64,000 nt of DNA. It comes from Nannocystis sp. RBIL2. Its GTDB lineage: Bacteria; Myxococcota_A; Polyangia; Nannocystales; Nannocystaceae. The notes beneath the pieces are model-generated. The model was not told the DNA's origin. It ran no database searches and saw only the letters and a list, made by a program, of their open reading frames with translations. The stretch spans positions 1,126,151 to 1,190,150 of the forward strand of contig NZ_JAPNJW010000002.1 of the NCBI RefSeq assembly GCF_026626745.1, in the 5' to 3' direction. The position numbers and the translations under genes are program-made. This document shows positions 1 to 64,000 of the stretch, one piece after another (position 1 is the first letter of the stretch; each line of letters starts with the position of its first letter).

Positions 1-139
1 AGTCTGCGAATTTCACCTGTCTCTCGGGTCAGTCCTCGAAACCGCGACGCCGACACCTCTGCCTCATCTGTCCCTCAAGACACCTCGCTCCGCCCGCCCC
101 ACCCGACCTTCGCGGTCGCAGGCGCACCCGCGGACCGTC

Positions 140-625
140 TCACATCAGCCGCTTGCGCATCGCCACGCAGCGCTGCGGCGATCTCGAGCCGCTGTCGCGG
201 CTGTCGCGGCGCCAGCCGAGCCGCTCGTAGAAGCCGACGGCGTTGAGCGTGGCCGACAAGCGCAGCTCCGCGGCGCCGAACGCTCGGGCGACTCGCTCGA
301 CGCGCTGCATCAGCCGCAGGCCGAGCCCGCCGCCGGTCGCCCCCGGGCTGACGTACATCGCTCGCACCTCGCGGGTCGCCAGGCGGACGGCCGCGAACGC
401 CACCACTTGCCCGGCGCGCTCGGCCACGTAGACCGTCGATGAGCGCAGCATGCGGTCGTACAGCCCCGGGCTCGGCGCGAGCCACTGCTCGATCGCCTGC
501 GGCGAGTAGTGGCCGGCGCACAGCGCTCGCACCGAGGCAGCATGGACCGTGGCGATCGCGGCGAGGTCAGCAGGCCGCGCCAGCCGGATCGACGGCGCCC
601 GCACCGCATGAGTGTACACTTGGAC
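140..625 (-). CDS. GNAT family N-acetyltransferase
   Basis: ORF 140..697, likely GTG start near 625. The translation has a GNAT acetyl-CoA binding core (VYVAERAGQVVAFAAV…MYVSPGATGGGLGLRLM…FYERLGW). Confidence 0.65.
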   Translation of the reverse strand, partial: VQVYTHAVRAPSIRLARPADLAAIATVHAASVRALCAGHYSPQAIEQWLAPSPGLYDRMLRSSTVYVAERAGQVVAFAAVRLATREVRAMYVSPGATGGGLGLRLMQRVERVARAFGAAELRLSATLNAVGFYERLGWRRDSRDSGSRSPQRCVAMRKRLM

Positions 626-642
626 CAGGAGTAATTCGCACC

Positions 643-1347
643 ATGCATCACCACGGCATCCTGGCGCTCGGCGTCGCTGGCCTGCTCTTCGCCGCATGCG
701 GCCCCGGGACAGCGAGCAAGGCCGAGCCCGCCCCTGCTCCGAGCAAAGTCGCCGCGCCCCCGCCGGCCGAGGCCAAACCGGCTCCGCCGCCCGCGCCCGC
801 GCCCGTCGGCCCTGGCCAGCTCGACACCGATCTCGTGCGCGCCGCCGGCACGGCCCAGGGTGTCGAGAAGATCAAGGTCGAGCTCGAGAAGGACGGCTCG
901 GTGCGCTACCTGTCCGTCTATCACCAGGACGCCGCCGCGGTGCCCGAGGCCGTGCGCAAGCAGCTCGACGCGACCTACCCCGGCGCCAAGGTGCTGCGCT
1001 ACGAGACCGAACACGTGGTCCCGCATGGCCGCCTGCACGAGGTCGAGGTCGAGACCGCCGACAAGCAACAGTGCGAGCTCAGCGCGAGGGCCGACGGCGG
1101 CGTCGTCTACACCGAGTGCCACATCGACGCCAAGGCCCTCCCCGAGCCCGTGCGCGCCGCGTTCGACAAGGCCCACCCCGGCGTTGCGATCAAGGAGGTC
1201 GAGAAGAAGACCCTCACCGGCGCCGGCGACGAGTACGAGATCGAGTTCGAGACCGGCGGTCGCCTGCACGAGCTCTACTTCAAGCCCGACGGCACCGTGA
1301 TCCGCCACGAGCTGGTGGTCCCTGCCGTCATCGAGGTCCCGGCCTAG
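643..1347 (+). CDS. PepSY-like lipoprotein (two tandem PepSY-like/DUF repeats)
   Basis: ATG at 643 gives MHHHGILALGVAGLLFAACG, a lipobox. The protein has an Ala/Pro-rich linker followed by two repeats of the YLSVYHQD… / YFKPDGTVIRHE type. Confidence 0.55.
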   Translation: MHHHGILALGVAGLLFAACGPGTASKAEPAPAPSKVAAPPPAEAKPAPPPAPAPVGPGQLDTDLVRAAGTAQGVEKIKVELEKDGSVRYLSVYHQDAAAVPEAVRKQLDATYPGAKVLRYETEHVVPHGRLHEVEVETADKQQCELSARADGGVVYTECHIDAKALPEPVRAAFDKAHPGVAIKEVEKKTLTGAGDEYEIEFETGGRLHELYFKPDGTVIRHELVVPAVIEVPA

Positions 1348-1553
1348 CCTTTCGGACATGCCCCAATAGACAGCTCTCGCACGCCCGGCCGACCGCGCGC
1401 CCCCCGCACTGAAACCGGGAGCTGTCCTTTGGACCAGCTCGACCGAGATCTTCGTCCGTCAGTCCCGGCCGCTAGATGACGGCGACCCAAGCGAGCGCGC
1501 CGCCGCAGGGTCTCCCCCGGGGCGGCGCACTGGCTCAATTTTCGACGCAGGAC

Positions 1554-2075
1554 TCAGTCGTCGCCGTAGTCGTCGTCGCGCCGCCGGCCGCCGCGACCGC
1601 CACGGCCACCGCCGCCGCCGCCGCCACGACCACCGCCGCCGCCGCCGCCGCGACCACCGCCGCCGCCGCCGCCGCCGCCATAGCCGCCGCCGCCGCCGCC
1701 ACGACCACCGCCGCCGCCGCCGAAGTCACGGCCGCCACCGCCGCCACCGCCACCGCGGGGACCACCGCCACCGCCCTGGAAGCCGCCCGACGGGGCACGC
1801 TCGACGAAGGGCCGCGAGGGCCGATCGCTGCGGGCGCGCTCGACCGCGGCATCGCAGCGGATGGTCCGCCCGTCAAGCACCGCGCCGTTCATCGCCTCGA
1901 GAGCGGCACGACCGGCCGTCTCATCGGCGAACGTCACGAACCCGAAACCACGGCTGCGCATGGTCTCCTTGTCCTTGACGACGATCGCCTCGTCGACCTT
2001 ACCGAAGGGTTCAAAGGCCGCGCGCAGGCTCTCGTCGCCCGTCGCCCACGCCAGTCCACCGACGAAAATTTTCAC
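1554..2075 (-). CDS. RRM-domain RNA-binding protein with Gly/Arg-rich (RGG) tail
   Basis: MKIFVGGLAWATGDESLRAAFEPFGKVDEAIVVKDKETMRSRGFGFVTF supplies the RNP2 and RNP1 motifs. The C-terminus is (G)n-R repeats encoded by GCC/GCG-rich DNA at 1560-1800. Confidence 0.85.
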   Translation of the reverse strand: MKIFVGGLAWATGDESLRAAFEPFGKVDEAIVVKDKETMRSRGFGFVTFADETAGRAALEAMNGAVLDGRTIRCDAAVERARSDRPSRPFVERAPSGGFQGGGGGPRGGGGGGGGRDFGGGGGGRGGGGGGYGGGGGGGGGRGGGGGGGRGGGGGGGRGGRGGRRRDDDYGDD

Positions 2076-2388
2076 TTCTGTCTCTCTCCTATTCTCTCTT
2101 CACTGCACGCCACGTCGGCCGTGGCTCGCGGCGCCCTGAGCGGGACCGCGTCGTTGCGTCGACACTCCACAAGCGACACGCCGGACGCACACGTGCGACG
2201 CGACCGGAGGGAGGCCGGCTGCGACCCGGCGGGCTCCGTGAGTGCCGATTGAGGTCATGACCAGGGGCAGGATCCGCCCTCGGCCCGGGCCCTGTCAACC
2301 TCCGCGAACCCCTCCGGCGGCGATTTCACCTCACGCGGCCGGGGCCTGGAATTCACCTCACCCCCTGGAAGTCGGCGGGCCGGCGGCC

Positions 2389-4425
2389 ATGCCGCGCCGA
2401 CCTCCACGGCCCGGTGGATCGCCTCGCAGGCCGGCGCACGCCGAGGTGGGCGTGTCCTCCCCCACAATTGCCGCGCCGGCGGCCCGGGCGGAGGTAGAGT
2501 CCCGCCCCGTGCCGATCGCAAGCCTGCGCCAGGTCGAAAAGAGCTACGGCGTCCGCCGCGTCCTCGCCGGCGTCAACCTCACCTTGATGACCGGCGAGCG
2601 CGTCGGGCTGGTCGGCAACAACGGCTCGGGAAAAACCACTCTGGCGCGGATCCTCGCCGGACTGGACGCCCCCGACGCCGGTGAAGTGGTCCTCCGCCGC
2701 GACGCCGCGATCGCCTACCTCGAGCAGGAGCCGCGCCTCCCACCCGGCCTCACCGCCCTCGAAGCCGTCCTCAGCGGCCTCGGCCAGTGGTCTGCCGCCC
2801 GCGCCCGCTACGACGCGGCCACCGGGAGCCTCGAGGGGGCCTCCGGGGCGGCGATCGACGCCCTGGTGGCCGAGCAGGCGGCCGCCGCCGCGGAGATCGA
2901 GCGCTGCGGAGGTTGGTCGCGGGCGGCGGAGGCCGAGTCGTACCTCGCGCGCCTCGGCGTCCGCGATCCCGCCGCGCCGACCGAGCGCCTCAGCGGCGGC
3001 GAGCGGCGCCGCGTCGCCCTCGCGGCCCTGCTGGCGCGCCGGCCCGACCTCGCGGTGCTCGACGAGCCGACCAACCACCTCGACGTCGCCGCGATCGAGT
3101 GGCTCGAGCGCCACCTCGCCGAGGACTACAGCGGCGCCGTCCTCCTCATCACCCACGATCGCTACATCCTCGACCGCGTGTGCACGCGGACCTTCGAGGT
3201 CGACCGCGGCGAGGTCTACGCCTACGACGGGGGCTTCGGCGCCTACCTCGAGGCCAAGGCCGAGCGCATGGCCCACGCCCAGCGCACCGAGGCCAACCGC
3301 CAGAACTTCCTCCGCCGCGAGCTCGAGTGGTTGCGGCGCCAGCCCAAGGCGCGGACCACCAAGCAGACCGCGCGCGTCAACCGGGCCGAGGCCGAGCTGG
3401 CCAAGTCGGGCCCGCAGCGCGACCGTCGGGTCGAGCTGTCCCTCGAGGCAGCTCGCAGCGGCAAGACGATCCTCGAGCTGCGCGGCGTCACCCTCGAGCT
3501 CGGCCGCGTGCTCGTCCGCGACTTCACCCTCGCGCTCAACCAGGGCGAGCGGATCGGCGTCGTCGGCCCCAACGGCAGCGGCAAGACCACCTTGCTGCGC
3601 TCGATCGTCGGCCAGCTTCCTCCGACCGCCGGCGAGGTCGTCCGCGGCAAGCACACCGCGATCGCCTACCTCGACCAGAACCGCTCCGGCCTCGACGACG
3701 ATCGCAGCGTCTACGACAACATCGCCGAGCGGCGCCGCGGCCTCGAGCTCGGCGGCGGTCACCCGCTCGACATCGCCCGCTACCTCGAGCGCTTCCTCTT
3801 CGACCCGTCCGCCTACGCCCAGAAGGTCGGCTCGCTGTCGGGCGGCGAGCGGGCTCGCGTCGCCCTCGCGGTGCTGTTGTCGGGCGCCTCCAACCTCGTC
3901 CTCCTCGACGAGCCGACCAACGACCTCGACGTCGCCACCCTCGGCGCGGTCGAGGAGATGCTGCTCGACTTCGCCGGCGCCGCGATCATCGTCACGCACG
4001 ATCGCTGGTTCCTCGATCGTGTCGCCACCTCGATCCTCGCCTTCGAGGGCGACGGCAAGGTCGTGCGCCACCACGGCAACTACAGCGACTACCTCGAGCG
4101 CCTGGCCGAGACCGAAGCGGCCGCCGAACCACAGCCCGTCGCACGAACCACGCCTGCGGCCGCCAAGGCCTCTGCGCCCGCCGCGAAGCGCGGCCTCAAC
4201 TACTCCGAGAAGCGCGAGCTCGAGGGGCTCCTCGGCAAGATCGAGGCCGCCGAGGGCGAGGTCCAGGAGCTCGAGGCCAAGCTCGGCGATCCCACCGTCT
4301 ACAGCGCCGGCAAGGACCAGGTCGCGGAGCTGGTGCGCAAGCTCGACACGGCCCGTCAGCGCGCCGCCGCCCTCGTCACGCGCTGGGAGGAGCTCGAGCA
4401 GCGGAGCGCGGACGCCGGGGCCTGA
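2389..4425 (+). CDS. ABC-F family ATPase (two ABC domains, Uup/EttA-like)
   Basis: Two Walker A motifs ([18 protein letters not shown]) and two LSGGE signature motifs, with a C-terminal coiled coil. The ORF opens at 2242 but the true start is probably ATG 2389 or GTG 2508; the N-terminus is uncertain. Confidence 0.85.
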
Positions 4426-4506
4426 CGTCGCGGCGCGGCCGGCGTCCCGCGCGTCCGCGGACTTTATCCGCTTGGGTGTCCGCGCAACTGCTTCTATCCT
4501 GCCCTC

Positions 4507-5877
4507 GTGCCCCGCCTCGCTCTGGTCGCGCCGTTCGCCCTCGTCCTCGCCTCAGGCCCCCTCCTCGTCGACACCGCGCAGGCCGGCCCGGTCCAGTTCG
4601 TCGAGCAGCGCAAGAACTTCATGGTGTTCGACGACGACGGCACCGTCGAGCACGCCAACTGGTTCTCGCGCACCGGCTTCTATAACGGCTACAACCCGCT
4701 CGAAGAGGGCTTCCTCGCCGCGCACCCGGACGACGCCCAGTTCATCGTCGTCTACTCGACCTTCAACCTCGTCGACGGCGTCGGCGCCTTCTATCAGGCG
4801 CTCGCCAACGACGTCGCCGGCATCGGCTACTCGCACGCCGCCGACTTCGACCCGGTGATCCCGGCCGAGTTCTTCGACGACACCCCGAACAGCCAGTTCA
4901 TCGGCATGCTGCACATGAACAACTGGCGGAAGTTCATCAAGACCGGCACCGAAGAGATCGACGACTGGTGGATCTCGCTGGTGTTCGGCCAGGAGCTGGG
5001 CCACGCGTGGCTGGCCTTCCCGCACGTCGCCGGCGGCGGCAACACCGAGCTGCTGCTCGGCCGCTCGCAGGCCCACTGGAACTTCTACATGCACACCAAC
5101 GGCTCGCCGGTCGAGGGCCACCGCTGGACCGACAACGGCGACGGCACCTTCACCGCGGACAAGCTCGACCAGTTCGAGTTCAGCGACCTCGACCTCTATC
5201 TCATGGGCCTCATGGACCCCTCCGAGGTGAAGCCGTGGTTCGTCATCGAGGACCCGCACGACTGCGTCGACTCCGCGCTGCCCAACCAGGCCTGCCCCGA
5301 ACCCAACTCGTTCCTCTTCAAGGCCGAGAGCTTCACCGTCAGCGGCACGCGGCGCGACGTCACCGTCGAAGAGGTGATCCAGGCCGAGGGCGAGCGCGTC
5401 CCCGCCTACCCCGACGCTCCCAACGAGTTCGGCATCTCCTTCGTCCTCCTCAAGCGCCCGGACGAGGTCCTGTGCGAGGAGGAGTACGCAGTCATCGACG
5501 AGATCGTCGACCGCTCGATCAATATGTGGGTCGGCCAGACCCGCGGCCGCGCCAACATCATCAACCGCACCTTCAGCGCCGACCCGATCCGCCCCGGCGT
5601 GTTCTGCGAGGCCGGCACCACCACCGGCAGCGACGACACTGGCGCCGATCCGACCGGCAGCGACGACACGGGCCCGACCGAGCCGACCACCACCGCCACC
5701 ACTGCTCCGACCACCTCGAGCAGCAGCAGCAGCGGCGGCCGCGACGAGGACAGCGACGGCGACACCAGCGGCAGCAACACCGACAGCGGCTGCGGCTGCC
5801 GCTCCCACGAGCCCGCCCCAGCCCTCGCCCTGCTGCTCGCCCTCGCTGCCATGCGTCGCCGCCGCGAACGCACCTGA
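4507..5877 (+). CDS. secreted protein with C-terminal MYXO-CTERM-type sorting signal
   Basis: N-terminal signal peptide ([26 protein letters not shown]). There is a Thr/Ser/Asp-rich linker, and the C-terminus is [29 protein letters not shown] (Cys motif, hydrophobic helix, Arg cluster). Confidence 0.7.
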
Positions 5878-6209
5878 CCGAAGCGACCGCGGGCGAAGGA
5901 CGTGAAGAGGCGCCTGTTCGGCGGCCAACCCTGGCCGTCGAACAGGCGCCGAGCAACGTGTCCCGAAGGACATCCTCCACCGAGACCGACAGTGTCGGCC
6001 CCCTCACGGCCGCAGCCGTGCATGGGATCGGCTGACCGACCGAGGCCGGCGTCCTACCGCGAGGTCCAGTCGGCAACACGTGAAGTCCAGCGCTCCGATC
6101 TTCGCTGGCCCCCGTCGATTGACCCCGAGCCTCACATGACCCGAAGGCCATGTCCCAAACTTTTTTTTTCACCCGCAGCGCCGCAGTGGCGCCTCACATG
6201 ACCTGAAGG

Positions 6210-6497
6210 TCAGATCGCCATCAGCACCGGCACCGGGTGCATGTGGAACGCGCCCGGCACCGGGCACGCCCCCACCCGCGCCGCGCGGCGGGCCGTGAAG
6301 TGCATGATGGTGGCGCGCAGCTCGTCGCTGTTCGGCTTGAGCAGCGTCGCCACGTACTGGTAGCCGATATCCTCGAAGTCGTCCTCCGGCTCTGCGTGGC
6401 ACAGATAGCCGCGGCGATCGAGCCAGAGAGTGCGATGGCCGTGGTACTGCGCGAGTTCATCGACGAGACGGGCGACCTGCGGTTCGAGCGACACCAT
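6210..6497 (-). CDS. hypothetical small protein
   Basis: ORF with internal ATG start (MVSLEPQVARLVDEL…). It lies tail-to-head with the BtuF-like gene. No recognisable family. Confidence 0.35.
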   Translation of the reverse strand: MVSLEPQVARLVDELAQYHGHRTLWLDRRGYLCHAEPEDDFEDIGYQYVATLLKPNSDELRATIMHFTARRAARVGACPVPGAFHMHPVPVLMAI

Positions 6498-6551
6498 GGG
6501 TGCAGCCTTTACACACCTCGATCGCCGCCGCAAAAAATCGGCGCTCCGCGA

Positions 6552-7700
6552 TCACAGACTGGCGATCGCGCGCGCCATGATGCGTGCCGCCTCGAGCATG
6601 TGCGGTCCCGGTCGACCCGAGTAGCGCTCGTCGAGCTTCACCACGCGGCCGGCGCGGGCCGCTCGCAGCGCCGCGAGTCCGGGCCGGTGGATCAAGTTGT
6701 CCGGGTCGAGCTTGTCGACCGCCACCCCGCACCACGACACGAAGCAGATGTCCGGGTCGGCCGCGACCAGCTCGGCCGGCGTGATCTCGAGGCTCGCGCC
6801 GGGCCGGTCGGCGAACACGTTGACCCCCCCGGCCAGGTCGATGAGGTTGTTGCTGAAGCACGCGGCCCCGGGGGTGAACATCGGCCGCGGCCACCACTCG
6901 AGGTAGACCCTCGCCGGCCGCGGCGGCCGACGCTCGCGCAGCGCGGCCGCCTCGGCCTCCATCGCCGCCACCACTTCTTCGGCGCGGCCCGGCACCGCGA
7001 GGTCCGCCCCGGCCAGGCGCACCTCGGCGATCACGTCGGCGATCGATCGCGGCGCCAGCACCCGCTGCGGCACCCCCCGCGCGCGCAGCCCGGTGACGAT
7101 CCGCTCCATCCCCGGCACCGAGAGCGAGCTGAACACAAGGTCAGGTCGCAGCTCGGCCACGCGATCCAGATCCGGCCCGAGGTCCGGCCCGAGGCGCTCG
7201 CACCTGGCCGTCTCCGGCGGCGAGTCCGACGAGTCCTCGCACGCGACCACGCGGTCGAAGCAGCCCAGGCTGGCCACCAGCTCGGCGTTCGACGGCGCCA
7301 GAGTGATGACCTTTCGGACAGCTTGCGAAGCGCTCGAACCGAGGTCGGACAACGTGAATCGTTCCGAGCAGATGGCATGTCCGTCCTCGTCGATCGCACG
7401 AAGCTCGCGAGAGCCGCGCGCGGCGAGCCAGGCGCGGGCCGCGTGGAGCAAGTCGGGGTCCTCCTCGACCGCGGTCCGGGGCAGCACTTGCCGACCCAGC
7501 GAGAACACCGCGACCTGTGCGTGACCTCCGCCGCGCGGCCGGAGCTCGAACGCCTGCACCGCCTCCTCGGCCGCGTGTGGCGGCGGCACCGAGGGCGAGC
7601 GGACGGCCACGAAACGGCGGGTCTCCCACTGATGCTCGGGCTTTCGCACGGTCGGGAGACTGGCTGCTGGATCCAGAAACGGCAAGGGGACCTGCCGCAA
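6552..7700 (-). CDS. cobalamin-binding (BtuF-like, class III periplasmic-binding-fold) protein with N-terminal extension, no signal peptide
   Basis: A C-terminal ~270 aa matches the BtuF/FecB-type fold (VITLAPSNAELVASLG…DLVFSSLSVPG…VYLEWWPRPMFTPGAACFSNNLIDLAGGVNVF…ICFVSWCG). The N-terminal ~110 aa is of unknown function and there is no secretion signal. Confidence 0.55.
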   Translation of the reverse strand: MRQVPLPFLDPAASLPTVRKPEHQWETRRFVAVRSPSVPPPHAAEEAVQAFELRPRGGGHAQVAVFSLGRQVLPRTAVEEDPDLLHAARAWLAARGSRELRAIDEDGHAICSERFTLSDLGSSASQAVRKVITLAPSNAELVASLGCFDRVVACEDSSDSPPETARCERLGPDLGPDLDRVAELRPDLVFSSLSVPGMERIVTGLRARGVPQRVLAPRSIADVIAEVRLAGADLAVPGRAEEVVAAMEAEAAALRERRPPRPARVYLEWWPRPMFTPGAACFSNNLIDLAGGVNVFADRPGASLEITPAELVAADPDICFVSWCGVAVDKLDPDNLIHRPGLAALRAARAGRVVKLDERYSGRPGPHMLEAARIMARAIASL

Positions 7701-7774
7701 CCGGCAAGATTTCTGCCGATTTTGCGGCGCCCGATCCGACTTCGGTTAGAGTGCCGGCACACAGGAGGACCTCT

Positions 7775-8581
7775 ATGGAGATCTCGATCAAGGACGCCGC
7801 CGATTTGCTGGGCAAGAGCGAGCGCACCGTGCGGCACATGGCCCAGACCGGGCGCCTGCCTGCCCGCCGCGTCGGCTCGCGCTGGCTCATCGACCGCGAC
7901 GACCTCATGTCCGGCAAGTACAGCGGCCACGACGGCGACGACGCCGCGGCCGAGGCTGCCGAGACCGCCGAGGCCGAGGCGCCGGCGACCGACGTCCAGG
8001 AGGACAACTTCGACGACGCCGAGGATGCTTCGACCTCGGCCGAGCGCCCCCGCCTGCGGTTCGACCGCGCCCTGCCGCCGGGCACCCCCTCGGTGCGCGC
8101 GCTCGACAGCTTCCACATCGCGGCCGACCTGCTGGCCGAGCTCGGCGAGCTCCGCCGCGACCTCCGCGACGCCTCCCACCTCCGCGACGCCGAGCAGAAC
8201 CTGCGCGGCTTCATCCAGGCGCTGGCCGACGGCATCCACGCCGACCTCGGCGATCAGCCGGAGCGGTTCCGGGCCGCCCGCACCCAGGTGTGCGCCGCGC
8301 TGACCGACCTCATCCACTTCAACGTCACCCACGACAAGCCGGACCTGACCCCGCTCGTCGACCGCATCGAACACGAGCTGCTGAGCTCGTTGCAGGTCCT
8401 CATCGGCACCGCCGACGAGCGCTCGAGCTGGCGCTACCGCGTCCGCGGCCTCGCCGAGCGGACGGCCGCGCGCGTGTTCTCGCGCCTGCGCGGGATCGCC
8501 GGCGAGGGCCGCGTCGGCGCCCGCCTGGCCGCCCTCGAGGAGCGCTTCTTCGGCGCCTCCGCCCCCGTCGCGGTCAACTGA
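7775..8581 (+). CDS. DNA-binding protein with excisionase/MerR-type HTH
   Basis: ATG at 7775. MEISIKDAADLLGKSERTVRHMAQTGRLPARRVGSRWLI is an HTH_17-type motif; the rest is acidic and helical. Confidence 0.55.
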   Translation: MEISIKDAADLLGKSERTVRHMAQTGRLPARRVGSRWLIDRDDLMSGKYSGHDGDDAAAEAAETAEAEAPATDVQEDNFDDAEDASTSAERPRLRFDRALPPGTPSVRALDSFHIAADLLAELGELRRDLRDASHLRDAEQNLRGFIQALADGIHADLGDQPERFRAARTQVCAALTDLIHFNVTHDKPDLTPLVDRIEHELLSSLQVLIGTADERSSWRYRVRGLAERTAARVFSRLRGIAGEGRVGARLAALEERFFGASAPVAVN

Positions 8582-8738
8582 ACGTCGTCCTGGACGAGCG
8601 CGGTCGGGCAGGTCCTTCGGGACATGTCCGGCCGCACATGTTTTTAAAGTCAGGCATCGCGGGCGGCGCGCGCGCGATACGACCTTTTGACTTGTTCGTC
8701 CGCTCGACCCGGATCAGAACTCGGGCGGAGGAACCATC

Positions 8739-9128
8739 ATGCGAATCCCGCCTCCGCGCCTCATCTTCTGGATCGTGGCGGTCTCGTGGATCGGCGGCTG
8801 TACCCCGGGCCCCGGACCCACCGACCCGGACGGACCGATCATCCGCACCCCCGAGCCGAAGCCCGTCTCGCAGCTGCCGGCGCGACAGCTCGCCGCCCTC
8901 GGCGACGCCGCCCTGCTCCCTGCGCCGCAGTGTCACGCCTGCGGCGACAGCAGCTGTGCCCGCAGCACCCCCGACGACGTCTGCTTGGTCCAGTGCAGCA
9001 CCTCGGGTGTGCGCCGCTGGGACCTCGGTCAGCTCGCCGACCAGGAGTGCGACCCCGCCGCGCACAATTTTTGCGAGGCCAACGGCCTCGGCCGCGTCCT
9101 CGACTTCTGTTGGGGCGGCTACTCCTGA
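8739..9128 (+). CDS. small Cys-rich lipoprotein
   Basis: GGAGGAA RBS 6 nt before the ATG. Lipobox IVAVSWIGGC. Ten Cys residues in 129 aa. Confidence 0.6.
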   Translation: MRIPPPRLIFWIVAVSWIGGCTPGPGPTDPDGPIIRTPEPKPVSQLPARQLAALGDAALLPAPQCHACGDSSCARSTPDDVCLVQCSTSGVRRWDLGQLADQECDPAAHNFCEANGLGRVLDFCWGGYS

Positions 9129-9345
9129 GCCTGCGCTCGCTCGCGGCCGCCCGTCGGGTGACTCACTTGCGACCTGTTCGTGAGGACAGGTCGTCGGGCC
9201 TGCCGATCACTCGGCGGACTTGGCCCTCGACGAGCTGGCCGAACCACCTGCCCCTGAGGACAGGGGGTCCGCTCGCGGCGGCCGACGACGCGCTCACCGG
9301 CCGCGAGCGGCACCGGCCCTCGTGAGCCGATGCCGCGCCGCGACC

Positions 9346-11391
9346 TCAGCTGATCTTCTCGCCGGGCAGGCTGCGCGGGTCGAGCTCGAGCACCGTGATC
9401 GCATCGTCCTTCGCCCCCGACGCGAGCACCATGCCCTCGCTGACGCCGAACCGCATCTTGCGGGGCTTGAGGTTGGCGAACACCACCACGTGCTTGCCGA
9501 CCAGCTGCTCGGGCGCGTACGAAGCGGCGATCCCGCTGAAGATGTTGCGCTGTCCGAGCGGCCCGAGGTCGATCGTCAGCTGCAGCAGCTTGTCGGAGCC
9601 CTTCACCCGCGCCGCGGTCAGCACCTTGCCGACGCGAAGGTCGACCGCCGAGAACGCCTCGATGCTGGCCTCGGCCGCCAACGGCTCGACCGTATAGGCC
9701 GGCACTTCCGGGGCGGCCGGAGCCGGCTCGCCGATCGTCTCCTTGCTGGCCTCGACGATCGCCTCGATCTTCTTGGGGTCGATGCGCTCGGCCAGCGTCA
9801 CGTACGCCCCGACCACCAGGCCCTCCGGCAGCGGCTCGATCGCGTTGACGAAATCGAGCGGGGCCGCAAGGCGCAGGCCCTCCTCGATCGTCGCCGCCCA
9901 CTTCGGCAGCACCGGCTTCAAGATCGCCGCGATCACCTTGCTCGCCCACATGCCCGCGGTGCAGACCGCCCGCGCTCGCTCGGGGTCCTTGCCGATCACC
10001 TTCCACGGCTCCTGCGCCGTGATGTAAGCGTCGAATTCGCCGCCGATCTCGATCGCCAGGCGCAGCGCCTTGGCCGACTCGAAGTTGGCGTACAGCCCCG
10101 GCACCTGCGCCAGCGACTCACGCGCCTTCGCCATCAGCGGCTCGGCGTCGGCGGGGATGGGGCCGAGCTTGCCCTCCAGCCGACCGACGAGGAACTTCTG
10201 ACAGCGGCTGGCAAGGTTGGCCGCCTTGTTGACCAGGTCGGTGTTCACCCGGCTGACGAAGTCGGCCAGGTCGAGGTCGATGTCGTCCTGATCCGGCCCG
10301 AGCTTGGCCGCGAAGTAGTAGCGGAGGTAGTCGGCCGGCAGGTGGTCGAGGTACGTGCGCGCGAGGATGAAGGTCCCGCGCGTCTTCGACATCTTCTCGC
10401 CGTTGACGGTCAGCCAGCCGTGTACGTTGATCCGCGTCGGCGTGGTGTAGCCGGCCGCGTGCAGCATCGCCGGCCAGAACAGCGTGTGGAAGTAGACGAT
10501 GTCCTTGCCGATGACGTGGACGATCTCGGTGTCCTGGCTCTGATCGGCGCGCCAGTACGACGCGAACGAGGCGCGATCGGGGTGCTCGTCGCACCACTTC
10601 TGGGTCGCGCCGATGTAGCCGACCGGGGCGTCGAACCACACGTAGAAGAACTTCTTGCCCTCGTAGCCGGGGATCGAGAAGCCGAAGTAAGGCGCGTCGC
10701 GGGAGATGTCCCAGTCGCGCAGGCCGTCGTCGACCCACCGCATCACGTAGTTGCGAACCGCCGACTGCAGCTTGGTCGAGTTCAGCCACTCGCGCAGGAA
10801 GCCCTCGAAGCGGCCGAGCGACACGAACACGTGCTCCGACTCGCGCAGCTCCGGCGTGGTCCCGCAGATCGCACAGTGCGGATCCTTGAGCTCGGTCGGG
10901 TTGTACGTGTGACCGCACTTCTCGCAGACGTCGCCGTACTGGTCGACCGAGCTGCAGTACGGGCACGTCCCCTTGACGAACCGGTCCGGCAGGAACATCT
11001 GGTCTTTGGGACAGTAGAGCTGCGGGACATCGCGCGTCTGGGTCGTCCCGGCCGCCCGCATCTTCTCGTAGATGAACTCGGCGTGCTTGCGGGTCTCGTC
11101 CGAGTGCGTGGTGTAGAAGATGTCGGACTCGATGCCGAAGTCGCGGTAGACCTGCGCGTGCTCGGCGTGCATGCGCGCGACCAGGTCGGCCGGTTCGACG
11201 CCCTCACGCCGGGCGCGCAGCTCGATCGGCGTGCCGTGGGTGTCGACCGCCCACATGAAGATCACGTCCTCGCCGGCCAACCGGCGCGCCCGCACGTGGA
11301 CGTCGGTCTGGATGTACTCGAGCAGGTGCCCGAGGTGGGGCGAACCGTTGGCGTACGGGAGGGCGGCGGTGACGAGGACGCGGCGCGGCAT
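9346..11391 (-). CDS. metG: methionyl-tRNA synthetase
   Basis: HIGH-type motif (PYANGSPHLGH), KMSKS motif, zinc knuckle (CPYC…CEKCG) and a C-terminal EMAP/tRNA-binding domain (GKVLTAARVKGSDKLLQLTIDLG). Confidence 0.95.
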   Translation of the reverse strand: MPRRVLVTAALPYANGSPHLGHLLEYIQTDVHVRARRLAGEDVIFMWAVDTHGTPIELRARREGVEPADLVARMHAEHAQVYRDFGIESDIFYTTHSDETRKHAEFIYEKMRAAGTTQTRDVPQLYCPKDQMFLPDRFVKGTCPYCSSVDQYGDVCEKCGHTYNPTELKDPHCAICGTTPELRESEHVFVSLGRFEGFLREWLNSTKLQSAVRNYVMRWVDDGLRDWDISRDAPYFGFSIPGYEGKKFFYVWFDAPVGYIGATQKWCDEHPDRASFASYWRADQSQDTEIVHVIGKDIVYFHTLFWPAMLHAAGYTTPTRINVHGWLTVNGEKMSKTRGTFILARTYLDHLPADYLRYYFAAKLGPDQDDIDLDLADFVSRVNTDLVNKAANLASRCQKFLVGRLEGKLGPIPADAEPLMAKARESLAQVPGLYANFESAKALRLAIEIGGEFDAYITAQEPWKVIGKDPERARAVCTAGMWASKVIAAILKPVLPKWAATIEEGLRLAAPLDFVNAIEPLPEGLVVGAYVTLAERIDPKKIEAIVEASKETIGEPAPAAPEVPAYTVEPLAAEASIEAFSAVDLRVGKVLTAARVKGSDKLLQLTIDLGPLGQRNIFSGIAASYAPEQLVGKHVVVFANLKPRKMRFGVSEGMVLASGAKDDAITVLELDPRSLPGEKIS

Positions 11392-11459
11392 CGCGGGCGC
11401 CTATAGCACGCTTCGCCCGCTGCCGGCGAGGAAGGCCGCCGGAGCGGCCCGAAACGGCC

Positions 11460-11975
11460 TCAGGCGTCGACCGGCTCCGGCCCCCGCGCCTCGCGGGCGG
11501 CGGTGATCTGCGCCTCCAGGCCCTCGAGCTGCTCGAGCAGCCCCTTCGCGGTGGTGCAGCGGCGCTCCATCTGCGCCACGAGGTCGCCGACCTGGTTCGA
11601 CAGCACCTGGATCAGCTCCGGAAACAGATCGACGGCGGCGTGCCTGAGCACGCGCGGCGCCTGCAGCAGCGGCATCACGTTGCCCGGCGTCTCCGAGGCC
11701 AGCGCGATCTTCGACTCGAGGATCTTCACCGTCTTGATGACGAGGTGGTACTCGCCCTGGACGCGCAGGTAGCCGAGGAAGCACAGCTCGATGACTCGCT
11801 TGCCGTCGCGACCGGTCGACATCGACTCCTGCAGCGGCCGCGGGTGGACGTAGTCCATGCCGATCATCAGGCGGCCCAGGGCCTTGTCGATCGCAGAGAT
11901 CAGCGCGTTGAGCTGATCGGACCCCTCGTTGAGCCGCTGCGCGGCTTGCCCGAGCTGGTTTAGCCTCTCGTTCAT
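11460..11975 (-). CDS. hypothetical protein
   Basis: ORF with internal ATG (MNERLNQLGQAAQRL…). Co-directional with and immediately upstream of metG. No recognised motifs. Confidence 0.45.
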   Translation of the reverse strand: MNERLNQLGQAAQRLNEGSDQLNALISAIDKALGRLMIGMDYVHPRPLQESMSTGRDGKRVIELCFLGYLRVQGEYHLVIKTVKILESKIALASETPGNVMPLLQAPRVLRHAAVDLFPELIQVLSNQVGDLVAQMERRCTTAKGLLEQLEGLEAQITAAREARGPEPVDA

Positions 11976-12254
11976 CACGGATCCTCGTGTCTGCCCGTCA
12001 GGGCGAAGTTGCCGGCTCCCGCCGGAGTGGCTCTCGCCACCACCGCGACGGTACCGCTGCGGCGGTCGCGGCGACAAGCCAGCGGCCGTGGCGACAAAAG
12101 GCGCGGGCCTGCGCCCGGTCCGGTTCCGCGCCGACGAGCCTGCGCCGCGGCCGCGGGAAGGCATGTGCGAGTGGTTCGCACGCGCTGGCAACCGGGCGAG
12201 CGCCGGGCGAGCTGCGGCGCCCTGCGCACCGACGGCCGCGCGAGCGGCACGCGA

Positions 12255-14774
12255 TCAGAAGTCGATGTTGTCCTCGACGCGCAGGTCGACCGTGTTCTGC
12301 CAGCGCGGCAGCGAACCGCCGTACATCAGGGCGTACGCGGCCTGCACCTCGAGCACGCGGCGGGTGTAGTTGGCCGTCTCGCGGAACGGGATCTCGGCGA
12401 TGAAGACGTCGAGCTCGAGCGGGGCCGAGGTCGAGCCCTTGGCGGCCAGCCAGCGGGCGACGTTGAACGGGCCGCCGTTGTAGCTCGCGTAGGCCAGCGC
12501 GGCCTGGCCGTGGAACTTGTGCAGCAGCTCGGCGAAGTAATAGGCCGACAGGCGCACGTTGTGCTCCTCGTCGAACAGCGCGTCGACGTCGAACGACTCG
12601 CCGAGGCGCGCCGCCAGCTGCTGCCCGGTCCACGGCATGATCTGGATCGCCCCGCGCGCGCCCGACGACGACACCACGTGCCGGCGGAACCGCGACTCGG
12701 TGTACATCAGGGCCCACAGGTGCGTCGGGTCGAAGGCGCGGGCAGTGGCCTCGCGCTCGACCGCCTCGCGGAACGCCCGCGGGTGCCAGCGCGCCTTGTA
12801 CGAGCCGGCCGTGGCCGGCATCAGGCGGCTGCGGCGATACGGCTCGTCGAGCGCCCACGTCAGCGCGAACAGCCCCTCGCGCAGCGTCTCGCCGGCCCCG
12901 CGCTCGCGCACCAGCTTGCGCGCGTCCTTCGGCAGGCCGAGGCGCGGCTGCTTCCACGTCGACTTCCAGCTCAGCCCCACCACCAGGTCTTCGTGGCGCG
13001 GGACCCAGCCGCCGCGATCGAGCCCGTAGAGGCCCTCGTAGGCGTCGACTGCGACCCGCAGCTCGCGGCGCGCCTCGTCGAGCAGACCGGCGGCGTGGAG
13101 CGCCGCGCCGCGGGCCAGCGCCGGGAAGGCCCAGCCGAACTCGCCGGCCAGCGCCTCGAAGGTCGCGCGCGTGGCCGCGAAGTCGGGCGGCGCGTTCGAC
13201 TCCGCGGGCACCGGGGCGAGCGCCGGCAGCGGTCCCGGATCGGCGCCGATGTCGAGCAGCCGCTGGCGCGCCTGCAGGCCGTAGTAGCCGAGCGGATCCT
13301 CGGCCACGAGCTGTCGCAGCAGCCGCTCGGCCTCGCCGCGATCGGGGGTCTGCTCTTCGCCTGCGTCGCCTGTCGCCTTCGCGCCGGTGCCGGCGGCCAG
13401 CAGCGCGCGGGCGCGGAAGTAGCGGGCAGCGCGGGCCTGGTCGGCCGGCAGGCGGCGCTCCGCGCTGGCGAACGCGGTCGCAGCGGCGTCGAAGTCGCCG
13501 AGGCGGAAGTCGAGCCAGGCGTCGAGCCACAGCCCCTCCCCGCGCTGGCGCTCCTTCGCCTGCGTGCGCCCGAGCAGTTCGCGCGCCTTCTCGTAGCGGC
13601 CGCCGCGGACCGCCTGGCGGATCGCCTCCCACAGCGCCGCGCGCCCGGCCCCGCCCTTGCGGCCGGCCTGCTCGGTCCAGATCGCCAGCGCCTCGTCGTA
13701 GCGCCCGGCCTTGTCGAGGCAGCGCAGCAGGTCGCCGCGGAGGTCGGCCGAGGCTGACTTTTTGGACAGGACCGAAAGGTCATCCGCGCACGCGCCGTAG
13801 TCATGGGCGCGCGAGGCGGTCGACGCCCGCGAGCGCAACGCGACCTCTCGGACATGTCCCGGAGTTTTGGAATCTTCGACCAGGTCGGTCAGCACCCGGC
13901 GCGACAGCGTCATGTCGCGCGAGCGGCGGGCCGCGGCCGCGCGGTCGAGCTGCTCGGCCGCGCTGTAGCGGACCGGGCGCCCGAGCTCCGCCAGCGCCGC
14001 CTCGGCGCCGACGGCCGCCTCCGTGCCGGCGCGCCAGATGGCCACGGTGCGCAGCGCCTTGACCGCGTCGGCGGTCTTGCCCTCGCGCGCGATCGCCTGC
14101 GCCCGCAGCAGCTCGAGGCCGGCGGCGTCGGGGTGCTCGGGGTAGTCGCGCAGCACCTCGGTCAGCGCCTTGACTGCGCGGCGCGCCGCCGCCTGGCCCT
14201 CGATCGCCGCCATCGTCCGCGCCCGCGCCACTCGCATCGGCGCCGCGTTGCGCACCGGCTCGTGGTCGATCGCCCGCTCCCACGCCGCCACCGCCTGCTT
14301 GCGCAGCGCGTCGGCCTCGGCGCCCGGGGCCGACGCCGCCGCCTCGACCAGCGCCTGGGCGTACTCGTGAAGCACCACCTCGTGCGGCCACGACTTGGCC
14401 GGCCGCCGCTCCGCCGCCAGCTCGGCCAACGCCTGGACCGCTTCGGCCGGGCGACCCAGCTCGCGAGCGGCGCGGGCCTTCGTCAGGCGCTGCACCGAGG
14501 CTTGCAGCGACCCGGCTGCCGCGGGCTCGTGAGCCAGGCGCGCGAGCGCGGCCTCGGGTTCGCCGCGCGCCAGCAAGGCCGCCGCGGAGACCTCCGCAGG
14601 CGCCTGGGGCGGCAGGGCGGCTGCCGGTGGGGTCGGCGTCCCTGCGGTCGGGGGTCGGGCGCTGAGGGGGATCTGATTGACGCCCCGATGCACGCGCTCG
14701 GCTTCGGGGGTGAGCGCCGCGGGGCGACAGGCGAGCAGCGCCGTGGTCGCCATGCACAGCGTCAGGGCAGACAT
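12255..14774 (-). CDS. soluble lytic murein transglycosylase (Slt70-like; TPR/superhelical domain + SLT domain)
   Basis: N-terminal lipoprotein-like signal (MSALTLCMATTALLAC), a long Ala-rich superhelical region, and a C-terminal SLT catalytic region (…ESRFRRHVVSSSGARGAIQIMPWTG…ASYNGGPFNV). Confidence 0.85.
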   Translation of the reverse strand: MSALTLCMATTALLACRPAALTPEAERVHRGVNQIPLSARPPTAGTPTPPAAALPPQAPAEVSAAALLARGEPEAALARLAHEPAAAGSLQASVQRLTKARAARELGRPAEAVQALAELAAERRPAKSWPHEVVLHEYAQALVEAAASAPGAEADALRKQAVAAWERAIDHEPVRNAAPMRVARARTMAAIEGQAAARRAVKALTEVLRDYPEHPDAAGLELLRAQAIAREGKTADAVKALRTVAIWRAGTEAAVGAEAALAELGRPVRYSAAEQLDRAAAARRSRDMTLSRRVLTDLVEDSKTPGHVREVALRSRASTASRAHDYGACADDLSVLSKKSASADLRGDLLRCLDKAGRYDEALAIWTEQAGRKGGAGRAALWEAIRQAVRGGRYEKARELLGRTQAKERQRGEGLWLDAWLDFRLGDFDAAATAFASAERRLPADQARAARYFRARALLAAGTGAKATGDAGEEQTPDRGEAERLLRQLVAEDPLGYYGLQARQRLLDIGADPGPLPALAPVPAESNAPPDFAATRATFEALAGEFGWAFPALARGAALHAAGLLDEARRELRVAVDAYEGLYGLDRGGWVPRHEDLVVGLSWKSTWKQPRLGLPKDARKLVRERGAGETLREGLFALTWALDEPYRRSRLMPATAGSYKARWHPRAFREAVEREATARAFDPTHLWALMYTESRFRRHVVSSSGARGAIQIMPWTGQQLAARLGESFDVDALFDEEHNVRLSAYYFAELLHKFHGQAALAYASYNGGPFNVARWLAAKGSTSAPLELDVFIAEIPFRETANYTRRVLEVQAAYALMYGGSLPRWQNTVDLRVEDNIDF

Positions 14775-15099
14775 CCGCTTCGGGTGGCTCGCCGGCGCCA
14801 TGGTCCCCTCAAACTAGCACAGCCCCCGGGACGCGCCGAGAAACCGGTCCCCCGCCCCGGCCGCGAGGCGCCTGTCCCCAGAGACCGGTCCGGCCCAGGA
14901 GAGGCGCGAGGACGAAGCGTACAGCCGCAGTCGCGGCGGCCTTTCGCGCCGGAGCGCCGCGATCGATCGCCCGGAGGACCGAGGATGACGAGGGCGTCAC
15001 CCGCGACCTCCTGCTCGCGCCGCAGTACCCGCGGCCGATCGACCCGGCGAGAGGGAGCCGATCCCAGGATCGCGGCCCCCTTCCGCGCCGCCGCGATCA

Positions 15100-15430
15100 C
15101 GGCCGAGCGCCCGTGCGACACGAGGTCCCCGCGGTCGCGGCGGTCTCTCCGTTCGCGCCGCCGGACACGCCCTTGCGAGGCGAGGTCGATCCCGCCGTCG
15201 CGGCGGCCTCCCCGTTCGCGCCTTTACACGCGGCCGAGCGGTCCTGTGAAACGAGGACGCCCCCTGCACTCACGACGGTCTCCCTCCGCGCCGCGAGAAC
15301 GCGGCCGAGCGCTCCCGCGAGACGCTCGCGGCGGCCTCCCCGTTCGCGCCCGTACACGCAGTCGAGCGCTCCTGCGACACGAGGCCGATCTTCTCGGGAT
15401 CGCGGCGGCCTCCCCGTTCGCCCCGCCGTG
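15100..15430. repeat. degenerate ~60-bp direct repeat family (4-5 copies) in non-coding gap
   Basis: The core GTCGCGGCGGCCTCCCCGTTCGCGCC recurs at 15134, 15198, 15326 and 15399, each followed by a …CGAGCGNTCCTGNGANACGAGG module. Confidence 0.7.
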
Positions 15431-15783
15431 AATCGCTCGCGCGACGGCCGGCGCGCGAAGGATGGAACGCGAGCGTCGGCGCGATCGCGGCCCGCCTCGG
15501 GCCGATCACCAGCGCGCCGCTGTGGCCGCGGACCTGGGGCCATGCGGCACGCGGCGCGCGGGCAAGTGACAGTGGAAGCGCGCGACATGACCCTACAGAC
15601 ATGTCCGAAGGGCTCCCACGAAATCGCATCAGGTCGGCCCGCCCGCGATTCACCGTAGTGGACGTGGTTGCGGTCGAATTCGCAGAAGTGATCGGGGCTC
15701 GGGCGAAAATGTGGGCCGTCCGCGTGCGGACCCGAAAATGCACCGAGCGATAATGTTGCGACTGCTGTGCTCGCTTTTTCGGT

Positions 15784-15812
15784 TTGACAAGCACCGTCGG
15801 CACGGACAAGAA
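15784..15812 (+). promoter_or_regulatory. candidate sigma70-like promoter (TTGACA-N17/18-AAGAAT)
   Basis: TTGACA at 15784-15789 with an A/T-rich -10-like hexamer 17-18 bp downstream. This lies in an otherwise GC-rich gap. Confidence 0.3.
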
Positions 15813-15821
15813 TGGAAGCGT

Positions 15822-16018
15822 CGGTCGGTCCTCCTCTCTGCACCCCGGTGCACGGCTGCCGGCCGCGATTCAAGCCCGAGCATCTCGGTCTTGATAAGCC
15901 GGCAGTCTTCGGTCCTTCGCGGCTGAAGCGTGTACCGTGGTGAGAGGAGGCCCGATCGAATTCGAGGTGTGTTGTTGAGGCGTGAGCGGGCACGGATGAG
16001 GACCGTGCCCGCTTTTTT
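15822..16018 (+). ncRNA. candidate small RNA (~190-200 nt) with terminal closing helix and intrinsic terminator
   Basis: No coding ORF. The 5' GGTCCTCCTCTC (15836-47) is complementary to the 3' GAGAGGAGGCC (15939-49). The transcript ends in a GC hairpin GCGGGCACGG-atgaggacc-GTGCCCGC followed by TTTTTTT (15982-16025). Confidence 0.35.
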
Positions 16019-16025
16019 TCATGCT
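15982..16025 (+). terminator. Rho-independent terminator (stem-loop + T7)
   Basis: gagcgggcacggatgaggaccgtgcccgcttttttt: an 8-9 bp GC stem followed by 7 T residues, which is rare in this GC-rich DNA. Confidence 0.7.
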
Positions 16026-16141
16026 CGCGGTGGTTGTGCCTACATCGTGACCCGCGGTCCTGACCGGCTGTCACGTGGAGACTGCAGCCTGCCCCGATCG
16101 CGGCGACCTGCACGGGCCCAGGCCGCCGCGGGCGGGCCCGC

Positions 16142-18313
16142 TCACGGGGCCTTGAGCGTCACCGTGTAGTCGCCCGCGCCGCTGGCCGACACGACCTGCC
16201 AGGTGTAGTAGCCCGCGGTGCCCTGATAGTTGATGGACTCGTTGTTGGTCGGGCCCTCCGACTTGGCGACCTTGGCCCAGGCGGAGCCGTTCCACTTGTA
16301 GAGGTAGAGATCGAAGTCGGCCCCGGCCGGACCCGCGAGACAGCCGGTGTGCGCCCCGCTCTTGCTCGTGGAGTAGTACGAGCCGCTCGGCTGGAACTGC
16401 TCCTTGCCGCTGCCGCTCAGGTTGCCCTTGAAGGGCGTGCCCGAACAGGTCTGCCCGCCGCCGTCGCCGCCCCCGCCGTCGCCATTGGGGCCACCCGGCA
16501 CGCCCACCGCCGTCCACGCGGCATGGACCGCCGCGACCGCCTCGGCGTCGTAAAGCTCGGAGGCCGCCTGAGCCGTCGCGTCGCGAGCGTCCTGGAACGT
16601 CGCGTTGGAGTTGAGGTAGTTCGTCAGCGCGCGGTAGAAGATCTGCGCCGCCTTGTCGATGCCGAGCGCCGGCACCACCGTCGTCGTCTTGTTGCGCGGG
16701 TGCTTGCCCCCCTGCGACAGCAGGTAGAACGCCAGGTTGGCGATGCCCGAATTGATGTGGACGCCGCCGTTGTCCTGCTGACCGGTGTAGCGCTCCGGGT
16801 AGTAATCGTACGACTGCCCGTCCTGGGTCGGATTGGCCATGTAGCGCATCGCGTCATTGGCCACACCCGGGGTCCAGCAGGTCTCGGCGAGCAGCCAGGT
16901 CTTGGCCGACACGCCGTTCTTGAAGGCGTCGGCGGCCGCCGCCATGATGTCCGACATCGCCTCGTTGAGCGCGCCCGACTGGTTCTGGTAGACGAGGCTG
17001 GCCTCGTACTGCGTGACCGCGTGGGTCAGCTCGTGGGCCACCACGTCGAGGTCCTGCGCGAACGGGCTGGCGTAGTAGCCGTCGCCGTCGCCGTAGACCA
17101 TCTGCTGGCCGTTCCAGAACGCGTTGACGTAGTTCTTCGAGTAATGCACGGTCGAGTGGATGGTCGCGCCGGCGGCGTCGAAGCTGTCGCGGCCGAACTT
17201 GCTCACGTAGAAGTCGTAGACGACGCCCGAGAGGTCGTTGGCGGCCTGGACCACCTTGTCGTCGCTCGCGCCGCCCTCGCTGACGACCAGCTTGCCCGGC
17301 AGCTTGGTGCCGTTGTTGGCGTCGTAGACCTTGCGGTTCTTGGCGTGGTGGATCTGCGGGTGGCGGGCCACCATCTCGCCGCTCACGGCGTCCGCGAACA
17401 CGATGTCGCGCTGCGGCCCCTCCTCGTCCTCGTACTCGACCACCGCCTGCCAGGCCAGCCGCGGGCCGGCCTCGGTCACCACGTAGACGAGCTCGGGCAC
17501 GTCGACGCTGGCCCACTCGGCGGCGAGGCGGTCGGCCACGGCCTCGATCGCCTCGTCGGGATCGAGCGTCGGCGCCAGCGGCAGCGCCTCGGCCGGGACG
17601 ACGCGGCCGGTGACCGCCTGGACCTGCCCGCTGGCCGCGTCGGCGTGGACCGTCAGCTCGCCGCCGACCACCGGCAGGTCGTGGAGGTACTGCCGGAAGC
17701 GCACGTGGACCTTGCCGAGCGAGTCGGTGTGGTGGCGGACCGCCTCGAGGTCGGTCTCGTCGCCGAGGCGGAACACCGGCGCCATGTCGGCCAGCCAGCC
17801 GCGGGCGCTCTCCCGCACGTTGCCGCCGCCGGTCAGCGTCCCGAGGTCGCCGGCGATGAAGCGCGGCACGCCGGCCTCGTCGGCCTGCACCCGGTCGACC
17901 CGCGGCAGGCGACCGAGCGCCTGGCTCTGCGACCACACGAACGTCGCCGTCCCGCCCGCCGAGGTCGCGGCCTGGACCATCTCGCCGTCGAGCTCGAACG
18001 CGAAGTCGGCGGCCGCTCCGGCGGTCTGCACGCCCCAGCGCGCGCCGTGGCGGAGCAGCAGGTCCTGCACGAGCGCGGGCCGCTCGTCGCCGCTGCGCAC
18101 GGATACGCGGGTGAAATCGATCGGCCCGTCGGTCAACGCGAAGCGCACTGCCCCTTCGGACAGGTCGATCTCGAGGACCTCGCCTGGGCCGAGCGCCGCC
18201 ACGTCGTCGGCGGTGACGGTGCGAGACTCGGTTTCGACGGCGATTCCCCCCTCTTGGCAGGCGGACAGCAGACAGGCGGAGACGGCAGAGACGATGATGC
18301 GACGAGCGGACAT
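16142..18313 (-). CDS. M4 (thermolysin-family) zinc metalloprotease lipoprotein with C-terminal PPC domain
   Basis: Lipobox MSARRIIVSAVSACLLSAC. HEXXH motif (VVAHELTHAV) and third zinc ligand (NEAMSD). The C-terminal domain is pre-peptidase-like (…DFDLYLYKWNGSAW…YTWQVVSASGAGDYTVTL). Confidence 0.85.
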   Translation of the reverse strand: MSARRIIVSAVSACLLSACQEGGIAVETESRTVTADDVAALGPGEVLEIDLSEGAVRFALTDGPIDFTRVSVRSGDERPALVQDLLLRHGARWGVQTAGAAADFAFELDGEMVQAATSAGGTATFVWSQSQALGRLPRVDRVQADEAGVPRFIAGDLGTLTGGGNVRESARGWLADMAPVFRLGDETDLEAVRHHTDSLGKVHVRFRQYLHDLPVVGGELTVHADAASGQVQAVTGRVVPAEALPLAPTLDPDEAIEAVADRLAAEWASVDVPELVYVVTEAGPRLAWQAVVEYEDEEGPQRDIVFADAVSGEMVARHPQIHHAKNRKVYDANNGTKLPGKLVVSEGGASDDKVVQAANDLSGVVYDFYVSKFGRDSFDAAGATIHSTVHYSKNYVNAFWNGQQMVYGDGDGYYASPFAQDLDVVAHELTHAVTQYEASLVYQNQSGALNEAMSDIMAAAADAFKNGVSAKTWLLAETCWTPGVANDAMRYMANPTQDGQSYDYYPERYTGQQDNGGVHINSGIANLAFYLLSQGGKHPRNKTTTVVPALGIDKAAQIFYRALTNYLNSNATFQDARDATAQAASELYDAEAVAAVHAAWTAVGVPGGPNGDGGGGDGGGQTCSGTPFKGNLSGSGKEQFQPSGSYYSTSKSGAHTGCLAGPAGADFDLYLYKWNGSAWAKVAKSEGPTNNESINYQGTAGYYTWQVVSASGAGDYTVTLKAP

Positions 18314-18726
18314 GAGACCCCCTTGAGCCATCGGACAGGGTCTAAAGACCCTGGCCGAACGGCCATGGTGAAAAGGACATTGCCGGAGAGGCAGCCTCAG
18401 GTCAGCTCACCTGAGACCGCACCACCATAATCGTCGCCTGCTGCGCAGCGCAACCATTCACGCACCCCCGGATCACGCCTTTGTTCGGTGAGACCGCGAG
18501 CACAAAGAGGCCGCACGGACGCACTTCACGCGGAGGGGGACGAAAGCCAAAATACAAATTTTTCGCGGTCTGGACAGGTTTTGGAGCTAACTACGACGAT
18601 CACACGATCGGCGTTCGCGGCGCCGACAAGAAAATTGTAGATCAAATTACGTATTCTTCCTCTATTGATTAGAGCGCACCTCACCGCAATGCATGATCAA
18701 CAAACCATGCTCACAGGTCTGAGGTC

Positions 18727-18740
18727 AGAGGAGATCTCCT
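18727..18740. terminator. perfect 14-bp palindrome GAGGAGATCTCCTC abutting the permease stop
   Basis: Perfect palindrome directly 3' of the permease gene on the minus strand, next to an AT-rich stretch at 18540-18700. Confidence 0.4.
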
Positions 18741-20123
18741 CTACTCGCCGGCGGCGGTGTTATCGCCGACGTCTCCAGGCTTCGGCGCGCGGCGCGACCA
18801 CAGCCAGTAGACAGGCACACCGGACAGCACGATGGCGCAGTCGACGACGAATTCCCGCGGCTGCGACAGCGCGTAGTTGCCGAGCAGGAACACGGAGGCG
18901 GCCAGGAACAGCAGCGGCACCCACGGGTAGCCGAACGTCCGGTACGGCCGCGGCAGGTCGGGGCGCGTGCGCCGCAGGACGAACACTGCGGCCACGCTGA
19001 GGGCGTAGAACGGCCAGATCCCGATCACGAATTGCCCCGCCAGCTCGGCGAAGCTGCGCACCGAGACGAACACGATCCCCAGCGCGGCGCCGAGGACGAT
19101 GCTGGCCGAGGGGGTGCCGTGGCGCGGGTGGACCTCGGCCAGGCGGCGGAAGAACAGCCGGTCCTCCGCCATGGCGTAGAACACCCGCGGCCCGGTCATC
19201 ATCGAGCCGTTGAGAGTGCCGAAGGTGCTGACCATGACGGCCGCGGCCACGAGAGTGGTGCCGAGCGAGCCGATCAGGGCGGCGGCGACATCGGCGGCGA
19301 CCAGCGGGGCGCCAGCCATCTGCTCCAGCGGGATGACCCGCAGGTACACGAGGTTGGCCGCGAGGTAGAGCGCGACGACCGCAGCGGTCCCGAGGATGAA
19401 CACCCGCGGGAGCGCGCGCTGCGGATCGCGGACCTCGCCGCTCACGAAGCCGACGTCGCACCAGCCGTCGTAGGCCCAGAGGATGGCGACCATCGCCAGG
19501 ACGAACGCCCCGTCGGCCGCCGGCGCAGCGGTCGCAGGCACCGGCGCCGTCGCCTCCGGGGCCAGCAGGAGGCCGAGCGCGACCAGGCCGAGCAGCGCCG
19601 CGACCTTCAGCGCGGTGCTGACGTTCTGCACGAGCGCCCCGAACTCGACGCCGCGGCGGTTGACCGCGGCGACCGTGGCGATCATCGCCACCGCCACCAC
19701 CTGGGCCCGCGACAGCGGTCCGAGCACCGGCGGCGCTCCGTCGACGCCGAACGTGCGCAGCAGGTACTCGGCCGAGGTCACCGCGATCGCGCCGTACGCA
19801 GCCGGGCGCAGGATGAGCAGCTCGGCCCAGCCGAACAGGAAGGCCGGCAGCTTGCCGAACGCCTCGCGCAGGTAGACGTAGATGCCGCCGCTACGCGGAT
19901 AGAGGATGGCCAGCTCGGCGACGGTCAGTGCGCCGGCGAGGGCGACCACGCCGCCGGCGACCCACGCGAGGACGAACAGGGTCAGGTCGTCGATGTGGCC
20001 GGCGATCTCCGCCGGGGTCCGGAAGATGCCGCTGCCGATCGTCGACCCGACCAGCACCGCGACGGTGCTGGCGAGGCCGAGCTTGCGAGGCAGCCGCTCG
20101 CCCCAGGGGTCAGGGGCCTGCAT
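18741..20123 (-). CDS. APC-family amino acid permease
   Basis: About 12 TM segments. N-terminal signature GLASTVAVLVGSTIGSGIFRTPAEIAG. ATG at 20123. Confidence 0.8.
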   Translation of the reverse strand: MQAPDPWGERLPRKLGLASTVAVLVGSTIGSGIFRTPAEIAGHIDDLTLFVLAWVAGGVVALAGALTVAELAILYPRSGGIYVYLREAFGKLPAFLFGWAELLILRPAAYGAIAVTSAEYLLRTFGVDGAPPVLGPLSRAQVVAVAMIATVAAVNRRGVEFGALVQNVSTALKVAALLGLVALGLLLAPEATAPVPATAAPAADGAFVLAMVAILWAYDGWCDVGFVSGEVRDPQRALPRVFILGTAAVVALYLAANLVYLRVIPLEQMAGAPLVAADVAAALIGSLGTTLVAAAVMVSTFGTLNGSMMTGPRVFYAMAEDRLFFRRLAEVHPRHGTPSASIVLGAALGIVFVSVRSFAELAGQFVIGIWPFYALSVAAVFVLRRTRPDLPRPYRTFGYPWVPLLFLAASVFLLGNYALSQPREFVVDCAIVLSGVPVYWLWSRRAPKPGDVGDNTAAGE

Positions 20124-20800
20124 GGGCGACTGATAGCGCAGTTCGCAGCGGCGCAGAAGTTCCTCGCGGGGGCCTCTGCGGGCGTGCAGGCGCGTTCGCG
20201 GATTAGCTGGCTCTCGGGTCATGTCGCGGGACGAGCCGGGCTCGCGGCGAGCATCTGCCGCCCTGGCTCTTGGCCTCGCTGTGATGAAGCGCCGGAGTCG
20301 GGTGGCATGGCCTGGGGTCGAGCGCGTTCGCGCGGCGCGTGAAAGTGTCTATTCGGACATGTCTCCGGCACCGTGACGCTGGGCCACCTCACGCGCGCCG
20401 ACCGCCGATTAGAGAACGAGGCTATCTATATTAGGAGGCAGCACCTGTTCGCCTCGGTTCGAACTCCGTCGCCCCGGACCTCGATACCCGCGCGTTCAGC
20501 ACCGCCTCGATGGCCGCGCGTCCACCACTCGTGTTCGCCCGCGGGTGATGGCTCGCGCGACGACCGCCGAGTGAGACAGCTCGGAGAAAGGCGCGACTGC
20601 TCCCTCTCGCCAGCCGCCAACGACGACGGCGACATCGGCCACATCGACGATGACGAACAGGCCGCCGGCATCTCGCACGGCGCGTCACGACGCCCGCTCC
20701 GTCGCCCTGCCCTCGCCCATCGCACGCCACTCGTGTTCGTCGGCACCCAGCGAGAAAGCGCCGAAGGCCCGGCGTGCGCCGGGCCTCCTGGACTTCGAGA

Positions 20801-20824
20801 CAGGCTGTCCTTCGGGACAGCCTC
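20801..20824. terminator. GC hairpin GGCTGTCC-TTCG-GGACAGCC (UUCG tetraloop)
   Basis: Perfect 8-bp stem with a 4-nt loop just 3' of the FHA gene stop. It belongs to the GGACA/TGTCC palindrome family and has no U-tract. Confidence 0.4.
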
Positions 20825-20829
20825 GCCGA

Positions 20830-22935
20830 TCAACCCGGCTCGAGGACGAACGGGTACGAGACGATGACCGAGCCGCCGCCCTCCGGCTTGGGGAAGGTCC
20901 AGCGCTTGACCGCCTGGGCGATGCAGGAGCCGACCGCCGGGTCCTTCATCGTGCTCTCCTGGACCACCGCGGTGGGCACCTTGCCGGTGCCGCCGATGGT
21001 GAACTGGACGGCGACGCGGCCCTTGGCGTTGGGGTCGCGGGCGAGGGCCTGGTTGTAGCAGTAGCGGACCTCGTTGATGTGCGCGCGGACGATGCGGCGG
21101 ATGATGTCCTTGTCGAGCGCGCCCTGGACCTCGGCCTTGGCCTGACGGACCGTCGGGACGCGGGTGCCGCGGCCGCCGAAGCCGGCGCCAGCGCCACGGC
21201 CGTAGCCGGAGCCCGTGCCGCCGCCGCCGCCCTTGCCGATGAGGCCCGTGTTGCCGAGGCCGATCGTGCCCTCGCCGGTGCCACCGCCGCCGCGGCCGGT
21301 GCCGACCAGGCCGAGGCCGCCGACGCCGTACGCCTCGCCGACCTCCGTGCCGGTGAGGCCGCCCCACACGTCCGCGTCGTCGTTGCCGACCGCGAACGCG
21401 CCGCCGTACGGCGAGGCGAGGAAGTGGCCGCTCTCGGCGCTCATCACCCCGAGGATGCCGGCCTGGCGCGCGGCCATGTCGGGGTCGAAGTTACGGGCCA
21501 TCTGCGGGATGGCGTCCTTGGGGCCCTTCATGGCGTAGAGGCCCGACTTGCTCTTCGAGGTGGGCTTGCCCATCTTGCCCTCCTCGCCCTTGTGGCGCTG
21601 ACCGGTGCCGCCGGCCTCGTCGTCGGAGTTCTCCATGTCCTCCGGCGGCGGCTCCTCCTCCTCCGGCGGCTTGTCGGGCTGGTTGAGGTAACCGACGAAG
21701 CGGTTCTCTTCCATCATCTCGTCGAGGCTGAGGTTGCCGGCCTCGTTGGGGATCAGGTGCGTGAGCACCAGCAAGCTGCCGATGACCACGAACGACGCGC
21801 CGTTGTAGATCCAGAACGGCTTGTCGGTCTCGCTGCCGCCCTTGATCACCGCGCCCGGCGCGACCGAGTTCACGTAGAAGGTGACGTCCTGGTACTTGAC
21901 CCGCGCCGTCGCTCCGGGCGGCAGCGGGAAGCTGAACGACGAGCCCTGCGAGCCCGCGCGGCCGGTCGCTACCAGCTGCTGCAGCGTGATCGTCTGGCCG
22001 TCGAAGGTGACCTCGCCGCTCATGTTCTGCGTGAAGTTGAGCGCGAACTCGTGGTCGCTGCCGCGGACCAGCGGGAAGCCGTTGGGCTCGGGCAGGCCGG
22101 CGGGCGGCACGTGGAACGACGCGCCGTGGCCCTCGCCGATCGTGAAGTTCTTGTTGACGTAGTCGCCGGTGCGGATGAGGCCCATGCTGAACGGCACGAG
22201 GCCCGCGATCGCCAGCAGCATGCCGATCGCCGCCAGGCCGTTTCCGGGCGGGGTCGGGCGCGGCGTGCCCTGCTCGATCGAGTCCTGGACCTTCTTGCCG
22301 TAGCCGGCCCAGTCCTGGTTCACGTCGCTGAAGAACACGCCCACGCCGGCGACCAGCATCACGCCGCCGATGGCGAGGAAAATGGGCGCCTGCGACTTGC
22401 GGTTCTTCAGCTGGCCGACGTGCTGCACGTCGAGCACCGTCGAGCCGTACATCGCCACGACCTCGGCCACCCGCGAGCCGCTCTGAACCTCGACCTCGCT
22501 GAGGTCGATCTGGATCGGGGCCCGCGTCGCCATCGGCGCCGCAGCGAGCGGAGCCGCCGCGACCGCGGCCGCCGCCACGGCCACCGGCGCGGCCACCTGC
22601 GCCGGCGCCGGCGCAGCCGCGACCTGCTGCTTGGCGAAGCCGACCTCGAGGCGGTACGGCCCGAAGTTCAAGGCGTCACCGTCGTGCAGCACCGCGTTCT
22701 TGTCGATCCGCTGGCCGTTGAGCACGGTGCCCGCCGCGCTCCCGAGATCGATCACCCGCACCTCTTCGCCGGACACCTCGATCACGGCGTGCATGCGGGC
22801 CACGGCCTCGTCATCCAGACAGATGTGGCTACTCTTCAGTTTTCCGATCTTGATAACGTCTTGCGTCAGCGTCTGCGTATCGACGAGCTGATCGCCGTAA
22901 AACACTTTGATGGCGAGCGTCTTGGTCGTTGTCAT
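20830..22935 (-). CDS. FHA-domain membrane protein with Gly-rich region and AgmX/PglI-type TonB_C-like C-terminal domain (PglI-like)
   Basis: N-terminal FHA domain (KIGKLKSSHICLDDEAVARMHAVIEVSGEEVRVIDLGSAAGTVLNGQRI), a TM segment, an acidic Pro-rich linker, and a (GxGxG)n stretch. The C-terminus (IIRRIVRAHINEVRYCYNQALARDPNAKGRVAVQFTIGGTGKV…) resembles the AgmX/PglI/TonB_C fold. Confidence 0.75.
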   Translation of the reverse strand: MTTTKTLAIKVFYGDQLVDTQTLTQDVIKIGKLKSSHICLDDEAVARMHAVIEVSGEEVRVIDLGSAAGTVLNGQRIDKNAVLHDGDALNFGPYRLEVGFAKQQVAAAPAPAQVAAPVAVAAAAVAAAPLAAAPMATRAPIQIDLSEVEVQSGSRVAEVVAMYGSTVLDVQHVGQLKNRKSQAPIFLAIGGVMLVAGVGVFFSDVNQDWAGYGKKVQDSIEQGTPRPTPPGNGLAAIGMLLAIAGLVPFSMGLIRTGDYVNKNFTIGEGHGASFHVPPAGLPEPNGFPLVRGSDHEFALNFTQNMSGEVTFDGQTITLQQLVATGRAGSQGSSFSFPLPPGATARVKYQDVTFYVNSVAPGAVIKGGSETDKPFWIYNGASFVVIGSLLVLTHLIPNEAGNLSLDEMMEENRFVGYLNQPDKPPEEEEPPPEDMENSDDEAGGTGQRHKGEEGKMGKPTSKSKSGLYAMKGPKDAIPQMARNFDPDMAARQAGILGVMSAESGHFLASPYGGAFAVGNDDADVWGGLTGTEVGEAYGVGGLGLVGTGRGGGGTGEGTIGLGNTGLIGKGGGGGTGSGYGRGAGAGFGGRGTRVPTVRQAKAEVQGALDKDIIRRIVRAHINEVRYCYNQALARDPNAKGRVAVQFTIGGTGKVPTAVVQESTMKDPAVGSCIAQAVKRWTFPKPEGGGSVIVSYPFVLEPG

Positions 22936-23204
22936 CGTCCTTGCCCCGGTCGTGTGGCGCCTCGGACACGGCCTTTTGGGGCTTGTTCCCGAGGCCCGCG
23001 AGCTTTTTTCGCGCCCGCGCGGGGCGTCTGCGCCGGCGCACGTCCGCGCGCGGACTCGGGCTTCGGGCGCGCCCCTGCGTCCGGCCACGCGTCCGCGGCT
23101 CGCGGCCGGCCGCGGCGGCTTCGTGATACCGTGACCCGAGGCGCCGTCCGTGCCCGGATCCGGGCGAGGCGCGCCTGCTGCCCCTCTCACGCCCTCGCCC
23201 CGGC

Positions 23205-23711
23205 ATGACCTCCGACCTCGCGCCCCCCTCACCTCCCGGCCCGAGCCCGATCCTCACCCTCCGGATCAGCGTCCGCGGGCTATATGACAGCTGGACGCAC
23301 TGCCAGCGGCTGGCCGATTACATCGCGCGCTTCGTCGCCTCCGATCGCTTCGATCCCGAGCAGCTGACCACGCGCCTCTCGACCTATCTCAACGAGGTGC
23401 TCGAGTACGTGTTCCGCGCCCGGCCGAGCGAGGGCGAGATCGTGGTCGAGGTCGGGCGCACGGACGAGCACGTGATCGCCGAGCTGACGATACCGACCGA
23501 CGAGGCGCTCGCGCAGCGGCTGCGCGACGACCTCGGGCGGGTCGCGCCGGCGGACGCGCGCGCGCGCTACGAGGCCGAGTTCGAGTCGATGATCCTGCGT
23601 CCGCCGGCCGAGGTCGGGCTGCTCGAATTGGTCGCGCTCCACGGCGTCGAGCTCACGCTGCGCGAGGGCGACGGCGCCGGCGTCATCGTCCTTACTGTCC
23701 CGCACGAGTGA
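23205..23711 (+). CDS. RsbW-like (GHKL/HATPase_c-fold) putative anti-sigma/serine-kinase homolog, paralog 1
   Basis: Alignable to the 27302..27865 protein. The motifs are degenerate (…YLNEVLEYVFRA…GEIVVEVGRTDEHVIAELTIPTD…). It is the first gene of the operon. Confidence 0.45.
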   Translation: MTSDLAPPSPPGPSPILTLRISVRGLYDSWTHCQRLADYIARFVASDRFDPEQLTTRLSTYLNEVLEYVFRARPSEGEIVVEVGRTDEHVIAELTIPTDEALAQRLRDDLGRVAPADARARYEAEFESMILRPPAEVGLLELVALHGVELTLREGDGAGVIVLTVPHE

Positions 23712-23723
23712 GCCGAGCTGGGT

Positions 23724-24896
23724 ATGGAGAACGAGCAACCGTTTTCGATCCGCTTCAGCGAGAACGACCAGGAGGTCGCGCTCGAGGGGACGCTGCGGCC
23801 CGCCGGCCCCGAGGCGTTCGCGCCGGTGCGGGCGCGCCTCGACCACGCCGCCGACGCCGTGCGCGGCGTCCTCTACCTCAACTTCAAGCGCCTGCGTTAC
23901 CTCAACCACACCGGCTTCCTCGAGCTCGCGCGCTTCATCGCCGCCTGCGCCGAGCGCCACCCGAGCCTCAAGCTCAAGCTCGTCGTCTCGAGCGTCGTCC
24001 CGTGGGCGCCGCTGCGCTTCGGCTTCCTCGGCGCGCAGTTCGGCAACACCATCGTCGAGCAGTACGACAAGGCGTTTTACCCCGGCCAGGGCGTCATCGA
24101 GAACGACCAGCTCGTGCCGGTCCTGCGCACCCAGACCAACATCGTGTGGTCGCACGAGCGCGAGCTGCTGCGCCGCCACGGCCTCGGCAAGCGCATGCGG
24201 ATCGCCGACATCTGCTGCGGGATCGGCGACTTCGCGGTGCTCGTCTACAAGGAGTTCGAGCCCGCGTACATCGTCGGCGTCGACCACTCGCGGCCCTTCC
24301 TTCAATACGCGCAGCAGATGGCCCGCGAGTTCGGCATCACCGACATCGAGTATCAGTTCGGCGACGCGACCCACCTGTTCTTGCCGTCGAACAGCTTCGA
24401 CTTCGTCACCTCGCGCCTGGCGCTGCAGATCTTCAACGATCCGTCGAGCATCTTGCGCGAGCTGGTGCGGATCTGTAAACCCGGCGGTCGGGTCTACCTG
24501 ACCAACGAGATGACGGTGCACAACTACGGCTACCCGCGCCACGAGTCGGTCGCGTGGACCTACCAGCACGCCGTGAAGATCGCCCAGAGCCTCGGCATGG
24601 ACATGAACTTCGGGCCCAAGATGTTCTCGCTGCTGACCGACATGGGCTTCGAGGACGTGCGCATGGAGCAGATCCCGATCACCAACAACAACACCGCGAT
24701 CGACGACTTCGCGCGGGTGATCGAGAGCTGGGAGGAGTACGTCACCGGCGAGCTGTCGACCGCCACGCAGCAGCCGCCGGAGGTGGTCGAGCGCCTGCGC
24801 ATGGGCTTCCGCGATCACGTCTACGCGATCCGCAGCCGCCGCGGCTTCGCCACCTGGCCGATCTACGTCGCCTCCGGCCGCAAACCGGAGCGCTGA
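23724..24896 (+). CDS. STAS (anti-sigma-antagonist-like) domain fused to class I SAM-dependent methyltransferase
   Basis: The N-terminal ~110 aa has the STAS topology, with YLNHTGFLEL replacing the canonical DSSG phospho-motif. The C-terminus has the MTase motif I (DICCGIGDF), ICKPGGRVYL and a Rossmann-like fold. Confidence 0.7.
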   Translation: MENEQPFSIRFSENDQEVALEGTLRPAGPEAFAPVRARLDHAADAVRGVLYLNFKRLRYLNHTGFLELARFIAACAERHPSLKLKLVVSSVVPWAPLRFGFLGAQFGNTIVEQYDKAFYPGQGVIENDQLVPVLRTQTNIVWSHERELLRRHGLGKRMRIADICCGIGDFAVLVYKEFEPAYIVGVDHSRPFLQYAQQMAREFGITDIEYQFGDATHLFLPSNSFDFVTSRLALQIFNDPSSILRELVRICKPGGRVYLTNEMTVHNYGYPRHESVAWTYQHAVKIAQSLGMDMNFGPKMFSLLTDMGFEDVRMEQIPITNNNTAIDDFARVIESWEEYVTGELSTATQQPPEVVERLRMGFRDHVYAIRSRRGFATWPIYVASGRKPER

Positions 24897-24917
24897 CGGC
24901 CCTCGCCGCTCGACCGC

Positions 24918-27278
24918 ATGGCCACCACGGGCTCAAGGTTCCGCACCAAGTTCGTCCTCGTCGCCGGGGTCGGGCTGGTGATCGGGCTGACGCTCGCGGC
25001 GCTGGCCTCGCTGAAGGGCATCCGCGTGCTCGGCGGCGACGCGTCGGAGGAGATCCGCAAGGGCCTCGAGCGGGCCAGCCGCGAGTACCTCACCAACCAC
25101 ATCGAGGACACCGCGCAGCGCGTCGAATTCCTGCGCGGGCGGGCGCGGGCCGAGCTCGGCGTGCTCGCGGCAGTCACCCAGACGCTCATCGATCGGCAGG
25201 CCGACCTTGCGCCGCTGACCGCCGCCGCCGCTGCTGCCGGGCCGCTGCGCGACGCCCTCGTCTATGACCCGCGCGGCGACTGGTCGCAGACCGAGGCCGG
25301 TGAGCCGTCGGCGGTGGCAGTGTGGGGCTACCTGCACGCGCCGGCCGACCCGAAGCAACCTGGCCTTCGGGACATCAAGCCCGAGGTCCGCGCCGCAGTC
25401 GAGCAGACCGCCCTGCTCGACCTGCTGCTGCCCGCGCTGCTGCAGTACGGGGCCGAGAAGCAGGCCATGTACTTCATCGGCCCCGAGGGCGCCGAGTACC
25501 TGCGGATCGCCCCTTACGCCGACGCTGCGGGCCACGCCGACCAGCTCTATCCCGGCCACAACAAGAGCCCGTTCTGGAGCTTCTACTTCCCCGGCATCGT
25601 CGACGGCTGGCGGCGCTGGCTCCCCGATCCCGCGCGCATGCGCGACCCGGCGGCGCAGGTCACCGGCACCGCGCCGTACACCGACGCGGGCGGCAGCGGG
25701 GCCATCATGACCATGTTCCAGCCGCTGTGGGACGCCTCGCGCGCGCGCTTCGCCGGGGCCGTCGGCGTCGACGTCACCCTCGGTCAATTGATCCGCTACG
25801 TCCAGGACCTCGAGCTCGCCGGCTCGGGCTTCGCCTTCCTCGCCCAGGAGAACGGCAACGTGTTCGCCGTCAACGCCGACGGCCAGGAGATCCTCGGCCT
25901 GCAGCAGGCCAGCGGCTCGTCGGGTGCCGGCGTCGACATCTTCCAACAGTTCCTGCACCAGTCGCGCGACCCGGCGATCCAGGCGCTCGCGCTGCCCAGC
26001 GGCGATACCGTCGACTACCGCGACCCGGTAGCGATCGGCGGCAAGGACTACGTCGTCGTGCTCAAGCGGCTCGATCCGTTCAACGTCTGGTCGGGTTCGA
26101 CCGACATCGTGCCGGAGCGCTGGACCCTCGGCTTCGTCGTGCCTGCCGCCGAGATCTACGCCTCGCTGCACAAGGCGCAGGACACCATCGCCGCCAGCAG
26201 CCGCGGGATCCTCGTCAGCCAGATCGTCATCACTCTGGTCGCGCTCGCGGTCGTGATGTTCGGGATCCTCCTGGTCTCGCGACGCATGACCGGCGCGCTG
26301 GTCGACCTCGCCGCGGGCGCCGGCAAGATCGCGCAGAAGGACTACGACGTGCGGGTCGACGTGCGCAGCGACGACGAGTTCGGCGCGCTCGGCCGCGCCT
26401 TCAACCAGATGGCCGCCGAGATCCGCGCGTATACGCACGATCTCGAGCGGCTGGTCGAGCAGCGCACCGCCGAGCTGCAGCGGGCCTCCCGCGAGATCAT
26501 GGCGCTCAACGAGCGGCTCAAGCAGGAGAACCTGCGCCTCGGCGCCGAGCTCGACGTCGCCCGCCGGCTGCAGCTCATGGTGCTGCCGCAAGAGCGCGAG
26601 CTGGCCGAGCTCGAGGGCCTGGACGTCGCCGGCTACATGCGGCCCGCGGACGAGGTCGGCGGCGACTACTACGACGTCCTGCGCGCCGGCGACGGCGTCA
26701 AGATCGGCATCGGCGACGTCACTGGCCACGGCCTCGAGAGCGGCGTGCTGATGCTGATGATCCAGACGGCCGTGCGCACCCTGCAGGCCGCCGAGGAGCG
26801 CGACGCGGAGCGCTTCCTCAACATCGTCAACAAGGTCCTCTATCAGAACATCCAGCGCGTCGGCCTCGACCGCACCGCGACGCTGGTGCTCCTCGACTAC
26901 GCGCAGGGCGTGCTCCGCCTCACCGGACAGCACGAGGAGGCGGTGGTGGTCCGGCGGGGCGGCTCGATCGAGCGCATCGACACGGTCGACCTCGGCATGC
27001 CGGTGGGGCTCGAGGTCGACATCGCCGCGTTCATCGCCCGCACCGAGCTGCGCCTGTCGCCGGGCGATGTCGTCGTCCTGTACACTGACGGCATAACCGA
27101 GGCGGAGGACATCCACGGCGAGCTGTACGGCATCGACCGCCTGTGCGAGGTGGTGCGCCGGGTCCACGAGCGGCCGGCGGCGGAGATCAAGCAGGCGATC
27201 GTCGACGACGTCATGCGCTTCATCGGCGCGCAGAAGGTCTTCGACGACATCACGACGGTGGTGATCAAGCGGCGCTGA
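24918..27278 (+). CDS. membrane sensor PP2C (SpoIIE/RsbU-type) Ser/Thr phosphatase with periplasmic sensor domain and HAMP
   Basis: TM1 near residues 12-32, a ~400-aa periplasmic domain, TM2 (ILVSQIVITLVALAVVMFGILLV), a HAMP domain (…DEFGALGRAFNQMAAEI), a coiled coil, and a PPM domain (GGDYYDV…GDVTGHGLESG…YTDGITEA). Confidence 0.85.
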   Translation: MATTGSRFRTKFVLVAGVGLVIGLTLAALASLKGIRVLGGDASEEIRKGLERASREYLTNHIEDTAQRVEFLRGRARAELGVLAAVTQTLIDRQADLAPLTAAAAAAGPLRDALVYDPRGDWSQTEAGEPSAVAVWGYLHAPADPKQPGLRDIKPEVRAAVEQTALLDLLLPALLQYGAEKQAMYFIGPEGAEYLRIAPYADAAGHADQLYPGHNKSPFWSFYFPGIVDGWRRWLPDPARMRDPAAQVTGTAPYTDAGGSGAIMTMFQPLWDASRARFAGAVGVDVTLGQLIRYVQDLELAGSGFAFLAQENGNVFAVNADGQEILGLQQASGSSGAGVDIFQQFLHQSRDPAIQALALPSGDTVDYRDPVAIGGKDYVVVLKRLDPFNVWSGSTDIVPERWTLGFVVPAAEIYASLHKAQDTIAASSRGILVSQIVITLVALAVVMFGILLVSRRMTGALVDLAAGAGKIAQKDYDVRVDVRSDDEFGALGRAFNQMAAEIRAYTHDLERLVEQRTAELQRASREIMALNERLKQENLRLGAELDVARRLQLMVLPQERELAELEGLDVAGYMRPADEVGGDYYDVLRAGDGVKIGIGDVTGHGLESGVLMLMIQTAVRTLQAAEERDAERFLNIVNKVLYQNIQRVGLDRTATLVLLDYAQGVLRLTGQHEEAVVVRRGGSIERIDTVDLGMPVGLEVDIAAFIARTELRLSPGDVVVLYTDGITEAEDIHGELYGIDRLCEVVRRVHERPAAEIKQAIVDDVMRFIGAQKVFDDITTVVIKRR

Positions 27279-27301
27279 GGCGCTCTAGGCGGACGGAGAG
27301 T

Positions 27302-27865
27302 ATGGACGGCATCATCGGCGAGTACAAAGAGCCCACCGACGCTGGACCGCGCGTCATGCTGACGTTTTACCCCGGGGCGTTCCCGGTCAAGTGGAACCAG
27401 TGCAGCGTGGCGGCCGACTTCTTCGCCGAGTACTTCGCCGACGTCGGCGAGGGCGGGCTCACCGAGGAGGCCGAGCGGCGCGACTTCGTCGGCAGCGTCG
27501 GCTACGTGCTCAACGAGCTGATCGAGAACGCGGTCAAGTTCTGCGCCGGCGGCACCGTCGTCATCGACGCGGGCGTCGAGGCGGGCGAGTTCGTGGTCGT
27601 CGTCAGCAACCAGGTCTGCGGCGACGCGGTCGACGGCCTGCGTATCAAGTTCGCCGAGCTGCTCGACGGCGATCCCGCCGAGCTCCTGATGCAGCGGGTC
27701 GAGGAGAACGCCGCCAACCCCGAACTCACGACCTCGGGCCTGGGCTTTCTCACCATGCTGTCGGACTACAAGGCCCGGCTCGGCTGGCGCTTCGACCCCG
27801 CCCCTGGCAATCCTGACAACGCGCTCCTCAAGACCGCCGCCCGGCTACAGGTGAAATCGTCATGA
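27302..27865 (+). CDS. RsbW-like GHKL-fold serine kinase/anti-sigma-like protein, paralog 2
   Basis: N-box (VLNELIENAVKF), a G1-like motif (NQVCGDAVDG) and a G2-like motif (TSGLGFL). The stop overlaps the start of the next gene by 4 nt. Confidence 0.6.
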   Translation: MDGIIGEYKEPTDAGPRVMLTFYPGAFPVKWNQCSVAADFFAEYFADVGEGGLTEEAERRDFVGSVGYVLNELIENAVKFCAGGTVVIDAGVEAGEFVVVVSNQVCGDAVDGLRIKFAELLDGDPAELLMQRVEENAANPELTTSGLGFLTMLSDYKARLGWRFDPAPGNPDNALLKTAARLQVKSS

Positions 27866-28236
27866 CGGACACAACTACGCGACCCTCCGGGTCGGACACC
27901 GACATCAAAGGCCCCGGCTATCGCGTGTGGTTCGACGCGCCCGCGCGCACGGTCCACTTCGAGGGCGTGCTCCGCCTCAGCACCAGCGAGTACAAGCCGA
28001 TCGAGGACCTGCTCGACCGCGTCCTGCTGGCCAACCCCGCGCTCGCCCTGCGCATGACCGAGCTGCAGTTCCTCAACAGCTCGGGCATCAACATGCTCTA
28101 CAAGTTCGCCATCGCCGCGCGCAAGAAGGGCGAGACCGAGATCAAGGTCCACGGCTCGTCGACCATCCCGTGGCAGGGCAAGTCGCTGCCCAACCTCAAG
28201 AAGTTCCTGCCGACGATCGTCATCGCCCTCGACTGA
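27862..28236 (+). CDS. STAS-domain anti-sigma-factor-antagonist-like protein
   Basis: FLNSSGINMLYKF matches the STAS phospho-serine motif F-x-D/N-S-S-G. It is ~124 aa and homologous to the N-terminus of the 23724 protein. Confidence 0.7.
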   Translation: MTDTTTRPSGSDTDIKGPGYRVWFDAPARTVHFEGVLRLSTSEYKPIEDLLDRVLLANPALALRMTELQFLNSSGINMLYKFAIAARKKGETEIKVHGSSTIPWQGKSLPNLKKFLPTIVIALD

Positions 28237-28249
28237 GCCGGCCGCCCGC

Positions 28250-29476
28250 ATGCTCACGGATGACCCGCGCTGGCGGCGAGCCCTCGCCGACCCCGACGCC
28301 GCGGCCGAGCTCCTGGCCGACCCGGCCGCGCGCGCCGAGTTCATGGCCGCCGTCGCCACCCTGCAGGCCGAGCACGACGACCTCGTGCTGCTGCACGACT
28401 CGACGCTCGAGCACGCCAACGAGATCGAGGAGCAGCTGGCAGTCAAGATCGAGCAAGTCGAGGCGCTGGTGGTCGAGCTCGAGCTGCGCAACACCTTCAT
28501 CCGCCAGGTGTTCGGCCGCCACGTCACCGACGAGGTCGTCAATACGTTGCTCGCCTCGCCGGAGGGCCGCCAGCTCGGCGGCGAGCGGCGCACCCTGACG
28601 ATCCTGATCTCCGACCTGCGCGGCTTCTCGACCCTCTGCGAGGGCCTGGGCCCCGAGCAGGTGGTGGCGATCCTCAACATCTACCTCGGCGCCATGGCCG
28701 ACGTGATCGGCGAGTACCGCGGCTCGATCAACGAGTTCATCGGCGACGCCATCCTCGCGGTGTTCGGCGCCCCGGTGCCGCAGGAGGACCACCCCGAGCG
28801 CGCGGTCGCCTGTGCGATCGCCATGCAGCGGGCGATGGGCCGCGTCAACGCCGCGCTGGCCGAGCACGGCCTGCCCGCGCTCGAGATGGGCATCGGCGTC
28901 CACACCGGCGAGGTCGTGGTCGGCAACATCGGCTCGAACCGCCGCGCCAAGTACGGCGTGGTCGGCCGCCACGTCAACCTGACGTCGCGCATCGAGAGCT
29001 ACACCGTCGGCGGCCAGGTCCTGATCTCCGAGTCGGCCGCGCGGGCCCTCGGCGACCGCCTCCGCACCCGCGGCTGCTTCGAGGTCCGGCCCAAGGGCGT
29101 GCGCGAGCCGATCACGATCCACGACGTCACCGGCGTCGACGGCCCGTTCGCCATCCACATGATCGAAGAGGCCGCCGCGTGGCGGGTCCTGGCCGAGCCG
29201 CAGCCGCTCGTGTTCACCGCGCTCGAGGGCAAGGACACCGGCGGCCAGGAGTTCCCGGCGCTGCTCGTGGCCCACGACGAGCGCCACAACGCCGAGCTGC
29301 GGGTCGCCGCCCCGCTGCCGCTGCGCGCCGACCTCAAGCTCGTGCTCGCCGCCCTGCCCGGCGTCGACGCCTACGCCAAGGTCGTCGCCGCCGGCCCGGG
29401 CCGCGCGGTGGTCCGCTTCACCGCCCTGCCCCGCGCGCTGCAAGAGCTGCTCGACTCCCTGCCCGCGCGCGAGTGA
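28250..29476 (+). CDS. class III adenylyl/guanylyl cyclase (CHD) with N-terminal coiled coil and C-terminal unknown domain
   Basis: Cyclase motifs RTLTILISDLRGFSTL, FIGDAILAVFGAP, GIGVHTGEVVVGNIGS and KYGVVGRHVNLTSRIES. Confidence 0.85.
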   Translation: MLTDDPRWRRALADPDAAAELLADPAARAEFMAAVATLQAEHDDLVLLHDSTLEHANEIEEQLAVKIEQVEALVVELELRNTFIRQVFGRHVTDEVVNTLLASPEGRQLGGERRTLTILISDLRGFSTLCEGLGPEQVVAILNIYLGAMADVIGEYRGSINEFIGDAILAVFGAPVPQEDHPERAVACAIAMQRAMGRVNAALAEHGLPALEMGIGVHTGEVVVGNIGSNRRAKYGVVGRHVNLTSRIESYTVGGQVLISESAARALGDRLRTRGCFEVRPKGVREPITIHDVTGVDGPFAIHMIEEAAAWRVLAEPQPLVFTALEGKDTGGQEFPALLVAHDERHNAELRVAAPLPLRADLKLVLAALPGVDAYAKVVAAGPGRAVVRFTALPRALQELLDSLPARE

Positions 29477-29494
29477 AGCGCCGACGGGAAGTCC

Positions 29495-29565
29495 CCGAGG
29501 ACATGTCGCCTCGGACATGTCCCGGAAGACCTTTCCCGCAGAGCATGCCCCTTCGGACATGCCCT
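29495..29565. repeat. 14/28-bp phased array of GACATG(T/C)C half-sites in convergent gap
   Basis: CATG occurs at 29502, 29516, 29544 and 29558 (spacings 14, 28, 14): ggacatgtcgcc, cggacatgtccc, gcatgcccc, ggacatgccc. Confidence 0.8.
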
Positions 29566-29573
29566 TTCGACCA

Positions 29574-31085
29574 TCAGTCGCGGCGGGCCAGCAGCGTCGC
29601 GTGCATGTCGCTGCCGTCGAGGCTCTCGTCGAGCGGCTCGTCGATGTCGATGATCACGCTCTCGCCGCCCGAGCTCGTCGGCGGCGGGATCGGCGGGACC
29701 GAGCGCGGCGCCACCGAGCCCGGCGGGGCCTCGACGGGGGCGCTCCGCGACCCGCGACCCTCGACGCCGGCGAAGCGGGCCGCCAGGGTGCGCACGAACG
29801 CGCCCATCCACGGCTTCATCGACGTCAGCTCCTCCTCGATCAGGTCGCTGGTGATCTTGGTGAGCGTCGCGTCCTCGACCACCAGCACGCTGGCGGTCCG
29901 GCGCGAGGCGGCGAAGATCGAAGTCTCGCCGAACACGTCGCCCGGCCCGAGCCAGCGCAGCGACACGTGGTGCCCCGCCTCAAGCTTGTAGACCTCGAGC
30001 CTGCCGGCCAGCACGATGTAGGCCGCGTCGCCGATCTCACCCTCGCGGATCACGTGGTCGCCGGCGGCGAAGCGGACCGTCTGGAAGCTGCCGCTGCCGC
30101 GCAGCAGGCGGACGATGTCGGCCTGCAGCGCCGCCACGCTCGGGTAGCGATCCTCGGGATCGCGGCGCAGCGCCCGGGTCACGATGCGCACCAGCTCGCG
30201 CGGGAACGGCACCGCGACGTGGCTGTCGGGCGGGGCGAACTTCGCCTCGCGCGCGAGGATCAGCGCGTCCATCGCCGTGCGCGCCTGGTACGGCGGCCGC
30301 CCGACCATCATCTCGTAGAGCAGCGCCCCCATCGAGAACACGTCGGCGCGCTCGTCGAGCGGATGGCTGTTGGCCTGCTCCGGCGACATGTACGACGGCG
30401 TGCCGAACACCAGCCCGTCGGTCTCCGACGGCGGCAGCGGCGGCAGGGCGTCACGGACCCACCGCGCCTCGTCCTCGGCGGAGCGCAGCGGCAGGATCTG
30501 GGCCCCGCCCCAGTCCATCAGATAGACCTGGCCGTAGGCGCCGACCATCACGTTGGCCGACTTGATGTCGCAGTGGATCACCCCGCGGCTGTGGGCGAAC
30601 GACAGCGCGTCGCACACCTTGACGAAGATCTCGAGGCGGTGGAACAGCCGCTCGTGGTCGGTCGCCGGCTCGCCGCCGATCAGCGCCTTCAAGCTCTGGC
30701 CCTCGACCAACTTCATCGTGAAGTAGAGCTGGCCCTGCTCGTCGCGCCCGAGCTCGTGGATCGGCACGATGTTGGGGTGGTCGAGCTGACCGGTCACCTG
30801 GGCCTCGCGCAAGAACCCGTGCACGAGGATCAGGTGGTCGTAGGTCTTGGCGTGCATGGTCTTGGCGGCCATCCGCCGCTGCAGCACCTCGTCGAACGCG
30901 AGCCGCACCGAGCCCATCCCGCCGCGCGCCAGCTCGTCGCCGAACGACAGCCGCGGCACCTGGTCCGGCAGCGCCGCGCGGATGAGGGCCTCGAGCCGCT
31001 CCTCATAGGAGAGCGGGGAGTCGCGGTCGAACAGCCGCTCGAGCGCGGCGCTGGGGGGCGAGCCTCCGGGGCGGCGACCTGGCAT
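29574..31085 (-). CDS. Hanks-type Ser/Thr protein kinase with C-terminal cyclic-nucleotide-binding (cNMP) domain
   Basis: Kinase subdomains (GGMGSVRLA, AAK, HCDIKSANV, DWG, SPE). The C-terminus has a CAP-type cNMP-binding domain (FAAGDHVIREGEIGDAAYIVLAGRLEV…GPGDVFGETS). The probable start is the ATG at 31085. Confidence 0.85.
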   Translation of the reverse strand: MPGRRPGGSPPSAALERLFDRDSPLSYEERLEALIRAALPDQVPRLSFGDELARGGMGSVRLAFDEVLQRRMAAKTMHAKTYDHLILVHGFLREAQVTGQLDHPNIVPIHELGRDEQGQLYFTMKLVEGQSLKALIGGEPATDHERLFHRLEIFVKVCDALSFAHSRGVIHCDIKSANVMVGAYGQVYLMDWGGAQILPLRSAEDEARWVRDALPPLPPSETDGLVFGTPSYMSPEQANSHPLDERADVFSMGALLYEMMVGRPPYQARTAMDALILAREAKFAPPDSHVAVPFPRELVRIVTRALRRDPEDRYPSVAALQADIVRLLRGSGSFQTVRFAAGDHVIREGEIGDAAYIVLAGRLEVYKLEAGHHVSLRWLGPGDVFGETSIFAASRRTASVLVVEDATLTKITSDLIEEELTSMKPWMGAFVRTLAARFAGVEGRGSRSAPVEAPPGSVAPRSVPPIPPPTSSGGESVIIDIDEPLDESLDGSDMHATLLARRD

Positions 31086-31137
31086 GCGGGGCCACGATAC
31101 AATGGCGCCTCGGCGGTGGTACACCGGGACGGCCGGC

Positions 31138-32292
31138 ATGGACCTGCGCACTGCCCTCGTCACGCTCCGCCTGCGCCACCCGTTCGGCCTGTCGCGCGGC
31201 ACCGTGAGCGAACTGCCGAGCTTGCTCGTGCGCCTTGACCCGGGCGACCCGGACGGCGCCGCAGCGGACGGCCCCGATCGCCGCGGCCTCGGCGAGGCCT
31301 CGCCCGTGCGCTACCTCGGTCAGTCGGCGATCGCCGCCGCGCCTCTGGCCACAGCGATCGCGGCCGAGCTGTCCCCCGAGATCCTCGCCGACCCGCGCGC
31401 GATCGCGGCCGCCGGCCCGCGCATGCGCGAGCTCGCCCCCGATCACTCCGCGGCCCGCTGCGCCGTCGACACCGCCCTGTGGGACGCGGCCGCGCGCGCC
31501 CGCGGCCGCTCGCTGGCCGAGCTGCTGGCCGACCCCGACGTGCTCGATCGGGCAGGTCTCGATCGCCATGTCCTTTCGGCCACCTCGGGGGCGACCGTCA
31601 CCTCTTACACGATCGCGCTCGACGAGCTCCCGGCGATGGCGGCCCGCGCGGCCGCGGCCGCGCACCTCCCGGTGCTCAAGATCAAGCTCGGCAAGGGCCG
31701 CGAATTCGACCGCAAGGCCGTGCGTGCGATCGCCGCCGCCGCCCCGAACGCCCGCCTGCGGGTCGACGCCAACGGCGGCTGGACCCCGGACGACGTGCGC
31801 GACCTGCTCCCGCTGCTGATCGACCTCGGGGTCGAGCAGCTCGAGCAGCCGCTGCCTGCGGGTCGGCCCGACCTCCTCGCGGCGCTCGCGCGCGACTGCC
31901 CCCTGCCGATCTACGCCGACGAGGACGTGCAGGGCCCGGACGACGTGGCGGCGCTGCGGGGCCGGGTCGCGGGCATCAACGTCAAGCTGATGAAGTGCGG
32001 CGGGATCTCGCCGGCCCTGGCGACGATCGCCGCAGCCCGGGAAAACGGCCTGCGGGTGCTCGTCGGCTGCATGATCGAGACCCGCGTCGGGCTCGCCGCC
32101 GGCGCCGCCCTGGCCCGCCTCGCCGACGAGGCCGACCTCGACGCCCACATGCTCACGCGGGCCGACCCGATGCCGCCGGGGAGTCAAGAGCGGCTCGCGC
32201 CCGACCTGCCGCGGCTTTGCGGCCCCGGCCTCGGCGTCCCGCCCGGGGCGTTGCCCGCGGACGGCGACCCGGGGCCCGGGCGCGTGGCATAA
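31138..32292 (+). CDS. enolase-superfamily dipeptide epimerase (L-Ala-D/L-Glu epimerase-like)
   Basis: MR/MLE-family metal ligands (KIKLG…RVDANGGW…EQP…ADE…KLMKCGG). Divergent from the kinase. Confidence 0.7.
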   Translation: MDLRTALVTLRLRHPFGLSRGTVSELPSLLVRLDPGDPDGAAADGPDRRGLGEASPVRYLGQSAIAAAPLATAIAAELSPEILADPRAIAAAGPRMRELAPDHSAARCAVDTALWDAAARARGRSLAELLADPDVLDRAGLDRHVLSATSGATVTSYTIALDELPAMAARAAAAAHLPVLKIKLGKGREFDRKAVRAIAAAAPNARLRVDANGGWTPDDVRDLLPLLIDLGVEQLEQPLPAGRPDLLAALARDCPLPIYADEDVQGPDDVAALRGRVAGINVKLMKCGGISPALATIAAARENGLRVLVGCMIETRVGLAAGAALARLADEADLDAHMLTRADPMPPGSQERLAPDLPRLCGPGLGVPPGALPADGDPGPGRVA

Positions 32293-32305
32293 TCCACGCT
32301 CCACC

Positions 32306-35300
32306 TTGAATCCCGACGAGCCCCAGGCCCGCGCCTCGCTGCCGGTGACGCCACCTGTCCCTGAGGACATCCTTCCGCGTCCGCTCGGCCGCTACGAGCT
32401 GGTGCGTCGGGTCGGCTCCGGCAGCATGGGCGTCGTCTACGCCGCGCTCGATCGCGACAGCGGCCGCACCATCGCGGTCAAGACCCTGCACCAGCTCGAC
32501 CCGGGCGCGCTGTTCCGCCTCAAGAACGAGTTCCGCAGCGCCGCCGGCCTGTCGCACCCCAACCTCGTCAGCCTCCACCAGCTCGTCTCGCACGACGACG
32601 AGTGGTTCATCACCATGGAGTTCGTCGACGGCGTCAGCTTCGTCGACCATGTCCGTCAGGGCATGTCCGAAAAGCCAGGCGCTGCGCCGCCGCCGGAGCG
32701 CCTGCGCCCGGCCCTGCTGCAGCTAGCCGCCGGCGTCAGCGCCCTGCACGCCGCCGGCAAGCTGCACCGCGACCTCAAGTCGTCGAACGTGCTGGTGACC
32801 GCCGATGGCCGCGTCGTCATCCTCGACTTCGGCCTCGCCGCCGACGACGTCGCCGAGGGCGGCGAGGACGGCCTGCTCGGCACGCCGGCGACGATGGCGC
32901 CGGAGCAGGCCGCCGGCAACCCGGCCTCGCCCGCGAGCGACTGGTACGCGATCGGCGTCATGCTCTACGAGGCGCTCACCGGCCGCCTGCCGTTCACCGG
33001 CCCGCCGCTCGCGATCCTCCACGCCAAGCAGCACGAAGATCCGGCCCCGCCGCAGGCGCTCGTGCCCGACGTCGATCCGGAGCTGGCGACCCTGTGCGTG
33101 GGCCTGCTGCAGCGCGACCCGGCCGCGCGGCTCGGCGGCGCCGACATCCGCGAGGCCCTCGGCGAGGCCCCGCTCGGCCCCACCGAGTCGGGCGCGCGCT
33201 TCGTCGGCCGCGACGACCTGCTGTCGGCGATGCGCGACGCCTTCCAGCTCGCGCTCGCCGGCTCGCCGGTGTGCGTGTACGTCCGCGGCCGCTCCGGCAT
33301 CGGCAAGACCGCGCTCATCGATCGCTTCATCGCCGAGCTGCGCCGCAACGACCGCGCCTTCGTCCTCCAGGGCCGCTGCTACGAGCGCGAGAGCGTGCCG
33401 TACAAGGCCTTCGACAGCGTCCTCGACGCGCTCGCGCAGCACCTCCGCCACCTCCCGCAGGAGGAGGCCGCGGCCCTGCTGCCGCGCGAGATCCACGAGC
33501 TCACGCGGCTGTTCCCCGTCCTCGCGCGCGCCCCCGTGGTCGCCGATCTGCCGCAGCGCAACTTCGTCGCCCCCGACCCGCAAGAGGCACGGCGTCGGGC
33601 CTTCCGCGGGCTCAAGGAGCTGCTGGCGCGGATCGCCGATCGCCGCCCCCTGGTGCTGCGGATCGCCGATCTCCAGTGGGGCGACGAGGACAGCGCGCGC
33701 CTGCTCGCCGAGCTGCTGTCGCCGCCCGATCCGCCGGCGATGCTCTTCATCGGCTCGTACCGCATCGACGAGGACGACGCGCCGATGCTCCGCGAGCTGC
33801 GGCGGCTCGGCGCGCGGCCCGAGCTCAAGGCTCTGGTGCGCGACCTGCTGGTCGAGCCGCTCTCGCCCGATCAGGCCGAGGAGCTCGCGCTGGCCCGGCT
33901 CGGCCGTGACAGCGACAGCGCCCGCGCCGAGGCGCGCCGGATCGCCGCCGAGTCGGGCGGCAACCCGCTGTTCGTCGAGGAGCTCGCGCGCCACATCGCC
34001 GGTCACCGCGGCGCCGCGCCGGCCGAGGTCTCGCTCGACGCGGTCGTGCGCACTCGCCTCGCCGGCCTGCGCGCCGCGGGTCGCAGCCTGCTCGAGATCG
34101 TCGCCATCGCCGGGCGGCCGATCCCGCCGAGCCTCGCGTTCACGGCCTCGGGCGTCACCGATCGCTCGGTCCTCGGCGAGCTGCAGGCGCAGCACCTGCT
34201 GCGCACTCTGGCCTCGCGCAGCGGCGACACCGTCGAGTGCTATCACGACCGGATCCGCGACACCGTGCTGGCGCAGCTCGACGGCGAGCGCCAGGCGCAG
34301 CTGCACCGCACCCTCGCCGACGCGCTCGCGCAGTCGGCCGACGACCCCGAGCTGCTGGCGCACCACCTCCACGCCGCCGGCGCCTTGAAGGAGGCGCACG
34401 CCGCCGCCGTCGCCGCCGCCGAGCGGGCCGCCGCCGCGCTCGCGTTCTACCGCGCCGCCCAGCTGTACGGCCGCGCCCTCGCGTGGGCGCCCGACCTCCC
34501 GGACGACGAGCGCCGCGCCCTCCTCCGCCGTCGCGCCGACGCGCTCGCGCTGGCCGGTCGCAGCGCCGAGGCGGCCCCGGTCTACGCCAGCGCCGCCGAG
34601 GGCGCCTCGCCGGCCGAATCACTCGAGCTGCGCCGCCGCGCCGGCGAGCAGTTCCTCGTCAGCGGCAACATCGACCAGGGCGTGCGGATGCTGCGCCCCG
34701 CGCTGGTCGAGGTCGACCTCGGCTACCCGGCCACGCCGGGCCGCGCCAACATGTCGATCATCACCCGCTCCACGCAGCTCAGCTTGCGCGGGCTCGGCTT
34801 CGCCGCGGTGCGCGAGGAGCAGGTCCCGCCGGCCGATCTGCTGCGCCTCGACGTGTGCCTGTCGGCGGCCGTCGGCCTCGCCTTCGTCGATCCGATCCGC
34901 GGCTACAGCTTCTACCAGCGCGGCCTCCTCCTGGCCCTTCAGACAGGTGAGCCGCAGCGCATCGCCCGCGCGCTCGCCGGCGTCGGCGCCATGATCATGA
35001 GCCGCGGCACCGCCAACGCCGTCAGCCGCGGCACCACCCTGCTCAAGGAGGCGCGCCGCCTCGCCGAACAGATCTCGGAGCCGCGCCTCATCGGCCTGTG
35101 CGAGATCGTCGACGCCATCGCCGCCGTCTCGCTCGGCCGCTGGCGCCGCGCGCTCGAGCACTGCGAGCAGGGCGCCCAGATCCTGCTCGACCGCTGCGTC
35201 GGCGTCGGCTGGGAGCTCGACCTCGCCCGCATGAGCACGATGCGCGGCCTGTTCATGCTCGGCGAGCTGGCCGAGCTCGGCCACCGCGCCCACGCCTGGC

Positions 35301-35992
35301 TGCGCGAGTCGGAGGACGCCGGCGATCTGTGCGGCGAGGTCTGGTCGGCCCTCTACAGCGCCTACGCTCTGCTCGGCGCCGACGACATCACCAGCGCCCG
35401 CGACCGCGTGCGCGGGGCGATGCGCCGCTGGTCGAAGGAGGGCTTCCACTTCCAGCACATGCTCGCGCTGCTCCTCGAGACCTCGTGCGACCTGTACCAA
35501 GGGCAAGGTGGCTCGGCCTGGCAGCGTCTGGCCGAGAACTGGGTCGCCGTCGAGAACTCGTACATCTTCGGCTGGCAGGGCCAGCGGATCCTCTTCCTCC
35601 ACGCGCGGGGCCTCGCCGCCGTCGCGGCCGCGCGCGAGCAGCCGCACAACGCCGGCGTCCTGCTCGCCGCCGCCGAACGCGACGCCGCGCAGCTCGAGGA
35701 GGACCGCGCGCTGCGCCACGACTCCGTCGCCATGGCCGCGCTGATCCGGGCCGGCATCGCCGCACAGAACGGCGACATCCAGCAGGCGCTCGTCCGCCTC
35801 GAGGCCGCCGCCGCCAGCTTCGACACCGCCGACATGCCGGTCCACGCCGCCTGCGCCCGTCGCCGCCGCGGCGAGCTGCTGGGTCCCAGCGGCGCCACGT
35901 TGATCGCCCAGGCCGACCAGTACCTCGCCTCGCGGGCCATCCTCCGCCCCGCGCAGTGGAGCGCGATGTACAACGGCAGCGCGCCCACCTGA
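32306..35992 (+). CDS. large Ser/Thr protein kinase with AAA+ (STAND/AAA_16) ATPase and TPR-like regulatory domain (PknK-like)
   Basis: N-terminal Hanks kinase (GSGSMGVVY, VAVK, HRDLKSSNV, DFG, APE). It has a Walker A (GRSGIGKTAL) and a long helical/TPR region. TTG start at 32306, or GTG at 32347. Confidence 0.85.
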   Translation: MNPDEPQARASLPVTPPVPEDILPRPLGRYELVRRVGSGSMGVVYAALDRDSGRTIAVKTLHQLDPGALFRLKNEFRSAAGLSHPNLVSLHQLVSHDDEWFITMEFVDGVSFVDHVRQGMSEKPGAAPPPERLRPALLQLAAGVSALHAAGKLHRDLKSSNVLVTADGRVVILDFGLAADDVAEGGEDGLLGTPATMAPEQAAGNPASPASDWYAIGVMLYEALTGRLPFTGPPLAILHAKQHEDPAPPQALVPDVDPELATLCVGLLQRDPAARLGGADIREALGEAPLGPTESGARFVGRDDLLSAMRDAFQLALAGSPVCVYVRGRSGIGKTALIDRFIAELRRNDRAFVLQGRCYERESVPYKAFDSVLDALAQHLRHLPQEEAAALLPREIHELTRLFPVLARAPVVADLPQRNFVAPDPQEARRRAFRGLKELLARIADRRPLVLRIADLQWGDEDSARLLAELLSPPDPPAMLFIGSYRIDEDDAPMLRELRRLGARPELKALVRDLLVEPLSPDQAEELALARLGRDSDSARAEARRIAAESGGNPLFVEELARHIAGHRGAAPAEVSLDAVVRTRLAGLRAAGRSLLEIVAIAGRPIPPSLAFTASGVTDRSVLGELQAQHLLRTLASRSGDTVECYHDRIRDTVLAQLDGERQAQLHRTLADALAQSADDPELLAHHLHAAGALKEAHAAAVAAAERAAAALAFYRAAQLYGRALAWAPDLPDDERRALLRRRADALALAGRSAEAAPVYASAAEGASPAESLELRRRAGEQFLVSGNIDQGVRMLRPALVEVDLGYPATPGRANMSIITRSTQLSLRGLGFAAVREEQVPPADLLRLDVCLSAAVGLAFVDPIRGYSFYQRGLLLALQTGEPQRIARALAGVGAMIMSRGTANAVSRGTTLLKEARRLAEQISEPRLIGLCEIVDAIAAVSLGRWRRALEHCEQGAQILLDRCVGVGWELDLARMSTMRGLFMLGELAELGHRAHAWLRESEDAGDLCGEVWSALYSAYALLGADDITSARDRVRGAMRRWSKEGFHFQHMLALLLETSCDLYQGQGGSAWQRLAENWVAVENSYIFGWQGQRILFLHARGLAAVAAAREQPHNAGVLLAAAERDAAQLEEDRALRHDSVAMAALIRAGIAAQNGDIQQALVRLEAAAASFDTADMPVHAACARRRRGELLGPSGATLIAQADQYLASRAILRPAQWSAMYNGSAPT

Positions 35993-36125
35993 CGCGCGGC
36001 CGCATCGACCGCGCGACTCGTCTGCCTCCGCCGCATCGCGCCTCCGCGGGCTCTCCTCACCGCGGCGCTCGCCGACGATGAACCCCGCAGCTCGGCTCGC
36101 TCGCACCGGCCCGTCCGCCGGCCGC

Positions 36126-36193
36126 GACCGACCAGCGTGAGCTCCGCAGCCCGACCGGCGTGAGCTCCGCAGCCCGACCGGCGTGAGCCCCGC
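36126..36193. repeat. 3 x 22-23 bp tandem direct repeat upstream of purT
   Basis: cgaccagcgtgagctccgcagc / ccgaccggcgtgagctccgcagc / ccgaccggcgtgagccccgcacc. Confidence 0.8.
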
Positions 36194-36303
36194 ACCGCCG
36201 CGCATCGGCCCGCGCGAGGCCCTGGCCGACGCGTGTGACCTCGCGCCCGCGGCGCCCGCCTTGCCGCGCGCGACAGTGCGCCACTATCCTGCGCGCGCTC
36301 GCC

Positions 36304-37500
36304 ATGGATCTCACGCTCGGCACTCCTCTGTCTCCCTCGTCCACACGGCTGCTCCTGCTCGGCTCGGGCGAACTCGGCCGCGAGGTTGCGATCGAAGCCA
36401 TGCGCCTCGGCGTCGAGGTCATCGCGTGCGACCGCTACGCCAACGCTCCGGCGATGCAGGTCGCGCACCGCAGCCACGTGTTCGACATGCAGGACCGCGA
36501 CGCGGTGCGGGCCGTCGTCGCCCGCGAGAAGCCCCACTACATCGTCCCCGAGATCGAGGCCATCGCCACCGACGCGCTGGTCGAGCTCGAGAGCGAGGGC
36601 TGGGCAGTCATCCCGACCGCGCGGGCCACCCGGCTCACCATGGACCGCGAGGGCATCCGCCGCCTCGCCGCCGAGCAGCTCGGCCTGCCGACCAGCCCGT
36701 ACGCCTTCGCCGACACGCGCGAGGAGGTCGAGGCCGCGGTCCAGCGCCTCGGCCTGCCGTGCGTGATCAAGCCCGTCATGTCGAGCTCGGGCAAGGGTCA
36801 GAGCACCGTGCGCACCGCCGCCGACGTCGCCGTCGCGTGGGAGTACGCGCTGTCGGGCGCCCGCGGCCGCTCGGCCCGCGTCATCGTCGAGGGCTTCGTC
36901 CCGTTCGACTACGAGATCACGCTGCTCACGATCCGCACGCGCCACGAGGGCACCCTGTTCTGCCCGCCGATCGGCCACCGGCAGGAGCGCGGCGACTACA
37001 TGGAGTCGTGGCAGCCGCACGCGATGGCGCCGCAGGCCCTCGCCCGCGCGCAGGAGATCGCCGCCGCAGTCACCGAGGCGCTCGGCGGCGCCGGCCTGTT
37101 CGGCGTCGAGCTGTTCGTCGTCGGCGACGACGTCATCTTCAGCGAGGTCAGCCCGCGCCCGCACGACACCGGCATGGTCACCATGATCACGCAGGATCAG
37201 AGCGAGTTCGAGCTGCACGTGCGCGCGATCCTCGGCCTCCCGATCGGCCAGGTCATCCTCCGCGCGCCCGGGGCCTCCGCCGTGGTCCTGGCCGATCGGC
37301 CAGGCACCAACCCGCGCTTTACCGGCGTCGGCAAGGCGCTCGCCGACCCGCGCACCAAGATCCGCCTGTTCAGCAAGCCCGACACCCGCAAGTACCGGCG
37401 CATGGGCGTCGTCCTGGCCTACGGCGACGACGTCGCCGAGTGCCGCGCCCGCGCCGAAGCAGCCGCCGCCGAGATCCGCGTGGTCGTCGACGCCGGCTGA
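36304..37500 (+). CDS. purT: formate-dependent phosphoribosylglycinamide formyltransferase (GAR transformylase 2)
   Basis: ATP-grasp fold. PurT-specific N-terminus ([24 protein letters not shown]) and PurT-type C-terminus. Confidence 0.9.
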
Positions 37501-37514
37501 GCATTGCGACTTCG

Positions 37515-37690
37515 GGACATGTCACTCGCTACATGTCTCATGCGGCATGTCTTTATCGACATGTCGCATGGTCCATCCGCGTTCTCTCTGAGGATCGCCG
37601 TTGGCGGCCGCACTCTCGGCGACGCCAGACGAGCGACTGCTTGCGATCGGACATGTCGTCACGACATGTCCCAGAAGCCATGAGAGCGAG
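37515..37690. repeat. dense cluster (>=8 copies) of ACATGTC half-sites incl. strict 14-bp phased array
   Basis: CATG at 37518, 37532, 37546 and 37560 (period 14), then 37567, plus GGACATGTCGTC and CGACATGTCCC at 37648-37675. Lies between the convergent purT and 37736 genes. Confidence 0.85.
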
Positions 37691-37735
37691 TCCGCCGTGG
37701 CTCGCCCCAGCGGCCGCGCTCGGAGGAAGAGCGGC

Positions 37736-39058
37736 TCACTGGTCGAACAGCTCGAGCAGCGTGCGCAGCCCCGGCGAGCCGGGTGCCTGTGGCTTCTCGG
37801 CCAGCGCGCGGCGGATCTCGAGGTGCGCCGCCGGCAGGATCGACTGCAGCTGCTCGAGCGCCTTCGAATCGTCGCTCTGGGCCGCTGCCACCTTCGCCCG
37901 CACCCGCTCGCTCCCGGGCCTCGCGAGCCGCTGGCCGACGTCCCACGCAGTCACCACCGCGCCTGCTCCGAGGGACATGTCCCCGAGTTCATCGTGGCGC
38001 AGCTTCGCCGGTCGCCCGCTCGCCAGCACGTCCAGCCGGCCCAGAGTAAACCGCTGCCCCGCCTGCAGCTCCGACGCCCGGCCCGCGCGCAGCAGCGTCA
38101 CGCCCGCGTCGACCACGGTCAGAGACAGCGTCGCCTCGACCGTCCACGTCCCCGCGTCGATCTGCGGATAGTGCCCCTTCGCCGCCGCCAGCAGCCCCTT
38201 CGGCACCTTCAAGCCCGAGTAGCCGACCGGCGGGGCTGCCTTGCTGCGCCACGCAGTGAACTCGATCGGCCCCGTCTCGAACTGGCCCTTCAGCAGCGCC
38301 TCGCAGGCCCGCAGGTGCCGCTCGATCCGCCCGAAAAGCTCCGCCCGCTCCGATGCGCTCACCGGCAGCGGCGCCGCCCGGCGCCACACGTAGCCCGCCA
38401 GCCCCGCGTGGTAGAGCGGCAGCGCCTCCATGCTGCTCAGCAGCGCCTGCAGCTCCGCGATCGTCTCGCTGCCGCCTGCCTTGCGCGCCTCCACGTGCGC
38501 CCGCCAGCGGCTGCGAAACGCCTCGCCCTCGGCGCCGCCGGCCGCGTCGGCCAGCGCCTCGAGGGCGGACGCGACCTGCAGCCACCGCGGGTCCTGGGCC
38601 GGCGTCGCCTCCGGCACCGGCACCAGCGCCAGCGCGAACCGCTTGCCCGGCCCGACGGCGAACCCGTCGTCCGCGACGAGCCGCGCCCACCTGCCCAGCG
38701 CCGCCTCGTCGGCCAGCGGGAATGCGTCGGGCCCGAGCGTCGGCGTCGTCCCCGAGCTCTCCGGAGCATTTGCCCCTTGGGACATGTCCTCTTCGACCTG
38801 CTGCGATGGACCTGCCCCAACCGACATGTCCTGAGAGCCCGGCACAGCCCCCTGCCCGTCCGGCTCCTCGCGCCCGCGCAGCCGGTCGGCGCAGCCCTGC
38901 ACGAACACGATCAGCAGCGCGAGCAGCCGGATCGCCGGCGCCGCCGTGCTCGACAGCAGCGCCACGTGACCCCGACGCCAGCGGAGCACCACCGCCGCGG
39001 CCAGCGCGAGCGCCACCGCGAACGAGCCCAGGTCGAGCCACCAGCGCCTCACACCGCC
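37736..39058 (-). CDS. hypothetical membrane-anchored protein
   Basis: N-terminal TM (WWLDLGSFAVALALAAAVVL) with GTG start near 39058, overlapping the rSAM gene end. Contains repeated DMS-x-GAG motifs. Confidence 0.45.
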   Translation of the reverse strand, partial: GGVRRWWLDLGSFAVALALAAAVVLRWRRGHVALLSSTAAPAIRLLALLIVFVQGCADRLRGREEPDGQGAVPGSQDMSVGAGPSQQVEEDMSQGANAPESSGTTPTLGPDAFPLADEAALGRWARLVADDGFAVGPGKRFALALVPVPEATPAQDPRWLQVASALEALADAAGGAEGEAFRSRWRAHVEARKAGGSETIAELQALLSSMEALPLYHAGLAGYVWRRAAPLPVSASERAELFGRIERHLRACEALLKGQFETGPIEFTAWRSKAAPPVGYSGLKVPKGLLAAAKGHYPQIDAGTWTVEATLSLTVVDAGVTLLRAGRASELQAGQRFTLGRLDVLASGRPAKLRHDELGDMSLGAGAVVTAWDVGQRLARPGSERVRAKVAAAQSDDSKALEQLQSILPAAHLEIRRALAEKPQAPGSPGLRTLLELFDQ

Positions 39059-40095
39059 TCCTTGCGGCAGGCGCCGAACGCCTGCTCGCGGCACGGGTTG
39101 CCGTTGCGGGCCTGCAGCCAGCACTCGTGGCCGTCCGAGCACTCGCGGTGGCCGGCGCTGCGGAAGCGCGTGAAGCCGCGGGTCCAGATGTCACGCAGCG
39201 GCCGGTCGCGCACGTTGCCCTCCGACTCGCGCAGGTCGGTGGTGGTGCACGGAAGCACCTCGCCGGTCGCCCCGACGACGCAGGAGATCCGGCCGGCCCC
39301 GCACAGGAACGGCTGGTCGCGGTAGAAGCGATCGTCGGCGCCGGCGCTGCCCCACTCGTTGCACAGCTCGACGTGGAACAGCCCGCGCTTGCGGCGGGCG
39401 AACGCGGCCACGCGGCGCAGCTGCTCCGGCGTCGGACACAGCGCGGTGTGCTCGGCGCCGCGGCCCTCCGGAGCGAAGAGATGGAGGCCCCACGAATCGG
39501 CCCCCGAGGCTGCGACGATCGGGAACAGGTCGGCCAGGCGGTCGGCGTTCTCGCGCGTCACGGTCGTCCCCGCCACCACCTCCGGACAGCCGCACTCCTT
39601 GAGCGTGCGGATAGCAGCCAGCGCCGCCGCGTGGCTGCCCTGGCGCCCGCGGAACAGGTCGTGCTGCCGCTGCTCGCCGTCGAGGCTGATCGCCGCCAGA
39701 GTCGGCGGGTGGCGTTCGAACAGCGACCTGAACTTGGGGACATGTCCCCCGTGCGTGTGCATCGCCCACTCGAGCCCCTGCGCCCGCGCGTGCGCTACGA
39801 TCTCGGCGATGTCGCGGCGCAGCAACAGCTCCCCGCCCGCGATCACGAAGGTCGGCCGGCCGAGCGCCACCAGCTCGTCGACCACCAGACGGATCGCCTC
39901 CTGCGTCGTCAGCTCGCCCTCGGCCCGCTTGCCCGCGCCGGAGTAGCAGTGCGGACAGCGGAGGTCGCACATCGCAGTGGCGATCCACTGCACCGCGAGC
40001 GGCCGGCGGACCAGTCGGAGCGCGTGCAGCAGCCGCGTCTCGGTCTCCCAGACCTCGGGCGCGGCGCGAGCATACAGACGGTGGAGCAGGCCCAT
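39049..40095 (-). CDS. radical SAM protein with C-terminal SPASM/twitch Cys cluster
   Basis: CxxxCxxC radical-SAM motif (CDLRCPHCY) and C-terminal cysteines (CGAGRISC…C…CSDGHEC…C…C). Confidence 0.8.
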   Translation of the reverse strand: MGLLHRLYARAAPEVWETETRLLHALRLVRRPLAVQWIATAMCDLRCPHCYSGAGKRAEGELTTQEAIRLVVDELVALGRPTFVIAGGELLLRRDIAEIVAHARAQGLEWAMHTHGGHVPKFRSLFERHPPTLAAISLDGEQRQHDLFRGRQGSHAAALAAIRTLKECGCPEVVAGTTVTRENADRLADLFPIVAASGADSWGLHLFAPEGRGAEHTALCPTPEQLRRVAAFARRKRGLFHVELCNEWGSAGADDRFYRDQPFLCGAGRISCVVGATGEVLPCTTTDLRESEGNVRDRPLRDIWTRGFTRFRSAGHRECSDGHECWLQARNGNPCREQAFGACRKEAV

Positions 40096-40111
40096 GCCCG
40101 CGAGGATAGCC

Positions 40112-41434
40112 TCACACCGCCGCGCGCGCGCGGGCGTGGGCGATCGCGCGGAAGCTCGGATCGTCGCGGCGGAACGCCAGCGTGGCCAGGAGCGCCAGCG
40201 CCCACAGCACCGCGATGTGGAGGAACATCGTCTCGCCGCCGTAGTGCTTGAACAAAAAGCCCGACACCAGCGGCCCCGCGAGCGTGCCGAGCCCGTACGA
40301 GCCGTTCAGCAGCGCGTTGCTGCGGCTGAAGTCGCGCGGGTCGACGATGAGGCTCTGCAGCGCCAGGCTCATCGGCCAGATCGGCGCCAGCGAGGCGCCC
40401 GCGAGCAGCACCGCGACCGCGACCAGCCAGAGCGTCGGCAGGTAGACCAGCGACGCCGTCAACACCACCCCGAGCCCCACCAGCGAGCGCACCGTCTTGA
40501 GGTGGCCGTAGCGATCGCCGAGACGGCCGACGAACACCACGCTGGCGGCCATGCCGATCGAGAAGAACGCCACCAAGAAGACGGTATCTTCTTCCTTGAC
40601 CCCGCGAGAGTTGATCAAGAACAGAGGAAGGAACAGCACCATCGACGCCTGGAAGTAGCCGTAACAGAACGTCGGGATGCAGGCCGTCTTGATCCGCCAG
40701 TACAGCTTCAGGATCGGCGGATGACGTTCGATGGCGGCCTCGGGTCTCGGGGCTTCGTCCGCGTGCTCGTGTCCATGACCACTACCGGTGATCGGCTGGA
40801 TGTCGCGGTCCAGGAACACGTAGGCGATCAGCGCCGCCAGCGAGGCGAACAGCCCCGCTGCCACGAACACCATCGGCATCGGATAGATCAGCATCACGAT
40901 CCACCCGATCACCGCACCGAGGGCGTAGCCGGTCGACATCGAGATCGTGTAGAGGCTGGTGATGAGCCCGCGATGCGCGGTCGTCGTGCGCATCAGCAAC
41001 ACGGTCTCGAGGCTCACCCACACGCCGACCGAAAAAGCGCCGTCGAACCCGCGCGCCGCTCCCAGCCCGAGCAGTGTGGCGAGGAACGGGAAGATCGCGG
41101 TGGCCGTCGCGTATCCGAGGAGCCCGAGCGACAAGATCATCCGCGGCGCGAAGCGCTGGATCGCCTTGCCCATCGGCACCGAGAAGAGGGCGATACCCGC
41201 GGCGAAGAACATCGCCAACACGCCGATCGTCTGCGTATCGATGCCGCGGACCTTGTTCAGGTAGACGGCCACGACCGCGGTCACCATCCCGTAGGCCGTC
41301 CCGGTCATCGCGCACACCACGTACGCCGCGCGGATGTTCGAGTCGCGCAGCTCGGTGTGCCAGAGCTGTTGCAGCTCGTTGCGGACCTTGGACCACTGCC
41401 CTGCGGGCGTGGGGGGCGAGACCGTCGTCGTCAT
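40112..41434 (-). CDS. MFS transporter
   Basis: 12 predicted TM helices. MFS motif A-like GRLGDRYG. Confidence 0.85.
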   Translation of the reverse strand: MTTTVSPPTPAGQWSKVRNELQQLWHTELRDSNIRAAYVVCAMTGTAYGMVTAVVAVYLNKVRGIDTQTIGVLAMFFAAGIALFSVPMGKAIQRFAPRMILSLGLLGYATATAIFPFLATLLGLGAARGFDGAFSVGVWVSLETVLLMRTTTAHRGLITSLYTISMSTGYALGAVIGWIVMLIYPMPMVFVAAGLFASLAALIAYVFLDRDIQPITGSGHGHEHADEAPRPEAAIERHPPILKLYWRIKTACIPTFCYGYFQASMVLFLPLFLINSRGVKEEDTVFLVAFFSIGMAASVVFVGRLGDRYGHLKTVRSLVGLGVVLTASLVYLPTLWLVAVAVLLAGASLAPIWPMSLALQSLIVDPRDFSRSNALLNGSYGLGTLAGPLVSGFLFKHYGGETMFLHIAVLWALALLATLAFRRDDPSFRAIAHARARAAV

Positions 41435-41521
41435 CGTGGGGGGACGCGATGATCGGGCCCGGCCCCGCGAAAAACCAGTCCCCTCCCGCGTGCGCTTGCG
41501 TGATTCTGCGCGGCTTCGCGC

Positions 41522-42211
41522 TCACTCCTTGTCGCGGACCGTGTCGCCGCTGCAGGACTTGGTCACGTCGAGCGGCAGCATCGCAGGGTCTTCGAGGCGC
41601 ACTGCGGCGAAGGTCGAGCCCTTCAGGGTGGACATGAGGGGGCTCATCAAATCGCCCTCGATTTCGCCGCAGAAGAAATCCTCGTCGATGATGGTGGCGA
41701 TCATCCTGAGCGTCGCCTCGATGTCGCCGCCGGTCACCGGGTTGGCCATGCCGGTCACCTTCACCACGCCGGCGTCGATGTCGAACTTGCCGTCGACGAT
41801 CGGGATGTCTTCGTAACACAGCGGGTCGCCGATCGGCTCGCGCGGCACGTTGACCTTGCCCGCCGTGAGGCTGAGCGGCTGCAGGCAGGCGGCGAGGAAG
41901 GTGTTGCCCATCTCGTCGGTGGTCAGCGTATTGGTGGCGATGAACTGCAGCGGCAGGTCGCGGGCGATGACCGTCGACACTGCCAGCAGGAAGTCGCCGC
42001 TGATGTCCGCCTGGGCGGGCATCACGTCCGGGGGCGGCGGCGGCATGAAGTCGCGGTCGTCCTTGGTGTTGTCGAGGAATTCGTTGAACTTGGCCTCGGA
42101 GTCGGGGCACCCCGCCATGAGCGGCACCAGCAGCGACAGACCGAGCACCGAGCCGGGGACCCGAGGGCCGAACACGCGGCGGACAGAAAACGATCGGGAC
42201 ATCCTGCGCAT
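41522..42211 (-). CDS. lipoprotein
   Basis: Internal ATG at 42211 gives MRRMSRSFSV…LLVPLMAGCPD, a lipobox. The upstream portion of the 695-aa ORF is antisense to the OMP gene. Confidence 0.5.
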   Translation of the reverse strand: MRRMSRSFSVRRVFGPRVPGSVLGLSLLVPLMAGCPDSEAKFNEFLDNTKDDRDFMPPPPPDVMPAQADISGDFLLAVSTVIARDLPLQFIATNTLTTDEMGNTFLAACLQPLSLTAGKVNVPREPIGDPLCYEDIPIVDGKFDIDAGVVKVTGMANPVTGGDIEATLRMIATIIDEDFFCGEIEGDLMSPLMSTLKGSTFAAVRLEDPAMLPLDVTKSCSGDTVRDKE

Positions 42212-42295
42212 CACTCTGCCGTGCATTTTGTCCGCCGTAAAGCAGTGACCTCGGTGTAAAGTGGCGCCGGTTTGTCGCCGTACGAGGTCACCTTC

Positions 42296-43768
42296 ATGTC
42301 GCTCGCTCGTCATGCGTCTCGCTCGCGCACCCTCTTCGCCTGTGGCCTGTTGACCGCCGCGCTCGTCGGCGCGAACGAGGCCCGGGCATCCGGCCTCAGC
42401 ACCGCTCGATTCGGCGGCGAGCATGGCCACGTGACCACCGACAACCCGACTGCGATCTACTACAACCCCGCGGGTATCGCGCTGAAGCCCGGTACGCGGA
42501 TCTTCGTCGACGGCAGCTTCGCGGCGCGCTGGGTCAGCTACGACCGACCGGAGTCGGCCATCAGCAGCGAGACCGGCACGCCCGAGGGGGCCACCGACGC
42601 CAACGCCGGCGTCGCCAAGCTGTCCAACTTCATCGCCGGCCCGTTCGCCGGCGCCAGCTCGGACTTCGGCACCAAGTTCTTCTCGGCCGGCGCCGCGGTG
42701 TACTTCCCGTTCGGCGGCCAGTCGACGTGGAAGCCCAACGAGAAGTACCGCGGCAGCCAGGACTACCCGGGCGCGGTCGACGGCGTGCAGCGCTGGCACA
42801 CCATCGACGGCAAGTTGCGCTCGATGTACATCACCGGCGCGGTCGCCTTCAACATCGCCAAGATCGGCCTGTCGATCGGTCTGTCCGGCAGCGCCATCCG
42901 CAGCGAGGTCGACACCATCCGGGCCCGCAACGCCGACGGCACCGACGACCTCGTGCAGTCCAACGGCCACCTCCAGGAGGGCCGCAGCTGGCTCAAGGCA
43001 TCGGGCTGGCAGGGCAGCTTCGGCATCGGCGCGATCTGGAACTGGCGCGACAAGCTGTGGATCGGCGCCTCGTACACCAGCCGGCCCAACATCACCGGCA
43101 ACATGACGCTGAAGGGCGAACTCAGCAACGCCCTCGCGGACGCCCCCGTGTCCCCCGCGACGCCGATCGAGCTGCAGCAGCGCCTGCCCGACATCGTCCG
43201 CTTCGGCTTCCGCGTCCGCCCGGTCCCCAAGCTCGAGCTGCGCCTGTTCGGCGACTTCACCAACTGGAAGGTGATGGACAAGCAGTGCGTCCTCGACGCC
43301 AGCAAGGCCGACCGCCAGTGCGACTTCGCCAACGCCGACACCGCGCTCACCAACCCTGAAGGGTACGGCGGCGACACTCCGAACGACAACGTCAAGGCCG
43401 TCACCCAGAACCTCCCGCGCTTCTGGAAGCCGGCCGGCGGCGTCCGCTTCGGCGCGAGCTACTGGGTGATCGAGGCCGTCGAGCTGTACGCCGGCCTCGG
43501 CTTCGACTCGACCGCCGTCCCGGTCCAGACCATCGAGCCCGCCCTGCTCGACTCCAACAAGATGACCTTCTCCCTCGGCGGCCGGTTCCGCCTGCACCAG
43601 CGCCTCCACCTCGGCTTGACCTTCACCGACATCGCCTACTTCAAGGTCGACACCAAGGGCCGGAACGTCCTCAACAAGTTCCAGGCGCCGACGAAGGCCG
43701 CCAGCGCCGACGGCATCTACAAGCAGAACATCTTCCTGACCAACCTGTACCTCGACGTGAACTTCTGA
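42296..43768 (+). CDS. outer-membrane transport protein, FadL/OmpP1/TodX-like beta-barrel
   Basis: Signal peptide, an N-terminal AIYYNPAG motif and a terminal aromatic residue (…LYLDVNF). Confidence 0.65.
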   Translation: MSLARHASRSRTLFACGLLTAALVGANEARASGLSTARFGGEHGHVTTDNPTAIYYNPAGIALKPGTRIFVDGSFAARWVSYDRPESAISSETGTPEGATDANAGVAKLSNFIAGPFAGASSDFGTKFFSAGAAVYFPFGGQSTWKPNEKYRGSQDYPGAVDGVQRWHTIDGKLRSMYITGAVAFNIAKIGLSIGLSGSAIRSEVDTIRARNADGTDDLVQSNGHLQEGRSWLKASGWQGSFGIGAIWNWRDKLWIGASYTSRPNITGNMTLKGELSNALADAPVSPATPIELQQRLPDIVRFGFRVRPVPKLELRLFGDFTNWKVMDKQCVLDASKADRQCDFANADTALTNPEGYGGDTPNDNVKAVTQNLPRFWKPAGGVRFGASYWVIEAVELYAGLGFDSTAVPVQTIEPALLDSNKMTFSLGGRFRLHQRLHLGLTFTDIAYFKVDTKGRNVLNKFQAPTKAASADGIYKQNIFLTNLYLDVNF

Positions 43769-43897
43769 GCTGACGCAGGAGACATGTCCCTGGGACCAGC
43801 ATGATCATCTGGCTCTCGGGACATGCCCCTCGAGCCAGGTGCACATCGGCCGGCCCTCGGGACATGTGAGCACTCGTCCGAGGCGTCGCCGGCGAGC

Positions 43898-44869
43898 TCA
43901 GTGCTGCGCCTGCATTTCGCCCCCGCTGCGGAACAGCTTGCGGTACGTCATCGGCGACGTGCCCATCACCTGCGCGAAGCGGTTGCGCAGCGTCGACGCG
44001 GCCGCGAAGCCGACGTCGCCGGCGATCTCCTCGAGCGACAAGGAGGTCGCCTCGAGCAGCTGCTGGGCCCGGGCGATCCGGGCGGTGAGCACCCACTTCA
44101 GCGGGGTCGTCCCGGTCTGCTCGCGGAACCGCCGGCTCAGCGTCCGCGTGCTCATCCGGGCCCTGCGCGCCAGCGTCGGCAGCGTCAGGTCGTCGCGCAG
44201 GTGACGGTTCATCCAGTCGAGCAGCGGCGCCAGGCTGCTGGTCGAGGTCGGCGGCTCGTGGACGATGTACTGCGCCTGGCCGCCGCTGCGCTCGAGCGGG
44301 ACGACGGCGAGCCGCGAGGCGTGAGCGGCCACCGCGGCCCCGTGATCGCTGCGCAGCATGTGCAGGCACAGGTCCATCCCGGCGGCCCCGCCGGCCGAGG
44401 TCAAGATCCGCCCGTTGTCGACGAACAACACGTTCGGATCGACGGTGAGCGTCGGGTAACGCCGGGCGAGTAAGCCGGCGGCGATCCAGTGCGTCGTCAC
44501 CCGCAGGCCGTCGAGCAGCCCGGCCTCCGCCAGCACGAACGCGCCGCTGCAGATCGATGCGACCCGCGCCCGTCGCCGCGCCGCTGCCCGCAGCGCTTCG
44601 AGCACCGCCGGCGAGAACGGCCGCGTCGGCTCCATCACGCCGGGCACGATCACGGTGTGCGCCCGCGCCAGATCGGCCAGCCCCCAGCGCAGCGCCAGCT
44701 GAAACGCCCCGGCGTCGACGCTCCGGGTCTCGCCGCACACGCGCACCTCGTACGGCCGCGCGCCCCCGGGCACCTCGGCGCGCCCGAACACCTCGCACGG
44801 CATCGTCAGGTCGAACGCGACCACCCCCGGCAAGGCCAGCACCGCGACCACGTGCGGACGCAAGGTCAT
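43898..44869 (-). CDS. GlxA-type transcriptional regulator (DJ-1/PfpI-like domain + AraC HTH)
   Basis: N-terminal class I glutamine amidotransferase-like domain (ICSGAFVLAEAGLLDG). C-terminal AraC HTH (…TLARRARMSTRTLSRRFREQTGTTP…). Confidence 0.85.
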   Translation of the reverse strand: MTLRPHVVAVLALPGVVAFDLTMPCEVFGRAEVPGGARPYEVRVCGETRSVDAGAFQLALRWGLADLARAHTVIVPGVMEPTRPFSPAVLEALRAAARRRARVASICSGAFVLAEAGLLDGLRVTTHWIAAGLLARRYPTLTVDPNVLFVDNGRILTSAGGAAGMDLCLHMLRSDHGAAVAAHASRLAVVPLERSGGQAQYIVHEPPTSTSSLAPLLDWMNRHLRDDLTLPTLARRARMSTRTLSRRFREQTGTTPLKWVLTARIARAQQLLEATSLSLEEIAGDVGFAAASTLRNRFAQVMGTSPMTYRKLFRSGGEMQAQH

Positions 44870-45286
44870 GCTCCACGCTCGCACTCCCGGCTGCGGCCGG
44901 GCAAGTGGCGAAAACGCCAAGAAGTGCTCACTTCTCGCCACCCGCGTCCGGCGTCACCGATCGCCGTGGCGGATGTCCCGGTCAGCACATGTCCTCAAGG
45001 ACATCTCATCTCACTGAAGTAAAGATCCTGGCGCTCGGCTCACCGAGCGCAGACCTCGCTCGCTCACGTCCGCATGCTGGCTGCCGCGTCCTCCTCTCGA
45101 GACAGCACCAGCACCGACGCCCGCGGCGAGGATCGCCCGGACGCGAGACGAAGGTCACCGACGGCGCGCCGCGATCGACCGCCGAGTCGTACGACGGCCT
45201 GCCAGCGGACCGAGCCGGCGCCCTGCCCTCGCGCGCCCGCGCCTGGCGCTCTCGCGTTTCGCCGCGCGCGGGCTTAGCCTTGGCGC

Positions 45287-46402
45287 ATGACCCCACTCGA
45301 CGAACTCGCGGCGCTGCTGCGTCCGGCAGGCGGCGGGCTCTTCCTCGTCTCGACCGGGCGCGCGGAGCAGCTGGCGATGCAGCGCCGGATCTACGGCGCC
45401 GACGACGAGGCCGGCGTCGACGCGGCGTTTCGCCGCAACCTCGCCGCGATCGTCGACGCGCGCGTCGTCATCCTCGGCTGTCCCTCCGACGTCGGCGCCG
45501 GCTTCCTGCGCGGCGCCAACGTCGGCCCGCAGGCGATCCGCACCGGCCTCCTCGCCAGCGACACCGACTGGCCGGGGCGAGCCGCCGCTGCCGGCGTGCT
45601 CGACATCGGCGACGTGTTCGTCATCCCGCAGTTGCTCCACGACGACATGCTGAGCGCCGGCCAGCTCGCCGCCAGCCGGCGCGCGCTCTACGGCCACCTG
45701 CCCGAAGAGACAGCCGCGACTTTGCCGGTCTCGCCGCTGTCGATCGCCGAGCGCGCGCTCGACCTCGTCTACCAGCTCAACCCCGCCATCGTTCCGGTCG
45801 TCCTCGGCGGCGACCACTCCAACGCCTGGCCCGTGGCCGCCAACCTCGCCCGGCACCGCCGCGATCGCTGGGCGATCGTCCAGCCCGACGCCCACACCGA
45901 CCTCCTCGCCGAGCGGCTCGGCATCAAGATCTGCTTCGCCACCTGGTCCTACCACGCCAACGAGCTGCTCGGCCGCGACGGCCGGCTCGTGCAGGTCGGC
46001 GTGCGCGCGTCGCGACACGACCGCGGCCACTGGGAGCAGGGCCTCGGCGTGCGCCAGTTCTGGGCCGAGGAGGTCAAGGCCGACCCCGCCGGCACGATCG
46101 CCGCCATCGTCGCCCACCTCAAGGGCCTCGGCGTCACCTCGGTCTACTTCTCCAACGACATCGACGGCACCGACTCGCACTGGGCCGACGCCGCCGGCAC
46201 GCCCGAGCCCGACGGCCTCGAGCCCGACTTCGTGGTCGAGCTGATCCGCGCTCTCGGCCGCGAGGTCGGCCTGTGCGCCGCCGACGTCGTCGAGGTCGCC
46301 CCGCCGCTCGCCCGCGACGGCGGCAAGCAGACCGTCGCGCTCGCGGTCCGCTACCTGCGCGAGAGCCTGGCCGCGATCGCCGGCCCCAGCCTCGCGCCCT
46401 GA
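45287..46402 (+). CDS. arginase/agmatinase/formiminoglutamase-family ureohydrolase
   Basis: Mn-binding motifs GGDHS, DAHTD and SNDIDGTD. Confidence 0.8.
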   Translation: MTPLDELAALLRPAGGGLFLVSTGRAEQLAMQRRIYGADDEAGVDAAFRRNLAAIVDARVVILGCPSDVGAGFLRGANVGPQAIRTGLLASDTDWPGRAAAAGVLDIGDVFVIPQLLHDDMLSAGQLAASRRALYGHLPEETAATLPVSPLSIAERALDLVYQLNPAIVPVVLGGDHSNAWPVAANLARHRRDRWAIVQPDAHTDLLAERLGIKICFATWSYHANELLGRDGRLVQVGVRASRHDRGHWEQGLGVRQFWAEEVKADPAGTIAAIVAHLKGLGVTSVYFSNDIDGTDSHWADAAGTPEPDGLEPDFVVELIRALGREVGLCAADVVEVAPPLARDGGKQTVALAVRYLRESLAAIAGPSLAP

Positions 46403-46404
46403 GC

Positions 46405-46490
46405 TGCCGGCTGTCCGCGAGGACAGCCGCACCTGTTCGAGAGGACAGCCTGCGCGGCGCTACGCCGCGCCTGCCCTTTCGGACAGCCTC
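46405..46490. repeat. GGCTGTCC-N4-GGACAGCC hairpin plus two further GGACAGCC copies in convergent gap
   Basis: ggctgtccgcgaggacagcc at 46409-46428 is a perfect 8-bp stem with a GNRA-type loop; ggacagcc recurs at 46443 and 46481. Confidence 0.8.
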
Positions 46491-47276
46491 AGCCCGCGCG
46501 GCCCTGCTGCAGCTCGGCGATCCGCTTCTTCGCCACGTTGTTGCTGAAGTCCGAGCAGCAGTCCATGCGGATGTAGGTCGACCACTCGTCGATCGCCTTC
46601 TGCGTCTCGCCCTTCGCCTCGTAGACCTGGGCCGCGCCGGCGTGGGCCGTCTTGTCGCCCTGGTACTTGATCATCGCCTTGGCGTAGGTCGTGAGCGCCT
46701 CGTCGAGCTTGCCCTGCTCGCGTAGCACGTCGCCGAGCTCGCTGTACACGAACTTGACCGCCTCGTCGTTCTTGATGACCTCGCGGAACACCGCCTCGGC
46801 CTGCTCGAACTGCTTCGCGCGGCGCAGCGCCTGGCCCTGGTGGAGCCCGTAGTTGCCGTTGTCGGGGTCGAGCTGCGCCGCCTTGCCCCACGACGCGGCC
46901 GCGTCGGCGTCTTTTTCGCTCTTCTCGAGCGCCGCGGCGCGGGTCGCGTGGTAGTCGGCCACGTCGCCCTTGGCGGCGATCGCCTTGTCGATCAGCTCGA
47001 TCGCCTTGGCCGGGTCCTTGTCGCCGTACAGCCGCACCTTCGCCAGCAGCGCCTGCGCCTCCGGATTGCTGGGCTCGACCTCGAGCACGCGCTTCAGCAT
47101 GTTCTCGGCCTCTTGCCACTTCTCGTCGTTGACGCGCGCGGCCGCGTTGGCGAGGTCCTTCTTCATCTGGGCCGCCTGCTCGGCCGGATCGACCGCGGGC
47201 GTGGAGTTGCACGCCGGTGCGAGGGCCGAGGCGGCAGTCAGGACGACGGTCAGGGCGCAGGCGGCAAAACGGGGCA
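46489..47276 (-). CDS. TPR-repeat lipoprotein
   Basis: GGAGG RBS before GTG 47276. Lipobox LTAASALAPAC. TPR-like repeats follow. Confidence 0.7.
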
Positions 47277-47445
47277 CAGAGGGACCTCCAGCGACTTCGG
47301 TATCACGCGGCGGCCCGCCGGCACAAGGGCGGCCGCTCGCCTGCCGGCCCGGGCCGCGCGCGTCCTTCGATCGCTCGCTCGCGGACCCCTCGCGCCGGTG
47401 GCCGTTTTGGCGCGCGGATGATACGCTGGCCGCCTTCCGAGGCCG

Positions 47446-48711
47446 ATGTCCGGACGCGACTCCCACTCCGAAGACCCGCGCGGGCCCCGGCCGCTGCACC
47501 CGCACGTCGAGCTCGCCGAGCCGCCCGACGACCCCGGCTTGGAGCTTGGCGCCGACATCGCCGATCCCGGCCTCTCGGGGTTGTTGCGCCGCGGGGTCAA
47601 GGCCGCGATCGCGCGCTGGGCCGTGCTCCGACGACCCGCCGCCGAGTGGCCGCGCCCGCAGGACGAGGCCCGCCACGCCTGGGACGGCCGGCCGCACTTC
47701 GCCGAGGAGTTCGTGTTCGTCGGCGTGCAGCCCGAGCTCGCCGTGCTCGCGCGCCTCGAGTGGTTGCCGGACCGCGACGCGCACCGCGTCTGGCTCACCC
47801 TCTTCACGCCCACAGCGATCTACTGCCTCCCCGGCGGCCAGGCCCTGCTGCGCGGCGACGGCGAGCGCGGCTGGTCCGTGGGCGGCCTCGGCTTCGACTG
47901 CGTCGAGCCGCTGCGCACCTGGACCCTGCGCTACCGCGGCACCTTGCACGTCCACGACCCGCGCGGCCGGCCGGTGCGCCCCGCCGGCGACGCCCCCGCC
48001 GAGTCGATCGAGGCCCGCATCGACCTCACCTTCCTCGCCGGCCTCTTGCCGTTCGTCCCCGGCACCGACGACGACCCCGACCTGCTCGCGCGTCAGCTCG
48101 GCGCTGCCGCGTGGGACACCCGCTTGCTCCGCGCAGTGCGCCGCCACCCGCTCCGCGGCTACGTCCAGGCCGGCGATCTTCACGGCACGATCACCCTCGG
48201 TAGCGACCTGCGGGCTTTCGGCGGCGCTGCCCTGCGCGTCCACAATTGGGGCGTGCGTGACTGGGGCGCCAGCGACGCCGCCATGCAGTGCTTCGCCACT
48301 CTCGGCCCGCTGCGGACGTGGGTGCACACCGCCCGCTTCCCGTGGGTGAGCCTGTCCGGCGGCTTCGTCCAGCGGCCCGGCGGCGTCGTCCCTATCCGCG
48401 ACCTCGGGGTCACGCAGGAGCGCCGCCCCGGCCGCGCGCCCGCTCGCACCGGCCTCGCCGTCGAGGCCCCCGGCGGCCCGCTCGCCCTCGAGGCCGAGAC
48501 CGTCGCCGAGCTCCCGCTCGACATGGACGGCCGCGGCCACCTCGACATCGCCCTCGTGCGCGTCCACGCCCGCGGCGAACGCCCGCCCGCCCGCGCCGAG
48601 GGCCCCCGCCTCGTCAGCGGCCCCGCGCGCCCGCACGAGGAGCCGCACGGCTGGGGCCTCTGCTTCACCCAACGCCGCCTGCTCCCGCGCCCCACGCCGC
48701 GCACCGGCTGA
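47446..48711 (+). CDS. hypothetical protein
   Basis: Long ORF with coding-like GC3 skew. No recognised domain. Confidence 0.45.
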   Translation: MSGRDSHSEDPRGPRPLHPHVELAEPPDDPGLELGADIADPGLSGLLRRGVKAAIARWAVLRRPAAEWPRPQDEARHAWDGRPHFAEEFVFVGVQPELAVLARLEWLPDRDAHRVWLTLFTPTAIYCLPGGQALLRGDGERGWSVGGLGFDCVEPLRTWTLRYRGTLHVHDPRGRPVRPAGDAPAESIEARIDLTFLAGLLPFVPGTDDDPDLLARQLGAAAWDTRLLRAVRRHPLRGYVQAGDLHGTITLGSDLRAFGGAALRVHNWGVRDWGASDAAMQCFATLGPLRTWVHTARFPWVSLSGGFVQRPGGVVPIRDLGVTQERRPGRAPARTGLAVEAPGGPLALEAETVAELPLDMDGRGHLDIALVRVHARGERPPARAEGPRLVSGPARPHEEPHGWGLCFTQRRLLPRPTPRTG

Positions 48712-48794
48712 TCTGTCCGTTCGGGCATGTCCTCTGGACCACGCCTCGGCACGGCCTCTTTTTTCACCCGGCGCAGCCTGCTCCGCGCACCGGA

Positions 48795-48890
48795 TGGCAT
48801 GTCCATTCAGGCATGTCCGATGAACCATGCCTCATCAAGCATGTCTTATCGAACATGCCCAAGAGAGCATGTTCTCAAGCGCATGCCATC
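48795..48890. repeat. 7-unit array of CATG(Y)C motifs with strict 13-15 bp period
   Basis: CATG at 48798, 48812, 48827, 48840, 48854, 48868 and 48882: ggcatgtcc/ggcatgtcc/ccatgcctc/gcatgtctt/acatgccc/gcatgttc/gcatgcca. Confidence 0.85.
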
Positions 48891-49022
48891 GCCCCCTGCA
48901 TCGCTCCGGCGCGCGCGTCGCCTCGCGCGCCTCCTCGGTCGCGTCGCCGCGTCACGCCCCCACGGAACACCACGGCCGTCGTGCCCGCACGCCTCACGCG
49001 GCCAACCTGCTAATCGCTGCGC

Positions 49023-49547
49023 TCAGCCGGCCTGCTCGTCGAGCTCGTCGGCGAACGCCTCGGCCGTCTCTGCGTCGGCCGGCGCCTCCATGTCGGGCGC
49101 GTCGGTGCGGACGAAGTCCAGCGGACCGAGCCCGCCGTAGCGGATCTCGCCGGTCAGCGCGGAGCTCTCGCGGTTAATCAGCACGTAGCCGCCGCCGCGA
49201 CCGCCACGGCCGTCCTGCCAGTGAAACGTCACCAGGTTGCTCGGCTGCATCGCCCCGCCTTCGGGCGGCGTGGCCCGGATCTGGCGCAGGTTGGCGACGT
49301 AGCGGATGAGCCCGTCCTCGCTGGTGAAGCGGCCGTAGTAGCGATCGCTCGCCAGCCGCTGGATCGTCAGCGTGCCGAAGATGCCCGCGCTCTCGCCGAC
49401 CCACTCGCCGGTGAAGTCGCTGACCCCCTCCGGATAGACCTCGCCGGAGGGCGGCGTCACGTCGACCACGTCCGTGGCCAGCGCGCCGTTCGGCTTGCAG
49501 CCGCCGGCGAGCGCGAGCAGGAGCGCGGCGCGAAGGAGGCGAGCCAT
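49023..49547 (-). CDS. lipoprotein
   Basis: ATG at 49547 gives MARLLRAALLLALAGGC, a lipobox. GGAGG RBS upstream. Confidence 0.6.
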   Translation of the reverse strand: MARLLRAALLLALAGGCKPNGALATDVVDVTPPSGEVYPEGVSDFTGEWVGESAGIFGTLTIQRLASDRYYGRFTSEDGLIRYVANLRQIRATPPEGGAMQPSNLVTFHWQDGRGGRGGGYVLINRESSALTGEIRYGGLGPLDFVRTDAPDMEAPADAETAEAFADELDEQAG

Positions 49548-49714
49548 ACGAGGGATGGTGGATACCTCTCGGCCCGATCCGACGCGGTTCGCTGCTTCCG
49601 CAGCGGTGGCAAAAGTCACACGTTCTGGCCGCGCAGGGGCGCCGGAAACGCACGAGCGTCGCGCCGACGACCTGACTACAATCCCGCCCGGCGATGGGCG
49701 CACGATTCACCACG

Positions 49715-50443
49715 ATGTCCGCGCGGGCCTTCGGCCTCGTCGTCGGCATCGCCGTCGCCGGCGCCTCGCTGCCCGTCCACGCGCAGGGCCCGAGCGCCCC
49801 CGCCACGGCCCCCGCGCCTGCGCCTACGCCCGAGTCCAAGCCCGCGCCTGCGCAGGACGCGAGCAAGCAAGATCCCCCCGCCCCCGACGGCAAGGAGCCT
49901 GTCCCGCAGACCCAGCCGGTCACCGCCCCGCCCCCGGCCGGGCAGGCCGAGCTGGTGGCTCCGCCGAACAACGTGTCCCAAAGCGCAGGTCTCGGCAGCA
50001 CCGTGGCCACCACCGACCCCGAGGCCAAGCGGGCCAAGGCCGAGCTCGAGGGCACCGCCCTGCGCGACAAGCCGGCCGACGGCGTGCCCGAGCGTCTGCC
50101 GCCGCTGCAGCGGGCCGGCTGGTGGTGTGTGTTCGGCGGCTTCGCCCTCGCCTCGACCGGCGGCGTGTTCGCCGGCCTGGCCGAGACCGAGGAGGACAAG
50201 GCCGCGCGGCTCATCGCCCAGCTCGATCCGGAGACCGGCGCCTCCCTGCAGTACGCCGACGTCAAGGGCGAGTACGACGACATCCTCGCCCGCGGCCGCC
50301 GCGACGCAGTGCTCGCCCGCAGCTTCCTCGCCGCCGGCGGCGTCGTGCTCGCCGCCGCCATCGGCCTGTTCATCGCCGACCGCGTCAAGCGCCGGCCCAC
50401 CCGCGTGCAGGCCGGCCTCGGCGGGCTCCAGGTGCGCTTCTAG
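49715..50443 (+). CDS. secreted Pro/Ala-rich protein with C-terminal TM segments
   Basis: Signal peptide MSARAFGLVVGIAVAGASLPVHAQ. Pro-rich low-complexity region. Confidence 0.5.
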   Translation: MSARAFGLVVGIAVAGASLPVHAQGPSAPATAPAPAPTPESKPAPAQDASKQDPPAPDGKEPVPQTQPVTAPPPAGQAELVAPPNNVSQSAGLGSTVATTDPEAKRAKAELEGTALRDKPADGVPERLPPLQRAGWWCVFGGFALASTGGVFAGLAETEEDKAARLIAQLDPETGASLQYADVKGEYDDILARGRRDAVLARSFLAAGGVVLAAAIGLFIADRVKRRPTRVQAGLGGLQVRF

Positions 50444-50464
50444 ATGGCCGAAGGAACAGGACCC

Positions 50465-50845
50465 ATGCGCCATGTCGCGAAAGCCATGTTGTGCGGCCTG
50501 CTGTTCGGGTCCGCCGCGCTGTCGGCCTGCTTCAACGCGCCCAGCGATCCGGTGCAGTTCTCCTGCGAGCCCGACGACGCGGCCGAGTGTCCGGCCGGCT
50601 ACGAGTGCCGGATCGACGGCTGCTGCCACCGCGAGGACACGCCCGACGACGACTCCGTGGGTGCGTGCAAGCTCGGCGCCACCGGCGCGAACTCCGGCGA
50701 TCCGCCGCCCCCGCCCGCGCAGACGACCACCGGGACCAGCACCGACAGCGACGGCACGGCCAGCGCGACCGACGCCACGGGCGTGACCACCACGACCGGC
50801 GCAACTTCCACCGGCGGCGACGACACCGGCGACACCACCTCCTGA
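50465..50845 (+). CDS. small Cys-rich lipoprotein with Thr/Gly-rich tail
   Basis: Lipobox LLFGSAALSAC. The Cys motif is FSCEPDDAAECPAGYECRIDGCCH. Confidence 0.55.
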   Translation: MRHVAKAMLCGLLFGSAALSACFNAPSDPVQFSCEPDDAAECPAGYECRIDGCCHREDTPDDDSVGACKLGATGANSGDPPPPPAQTTTGTSTDSDGTASATDATGVTTTTGATSTGGDDTGDTTS

Positions 50846-51091
50846 AGCCACGGGCGGCGCCTCCGCCCCACCGCACGCGCCGGGCCTGCCTCACGGCGCC
50901 TCGCCCTCACGGCGCACGCACCAGCCTCCCGGCCCCCTGGGCCATGAACTTTGCTTCACGGCCCACAGGGCCACTTGCACCCGGGCGCCTCTGGCCCGAT
51001 CTCATGGAGCCCCCTCGCGGGGCTCTTGCTACGCGGCCCACCGGGCCGCTAACCGCGGGCTCGCGGGCCCGCAGCGACACGGGGACGATCG

Positions 51092-51819
51092 TGGGACTCA
51101 AGGACCTCTTCAGCAGCGCGGGTCGCAGCAAGAGCAAGCTCGACAAGCACATCAAGACCGTCCAGAACCAGTACGCGCAGTCGGCCGACCGCTACTACGC
51201 GATGGAGCAGCTGCTGGAGATGGCCGAGATCCCGGCGATCGTCGGCCTGATGAAGCGGTTCACGATGAACGCCAGCAAGTCGATCGAGGACGAGGAGGAG
51301 AAGGGCTGGCTGTACAAGCGCCTGCTCGGCCTCCCGCTCGACACCGTGCTGCCGGCGGCCAAGGAGTTCTGCCTCCAGAGCGACAACATCGCCTGGGTCT
51401 TGCGCGTGGTCGAGGAGCTGGCGAGCAAGCAGCAGGAGTGGGACATCCTGGACGCGCTGCTGGCCCACCACCCGCCGGGCTACGAGCGCGACCCGAGCGC
51501 CAAGCTGCAGCTGCTCACGCACCTGCAGGAGATCGACGACGCGCGCGTGCCCGACATCCTCGCCGGCTACCTCGAAGACCCGGACGAGGGCGTGCGCTTC
51601 TTCGCGGTCGAGGCGCTGCTCGACATCGGCGAGCCGCGCTCGCTCGGCCCGCTGATCGCTCGCCTCGGCGACCCGGCCGAGGACTCGCTGCGCCTGCGCA
51701 CCCGGATCCTCACCGGCCTCGCGCGCCTCGGCTGGGACGTCAGCGCCCACCGCGACGTCATCAACAAGGCCATCGGCAACGACCACACCTTCGACGGCAC
51801 CCACATCAAGGAGCGCTGA
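51092..51819 (+). CDS. HEAT-repeat (PBS-lyase-like) protein
   Basis: GTG start. Repeated …VR..A..AL..IG… HEAT-like units. 8 bp upstream of carB. Confidence 0.55.
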
Positions 51820-51826
51820 TAAAGCC

Positions 51827-55077
<3,251 letters not shown>

Positions 55078-55081
<4 letters not shown>

Positions 55082-55566
55082 CCGAGCAGAAGATCCCGAT
55101 GACCCCCGCCGGGTACGCCAAGCTGCGCGCTGAGCTCAAGCAGATCAAGGAAGTCGATCGGCCCGAGAACGTCCGAGACATCGAGACCGCGCTCGGCCAC
55201 GGCGACCTGCGCGAGAACGCCGAGTACCACGCCGCCAAGGAGCGCCAGGCCCAGCTCGACGGCCGCATGCGCTACCTCGAGTCGCGGATCGGCATGGCCC
55301 AGGTCATCGACCCCGAGACCGTCAAGGAGAACAAGGTCACCTTCGGCGCCACGGTGACGATGCTCGACCTCGAGAACGACCAGAAGGTCGTCTACCAGAT
55401 CGTCGGCGAGGACGAGTCCGACGCCACCCACGGCAAGATCTCGCTCGGCGCCCCGATCGCCCGGGCGATGCTCGGCAAGCGCGTCGGCGACGAGGTCCTG
55501 GTCAAGCTGCCCAAGGGCGACCGCGAGTACGAGGTCGTCCGCGTCGAATACAAGGCCATCTCGTGA
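55078..55566 (+). CDS. greA: transcription elongation factor GreA
   Basis: [24 protein letters not shown]…[15 protein letters not shown]…. Overlaps the carB stop (ATGA). Confidence 0.9.
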
Positions 55567-56168
55567 CGCTGCCCCGTCCGCGCCAGACCTTCGCCTCCGG
55601 CGTCGCCCTGGCCATGCTGTTCGCGCTCGCGGGCTGTCGGCCCAAGGCCGGCGACCCGTGCCGCTGCGCGAGCGACTGCGGCATCGGCCTCGAGTGTTAC
55701 GCCGAGGGCGAGAAGATCCTGTCGGGCGACGCCTGCTTCAAGCCGGGCGTCATCGGCCAGTGCGTCGTCTCCGAGAGCGTCGACACCGACTCCGCCGGCC
55801 CCGGCCTGCCCGACATGCCGATCCGCGACGACCTCCCGTCCAAGCGCGACATCGCCGGCCCGGGCAGCAACAGCCTCAGCGAGAGCGCGAGCGGCCCGAC
55901 CGACGGCTCGGCCACCGCCTCGTCGATGACCGGCACGACCACCGACGGCACCGCCACCGACAGCACGGCGACCGACGGCACCGCCACCGACACCACGACC
56001 ACCTCGTCGACCACGGACACGACCACCACGTCGACGACCGACACGACCACGACCTCGAGCACCACGGACTCGTCCACCACGAGCACCTCGACCGACTCGA
56101 CGACGACGACCACGGGCTCGACCACCGACTCGACCAGCTCGACCAGCTCCGGGAGCTCGTCGGGATGA
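55563..56168 (+). CDS. Cys-rich lipoprotein with Thr/Ser-rich tail
   Basis: GTG overlaps the greA stop. Lipobox AMLFALAGC. Cys motif GDPCRCASDCGIGLECY. The C-terminus is a long (T/S)n tail. Confidence 0.6.
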   Translation: MTLPRPRQTFASGVALAMLFALAGCRPKAGDPCRCASDCGIGLECYAEGEKILSGDACFKPGVIGQCVVSESVDTDSAGPGLPDMPIRDDLPSKRDIAGPGSNSLSESASGPTDGSATASSMTGTTTDGTATDSTATDGTATDTTTTSSTTDTTTTSTTDTTTTSSTTDSSTTSTSTDSTTTTTGSTTDSTSSTSSGSSSG

Positions 56169-56650
56169 CGGAGGCCGAGGCCCACTGGCTGTGGCGCCTC
56201 GACGCGGACGCCTGGATGCGGTCCGCCCTGAGCGAGCTCGAGGCTGGCGCCGACCACGTCGCCGTCCGCCGCACCGCCCTCACCCACGCCCGCCGGGCCG
56301 CCGGGATGGCCCTCAACGCCGTCCTGGTCGCCTGGGCGCGCGCCCAGGGCACCCCGGACGCCCTCGCCGCGGCCGAGTCACGCTGGGGCCGCAGCTATGT
56401 CGACCACCTGCGCCTGCTCGGCGACAGCGGCCCCGAGAACCAGGTCCCGCTCGAAGCCCGGGCCGCCGAGGCCGCGCGCGCGCTCATGGCGATCCCCGTC
56501 GCCATCACCGCCGGTTCCGCCGGCACCGAGGTCCTCGTCCAGCTCCACCGCGGCCCCAACCAGGCGGCGCAGCAGGGCCTCGACCACGCCCGCGCCCTCG
56601 TCCACGCCTGCACGACCGCCATCGCCGACCTGCGAACCGCCGCCCTGTAG
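56165..56650 (+). CDS. hypothetical protein
   Basis: ATG overlaps the previous stop. All-helical prediction. No clear family. Confidence 0.4.
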   Translation: MTEAEAHWLWRLDADAWMRSALSELEAGADHVAVRRTALTHARRAAGMALNAVLVAWARAQGTPDALAAAESRWGRSYVDHLRLLGDSGPENQVPLEARAAEAARALMAIPVAITAGSAGTEVLVQLHRGPNQAAQQGLDHARALVHACTTAIADLRTAAL

Positions 56651-56699
56651 CGACCGCTCGCAAGCCCAGAGCCTGGGCCACGCGCCGTCGCTCGGAGCG

Positions 56700-57200
56700 C
56701 TCGTCTGGCCGACGCGCGAACGCTCGCCGACGCTCGCTCGACCGCGCGAGGCAACGCCCTCATCGACGCCCGCTCGACGCGCGAGCGCAAGCCCTCTCCG
56801 ACACTCGCTGGACGCGCGGGCGCATCAACCTCGTCGACGCTCGCTCGACCGCGCGAGCGCAGGCCCTCGTCGACGCTCGTTGGACGCGCGGGCGCATCGT
56901 CCGCTTCGGCGCTCGCTCGACCGCGCGAGCACAACGCCTTCATCGCCACTCACTCCGGCGCGAGCACACCTTCCTCGTCGACGCACGCTGAGCGCGCGAG
57001 CGCGAGCGCTCATCGCCACTCGGGCGCGAGCGCGAGCTCTCATCGCCACTCACTCAAGCTCGAGAGCTCTCCACTCGAGCTCGAGCACTCGCCTTTCATC
57101 GCCGCTCACGCGAGCGCGAGCGCATCGTCTCGTCCGCACACCCACGAGCGCATCGTCCTCATAGCGACTCACTCGAACACCGCGCATCGTCATCGACGAC
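56700..57200. repeat. degenerate 36/72-bp tandem minisatellite with internal CGCTCG…CGAGCG hairpins
   Basis: GCTCGCTCGACCGCGCGAGC recurs at 56731, 56838 and 56910, and the sub-unit CG(C/T)T(C/G)GACGCGCG(A/G)GCGCA recurs at 56771, 56805 and 56877. Further degenerate copies extend to ~57190. Confidence 0.8.
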
Positions 57201-57293
57201 GCTCGCTCGAGCGCACTGTCGGTTTTCACCAGCATGGGACCCCGGCCTTCTCACGACCTTTCCGCCTTGGTCCATCCTGCGTGACGAGGGGGA

Positions 57294-58082
57294 TCATGCT
57301 CGCGTGCGCGAGCGGGATCCAGTTTTCGGCGGACGGGTGAGCGAGGGTTTCTGGCGGCTTCGGTACGACTCGCCTTCGATGACGAGGTCGTAGGCGTTGC
57401 TGGTGAAGCGATCGATCGCTGCCTGGGCGCGGACGGGGTCGGCGAAGACTGCGAGCCATTCGTCAGGGCCACGGTTCGAGGTGACGATGATCGAGCCGTG
57501 GCGGTGACGCTCGGTGAAGATTTCGTAGGCGTCGCGGCTCTCGGTCGCGTCCATCGCGTCGAGGCCGAAGTCGTCGAGGATCAGCACGTCGACGGCGAGG
57601 ATCTTGCGCAGCTCGGCGTCGTAGGAGCCGTCGAGTCGAGCGTGGCGGAGGTTCTTGAGCAATCGATCACAGCGGTAGGCGAGGACACTGTATTGACGGC
57701 GGCAGGCGGCGTTGCCCAGGGCGTGCGCGAGGAAAGTCTTGCCGACACCGACGGGGCCGACGAGCGCGACGTGAGCGCGAGCCTCGACGAAACGCAGCGA
57801 GCAGAGCTCGGCCCACAGCTCTTGATCGAAGTGGACCCGAGTGGTGCTGTCCCATCCCTCGAGCTGGTGCTCGGGATCGAGACGCGCTTTCTGGCCGCGG
57901 AGCTGGGCGGAGATGCTGTCCCGGCGGCTGACCTCGTCGGTGAGCAGCGTCAGCAGGAAGTCCTGGTGAGGGACCTTCTGCTGGCGTGCGAGGGCGAGCC
58001 GCTCGGGCAGCGTCGATAGCAGGGGGCTGAGTTTGAGTCGCTTGAGGATGGCCTTAAGGTCATGTGAGATGGTATCGGTCAT
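57294..58082 (-). CDS. istB: IS21-family transposition helper ATPase IstB
   Basis: Walker A (GPVGVGKTFLA) and Walker B (DVLILDDFG). Typical IstB N-terminus. Confidence 0.9.
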   Translation of the reverse strand: MTDTISHDLKAILKRLKLSPLLSTLPERLALARQQKVPHQDFLLTLLTDEVSRRDSISAQLRGQKARLDPEHQLEGWDSTTRVHFDQELWAELCSLRFVEARAHVALVGPVGVGKTFLAHALGNAACRRQYSVLAYRCDRLLKNLRHARLDGSYDAELRKILAVDVLILDDFGLDAMDATESRDAYEIFTERHRHGSIIVTSNRGPDEWLAVFADPVRAQAAIDRFTSNAYDLVIEGESYRSRQKPSLTRPPKTGSRSRTRA

Positions 58083-59646
58083 GACGGTTCTCCATGCTTG
58101 GTGTTGGCCGAGAGCGCGTAGATCTGCGCGGGTCGGAGGAATCTCGCCGGCGGTGTCGGCCGGTCGAGGGGGATGGGTTGGGGCTTCACGTCGCGCTCGA
58201 CCATGGCGCGAAGGCGCTTCAGACTCAGCATGTCGGCCGCGAGTGCGATGCCGCAGCAGCGATCGACGACGGCGACGCCGTGGCGCTCGGCGAGGCCACG
58301 CACGCCGTGGACGGTGCGCATGCTGGTCCAAGGCAGCGGGCCGGACAGCAGTCGCCGTACGTACGCGCCGATGTTGGGGCCGAGCTCGTCGGCCTGCTTC
58401 TGCAAGAATTCGATATCACGCATCGCGTAGGCTCGTTTCTCCTTCGGGAAGTCCTCAGGGTTGATGCTGCGGCCGCCGGGCGGCAGCCGCCGACAGATCC
58501 GGATCAGCGTGCTCCGATCGTAGAAGCGGACGCTGCTGCGATCGACTCGAGCCTGCAGCGTGCGACCGATCAGCCGCGTGGGCATCGAGTACAGTGCGCG
58601 CTCGACCTGGACGAAGTGATCGCGCGCGACCTTCGGCGTGCACCACCGCGGCACGTCGTAGGGCTGCTCCGGCGCCGGCAGCAGCACCGGCGCCTCGACA
58701 TTGAGAAAGTGCTCGCGCGGCATCCGACCGGTGGTGCTGTGGCGGTGCGCGCCGTATTCGTCCCGGCACCATCGCTCGGCACGCTCCCGTGCGGCCGCGA
58801 GGTCGCGGATCCGTTCACCGCCGAAGCAGTCGTCACGGACGTCGCGGACCGCTCGCTCGACTCGCGCCTTGTCCTGCGGCCTGCGCACCCGCGCGACGTC
58901 GATCACGAAGCCGCGTGCCTGCGCGTACTCGAGGAAGGCCTCGCACAGCCGCGGCTCGATCGGGTCGGCGCGCTGGACGATCGCCTTGAGGTTGTCGGGG
59001 ATCAGCGTCCGGAAGACGCCGCCGTAGAACGCCCAGGCGGCCTCGCACGCTGCGATCACCTCCTCGACGGTCTCGCGCTCGATCGGATAGACGAAGCGGT
59101 AGCGCGACACGTTCGGCGAGAAGACGAGGACCTTGATCTTGCGCCGCACGCCGCTGCCGTCGGCTCGTACATCCCGACACTGCCGGGATCGCTCTGCAGC
59201 TCGTCGCCGGGCTTGCCATCGACGAGCGGCACCGTCGCCGCCTTCTTGCCGAAGCCGAGTTGCTGCGTGGCAAAGCGGTGCAGCGTCGCGTACGGCACGA
59301 CGACTCCCTGCCGCTGCAGTAGCTTGCGGATCTTGGTCAGCCGCACGTCGTGCTGGAGATGCCCCTCGATGAAGGTCCGCTCGCGCTCGCATGCCCGCCA
59401 CGCCTCGCCATGCTCGTGCGGCACCGGCTTCTTCAGCTCGGCGATCACGGCGTCCAGCCGCGCATCCGTCAGCTGCTCGCGGCCACCGCCGGCGACGACG
59501 CCGTGCGCCTCACCGACCTCGAGGTAGCGCCGCACGGTCTTCGGATCGAGACGCAACTGCGCGGCGATCCGCTTCTTGGCGACGCCGAGAAGCCTCAGCC
59601 TTAGAACTTCCTTGATCTCGATCATCGTGACCTCTCGGTACGCCAT
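58079..59646 (-). pseudogene. istA: IS21-family transposase IstA, disrupted by a frameshift near 59130-59170
   Basis: The N-terminal HTH part (59056-59646; MIEIKEVLRLRLLGVAKKRIAAQLRLDPKTVRRYL) and the C-terminal DDE part (58079-59401; …KIKVLVFSPNVSRYRFVY…) lie in different frames. The conserved ELQVDFG motif is degenerate (ELQSDPG). Confidence 0.8.
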
Positions 59647-60059
59647 GGGCTCCTCGCGCCCGGCTTCCTCGCCGGACTCGGGAGCGGGGTACCCGCTCGG
59701 TCACGCAGGGGGGAAAGGTGGTGAGAAACTCAGCCCCCGGCAGGGGGGAAAGATGCTGAGAAACTCGGTCCCCAGAGGGGGGAAAGGTGGTGAGAAATTC
59801 GCCCCCGAAGGGGGGATTGCTGCTGAGAACTGACACGCACCGAGTTCTCGATCGATGCTCGCCCGCTCGGCCCGCCTCGAGCGCCTCGGGCTCTCGTTCG
59901 AGGCTCGATCGATCGCGTGAACGCCTCGCCTCCTACTCCTCGCGCCAGCGTCACGTATCACCCGATTTGCGGGCCTCGTGTACGACCTGTCGCGCCGCGC
60001 CCGAAGCCGGCGCGCGAGCCGACCCCGATGCATGACGAGCGCCGCGATGGGCTCCGAGC

Positions 60060-60270
60060 GCCGCGCTCGCTTCGGACAAAAGTCCGACGAGCTCGTGCGT
60101 CGCGCTCGCATCGGACACAAGTCCGGCGAACCCATGCGCTGCGATCGCAATACACCTCGCGGACATCAGTCCGCCGCGCGGCCAGCCACGCACCACCCGA
60201 CCCGCACTCCTTGCAGCGACGTCATCCGGACATCAGTCCGCGAACCGACCGCGACATCGGTCCGCGATCG
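60060..60270. repeat. array of 5 CGGACA-N4-GTCCG hairpin repeats upstream of lipoprotein gene
   Basis: cggacaaaagtccg (60073), cggacacaagtccg (60113), cggacatcagtccg (60162 and 60223), and gacatcggtccg (60253). Confidence 0.8.
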
Positions 60271-60335
60271 GACCCCATGCCCTCGCGCCGGCACGCATCG
60301 GGCCGCGCGCGCGGGCACCTGCTACTGTGAGCGCA

Positions 60336-61186
60336 TGTTCGACGCGCAGCTCCGCGGCCCCGGCGTCACTGCCGCCCGGCTCGTCTCTGTCCTCGCGTTC
60401 CTGTCCCTCGGGGCATGTCAGCGCGTCCCCTACGACGACGACGACACCGCCAGCAACCAGGGCGGCGACGAGGGCGACACGGACACCGACGGCGGGGGCG
60501 ACACGCAGCCGACCACGGGAGCGCCCGAGCCGCCGCCGGACCTCGTCCCGGTCTACGACTGTGAACCGTCCGGAACTCCCGCATGTCCCGAAGGACAGAA
60601 GTGCACCGCGGTCAGCGAGGGCGGCCTGCAGAACCACTTCAAGTGCGTACCCGACGACAGCGCGATCCTGCCGCTCGAGCCGTGCGTGCCTGCGCCCGAG
60701 AGCGGACAGGACGGGTGCGGCGCCGGCACCGTGTGTCTCTCGCCGACGCAGGACGATCCGACCTCCGGCCTGTGTTTCCCGATCTGCCGCAACGACATCG
60801 ACTGCGACCCGGGCCTGTGCGTCACCAGTCCGTTCAGCGGCACGACCTACTGCGCGGACAGCTGTGACCCTCTCGTGGCCATCTGTCCGCCGAGCCTCGG
60901 CTGCCGCCAGGGCTCCGATCGATTCGTCTGCGAGATGCTGCTCGACATCGACATGGGCACCGAGGGCACCAATTGCTCGGAGTTCAACGGCCGCGGCTGC
61001 GCCCCCACGTACGTGTGCATGCCGGGGGCGCTGGTGCCGAATTGCGGCTCGAGCAGCTGCTGCACCTCGACCTGCGCCACGAACGAGGGCGACGCGCAGT
61101 GCGCGTCGCCCTCCCTGTGTGAACCGCTGTTTCCGAGCCCCGCGCCCGGGTTCGAGAGCATCGGGGCGTGTTTCGTGCCGGCTTAG
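60336..61186 (+). CDS. large Cys-rich lipoprotein (EGF-like/disulfide-rich repeats)
   Basis: Lipobox LAFLSLGAC, an Asp/Gly-rich linker, and then about 40 Cys in repeats of the CxxGxxC type. Confidence 0.65.
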
Positions 61187-61191
61187 CCCGT

Positions 61192-61803
61192 TCAGGGCTT
61201 GAGACAGGCGATCATCGAGACGATGAACTCGTCGACGAAGCTCTGCTCGTCCTTGCGCGGGAACGCCGGATGCGCCTCGCTGATGCGCCCCGACAGCAGC
61301 ATCGTGCAGAGCCCGTGGAGCGACATCCAGATACGGAACGAGGCGAGCGACAGGTCGACGTCGCCGCGCCAGCAGCCGCGCTCCGCGCCCTCCTCCAGCC
61401 AGCCCTGGAACGTCTTGAGCGGGCGCAGCAGCAGGTCCACCTCCTCGGTGTTGTGCTGCGACCAATCGATCTGCTCGTTACCCATCATCACCGAGTACAG
61501 CCACTTGTGCGACTTGGCGAATTGCACATAGTTGCGGCCGGCGTTGACGAGGCGCTCGGCCGGGTCCTCGGTCGATGCTGCGGGCTCCAATACCTCGCTC
61601 TGCAGCAGTTCGGCCCCGTAGATCCGGATCTCGCGGAGGATCTTCGATTTACTCTCGAAGTGCTGATAGAGCGCCGTGGCGCTGACTCCGAGGCGGGCCG
61701 CGATGCCGCGCATCGTCAGTCCTTCTTCACCCCGCTCGCTCCCGATCTCGAGGCTGGTTTGGATGATTCCCTGTCGTAGGCCTGCTCGCTGAACACGTGA
61801 CAT
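61192..61803 (-). CDS. TetR/AcrR-family transcriptional regulator
   Basis: N-terminal TetR HTH (LTMRGIAARLGVSATALYQHFESKSKIL). Confidence 0.85.
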   Translation of the reverse strand: MSRVQRAGLRQGIIQTSLEIGSERGEEGLTMRGIAARLGVSATALYQHFESKSKILREIRIYGAELLQSEVLEPAASTEDPAERLVNAGRNYVQFAKSHKWLYSVMMGNEQIDWSQHNTEEVDLLLRPLKTFQGWLEEGAERGCWRGDVDLSLASFRIWMSLHGLCTMLLSGRISEAHPAFPRKDEQSFVDEFIVSMIACLKP

Positions 61804-62075
61804 TCCTCATGACTAGCAGGTTTTTTTGCCTGACGGAACCTTGGATTTCGCCGGAGGCGCAACTTGGAACAAGGTTCGTAACCCCCAAAAATGACGTTCA
61901 GCTAGAAAAATGCCAGCCTCGGGGGATGGCTGATTTCCGCTGTTTTGTCGCCAGGTTATTCGATATTACACGACATGTCAGGCGAACCCTGATGACCCGG
62001 TCCCGGCCGCGTCCTCAGTGAGATCTCGCCACCCCCTTCAGAGAGCGCCCGAGGGCGCCGGAAAGAGTTCCCCGC

Positions 62076-62942
62076 GTGGCCACTTTCGACCCCGAGCTCC
62101 GACTCGTCCTCTCGCTCGCCCGCGAGGCCGGCGCCATCGCCCTGGCCTATCAGACAGGTGGTGCCGACGTCATGCAGGCCCAGGACAAGCCTGACGACGC
62201 TGGCCCGGTCACTCGTGCGGACACCGAGATCAACGCGCGCCTGGTCGCTGCGCTTCGCGCGGCCTTCCCTGGCGACGCGGTCGTCGCCGAGGAGTCCGCC
62301 GACGACGCCGCCGCAGCCGCCGACGTCTCGCGCTGCTGGTACGTCGACCCGATCGACGGCACCGCCGAGTACGCCCGCGGCGAGAGCTGCTGGGCGATCC
62401 AGATCGGCCTCTGCATCGGCGGCGAACCCGTCCTCGGCGTGGTCTACGAGGCCGGCGCGGCGCGCCTCTCGTGGGGCATCTGCACGCCCGATCGGCGCGA
62501 GGCGTTCGTCCTCGACGACAGCGGCGCGGCCACCCCGCTGCGTGCCAGCGGTCGCTCGCTCGCCGAGCTACGCCTCGTCAGCAGCCTGAGTCACGCCTCC
62601 CCGAAGACCCTCGAGGTCATGCAGGTGCTCGGCATCCCGCCGGAGCGCAACCTCCGACTCGGCTCAGTCGGCGTGAAGGTGGGCACCATCGCCCGCGGCG
62701 AGGCCGACCTTTACGTCCACCCGCGCAGCGGCACCAAGCTGTGGGACACCTGCGCGCCGTGGGCCCTGCTACGCGCCGTCGGCGGCGTCATCACCGACCT
62801 GTGGGGCCATCCACTGATCTACGACCCGCGTCGGCTCGGCCACGACAATGGTTTGGTCGCCTCGCACGGCGCGCACCACGACGACATCCTCGCGGCCATC
62901 CGTCCGCTCGTCGACGCCTGGTACCGCTCGCCACTCGCATGA
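62076..62942 (+). CDS. inositol monophosphatase/CysQ-family phosphatase
   Basis: GTG start. IMPase motifs (…AEESAD…, WYVDPIDGTAEY, WDTCAP). Confidence 0.8.
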   Translation: MATFDPELRLVLSLAREAGAIALAYQTGGADVMQAQDKPDDAGPVTRADTEINARLVAALRAAFPGDAVVAEESADDAAAAADVSRCWYVDPIDGTAEYARGESCWAIQIGLCIGGEPVLGVVYEAGAARLSWGICTPDRREAFVLDDSGAATPLRASGRSLAELRLVSSLSHASPKTLEVMQVLGIPPERNLRLGSVGVKVGTIARGEADLYVHPRSGTKLWDTCAPWALLRAVGGVITDLWGHPLIYDPRRLGHDNGLVASHGAHHDDILAAIRPLVDAWYRSPLA

Positions 62943-62944
62943 CC

Positions 62945-63010
62945 TTGCGGACAGGTGTCCTGGCACATGTTCTAGCGGACATGTGTCCTCGAGCCTGTCC
63001 TTGCGGGCAT
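62945..63010. repeat. cluster of GGACA-N2-TGTCC-type palindromes in convergent gap
   Basis: ggacaggtgtcc, ggacatgtgtcc and gcgggcatgcccgc (a perfect 14-bp palindrome). Confidence 0.8.
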
Positions 63011-63027
63011 GCCCGCAGGCGCCGACC

Positions 63028-63951
63028 TCAGCGCGACTTTGCGATCACCACGATCGCCGCGATCACCGCGGCCACCAGCAGGACCGTCAGCACGATCTTG
63101 ACCACGCTCCACGGCCGCTCGCCCGCGACCTCGCCGGTGCGGGCGTTGACGATGAAGCGGAACACCTTCTCCTTGTAGCGGAAGCTCGAGATCCACAGCG
63201 GCAGGAGCACGTGCTTGCACTTCACGTCCGCGTGGCGGACCTGCATCGACAGGATCTGCTGCACGTCGCCGCCGATGTCGCTGCGGATGGCCGAACGGAT
63301 GTCCGGCTGCATGCGCTCGTCGGCGACCTGGAACCCGTCCTCGAGCCCGATCCGGTAGCGCTCGGCGATGAAGCCGCTGAGGTAGCCGGCCTCGAAGCCG
63401 CGCAGGTTGTGGAGGTCCCACGGCTCGAGCTTCTCGATCAGCGGCCGCGGCAGCGACTGCGACCCGCACACCAGCACGTCGTCGAAGCCGACGTGGACCG
63501 TCCCGCTCGCCGGGCGCCAGCGCGTCTTCTGCACCTGCCGCGTCTGCCGGTTGCCCTGCGCGTCGGTGTACGACTCGGTCACGTAGTAGTGATCGCCGCG
63601 CAGCCCCTTGTAGCGCGTCGTCGTCTGCGAGTCGTAGGTCCAGTACGGCAGGTAGACCCCGTCGATCCCGTGGACCTGCGCCAGCCGCTTCAGGTCGTTC
63701 GGCGCGAACCACAGCTTGCGGACCCACTGCTGGAACGCCTCGCGGGCCTTCGGCCCGTCGATGCCGAACGGCAGCAGCGACTCCGGCGGCACGATCTCGC
63801 CGAGCTCCTTCACGTCCATCACCACCGGCGCGCCACAGAACGCGCAACGACCGGCCTGTCCGGCCAGCATCGCCTGCGCGCCGCAGCCCTCGCACTGGAC
63901 GCTGTGGCTGCCCAGAGTCGACGCCGGCGCGCGGGCGATCCGCTGCAACAT
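63028..63951 (-). CDS. hypothetical protein with N-terminal zinc-ribbon (CxxC…CxxC) and C-terminal TM helix
   Basis: SVQCEGCGAQAMLAGQAGRCAFCGAPV, then a C-terminal TM (IVLTVLLVAAVIAAIVVIA). The upstream end is close to the window edge. Confidence 0.5.
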   Translation of the reverse strand: MLQRIARAPASTLGSHSVQCEGCGAQAMLAGQAGRCAFCGAPVVMDVKELGEIVPPESLLPFGIDGPKAREAFQQWVRKLWFAPNDLKRLAQVHGIDGVYLPYWTYDSQTTTRYKGLRGDHYYVTESYTDAQGNRQTRQVQKTRWRPASGTVHVGFDDVLVCGSQSLPRPLIEKLEPWDLHNLRGFEAGYLSGFIAERYRIGLEDGFQVADERMQPDIRSAIRSDIGGDVQQILSMQVRHADVKCKHVLLPLWISSFRYKEKVFRFIVNARTGEVAGERPWSVVKIVLTVLLVAAVIAAIVVIAKSR

Positions 63952-64000
63952 GGTCTCGAAGTCATGTTCGAGGATCGATCGCTCGCCCTGGATCGCCTGC

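Follow-up and report, generated by a model that had tools for sequence, protein, structure and literature searches.

The Locus and Its Genes

The 64,000-nucleotide stretch of Nannocystis DNA that was analysed (the window) holds, at 28250-29476 on the plus strand, a gene for a 408-aa class III nucleotidyl cyclase of the Cya2 type, a predicted guanylyl cyclase, and, at 29574-31085 on the minus strand, a gene for a 503-aa Hanks-type Ser/Thr kinase with a C-terminal cNMP-binding domain (Pfam Pkinase and cNMP_binding). The two genes stand tail to tail, as the original prediction had it, although the gap between them is 97 bp (29477-29573) and not 98. The gap contains repeated GACATGTC / RCATGYC palindromes, which were considered as a locus-specific operator and rejected as such, the motif being dispersed through the intergenic regions of the window. 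A scan of 22800-32500, of a kind that is uninformative for a myxobacterium, returned no sigma-70 promoters and terminator-like sites at background level.

The cyclase is encoded by the final gene of a tight six-gene operon on the plus strand, with spacers of 12, 21, 23, -4 and 13 nt. The first gene (23205-23711, GC3 0.92) encodes a 168-aa protein that appears to be a second, weakly matching representative of the slr1658/DUF6272-like fold (E 1.1e-8 against NCBIfam slr1658_superfam, below the cut-off), and it is followed by genes for a 390-aa SAM-dependent methyltransferase (23724-24896; Pfam Methyltransf_11/25/31) and a 786-aa membrane sensor phosphatase (24918-27278) with the SiaA-like architecture of dCache_1, HAMP and SpoIIE/PP2C domains (Pfam SpoIIE at E 1.6e-39, plus HAMP and dCache_1). 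The NCBIfam model NF038263 (prot_phos_SiaA) matches over the HAMP and PP2C regions with E 1.4e-33, its 116 bits falling far under the equivalog cut-off of 700. Next come genes for a 187-aa protein of the slr1658 superfamily/DUF6272 with a GHKL (HATPase_c-like) fold (27302-27865), its ATG preceded by the ribosome-binding site GGAGAG, and for a 124-aa STAS-like phosphoprotein of the slr1659 superfamily (27862-28236), structurally SiaC-like, whose start overlaps the stop of the preceding gene in an ATGA; the cyclase gene starts 13 nt further on.

Around these genes, a wider island of phosphorylation and cyclic nucleotide signalling had been envisaged. Its proposed members are real genes, namely an FHA protein, whose ORF runs from 20830 to 23232 and not to 22935, an "epimerase" of the MR_MLE/enolase superfamily (31084-32292, with a likelier start at 31138) and a Pfam-supported STK-AAA_16 kinase (32306-35992). 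All three keep their synteny only in the nearest Nannocystis species (L001-L005 in our numbering of loci). They are missing from loci at 64% identity (L006-L008) and from more distant ones, through L017, and the island was rejected on these grounds, the remaining window being housekeeping. No phosphodiesterase was found in the rest of the 64,000 nucleotides.

The Cyclase

The cyclase ORF has a GC3 of 0.98 in frame analysis, and Pfam Guanylate_cyc (PF00211) spans residues 115-283 (E 5e-26; 91.8 bits against a gathering score of 21.9), within a catalytic domain of residues 112-296 (28583-29137, plus strand). Alignment with Synechocystis Cya2 located the metal-binding pair D122 and D166, the transition-state residues N243 and R247, and R124, all kept in related loci. 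Judged by these residues, the cyclase is a catalytically complete class III enzyme with predicted activity; with both metal-binding Asp and the Asn and Arg residues in place, the caveat entered with the original prediction, that the cyclase might be catalytically dead, is not borne out by the sequence.

The catalytic core is 57% identical to that of Cya2, and its base-specifying residues are E162 (codon 28733-28735) and G236 (codon 28955-28957), whose spacing of 74 residues equals that of E488 and G562 in Cya2; K234-Y235, which flank G236, align with the KYG of Cya2. Cya2 is a proven guanylyl cyclase with a Glu-Gly base-specifying pair (PMC6005667), and the single change E488K, required for its use of ATP, turns it into an adenylyl cyclase (PMC5995499). 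Because the core is 57% identical to Cya2 and carries the Glu-Gly pair E162/G236, the product is more likely to be cGMP than cAMP, with specificity for GTP predicted from these residues. Among Glu-Gly cyclases, we know of substrate specificity measurements for Cya2 only.

Two accessory regions flank the catalytic core. N-terminal to it, a helical stalk of 64 residues (25-88; 28322-28513, plus strand; pLDDT 82-90 in the AF2 monomer model) is continued by FGRH (88-91), the cyclase transducer element. It is a soluble helix with no Pfam sensor domain, and neither a CHASE2 sensor nor transmembrane segments were found N-terminally, i.e., the window cyclase shares the catalytic type of Cya2 but not its full architecture. 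This N-terminal region is conserved among Nannocystaceae/Polyangia orthologues, and more distant homologues have REC, HAMP or GAF domains in its place. The C-terminal region (residues 312-403; 29183-29458, plus strand) has the beta-barrel fold of PilZ followed by a helix. The c-di-GMP motifs RxxxR and (D/N)xSxxG are absent from it, its family conserving LEGK and YAKV instead, and canonical c-di-GMP binding was rejected because these motifs are missing.

The Kinase and Its Predicted Nucleotide

The kinase lies in an open frame of 29574-31202 on the minus strand (GC3 0.97 in frame analysis), and the start first proposed for it, 31085 (MPGRRPG...), coincides with the onset of the orthologue alignment and gives 503 aa. 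Its Pkinase match (E 3.6e-37; 128.6 bits against a cut-off of 31.7) corresponds to a kinase domain of about residues 47-322 (30120-30947, minus strand), whose best match among solved structures is the kinase domain of PknB (E 4e-39). The G-loop (53-60), the VAIK Lys K75, the alpha-C Glu E94, the catalytic D173 and N178, D191-W192-G193 in the place of DFG, T229 and the APE-type S234-P-E236 were located, and all catalytic motifs are conserved among orthologues. Since H171-C172-D173 replaces the Arg before the catalytic Asp, the sequence places the kinase in the non-RD subclass, with a DWG motif; HCD occurs in all Nannocystaceae orthologues, and HRD in the L028 orthologue only.

That a cyclic nucleotide-binding domain forms the C-terminal part of this kinase was well founded: PF00027 matches C-terminal to Pkinase (with 64.4 bits, where the cut-off is 27.5), and the cassette FGE...RTA is intact. 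This architecture is common to all 120 of the 120 best kinase homologues. The domain covers about residues 337-450 (29736-30077, minus strand), with its phosphate-binding cassette at F385-G-E387...R396-T397-A398 (29889-29933, minus strand) and a conserved lid helix at 423-438. The Arg/Glu cassette, the loss of which had been named as the weak point of the original prediction, is present in all orthologues as Gly-Glu and Arg-Thr-Ala (Gly-Glu...Arg-(Thr/Ser)-Ala as the form kept throughout). After a Pro-rich linker, which is variable, there is an acidic C-terminal motif, GESV(I/M)IDL (residues 474-487; 29625-29666, minus strand), conserved in the L001-L017 orthologues.

These features make the CNB domain a plausible receptor of the cyclase product, and cGMP its predicted ligand. 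In searches of the PDB, the CNB domains of PKG head the list and PKA RI-alpha has the best single-stretch score; as a guide to cGMP versus cAMP preference, this ranking was rejected as not discriminating. The R-T-A cassette is also found in cAMP-preferring domains such as HCN.

Both the original prediction ("adenylyl", "cAMP") and the public annotation ("adenylate cyclase, class 3") would have the relay run on cAMP, and this is a rather unlikely reading: cAMP is far commoner than cGMP as a bacterial messenger, and the cassette FGE...RRTAS is compatible with cAMP, as is the PKA RI-alpha score. Against it, residue 162 is Glu and not Lys, and residue 236 is Gly and not Asp/Thr, which is the exact pair of the GTP-specific Cya2 (PMC6005667), and the distant relatives with Lys-Thr at these positions form a separate group of lower identity.

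Conservation of the Cyclase-Kinase Pair

Of about 23 Myxococcota loci, about 19 have the orthologues of the cyclase and the kinase side by side. Three arrangements occur: convergent (L001-L008 and L087-L090), co-directional with the cyclase first (L010-12 and L015-17) and co-directional with the kinase first (L028). The flanking genes differ between the arrangements, and the linkage persists to about 50% identity, through inversion, reordering and the replacement of all flanks; at three Myxococcota loci (L009, L013 and L014) the orthologous cyclase stands without the kinase. An adjacency that recurs for these two orthologues at many loci, in the convergent and in two co-directional arrangements, exceeds chance, and it adds to the case, first made from the window, that a producer and a candidate receptor of a second messenger are encoded side by side. 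The linkage is specific to this kinase orthologue, since neither the 446-aa STK-CNB paralogue nor P0196 is cyclase-linked. In other phyla, the gene after a Cya2-type cyclase is of the CNB-only, NDH-2-CNB, peroxiredoxin-CNB or CRP-like kind, a recurrence with diverse CNB effectors that suggests partners for these orphan guanylyl cyclases.

Conserved adjacency shows functional coupling and gives no direction, and the cyclase has two accessory regions, stalk and PilZ-like, with no assigned ligand. Both points would suit a reverse or two-way wiring, in which the main task of the kinase is to phosphorylate and regulate the cyclase, or the stalk or PilZ-like region of it, with the CNB domain giving feedback and not a forward signal. 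We consider this improbable, as Pfam searches detected no FHA or other phospho-recognition element in the cyclase and cyclases of this type are paired, in other phyla, with CNB proteins other than kinases, which argues for nucleotide sensing by the neighbour as the common denominator.

A Candidate Partner Switch Upstream

The two small proteins encoded between the phosphatase and the cyclase are reminiscent of a partner switch. The slr1658 protein scores 143.6 bits against NF047703 (cut-off 100), and only weakly against NF038262 (SiaB_fam_kinase; E 3.8e-5, 23.3 bits against a cut-off of 85); in Pfam it matches HATPase_c (E 0.002) and DUF6272. A single-sequence search of the PDB gave no match for it, and a profile search gave weak matches, which fall on the N-boxes of histidine-kinase ATP-binding domains. 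In its family, the N-box NExxENAxKF and the G2 box SGLGFLT are invariant, and the Asp of the G1 box is replaced by an invariant Asn103. These sequence features are enough to call the protein GHKL-like, not a SiaB homologue. It is a candidate Ser kinase of the STAS protein, analogous to SiaB/RsbW, although its kinase activity is uncertain because the canonical G1-box Asp is missing and the match to SiaB is weak.

The STAS-like protein scores 125.2 bits against NF047705 (cut-off 100), and some of its homologues match Pfam STAS. Its AF2 model (pLDDT 92), compared with the PDB by Foldseek, has SiaC chains as its top seven matches (6KKO, 7E6G, 6K4F; E 8e-6, TM 0.62-0.68), ranking above SpoIIAA/RsbV. 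As modelled, the protein is a structural relative of SiaC and not a member of its family, since Pfam DUF1987 gave no match. The sequence FLNSSGIN, nearly invariant across 28 homologues, aligns with the phosphoserine motif FMDSSG of SpoIIAA, and its N72-S73-S74 (codons 28075-28083, plus strand), at the N-terminus of a helix that spans 73-89 in the model (helix 2), is the predicted phospho-acceptor motif. In position it corresponds to N67-T68-S69 of SiaC, which contacts the stalk of SiaD (PMC8457831).

The cassette of upstream genes adjoins the cyclase in a second, rearranged order at L009 and again at L090, and a related slr1658-slr1659-PP2C trio adjoins a GGDEF gene at L083. A small ORF homologous to the 168-aa gene heads the cassette at L081/L084 and L006-L009, and the methyltransferase gene accompanies it at L081, L082, L084 and L006-L009. 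At least two genomes carry the five-gene cassette on one contig and the cyclase-kinase pair on another (L081 versus L017, L084 versus L011), and L087-L089 have the pair with no cassette, for which reasons the cassette may have another target and its adjacency to the cyclase in Nannocystis could be secondary. On the functions of slr1658, slr1659 and DUF6272, the literature searched held only genome surveys. By analogy with Sia, the PP2C phosphatase, the GHKL-like protein and the SiaC-like STAS protein are the likely input to the cyclase. That all of these are neighbours with no direct coupling, the kinase hearing the cell-wide cNMP pool and the cassette controlling something else, e.g., via the methyltransferase, would fit genomes as crowded with kinases and cyclases as those of myxobacteria, cassettes that stand alone at L081, L082 and L084, and a paralogous STK-CNB with no cyclase neighbour, but it is the most doubtful of the readings given that the linkage of the orthologues outlasts every rearrangement to about 50% identity and that CNB neighbours recur beside Cya2-type cyclases in unrelated phyla.

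Proposed Signalling Chain

The reading that we favour, with moderate confidence, is a relay running from a sensor through a partner switch and a guanylyl cyclase to a cGMP-gated kinase, with the conserved two-gene unit as its core. The dCache-HAMP-PP2C phosphatase, a predicted periplasmic sensor, and the GHKL-like slr1658 kinase would set the phosphorylation state of the STAS protein, which, by analogy with SiaC and SiaD, would in its unphosphorylated form bind to the long stalk helix and promote the active dimer of the cyclase. The soluble Cya2-type cyclase would then make cGMP from GTP, and the non-RD Hanks kinase would sense this nucleotide via its C-terminal domain; binding would switch kinase activity allosterically, in the manner of the CNB domains of eukaryotic PKG and PKA. 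The chain is built on the domains, the residues for catalysis and ligand binding, the folds, the operon and the conserved linkage described above. From these we infer that the cyclase is specific for GTP, that the kinase binds cGMP, that STAS protein and cyclase make contact and which way regulation runs, as well as any downstream substrates.

As the pairing of cyclase and kinase is kept across related bacteria, the locus appears to hold a bacterial equivalent of the cGMP-dependent kinase pathway of animals. Worked examples of bacterial cGMP signalling are very few (Cya2, Rhodospirillum centenum and Xanthomonas), and for bacterial cyclic nucleotide-dependent protein kinases of the CNB-Hanks type the literature searched gave genome surveys only and described no such kinase that depends on a cyclic nucleotide. 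The locus is a compact and conserved candidate, in which the specificity of the cyclase could be flipped by one residue (E162K) and the response of a single-CNB kinase to cGMP or cAMP is directly measurable. If the partner switch works as proposed, SiaC-type "binding-partner activation" would reach beyond GGDEF enzymes to those of class III. A bolder version, which we offer tentatively and as the less probable, is that this is the first complete prokaryotic cascade from cGMP to phosphorylation, comprising Cache sensor, PP2C/GHKL switch, a SiaC-like protein that activates directly through the stalk, guanylyl cyclase and a dedicated bacterial PKG of convergent origin, and that, by extension, Cya2-type cyclases across phyla are hard-wired to adjacent CNB effectors (kinase, NDH-2, peroxiredoxin, CRP).

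Comparison with Known Systems

The upstream genes resemble the SiaABCD operon of Pseudomonas aeruginosa (PMC8457831; Chen et al. 2020), in which genes for a membrane-bound HAMP-PP2C phosphatase, a GHKL-like kinase of small size and a protein of the SiaC fold with N-(S/T)-S likewise precede that for a nucleotide cyclase whose N-terminus forms a long helical stalk, and in which SiaC activates the diguanylate cyclase SiaD through that stalk (PMC8457831). The output differs, being the GGDEF enzyme SiaD in Pseudomonas and a class III cyclase in Nannocystis, as do the families of the small proteins (slr1658/slr1659, DUF6272, versus SiaB and DUF1987) and the predicted phospho-acceptor, which is Ser here and Thr in SiaC. 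The Nannocystis cassette also adds a methyltransferase and a second DUF6272-like gene, and its phosphatase senses through dCache_1 within the SiaA-like HAMP-PP2C architecture. HsbA-HsbD and BgrV-BgrR, as cited in PMC8457831, offer further cases of a STAS-type protein as the phosphorylation-dependent partner of a second-messenger cyclase; in these and all described cases it is c-di-GMP synthesis that is controlled, unlike the class III cyclase here, and no such control of a class III cyclase was found in the literature searched.

With Cya2 of Synechocystis, for which a structure is available (PDB 2W01; Rauch et al. 2008, as cited in PMC6005667 and PMC5995499), the window cyclase shares the Glu-Gly pair, the Asn/Arg residues, a cyclase transducer element (FGRY in Cya2, FGRH in Nannocystis) and a C-terminal extension past the core. 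Cya2 sits in the membrane and has an extracellular CHASE2 sensor, whereas the window cyclase is soluble, with a helical stalk. No cGMP receptor for Cya2 is described in the literature searched. A close precedent for a paired receptor is in Xanthomonas campestris, where the gene for the class III guanylyl cyclase XC_0250 adjoins that for the receptor XC_0249, which joins a CNB domain to an enzymatic output made more active by cGMP binding, with the adjacency conserved in relatives (An et al. 2013, PMC3770947), as it is for the Nannocystis pair. The guanine-binding diad there is N145/E146 of XC_0249 (PMC3770947). The output in Xanthomonas is a GGDEF diguanylate cyclase and at the Nannocystis locus a Hanks Ser/Thr kinase, XC_0250 has TPR-like repeats where the Nannocystis cyclase has stalk and PilZ-like domains, and the partner-switch input predicted here has no described equivalent in the Xanthomonas pathway.

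Finally, like eukaryotic PKG, the window kinase unites a CNB domain with an R-T-A cassette and a Ser/Thr kinase on one polypeptide, and the expected logic is the same, i.e., nucleotide binding releases or alters kinase activity. In PKG, two to four CNB domains lie N-terminal to an AGC-family kinase with a C-tail, whereas in the window kinase a PknB-like, non-RD (HCD) kinase domain with DWG comes first and is followed by a single CNB domain. The likeness is one of convergent domain fusion, not orthology, and the window kinase is no member of the PKG family; we propose it as a functional, not an evolutionary, analogue of PKG.

The Cyclase–Kinase Pair

Since the window is G+C-rich (approximately 71%), third-position GC was used to choose among open reading frames (ORFs). 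This delimited a cyclase gene on the plus strand (28250-29476, 408 aa, GC3 0.98) and a kinase ORF on the minus strand (29574-31202, GC3 0.97), for which alignment with orthologs placed the start at an ATG at 31085, giving a protein of 503 aa. The two genes are convergent, with 97 bp between their stop codons. In Pfam, the cyclase matched Guanylate_cyc (E 5e-26) and the kinase Pkinase (E 3.6e-37) followed by cNMP_binding (64 bits, cut-off 27.5). The original prediction had the coordinates and domains of both genes right.

The nearest genome is that of Nannocystis pusilla, with a cyclase 98% identical. The kinase ortholog of N. pusilla Na p29 (locus L001, 11543-12741) was recovered as two overlapping tblastn pieces and its annotated protein, P0128, is just 357 aa; unless the assembly is at fault, this strain carries a frameshift or pseudogene. 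Divergent from the kinase is an MR_MLE (enolase-superfamily) gene, whose start is probably at 31138 (ATGGACCTG...) rather than 31084, which would leave 52 bp to the kinase start. The palindrome GACATGTC occurs 16 times in the window versus 0.67 expected (8621, 15598, 20356, 29500, 29514, 37516-37670, 43781 and 61972, plus five intragenic sites), mainly in intergenic regions at the 3' ends of genes, and often in arrays with a spacing of approximately 14-15 bp. The units in the cyclase/kinase gap are kept in five Nannocystis species and the sequence around them diverges; the palindromes resemble a REP-like family of dispersed repeats.

The cyclase retains, at aligned positions, the metal ligands D122 and D166, along with R124, N243 and R247, and has E162 and G236 at its specificity positions, where K234-Y235-G236 aligns with the KYG of Cya2, the Synechocystis guanylyl cyclase. 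With these catalytic and specificity residues in place, the enzyme is not expected to be catalytically dead, an outcome the original prediction had raised, and its predicted substrate is GTP, against the proposal that it is an adenylyl cyclase producing cAMP. Of 80 related loci, 64 retain Glu at one specificity position and Gly or Ala at the other, and the most distant relatives, from Chlamydiae (35-38% identity), carry Lys and Thr there, as adenylyl cyclases typically do. The C-terminal domain (residues 312-403; 29183-29458) has a PilZ fold which, throughout the family, is without c-di-GMP-binding motifs and conserves LEGK and YAKV instead. As the C-terminal extension of Cya2 is reported to be required for activity yet structurally uncharacterized (PMC5995499), it may be this same domain.

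All Hanks motifs of the kinase are present and conserved: the Gly-loop (53-60), K75, E94, H171-C172-D173, N178, D191-W192-G193, T229 and S234-P-E236. The replacement of His-Arg-Asp by His-Cys-Asp makes it a non-RD kinase; such kinases are not known to require activation-loop phosphorylation, consistent with allosteric control. The phosphate-binding cassette of its cyclic-nucleotide-binding (CNB) domain, whose Arg and Glu had been named as the point on which the relay might fail, is intact (F385-G-E387 ... R396-T397-A398) and is followed by a strongly conserved helix (423-438). An acidic tail, GESV(I/M)IDL (residues 474-487; 29625-29666), is conserved in all orthologous kinases after a variable Pro-rich linker, and may serve in docking or autoinhibition. 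A search of the PDB with the CNB domain gave a list headed by PKG CNB domains, with PKA RI-alpha having the best single-stretch score, a ranking that is not decisive for cGMP or cAMP preference. The Pkinase plus cNMP architecture was common to 120 of the 120 best database homologs.

Conservation of the Pairing

The neighborhoods of the 80 cyclase-related loci were compared by tblastn, and further loci were reached via the kinase. In Nannocystis (L001-L008) and in L087-L090, the cyclase and the orthologous kinase converge. In L010-L012, L016 and L017 the kinase follows the cyclase in the same orientation, in L015 it is found downstream at a contig end, and in a Haliangium MAG (L028) it precedes the cyclase, again with both genes on one strand. 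Flanking genes differ wholly between these groups. The proposal that producer and candidate receptor are neighbors is supported by this adjacency in three arrangements. The kinase is absent beside the orthologous cyclase in three Myxococcota loci (L009, L013 and L014). A 446-aa Nannocystis STK-CNB paralog and a 681-aa relative have no linkage to a cyclase, so the linkage is specific to this kinase ortholog. In L013 and L014 (Nannocystaceae/Polyangia), an ORF of 148-150 aa (L013:11308-11754; L014:11238-11690) overlaps the cyclase or follows it by 2 bp, and its motifs (CxxC ... HEHHFVNPHG ... CxxC) resemble, by eye, a CULT/Yippee-type zinc domain.

In other phyla, Glu-Gly/Ala cyclases are followed by a CNB-only protein (L021), an NDH-2 (type-2 NADH dehydrogenase)-CNB fusion (L024 and L069), a peroxiredoxin-CNB fusion (L036) or, in L031, a CRP-like regulator. 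That producers so repeatedly have a CNB neighbor is the best support for the kinase sensing the product of the cyclase. The fusions (L024:2560-4215, L069:11072-12679 and L036:869-1942), their enzyme identities judged by eye, directly follow Cya2-type cyclases in MAGs of Binatia, Rokubacteria and NC10, and hint at redox enzymes under cyclic-nucleotide control.

The wider signaling island that had been envisaged did not hold up, as the FHA protein, the MR_MLE enzyme and the STK-AAA_16 kinase are syntenic in L001-L005 only. Housekeeping genes make up the remainder of the window, with no phosphodiesterase among them. On the minus strand, a 468-aa ORF (37736-39142) that matches nothing in Pfam begins inside a radical SAM/SPASM gene (39049-40095); the two possibly form a peptide-maturation pair, which an MFS transporter gene (40112-41434) adjoins.

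The Upstream Operon

Omitted from the original prediction was that the cyclase is the sixth and last gene of a tight plus-strand operon (spacers of 12, 21, 23, -4 and 13 nt, the -4 reflecting an ATGA overlap), preceded in order by genes for a weakly DUF6272-like protein (168 aa), a SAM methyltransferase, a dCache-HAMP-SpoIIE/PP2C membrane phosphatase, and slr1658- and slr1659-superfamily proteins. The slr1659 protein has a nearly invariant FLNSSGIN motif that aligns with the SpoIIAA phosphoserine motif, and the top seven PDB matches of its model (pLDDT 92) were Pseudomonas SiaC, with classical anti-sigma antagonists ranking lower. In the slr1658 protein, the N-box and G2 box of GHKL proteins are present, Asn replaces the G1 Asp, and the matches to SiaB and HATPase_c are weak.

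In support of a link, these five genes also precede the cyclase in L090 and lie after it in L009. Their absence from L087-L089, which have the cyclase–kinase pair, and their location on separate contigs from the pair in two MAGs (L081 with L017; L084 with L011) argue against a strict link. Near the pair in L090, a 362-aa protein (4821-5909) with a second slr1659-like domain (34% identity) adjoins an extra Pkinase gene and an SBP_bac_5-SpoIIE phosphatase, and may represent a second partner-switch arm. In a Magnetovibrionaceae MAG (L083:6488-9994), GGDEF, slr1658-like, slr1659-like and HAMP-PP2C genes lie in a row, with a BLUF-domain gene nearby, a SiaABCD-like layout made from the slr1658/slr1659 families that supports the proposed parallel.

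Proposed Chain and Comparison with Known Systems

By analogy with SiaABCD, a signal reaching the Cache domain in the periplasm would alter PP2C activity and so shift the phosphorylation of S73/S74 in the SiaC-like protein, which, when unphosphorylated, would bind the cyclase stalk and boost its activity; we give these steps jointly about an even chance. The product, judged from the specificity residues, is probably cGMP, and it is likely that the nucleotide would bind the CNB domain of the neighboring kinase and switch it.

Our literature search found no paper characterizing a bacterial CNB-Hanks kinase or the slr1658/slr1659 families, and no report of partner-switch control over a class III cyclase. 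In surveys, PP2C phosphatases of myxobacteria and kinases of planctomycetes have been recorded as bearing CNB domains. In Pseudomonas, N67-T68-S69 of unphosphorylated SiaC binds the long stalk helix of SiaD, stabilizing the active diguanylate cyclase dimer, and this binding is blocked through phosphorylation by SiaB, a block undone by the PP2C SiaA (PMC8457831). Closely matching this, N72-S73-S74 of the slr1659 protein lies where helix 2 begins, and a long helix forms the N-terminal part of the cyclase encoded by the following gene. The SiaABC-like input here comes from other sequence families, though, and feeds another cyclase class. The cyclase is of the Cya2 type, although without the CHASE2 sensor of Cya2, and the kinase, while on paper expected to work like PKG, is outside the PKG family, being PknB-like with one C-terminal CNB domain. 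The closest worked example to this locus is XC_0250/XC_0249 of Xanthomonas, in which a guanylyl cyclase lies beside a CNB-GGDEF effector that is activated by cGMP (PMC3770947).

Follow-up and report, generated by a model that had tools for sequence, protein, structure and literature searches.

The window, a 64,000 nucleotide stretch of the Nannocystis sp. RBIL2 genome, carries on its minus strand (to which all coordinates below refer) three adjacent genes, as the first-pass annotation had placed them: for an MFS transporter of 440 amino acids (40112..41434; PF07690, E=1.7e-48), for a radical SAM enzyme (rSAM) of 348 amino acids with a SPASM/Twitch-type C-terminal domain (39049..40095), and for a bitopic membrane protein, here termed the partner (37736..39052). 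The details of their junctions need some adjustment. The gap between the MFS and rSAM genes is 16 nt rather than 17 bp, and the rSAM gene overlaps that of the partner by 4 nt (GTGA) rather than ~10 bp, from which start the partner has 438 amino acids and not 441. That start agrees with the NCBI call (P0121), and ~25 other loci back it with the same ATGA/GTGA overlap.

The radical SAM/SPASM identity first given to the enzyme stands, with matches to two Pfam models (PF04055, E=6.5e-17; PF13186 SPASM, 32 bits for a cut-off of 21.5 bits). Is it then a member of a housekeeping family, as an HMM classification might have revealed? No NCBIfam model reaches its cut-off with it and no curated family fits. 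Its homologues, at 56–73% identity, are in Myxococcota and Planctomycetota, and the family is found in ~50 of 185,579 species genomes. The CX3CX2C motif (C43, C47, C50; 39946..39969), which provides the ligands of the SAM-binding [4Fe-4S] cluster, is invariant in 63 of 63 homologues. In the auxiliary-cluster, SPASM-like, region (residues 265–335; 39091..39303) the pattern is C265-X12-G-X4-C283 followed by C325-X9-C335; the canonical CX2CX5CX3C block is missing from it, and the enzyme lacks the canonical seven-Cys SPASM motif. Among the homologues C265, C283 and C325 are present in 100%, C335 in 92% and C272 in 86%, and 73% have a Cys at 319 or 322.

With a pLDDT of 92.4 for the AF2 model of the enzyme, the closest solved structure is SkfB, the sporulation killing factor maturase (PDB 6EFN; Foldseek E=1.6e-17, TMq 0.68, 23% identity), which is also the top solved protein by sequence profile (E=1.4e-26); CteB, PqqE, SuiB and anSME follow. 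Like the Twitch-type SkfB, the enzyme couples a radical SAM core to an auxiliary Fe-S domain at the C-terminus, in which the Cys are fewer than in a full SPASM. However, SkfB has a ~100 amino acid N-terminal RRE and acts on a 55 amino acid leader-containing peptide, whereas here there is only a 35 amino acid two-helix extension, and instead of a peptide gene there is a membrane protein that is paired or fused. No RRE or other leader-binding domain is present at the N-terminus; in its place the conserved residues 1–27 (MGLLHRLYAR..EVWE.ETRLLH, with M1, R6 and E19 invariant; 40015..40095) form helices at 3–10 and 12–25 in the AF2 model, and possibly contact the partner or the membrane. The radical SAM core begins at ~39, in contrast to ~100–115 in SkfB and CteB. 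The best-scoring NCBIfam models are AhbD, TIGR04053 and NirJ2, the top bit scores being 127 for AhbD and 118 for NirJ where both cut-offs are 500, and the AhbD alignment spans the core alone (residues 35–217). Among the longest NCBIfam alignments is that to TIGR04133, ‘rSAM_w_lipo’ (residues 34–325; 114.5 bits, cut-off 425), and the SkfB and WgkB models give 67 bits for a cut-off of 300 and 48 bits for one of 650.

The partner is without a match in Pfam, NCBIfam or the PDB, and a fold search was likewise without one. Its first hydrophobic segment (TM1; residues 6–23, 38984..39037) has a family median of 20 uncharged residues and lies in an AF2 helix at 2–26. Next is an Arg-rich loop (residues 24–41; 38930..38983) with the family consensus R-G-R-x-V-V-L-R-G-R-W-S-P-R-x-V-R-M, predicted to be cytoplasmic from the family statistics, a mean of 6.5 K/R and 0.18 D/E for the 20 amino acid loop; its conservation is moderate (~60–80% per position). 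A second hydrophobic segment (TM2; residues 42–54, 38891..38929) ends in a lipobox-like F-V-Q-G-C, whose Cys is conserved in the Nannocystaceae-type subgroup only. In this the Nannocystaceae partners are reminiscent of TIGR04133, by its name an rSAM that travels with a lipoprotein, though the score to that model is, as given above, far under its cut-off and the partner matches no NCBIfam model; we know of no function for the TIGR04133 system. From the positive-inside rule we infer a helical hairpin, with a short N-tail outside, TM1, the Arg-rich loop in the cytoplasm and then TM2, and the ~330 amino acid domain that follows is predicted to be extracytoplasmic.

Between TM2 and that domain is a low-complexity P/G/S/Q/E linker (residues 55–110, 38723..38890; pLDDT <50 for residues 60–104) that is weakly conserved. 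It holds two of the three ‘DMS-x-GAG’ repeats (residues 74–80, 88–94 and 357–363) that had been remarked on at first sight. All three are there, but each arises from translation of a DNA palindrome specific to the genus, GACATGTC, which occurs 16 times in the window where 0.67 is expected and is also inside the rSAM gene where, in another frame, it reads GHVP.

The conserved C-terminal domain (residues 111–438; 37739..38722), of no known fold, has in order a helical bundle (116–260), a conserved loop, a seven-stranded beta unit (309–361) and a helical tail (372–437). Its near-invariant motifs are W-x-S-K-A-x-P, GTW and R-L-D. The loop, T-A-W-R-S-K-A-A-P-P (38228..38257), is among the best-conserved motifs and is a candidate modification site: no columns other than W268 and K271 are invariant in 30 sequences at 21–41% identity to the partner of the window plus one 79% ortholog, and among 134 representatives W268 is kept in 96% and K271 in 95%, a few of the latter set and one paralogue at locus L039 being without the W or the K. 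Residues 261–280 have an average pLDDT of 85 and 76 for their two 10-residue blocks, below that of the neighbouring blocks. The most conserved residues in the 134 representatives are, however, the R339-L340-D341 motif of the beta unit (0.99, 0.96 and 0.94; 38030..38038) and W303 (0.97; 38144–38146); these and R248 match W268 and K271 in conservation, a pattern as compatible with a binding site or an active site in the partner as with a modification motif.

What is inherited together? Of 51 loci from Myxococcota and Planctomycetota, 45 have the partner gene directly after that of the rSAM, and the six misses comprise four contig ends, one unrelated rSAM from outside the family and one true exception. 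Translational coupling is usual: in ~25 loci, drawn from both phyla, the stop codon of the rSAM gene and the start codon of the next share 4 nt (ATGA or GTGA). In seven loci (L009, L010, L013, L019, L021, L034 and L048) and in P0142 the two are a single ORF; fusions number 11 among the 150 best representatives, with the rSAM N-terminal in 11 of 11. Their order is rSAM, hydrophobic segment, linker and domain: TM1 is missing, the Arg-rich loop is kept and the second hydrophobic segment is the sole one. At one locus a single rSAM gene is followed by two tandem partner paralogues. Across the phyla the identity of the rSAM is 56–73% and that of the partner 21–41%, with conservation of the latter concentrated in short motifs. 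No third gene is conserved beside the pair. The functional unit is a two-component module, with a cytoplasmic rSAM that lacks an RRE and has a reduced auxiliary-cluster domain of SPASM/Twitch type as one component and the protein encoded directly downstream as the other, rather than an rSAM-plus-exporter cluster. Though the MFS gene is probably co-transcribed with that of the rSAM here, it lies upstream in no loci but four from very closely related Nannocystis (L001, L002, L006 and L045), and its position is taken by unrelated genes in all other loci, including Nannocystis MAGs with an 83%-identical rSAM. It is a local add-on outside the conserved module; along with it, the upstream lipoprotein and FadL-like genes are lineage-specific neighbours.

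The initial suggestion that the membrane protein could be the substrate holds in that it goes with the enzyme, by adjacency, coupling and fusion; its being modified is our best guess, to which we would give somewhat less than an even chance. The rSAM, membrane-tethered, would act on its own partner. In the fusions it takes the place of TM1 and so would be on the cytoplasmic face, tethered to the same membrane-spanning segment; elsewhere it may dock on the cytoplasmic loop of the partner. The 5′-deoxyadenosyl radical would then be used for one post-translational modification, for example hydrogen abstraction leading to a C–C or C–N cross-link, dehydrogenation or epimerisation, either on the partner chain during its passage through the membrane or on the cytoplasmic loop, and the working product would be a mature extracytoplasmic protein, membrane- or lipid-anchored. 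The likeliest site would be the exposed, near-invariant W-x-S-K-A-x-P-P loop, which is in the least confident, and probably flexible, part of a very confident AF2 model. As no third gene or small ORF is conserved, the pair is self-contained, as expected of an enzyme and its protein target, and the lopsided conservation of the two is typical for a maturase paired with its target. Among solved structures the closest relatives are SPASM/Twitch enzymes that modify peptides or proteins, the RRE is missing as it is in anSME, and the tandem paralogues behind one rSAM would suit such a role. But the partner domain is predicted to be across the membrane from an enzyme whose work must be cytoplasmic, and as the N-terminal TM makes insertion probably co-translational there would be little time for modification. 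The conservation of the rSAM is also unusually high for a peptide maturase, and the sugar and tetrapyrrole enzymes BlsE, DesII, AhbD and NirJ score about equal to the peptide-modifying ones.

There is relevant precedent for action within a dedicated protein. QhpD is an rSAM-SPASM enzyme that cross-links residues inside QhpC, the nearby-encoded subunit of quinohemoprotein amine dehydrogenase, which is later periplasmic and carries a Trp-derived cofactor. QhpC, however, is small and soluble and has its own ABC transporter, whereas the partner here is ~440 amino acids, membrane-anchored and without conserved Cys, and the Qhp operon includes dehydrogenase subunits whereas the pair is without accessory genes. 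For the joining of Trp and Lys a few residues apart, the clade precedent is the Lys-Trp cyclases (StrB/SuiB of streptide, WgkB, and DarE of darobactin). SuiB is a structural neighbour of the rSAM, and the W and K of the partner loop are three residues apart; unlike the enzyme here the cyclases have an RRE and full SPASM, and their substrates are short peptides. By one account, streptide has a Lys-Trp bond (PMC7159879, via PMC5491770). That a Trp-Lys link forms in the partner loop is, by this analogy, speculation.

Might the substrate instead be a small molecule, cofactor or lipid at the inner face of the membrane, with the partner an anchor whose outer domain receives, binds or handles the product? 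We consider this rather doubtful, but it is the foremost of the alternatives. A hand-off suits the predicted location of the two on opposite sides of the membrane better than direct modification does, and identity of 56–73% across phyla is as in enzymes with a fixed small substrate, for which a common metabolite or membrane lipid, e.g., a tetrapyrrole, a sugar or an isoprenoid or acyl chain, is a candidate. The lack of an RRE agrees, and the W, K, W, R, D and R that are best conserved in the partner resemble a ligand site. The structural or sequence neighbours of the rSAM include BlsE, DesII and the lipid enzyme GDGT-MAS, though of all solved structures the nearest one is that of a peptide maturase. 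The tetrapyrrole-modifying rSAM-SPASM enzymes AhbD and NirJ have the highest NCBIfam bit scores, with TIGR04053 and NirJ2 also among the top models, but the scores of all small-molecule families are far under cut-off (AhbD, 127 bits for 500) and genes of the heme or siroheme pathways are not conserved near the pair. The Nannocystis operon is beside genes for the MFS, a lipoprotein and a FadL-type outer-membrane channel, and hemC follows the pair in L052 and L053, apparently from one organism, yet none of these neighbours is conserved past close relatives and no other biosynthetic enzyme is ever alongside.

Less probable by far, a transmembrane control device would have the outer domain as sensor, switching the rSAM via the TM hairpin and Arg-rich loop so that it acts on a third, unlinked, target. 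The architecture is sensor-like: an outside domain, TM, and a short cytoplasmic loop to which a catalytic domain binds or is fused. Just upstream in L054/L055 is a gene for an ECF sigma factor, a ~210 amino acid ORF family is shared upstream in the three loci L012, L018 and L050, and Ser/Thr kinases are repeatedly encoded within 8 kb, in 11 lineage groups. However, kinases and ECF sigma factors are so extremely abundant in Myxococcota and Planctomycetota that their proximity is weak evidence, the Arg-rich loop is conserved only to the moderate degree given above, and ligand gating of an rSAM is, to our knowledge, without precedent.

The RiPP layout first read from an rSAM-SPASM gene with an exporter, in which the rSAM would act on an unannotated short precursor and the MFS would export it, now seems very improbable. 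Membership of the SPASM/Twitch clade, rich in RiPP maturases, and the same strand and 16-nt gap of the MFS and rSAM genes are in its favour. But that linkage is confined to the four near-identical Nannocystis loci, there is no RRE domain, and nearby there is no conserved gene for a protease or for leader processing. The absence of an obvious precursor, recognised at the outset, is reinforced: there is no space between the genes in the window, no small ORF within 1.2 kb on either side of the pair is conserved in any two divergent loci, and those of the flanking gaps have no conserved counterpart at other loci.

anSME and AtsB are rSAM-SPASM enzymes that, with no RRE, directly modify full-length proteins bound for export. 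A housekeeping anSME for sulfatases encoded elsewhere is effectively refuted, despite anSME being a structural relative (Foldseek E~4e-12, 17% identity) that likewise lacks an RRE and acts on exported proteins, as no anSME model is in the 25 best NCBIfam matches, the seven-Cys motif is lacking, and the family is, unlike anSME, in few genomes. Those enzymes oxidise Cys or Ser to formylglycine in sulfatases, whereas the partner is not a sulfatase (no PF00884, no C/S-x-P-x-R motif), and the rSAM here differs also in its reduced Cys complement and in being gene-coupled or fused to a single dedicated partner. Of the early comparison to an anSME-like protein modifier the dedicated membrane partner survives, but the enzyme is not an anSME: no sulfatase takes part, and no anSME model comes near its cut-off. 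The rSAM and its partner constitute a pair that, though recurrent in two bacterial phyla, had never been described before.

The window, the G+C content of which is ~70%, has on its minus strand three genes in head-to-tail order. That for an MFS transporter (40112-41434; PF07690, E=1.7e-48) is followed by that for a 348-aa radical SAM/SPASM-type enzyme, here rSAM (39049-40095; PF04055, E=6.5e-17; PF13186 SPASM, 32 bits vs a cut-off of 21.5 bits), and then by that for a 438-aa membrane protein, here its partner (37736-39052), to which neither Pfam nor NCBIfam had a match. As re-measurement of the ORFs, gap and overlap found these three minus-strand genes, with 16 nt separating the MFS stop from the rSAM ATG and the rSAM stop overlapping the GTG start of the partner gene as GTGA, the layout described in the first-pass annotation is correct, small numerical details aside. 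Database entries 100% identical to rSAM (P0001) and to its partner (P0121) are from strain Nannocystis sp. ILAH1.

Which of the three genes belong together? The rSAM family is sharply bounded, the best 120 database matches all being at least 61% identical, and when one genome from each of 185,579 species was scanned, 50 family loci emerged, with 56-99% identity to the window protein. Nearly all are in genomes named as Myxococcota, including Nannocystaceae, Polyangia and Kofleriaceae, or as Planctomycetota, including Gemmataceae, Phycisphaeraceae and Pirellulales; one is in a MAG labelled as a Nealsonbacteria bin. When the window neighbours were compared with the family loci by tblastn, the MFS transporter, the lipoprotein upstream of it, a FadL-like protein, purT and a kinase were found only in the closest Nannocystis genomes, the transporter in just four loci (L001, L002, L006 and L045), and the C-terminal ~250 aa specified by the third gene were found directly 3' of rSAM almost everywhere. 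A profile search located the partner in 45 of 51 loci; the remaining six comprise four contigs that end at rSAM, one unrelated, 29%-identical rSAM and a single real exception, L022. The 4-nt overlap of rSAM stop and partner start, ATGA or GTGA, recurs in ~25 loci across both phyla, which validates the start of the 438-aa partner in the window. Seven loci have one continuous rSAM-partner ORF of 750-800 aa, the partner profile also retrieved P0142, a called protein of 783 aa, the N-terminal part of which matches PF04055 and PF13186, and fusions account for 11 of the best 150 of the 210 partner-family representatives in a library of 1.84 billion proteins, rSAM being first in all. The module is self-contained, translationally coupled and repeatedly fused, and the window pair has every feature of it: a downstream partner, hydrophobic segments, an Arg-rich loop, and the motifs W-x-S-K-A, G-T-W and R-L-D.

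When ORFs of at least 80 aa from the 8 kb on either side of the pair were clustered all against all, no family recurred except Ser/Thr kinases, which are ubiquitous, and a few sporadic families; five inspected loci have unrelated neighbours (ParDE, hemC, an ECF sigma factor, cytochrome c, NeuB and BamA). Is there a small gene that could specify a precursor peptide? ORFs of 15-110 aa up to 1.2 kb either side of the pair were clustered for 46 loci, and none was conserved in any divergent locus pair, clusters forming only between near-identical genomes; the small ORFs in the gaps of the window itself are all generated by a palindromic repeat. The remark in the first-pass annotation that no precursor was obvious thus holds well beyond the window. 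Since nothing else is conserved around rSAM in the compared loci, the conserved unit is the rSAM-partner pair, the MFS transporter is outside it, and there is no precursor peptide. In 11 lineage groups a Ser/Thr kinase gene is found no more than 8 kb from the pair, a proximity that may be due to chance, such kinases being so abundant in both phyla; in the window a Ser/Thr protein kinase of 1228 aa, its C-terminal region long (32306-35992, plus strand), is two genes away, just beyond purT (36235-37500, plus strand). In two loci, apparently of one organism, hemC (porphobilinogen deaminase) is directly 3' of the pair on the same strand (L052 10486-11556, L053 3317-4423); it is absent there from the other loci inspected, and is suggestive given the AhbD/NirJ-like scores of rSAM.

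Members of the radical SAM superfamily are recognised by a CX3CX2C motif, which supplies the ligands of their SAM-binding [4Fe-4S] cluster, within a partial TIM barrel. In rSAM that motif is C43-X3-C47-X2-C50, kept unchanged by all 63 homologues, and an AF2 model made with those homologues (pLDDT 92.4, pTM 0.90) has alternating beta and alpha elements. A full SPASM domain (PF13186 / TIGR04085) has, after a first half-motif C-X9-15-G-X4-C, a second half C-X2-C-X5-C-X3-C and a distal Cys, its seven Cys holding two auxiliary [4Fe-4S] clusters. The first half is present in rSAM as C265-X12-G278-X4-C283, all invariant; the CX2CX5CX3C block is absent from the C-terminal domain in the homologue alignment, where the only Cys kept downstream of C283 are C325 (100%) and C335 (92%), with 73% of members having one more at 319 or 322. 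The auxiliary site resembles a reduced SPASM/Twitch one that probably holds a single auxiliary cluster. At the other end of the protein, profile comparison puts the start of the radical SAM core at residue ~39, vs ~100-115 in SkfB and CteB, with a conserved 35-aa two-helix extension in the place of an RRE; a Pfam search found no PqqD-like RRE, PqqD being without a match, and the clustering of small ORFs gave no conserved neighbour that might be a separate RRE protein.

The structurally nearest known enzyme to rSAM is SkfB. Among solved structures it leads the matches of a profile built from 24 homologues (E=1.4e-26), those to CteB, PqqE (full length), BlsE, GDGT-MAS and anSME being the others, and a fold search with the model also put SkfB closest (E=1.6e-17, TMq 0.68), then CteB, BlsE, DesII, PqqE, SuiB and anSME. 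However, does rSAM belong to any named subfamily? Classification by HMM, which the first-pass annotation had proposed with anSME and PqqE in mind, placed it in none, every curated model of NCBIfam 20.0 being far below cut-off: AhbD gave 127 bits vs a cut-off of 500, TIGR04053 120 vs 395, NirJ2 118 vs 500, TIGR04133 115 vs 425, MftC 109 vs 265, StsB 103 vs 625, PqqE 86 vs 381, SkfB 67 vs 300, AlbA 53 vs 850 and PapB 47 vs 340. A heme-pathway role of the AhbD or NirJ kind is disfavoured by those scores, and ahb or nir genes are not conserved near the pair; for PqqE and MftC, PqqA/PqqD or MftA/MftB neighbours are absent from the gene tables of five loci as well. PADLOC, searched for defence systems, gave only generic viperin-like radical SAM similarity for rSAM and no match for its partner. 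With no curated model reached, no RRE and the second SPASM block missing, we place rSAM by its sequence as a subfamily of the SPASM/Twitch clade, outside the named families and with what appears to be a reduced auxiliary-cluster site.

The partner is likewise unnamed by Pfam and NCBIfam, the window protein and 30 diverse members being without a match, and in a profile search of the PDB its best hits were spurious ones to coronavirus spike (E=0.08). A common layout is seen in 67 of 89 unfused partners: a hydrophobic segment of ~20 aa, a loop, a second, shorter hydrophobic segment and a low-complexity, net-acidic linker. The 20-aa loop, with the consensus R-G-R-x-V-V-L-R-G-R-W-S-P-R-x-V-R-M, has a mean of 6.5 Lys/Arg vs 0.18 Asp/Glu. 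By the long-established positive-inside rule, so Arg-rich a loop is predicted to be cytoplasmic and the C-terminal domain to be outside the cytoplasm, a topology by which rSAM would be anchored to the membrane on its inner side. The fusions retain the loop and the second hydrophobic segment but not the first, so their topology would be unchanged, with rSAM in the cytoplasm. A lipobox-like F-[LV]-x-[GA]-C ends the second segment in the Nannocystaceae-type subgroup, which includes the window protein and all seven fused loci, and planctomycete partners have no Cys at that position; A-x-A, present in 40 of 88 unfused partners, is unconvincing as a signal-peptidase site in such Ala-rich proteins, and neither kind of processing after the second segment is claimed here.

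When 30 sequences 21-41% identical to the window protein and one 79% ortholog were aligned, the sole invariant columns were W268 and K271 in A-W-x-S-K-A-x-P-P, which invited the thought of a cross-link between them. That argument is weakened by the 134 partner representatives, in which R339 (99%), W303 (97%), L340 (96%) and D341 (94%) are as conserved as W268 (96%) and K271 (95%). The W-x-S-K loop is the least confidently modelled stretch of the domain, 10-residue blocks over 261-280 averaging pLDDT 85 and 76. Some members depart from the common form. In L039, on a contig labelled Candidatus Nealsonbacteria that is probably a mis-binned planctomycete, a single rSAM is followed by tandem partner paralogues, 62% identical (~2060-3361 and 3383-4675), of which the first is without W-x-S-K-A and keeps G-T-W and R-L-D. 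The planctomycete protein P0251 (L029, 9053-10903) has, after the conserved domain, ~150 aa of ankyrin repeats (PF12796, E=1.3e-18); no additional domain was seen in any other member. In L043 and in L045 (9042-10400; Nannocystis pusilla Na p29) the partner gene is broken across two frames, through either a sequencing frameshift or pseudogene formation, and the split in N. pusilla may explain the shorter, 347-364-aa entries P0126 and P0127.

The repeated DMS-x-GAG motifs to which the first-pass annotation drew attention are indeed in the partner; each, though, is the translation of a DNA palindrome, GACATGTC. It occurs 16 times in the window vs 0.67 expected, a number reached by 0 of 100 shuffles (at 8621, 13851, 15598, 20356, 29500, 29514, 37516, 37558, 37650, 37663, 37974, 38781, 38823, 39739, 43781 and 61972), and eight of the copies are between 37516 and 39746. 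They are often paired, 13-15 nt apart, with one of a pair sometimes degenerate. The rSAM gene holds one copy in another frame, read as G-H-V-P with rare GGA/CAT codons and kept in L001-L005 and L045. Per 17 kb, the close Nannocystis loci L001, L002 and L045 are enriched, with 11, 6 and 8 copies; the 83%-identical MAG loci L003-L005 have only one or two, and loci of other genera at most two. By appearance it is an over-represented palindrome specific to the genus, whether a REP-like element, a site of protein binding or one of methylation. Where the purT and partner genes converge, the 235 nt that separate them (37501-37735) have four perfect copies and no fewer than two imperfect ones; this gap folds at -113 kcal/mol (z=-3.56, 0 of 200 shuffles as good) and includes a perfect hairpin, GGACAUGUCG-UGA-CGACAUGUCC, at ~37648-37672. 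Rfam had no match for the gap, no canonical terminator was found there and promoter/terminator scans gave nothing useful; the gap may act as a terminator in both directions or constitute a REP-like array.

Upstream of the transporter are a predicted lipoprotein of ~226 aa (41522-42200, minus strand; lipobox L-M-A-G-C, without a Pfam match) and, divergent from it, a FadL/TodX-type outer-membrane channel (42272-43768, plus strand; PF03349, E=9e-20). Together with the MFS transporter these would form a route for a hydrophobic compound from the outer to the inner membrane; their linkage to the pair is confined to the N. pusilla/punicea/bainbridge group.

What, then, might rSAM act on? Tentatively, we prefer that it modifies its own partner, since a two-gene unit without other pathway genes looks like an enzyme and its target, the nearest relatives of rSAM modify peptides or proteins, and it shares the lack of an RRE with anSME, an enzyme that itself recognises a motif in its protein target. 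In addition, rSAM is far better conserved than its partner, the conservation of which is concentrated in a few short stretches, including one on a probably flexible loop. In mode of working the module is most like the protein-directed rSAM-SPASM maturases, the anSME-sulfatase and QhpD-QhpC systems. The chief difficulty is topology: with the enzyme and the conserved domain predicted to be on opposite sides of the membrane, modification would fall during export, or else on the cytoplasmic loop. A more elaborate form of the proposal, to which we give an outside chance, has rSAM held at the cytoplasmic face by a leader-like TM hairpin of its substrate, a protein of new fold, or by fusion to it; as that protein is exported, rSAM would install at its W-x-S-K loop either a Trp/Lys-based cross-link or a cofactor derived from the protein. 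If true, full-length extracytoplasmic proteins, membrane-spanning natural enzyme-substrate polyproteins among them, would undergo radical maturation in a 'co-translocational' manner.

That same separation of enzyme and conserved domain by the membrane, together with the very high conservation of rSAM and the pocket-like set formed by the conserved partner residues, makes for a serious rival, possible if somewhat less probable than modification of the partner, in which the substrate is a small molecule or lipid and the partner serves as anchor or receiver. The other alternatives rank lower. That rSAM is under the control of a sensor is improbable. The RiPP cluster with MFS exporter suggested by the first-pass annotation has become very hard to sustain: its exporter is confined to four close Nannocystis loci, the enzyme has no RRE, the sactipeptide/ranthipeptide/SCIFF-type maturase models StsB, SkfB, AlbA and PapB are below cut-off, and comparison of divergent locus pairs found no adjoining short Cys-rich precursor gene, so that even a cryptic RiPP cluster has little to commend it. 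An anSME can be dismissed, given a reduced rather than seven-Cys SPASM set, no anSME model among the best 25 NCBIfam matches, and a partner with neither sulfatase domain nor C/S-x-P-x-R motif. In sum, rSAM fails the tests of each named family, whether by cut-offs, RRE, precursor, sulfatase, pathway context or full SPASM motif.

Radical SAM/SPASM enzymes are a main source of new post-translational chemistry, and many orphan subfamilies exist. To our knowledge, the substrates of nearly all those characterised are short peptides with a leader or soluble small molecules. The present enzyme class is known; the partner and the architecture are unprecedented, the pair being described in neither Pfam (2025), NCBIfam 20.0 nor the searchable literature. 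Unlike in characterised systems, the sole constant companion of rSAM is a bitopic membrane protein, the conserved domain of which is without known fold and probably outside the cytoplasm, and natural fusion has repeatedly occurred across a membrane-spanning segment; such a fusion to a new-fold partner is unusual. For annotation there is a warning, as a transporter that adjoins by chance is no ground for calling such loci RiPP clusters. With two genes and ready-made natural fusions, the system is simple and directly testable. If the partner is the substrate, proteins would be matured here in a new way, perhaps with a novel cross-link or cofactor as the result; otherwise, the pair would be a rare case of a membrane-tethered radical SAM enzyme, its reaction in the cytoplasm coupled to a protein outside it. 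In both cases, Myxococcota and Planctomycetota have in common ~210 sequence clusters of an unannotated partner family, together with an unassigned rSAM subfamily.

Follow-up and report, generated by a model that had tools for sequence, protein, structure and literature searches.

Repeat arrays in the window

The window, by which we mean the whole stretch of 64,000 nucleotides of Nannocystis sp. RBIL2 DNA analysed here, has a G+C content of 71%. Its genes were taken as open reading frames (ORFs) called by third-position G+C, and domains were assigned with Pfam. The flagged array at 48795-48890 lies between two convergent genes, 47446-48711 (+) and 49023-49703 (-), neither of which has a Pfam match. 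It contains seven in-phase units with CATG at 48798, 48812, 48826, 48840, 48854, 48868 and 48882. Six of these positions had been given correctly in the original prediction; the third is 48826 rather than 48827, so that all six spacings are exactly 14 bp. The half-sites of this array are degenerate, mostly nnGCA|TGYCn. The first unit of the same intergenic region is found at 48714-48733, where it reads TGTCCgttcGGGCA|TGTCC and starts 3 nt past the stop codon of 47446-48711. This unit is the positionally conserved one in all orthologues.

Two more arrays had been named together with the flagged one. A four-unit array at 37515-37570 lies 15 nt past the purT stop codon, between purT (36235-37500, +) and the convergent gene 37736-39142 (-). 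Its CATG positions (37518, 37532, 37546 and 37560) are as predicted, and off-phase CATGs with a 7-bp shift occur at 37539 and 37567. The same convergent gap holds a second small array, GGACATGTCgtcacGACATGTCC...CATG, at 37649-37685, a segment that is missing from the orthologues. The third array, at 29490-29566, reads aGTCC-ccga-GGACA|TGTCg-cctc-GGACA|TGTCC... and includes one decayed unit that is still in register; its CATGs at 29502, 29516, 29544 and 29558 were also located correctly. It fills the 97 bp that separate the stop codon of an adenylate/guanylate cyclase gene (28250-29476, +) from that of the convergent gene of a Ser/Thr kinase with a cNMP-binding domain (29574-31202, -). All three sites are intergenic, as had been proposed, and each is located between the stop codons of convergent genes.

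Related elements are scattered over the rest of the window. An array with a 28-bp super-period occupies 62938-63011, between an inositol monophosphatase gene (62076-62942) and the convergent gene 63028-63999. Three GGACATGYCC junction palindromes at 43778-43870, outside the 14-bp register, lie in the convergent gap of a Toluene_X porin gene and an AraC gene, and their position is conserved in N. pusilla Na p29 (L100) and N. pusilla CP185339 (L103). The convergent gap of an arginase-family gene and a TPR gene carries, at 46412-46485, three isolated and hairpin-like TGTCC-N4-GGACA units (ggcTGTCCgcgaGGACAgcc and others); CATG is absent from this gap (46403-46459). In the intergenic region past 4507-5877, the segment 5959-6212 has a perfect unit (5959-5972), an in-phase CATG pair (6135/6149) and the variant TGACC-tgaa-GGTCA at 6199. 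Two abutting units, gGTCCttcgGGACA|TGTCCggccGcACA, are found at 8611-8640, and two one-mismatch units (9175-9188 and 9249-9262, together spanning 9175-9262) lie in the gap of the putative ORF 8691-9128 (+) and 9346-11391 (-). A one-mismatch unit, TGTCTattcGGACA, at 20346-20359 is near the 5' end of 18741-20222 (-), and a perfect unit, TGTCCttcgGGACA, at 20806-20819 is 11 nt past the stop codon of 20830-23232 (-). Besides 6135, in-phase CATG pairs occur at 8623, 15586, 32648, 37665, 50471 and 62966; in-phase pairs 28 or 42 bp apart are found at 38783/38825 and in 62938-63008.

Periodicity of CATG

The 14-bp phasing of CATG at the three named sites is real. CATG-N10-CATG occurs 20 times in the 64-kb window, against 0.43 ± 0.70 expected and a maximum of 2 in 100 dinucleotide shuffles. 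By spacing, 20 CATG pairs are 14 bp apart, 11 are 28 bp apart and 11 are 42 bp apart; each of the remaining spacings has at most 7 pairs, mostly 0-4. The original prediction had named a flat distribution of pooled spacings as the outcome that would speak against it. Pooling did not abolish the periodicity. In 99 further Nannocystis loci, each ascertained by one 14-bp CATG pair, the pooled histogram peaks at 14 (299 pairs), 28 (112), 42 (89) and 56 (38), with about 3-30 pairs as background, and the 14-bp signal is still present after the ascertained regions are removed. CATG-specific restriction-modification was also considered as an explanation; CATG is not depleted in the window, with 239 copies observed and 168 expected from base composition.

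The 14-bp unit and its grammar

The repeating element is a 14-bp inverted repeat, (C/A)TGTCC-N4-GGACA(G/T), and not CATGYC. The 6-bp half-site had thus been mis-specified: the recognisable half-site is GGACA/TGTCC, and CATG appears every 14 bp because neighbouring units adjoin directly and a CATG arises at every GGACA|TGTCC junction (...ACATGT...). Counts of half-sites gave only two arrangements: GGACA comes exactly 4 bp after TGTCC, or TGTCC comes directly after GGACA with a gap of 0. In about 0.9 Mb of Nannocystis DNA, with the regions that had brought the loci in masked, perfect TGTCC-Nk-GGACA occurs 152 times at k = 4 and 0, 4, 0, 0 and 1 times at k = 2, 3, 5, 6 and 8, respectively. When one mismatch is allowed, the count is 273 at N4 as compared with about 5-25 at the other gaps (N2, N3, N5, N6 and N8). 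Isolated perfect TGTCC-N4-GGACA (n = 130) is three times more common than isolated GGACATGTCC (n = 45). The existence of only two gap classes, together with this threefold excess, identifies the N4 inverted repeat as the unit. The 14-bp period, which had been called non-helical, therefore has an arithmetic origin (5 + 4 + 5 + 0), and it also equals four helical turns per three units.

Units with at most one mismatch number 29 in the window, as compared with 1.46 expected. The prediction was right to place its three sites in one common family, but it counted far too few of them, and the family is genus-wide. Cores extend to the 10-bp palindrome GGACATGTCC, with 6 copies in the window and about 0.05 expected from base composition. 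Extrapolation from 29 sites per 64 kb gives several thousand sites in a genome of 12-13 Mb. When lattice chains are sorted by the number of half-sites, even chains (122 + 80) outnumber odd ones (59 + 28), and about 30% are odd. The type of array end (TGTCC...GGACA versus GGACA...TGTCC) is clear just for isolated perfect units, unlike one-mismatch chains. The array is non-coding and periodic and, as had been stated, it is not a CRISPR, which requires repeats of at least 23 nt and unique spacers of about 26-72 nt and is usually accompanied by cas genes; here 10-bp cores alternate with 4-bp spacers and are dispersed at many loci.

Location at convergent gene ends

Sites and arrays are almost confined to the gaps between convergent gene ends. 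With database gene calls (N. pusilla Na p29, N. pusilla CP185339 and N. punicea, L102), a site is present in 10 of 13 convergent, 0 of 17 tandem and 2 of 11 divergent regions. With our own ORF calls, which are crude for most loci (GC3-based ORFs) and from which ascertained regions were left out, the corresponding figures are 30/54 (56%), 19/110 (17%) and 7/49 (14%), and sites at the control gaps N3 and N5 occur in 0-3 regions. The first unit in a convergent gap lies at a median of 26 nt past the stop codon, and arrays often occupy the entire gap. In tandem gaps, arrays keep close to the stop codon of the upstream gene and not to the start of the downstream one. In-phase CATG pairs reach 3.1 per kb in convergent intergenic DNA versus 0.10 per kb in coding DNA, and core hits are likewise depleted in coding DNA (0.6 versus 6.3 per kb).

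Tests for selection on base pairing

Arrays of at least two units fold stably on both strands, with energies of -41 to -59 kcal/mol and z from -1.9 to -5.8, and REP-like or terminator hairpins were therefore first suspected. In such an explanation, adjacent units would pair (CAUGUCC-N4-GGACAUG or longer) into two-way 3'-end hairpins, which would terminate transcription without a U-tract or shield both mRNAs from 3' exonucleases, and the uniform sequence would reflect a common origin. The placement of the sites right past stop codons and between convergent genes is that of REPs and terminators, the stems of 7-10 bp with loops of 4 nt are terminator-like, and the excess of even over odd half-site chains points in the same direction. 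Canonical terminators are also missing from 28-48 kb of the window, where a consensus scan found hairpin-plus-T-run terminators at chance level (4 versus 3.6 expected) and 0 at gene ends.

The isolated unit, which is the most common form, has only a 5-bp stem, and this counts against the hairpin explanation. In 131 isolated perfect units, the two flanks pair with each other no more often than shuffled partners do; pairing at extension positions 1-3 is 0.48, 0.44 and 0.39 versus 0.43, 0.41 and 0.36 after shuffling, and 68 of the 131 show no pairing past the 5-bp arms. Spacers that flank a core are not complementary. Compensatory change is not seen across the 4-nt gap either. The T/C and A/G positions show no covariation (odds ratio 0.85), C·A (29 cases) is no rarer than T·G (23), and one-sided mismatches number 273 versus 43 compensated doubles, the compensated background at other gaps being 15-29. 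The outer positions of adjacent cores do show a weak covariation (odds ratio 2.6, p = 0.017), which favours pairing. The G·U versus A·C strand asymmetry, taken relative to the upstream gene, is not significant in tandem (53 versus 41) or convergent (74 versus 65) contexts, and its lack in tandem contexts again weighs against an RNA element.

Loop sequences tell a similar story. On the sense strand there is no excess of UUCG or GNRA, and stable tetraloops are missing; the one bias of the loops, which is symmetrical, is against A in the first and T in the fourth position. T-runs of at least 4 follow the sites in 5 of 388 flanks versus 18 of 762 random intergenic 20-mers. With no U-tract after the sites and the terminator scan at chance level, a canonical intrinsic terminator was rejected. 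A structured RNA family was rejected on the absence of covariation across the loop, the excess of one-sided over compensated changes and an Rfam gathering scan of the whole window, which gave 0 matches. Furthermore, hairpins do not require the exact N4 gap or the zero gap between neighbours. Every test for selection on pairing was thus negative or weak, and within these tests the hairpin explanation fails for single units. Taking both sides together, we regard REP/BIME-like RNA hairpins as unlikely, although they are the alternative that survives best.

Taxonomic range and evolution

A scan of 185,579 species genomes with the query GGACATGTC-N5-GGACATGTC returned at least 99 stretches. Among the matches listed, nearly all belong to N. 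pusilla, N. exedens, N. punicea, N. bainbridge, N. radixulma, Nannocystis MAGs and one Nannocystaceae MAG; the few single matches outside Nannocystis among those listed are expected by chance. The matches in Bryobacter, gammaproteobacteria and Lachnospiraceae are single loci that look unrelated or fortuitous. The double unit had no match in the viral contigs scanned.

The PurT protein of the window shares 100% identity with that of Nannocystis sp. ILAH1 and 97-99% with those of N. pusilla and N. punicea, and purT was used to anchor 21-kb loci in relatives. In the N. pusilla/punicea clade the family is dense, each locus having 4-8 perfect units along with 9-11 in-phase CATG pairs, and it is sparse in a Nannocystis MAG with 83% PurT identity (1 perfect unit and 2 in-phase CATG pairs). 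In three relatives with 75-82% PurT identity it is absent from the purT-anchored locus.

Conservation in related strains, a check that had been suggested with the prediction, gave a divided result. N. pusilla Na p29, N. punicea, N. pusilla CP185339 and metagenomic relatives (L108-L110) do carry arrays in the corresponding intergenic loci, but the interiors of these arrays are not conserved: the number of units ranges from 2 to 8 and the spacers are scrambled. At the flagged locus the window has 1 + 7 in-phase units, N. pusilla CP185339 has 6 and L110 (96% protein identity) has 2. L108 and L109 (89% protein identity) have 4 CATGs in phase, on a lattice of about 6 positions of which two are degenerate, and one more CATG off-phase. 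The purT array keeps 3-4 CATG units in the same register in four genomes, including N. punicea and two strains of N. pusilla. Its column identity is 76% in half-sites and 45% in spacers, as compared with 93% at the third-codon positions of the adjoining purT, so that the array interior changes faster than synonymous sites. The position persists and the motif is retained, while the interior turns over fast.

This pattern bears on a second alternative, that the repeats are selfish or drive-maintained DNA without a host function, spread in a REP-like manner by a RAYT-type transposase (IS200/IS605 Y1) or through biased uptake or gene conversion as in Neisseria and Haemophilus, and tolerated just in promoter-free gaps. 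The family is genus-specific, very abundant by the extrapolation above and almost confined to Nannocystis among the matches listed; its unit number shifts quickly between close strains, the interiors are hypervariable, and fresh 14-bp duplications occur occasionally, for example (GGACATGCACGTTC)x6 in the locus L014. The convergent-region bias is also a classic sign of tolerated insertions. Properties of REPINs and RAYTs are described in PMC3116915 and PMC3337134. The Nannocystis unit, with 14 bp and a 5-bp stem, is far below any described REP or REPIN and has no guide tetranucleotide, and no Y1 transposase or RAYT was seen by Pfam among the window ORFs examined. The lack of a match in viral contigs and the mutual unrelatedness of the spacers are further points against selfish spread. 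The fact that half-sites stay recognisable at orthologous positions while spacers are randomised would need selection or continuous conversion, and uptake sequences are not expected to form strict in-phase arrays or to be so depleted in tandem gaps. Overall, an origin as selfish DNA appears improbable to us.

Simple tandem duplication fares much worse. The original prediction had offered a microsatellite derived from one mobile module as one of its readings, and this is not supported by the spacers, by Tandem Repeats Finder or by the scan of viral contigs. The unit family differs from simple slippage products: within an array, adjacent spacers are identical in 6% of cases as compared with 0.8% of random pairs, and the other 94% differ as random pairs do. 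A plain minisatellite, in which replication slippage had produced a 14-bp tandem repeat that later decayed, would account for that 6%, for the near-identical units in a few arrays (L014 and L040) and for the two calls of Tandem Repeats Finder in the window, 48826-48859 (period 14, score 40) and 62938-63011 (period 28, score 85), but it is hardly credible and largely refuted by the gap-4 counts, by half-sites kept between random-like spacers, by isolated single units at the exact N4 gap and by the presence of the motif at hundreds of unrelated loci in several species. Whole-unit likeness, which membership of a tandem repeat or minisatellite class would call for, is missing, and the Tandem Repeats Finder signal is weak and limited to those two arrays.

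Comparison with known systems

The flagged array belongs, as a rather degenerate example, to a very abundant family of extragenic palindromes that is specific to the genus Nannocystis. Decades after dispersed extragenic palindromes (REP, BIME, DUS) became known, there is still debate about what they do; the REPs of E. coli are bound by gyrase, IHF and Pol I. Like REP and BIME elements, the Nannocystis family is a lineage-specific, high-copy, extragenic palindrome that forms arrays with defined spacing at gene 3' ends and in convergent gaps, persists at orthologous positions and varies in copy number between strains. It differs in the unit itself. A stable stem-loop of about 20-40 nt, imperfect in REPs, is replaced by a 14-bp unit with 5-bp arms and a 4-nt gap, about half of whose isolated copies (the 68 of 131 above) pair no further; there is no conserved 5' tetranucleotide, and the units form a strict zero-gap lattice with no sign of selection on pairing.

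The omega protein of pSM19035 (7-bp heptads), MetJ (8-bp metboxes) and ParR on the parC iterons all use adjoining short sites, direct or inverted, in exact register, on which a helical protein array is built. The Nannocystis lattice resembles them as a series of heptads in alternating orientation, with 7 bp per half-site. Whereas those systems are single-locus operators or centromeres beside the genes they control, the Nannocystis sites are dispersed, by hundreds to thousands, between stop codons. The operators of the FNR/CRP type (TTGAT-N4-ATCAA) are bound by a helix-turn-helix dimer on two successive major grooves and lie in promoters, usually singly. They share with our unit the 14-bp inverted repeat of 5-N4-5 form, but the Nannocystis half-site has another sequence and is found at convergent gene ends and in abutting arrays.

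The DUS of Neisseria and the USS of Pasteurellaceae are genus-specific motifs of 9-14 bp, present at about 0.1-1 per kb and often as inverted pairs downstream of genes. The Nannocystis unit is also a short genus-specific motif; DUS and USS, however, have no fixed-gap palindrome and no in-phase arrays and are common inside genes, whereas the Nannocystis motif is depleted in coding DNA. With intrinsic terminators the sites share a place just past stop codons, and in arrays of at least two units either strand can fold into stems of 7-10 bp closed by 4-nt loops; the sites differ in having no U-tract, in a sequence that is uniform rather than compensatory and in the 5-bp stems of single units. The family falls outside any named family. 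Its genomic behaviour is most like that of REP/BIME clusters, and its site grammar is like that of omega heptads and metboxes or of FNR-type 5-N4-5 sites. No description of the unit was found in the literature searched on the core sequence, on repeats and palindromes of Nannocystis, and on RAYT/REPIN and myxobacterial REP elements, and the genus-wide repeat family is apparently undescribed.

A putative protein-binding lattice

Fixed half-sites, a fixed gap, an exact register and independent halves make up the grammar expected where a dimeric protein binds duplex DNA. The array has what a cooperative binding array should have, namely a constant half-site, gaps of 4 and 0 only, exact register, and half-sites and flanks that vary independently. 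A cooperative protein-binding array was the other reading in the original prediction, and it is the one that best fits the tests run, at the level of sequence. We tentatively favour, as a possibility that falls somewhat short of even, that the array is a set of in-phase sites for a putative dimeric DNA-binding protein acting at convergent gene ends. The protein as reader, its cooperative binding and a barrier or topology function are what we infer from this grammar and location.

In this model, the unit would be read as duplex DNA by a sequence-specific dimer, the centres of the 5-bp half-sites being 9 bp apart, or about one helical turn. Abutting sites would be bound cooperatively. Each 14-bp step would turn the next dimer by about 120 degrees, so that three dimers would take up exactly four helical turns. 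At convergent ends, the lattice might then serve as a two-way barrier or insulator that stops read-through of the converging RNA polymerases. Alternatively, it may organise or relieve the positive supercoiling built up at convergent ends.

Several observations count against a binding lattice. Sequence-specific regulators normally lie in promoter-bearing regions, not between stop codons. The stable folding of arrays with at least two units allows a role of nucleic-acid structure for these arrays, and the weak covariation of outer core positions also speaks for pairing rather than binding. The chains with an odd number of half-sites are not predicted by a strict dimer site. Interiors that evolve faster than synonymous sites fit unstable or selfish DNA equally as well as a maintained binding lattice. 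A search of the literature with the half-sites found no bacterial regulator.

A more specific form of the binding lattice goes further. A dedicated putative protein that polymerises on in-phase 14-bp sites in convergent gaps could form a genome-wide two-way transcription barrier or topological insulator, replacing intrinsic terminators in a genome of this high G+C content in which, from the 28-48 kb scanned, U-tract terminators seem almost lacking. From the sequence pattern we consider this form doubtful. Termination at protein roadblocks is known from Reb1/TTF-I and mTERF. If the proposal is true, the protein lattice would correspond in bacteria to these roadblock systems, and a dispersed repeat family would encode it.

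Significance of the family

The grammar of the Nannocystis family is unusually clean: half-sites of 5 bp, exactly 4 bp between them and no gap from one unit to the next. Its rule of location at convergent ends is unusually sharp as well. Since the hairpin explanation fails for single units within the tests run, the family is a good system for asking what gene-end repeats do. The motif marks gene ends and could improve the annotation of Nannocystis genomes, and the fast-changing arrays are potential loci for strain typing. If a protein reads the sites, the binder should be easy to fish with a synthetic array, and it could reveal how the very large, high-G+C genomes of myxobacteria end or insulate convergent transcription.

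Units within genes, variant units and matches in other genera

A few TGTCC-N4-GGACA units are intragenic, at 32356-32369 and 32650-32663 of the window and at 5187, 5061 and 5289 of the orthologous loci of N. pusilla Na p29 (L100), N. punicea (L102) and N. pusilla CP185339 (L103), respectively. The genes that contain them are a 1228-aa kinase gene, in its N-terminal part, and an MR_MLE enolase-family gene. The intragenic units keep the same codon positions across three species and are presumably held by coding constraint, not by a function of the repeat itself. Symmetric unit variants that keep the N4 gap also recur, at 6199, 18352 and 37289 of the window and in further Nannocystis loci (TGGCC-N4-GGCCA, 11; TGCCC-N4-GGGCA, 6; CGTCC-N4-GGACG, 5; TGTCG-N4-CGACA, 5). 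These may be either true compensated members of the family or the background of a G+C-rich composition.

Outside Nannocystis, the double palindrome is a single-locus feature. In a Bryobacter MAG (L036, 5855-6260), a cluster of GGACA/TGTCC half-sites, in the form of cggacGGACA repeats, surrounds a gene that carries an excisionase-like HTH sequence. In a gammaproteobacterial MAG (L048, 4227-4250), one perfect GGACATGTCCctcgGGACATGTCC lies 30 nt past a putative nucleoside-diphosphate-kinase-like ORF, named by eye from its sequence. Both loci probably reflect unrelated systems or matches arising by chance.

Other repeats in the window

The window carries, on its minus strand, an insertion sequence of the IS21 family (57294-59830), with IstB (57294-58331, minus; PF01695, E = 1e-52) and an IstA-like transposase (58079-59401, minus) with rve and Mu-transposase C-terminal domains. 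Multiple terminal repeats are expected at the ends of IS21 elements, and the 35-bp direct repeat of 3.3-3.6 copies directly upstream (59704-59829) is as expected for such ends. A 72-bp tandem repeat of about 3-3.7 copies with 78-83% matches (56723-57021) adjoins the element in a stretch that lacks a convincing gene, and further repeats of 39 bp and 24 bp are found at 60058-60149 and 60229-60274. Immediately upstream of purT lies a 23-bp tandem repeat, CCGACCGGCGTGAGCTCCGCAGC, with 2.9 copies and 95% matches (36128-36194).

Expansion and turnover of the arrays

In one locus of N. pusilla Na p29 (L014, 3546-3632), a near-perfect 14-bp tandem array, (GGACATGCACGTTC)x6, is a rare case in which the unit has recently expanded by slippage; arrays usually have unrelated spacers instead. 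The T-run motif TTTTTTCACCC(N0-3)GCAGC occurs twice in the window, at 6164 with two mismatches and at 48759 with none, and GGACA/TGTCC units adjoin both copies (regions 6160-6182 and 48734-48795). Only 0.11 copies were expected, and two matches were reached in 1 of 100 shuffles. The copy at 48.7 kb lies in a segment of about 60 bp between the first unit and the array of seven units. Because the orthologous array of L103 runs without interruption, either a small insertion or a second repeat family may account for this segment.

From one genome to the next, convergent intergenic regions are replaced wholesale, with the flanking genes at about 92-98% nucleotide identity. Downstream of purT, a segment of about 160 bp with the second small array (37575-37735) is present only in the window as compared with L100 (11268-11284) and L103 (11261-11404), and a different segment of about 140 bp occupies the same gap only in L103 (11261-11404). 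The convergent gaps appear to be general hot spots for insertions and deletions.
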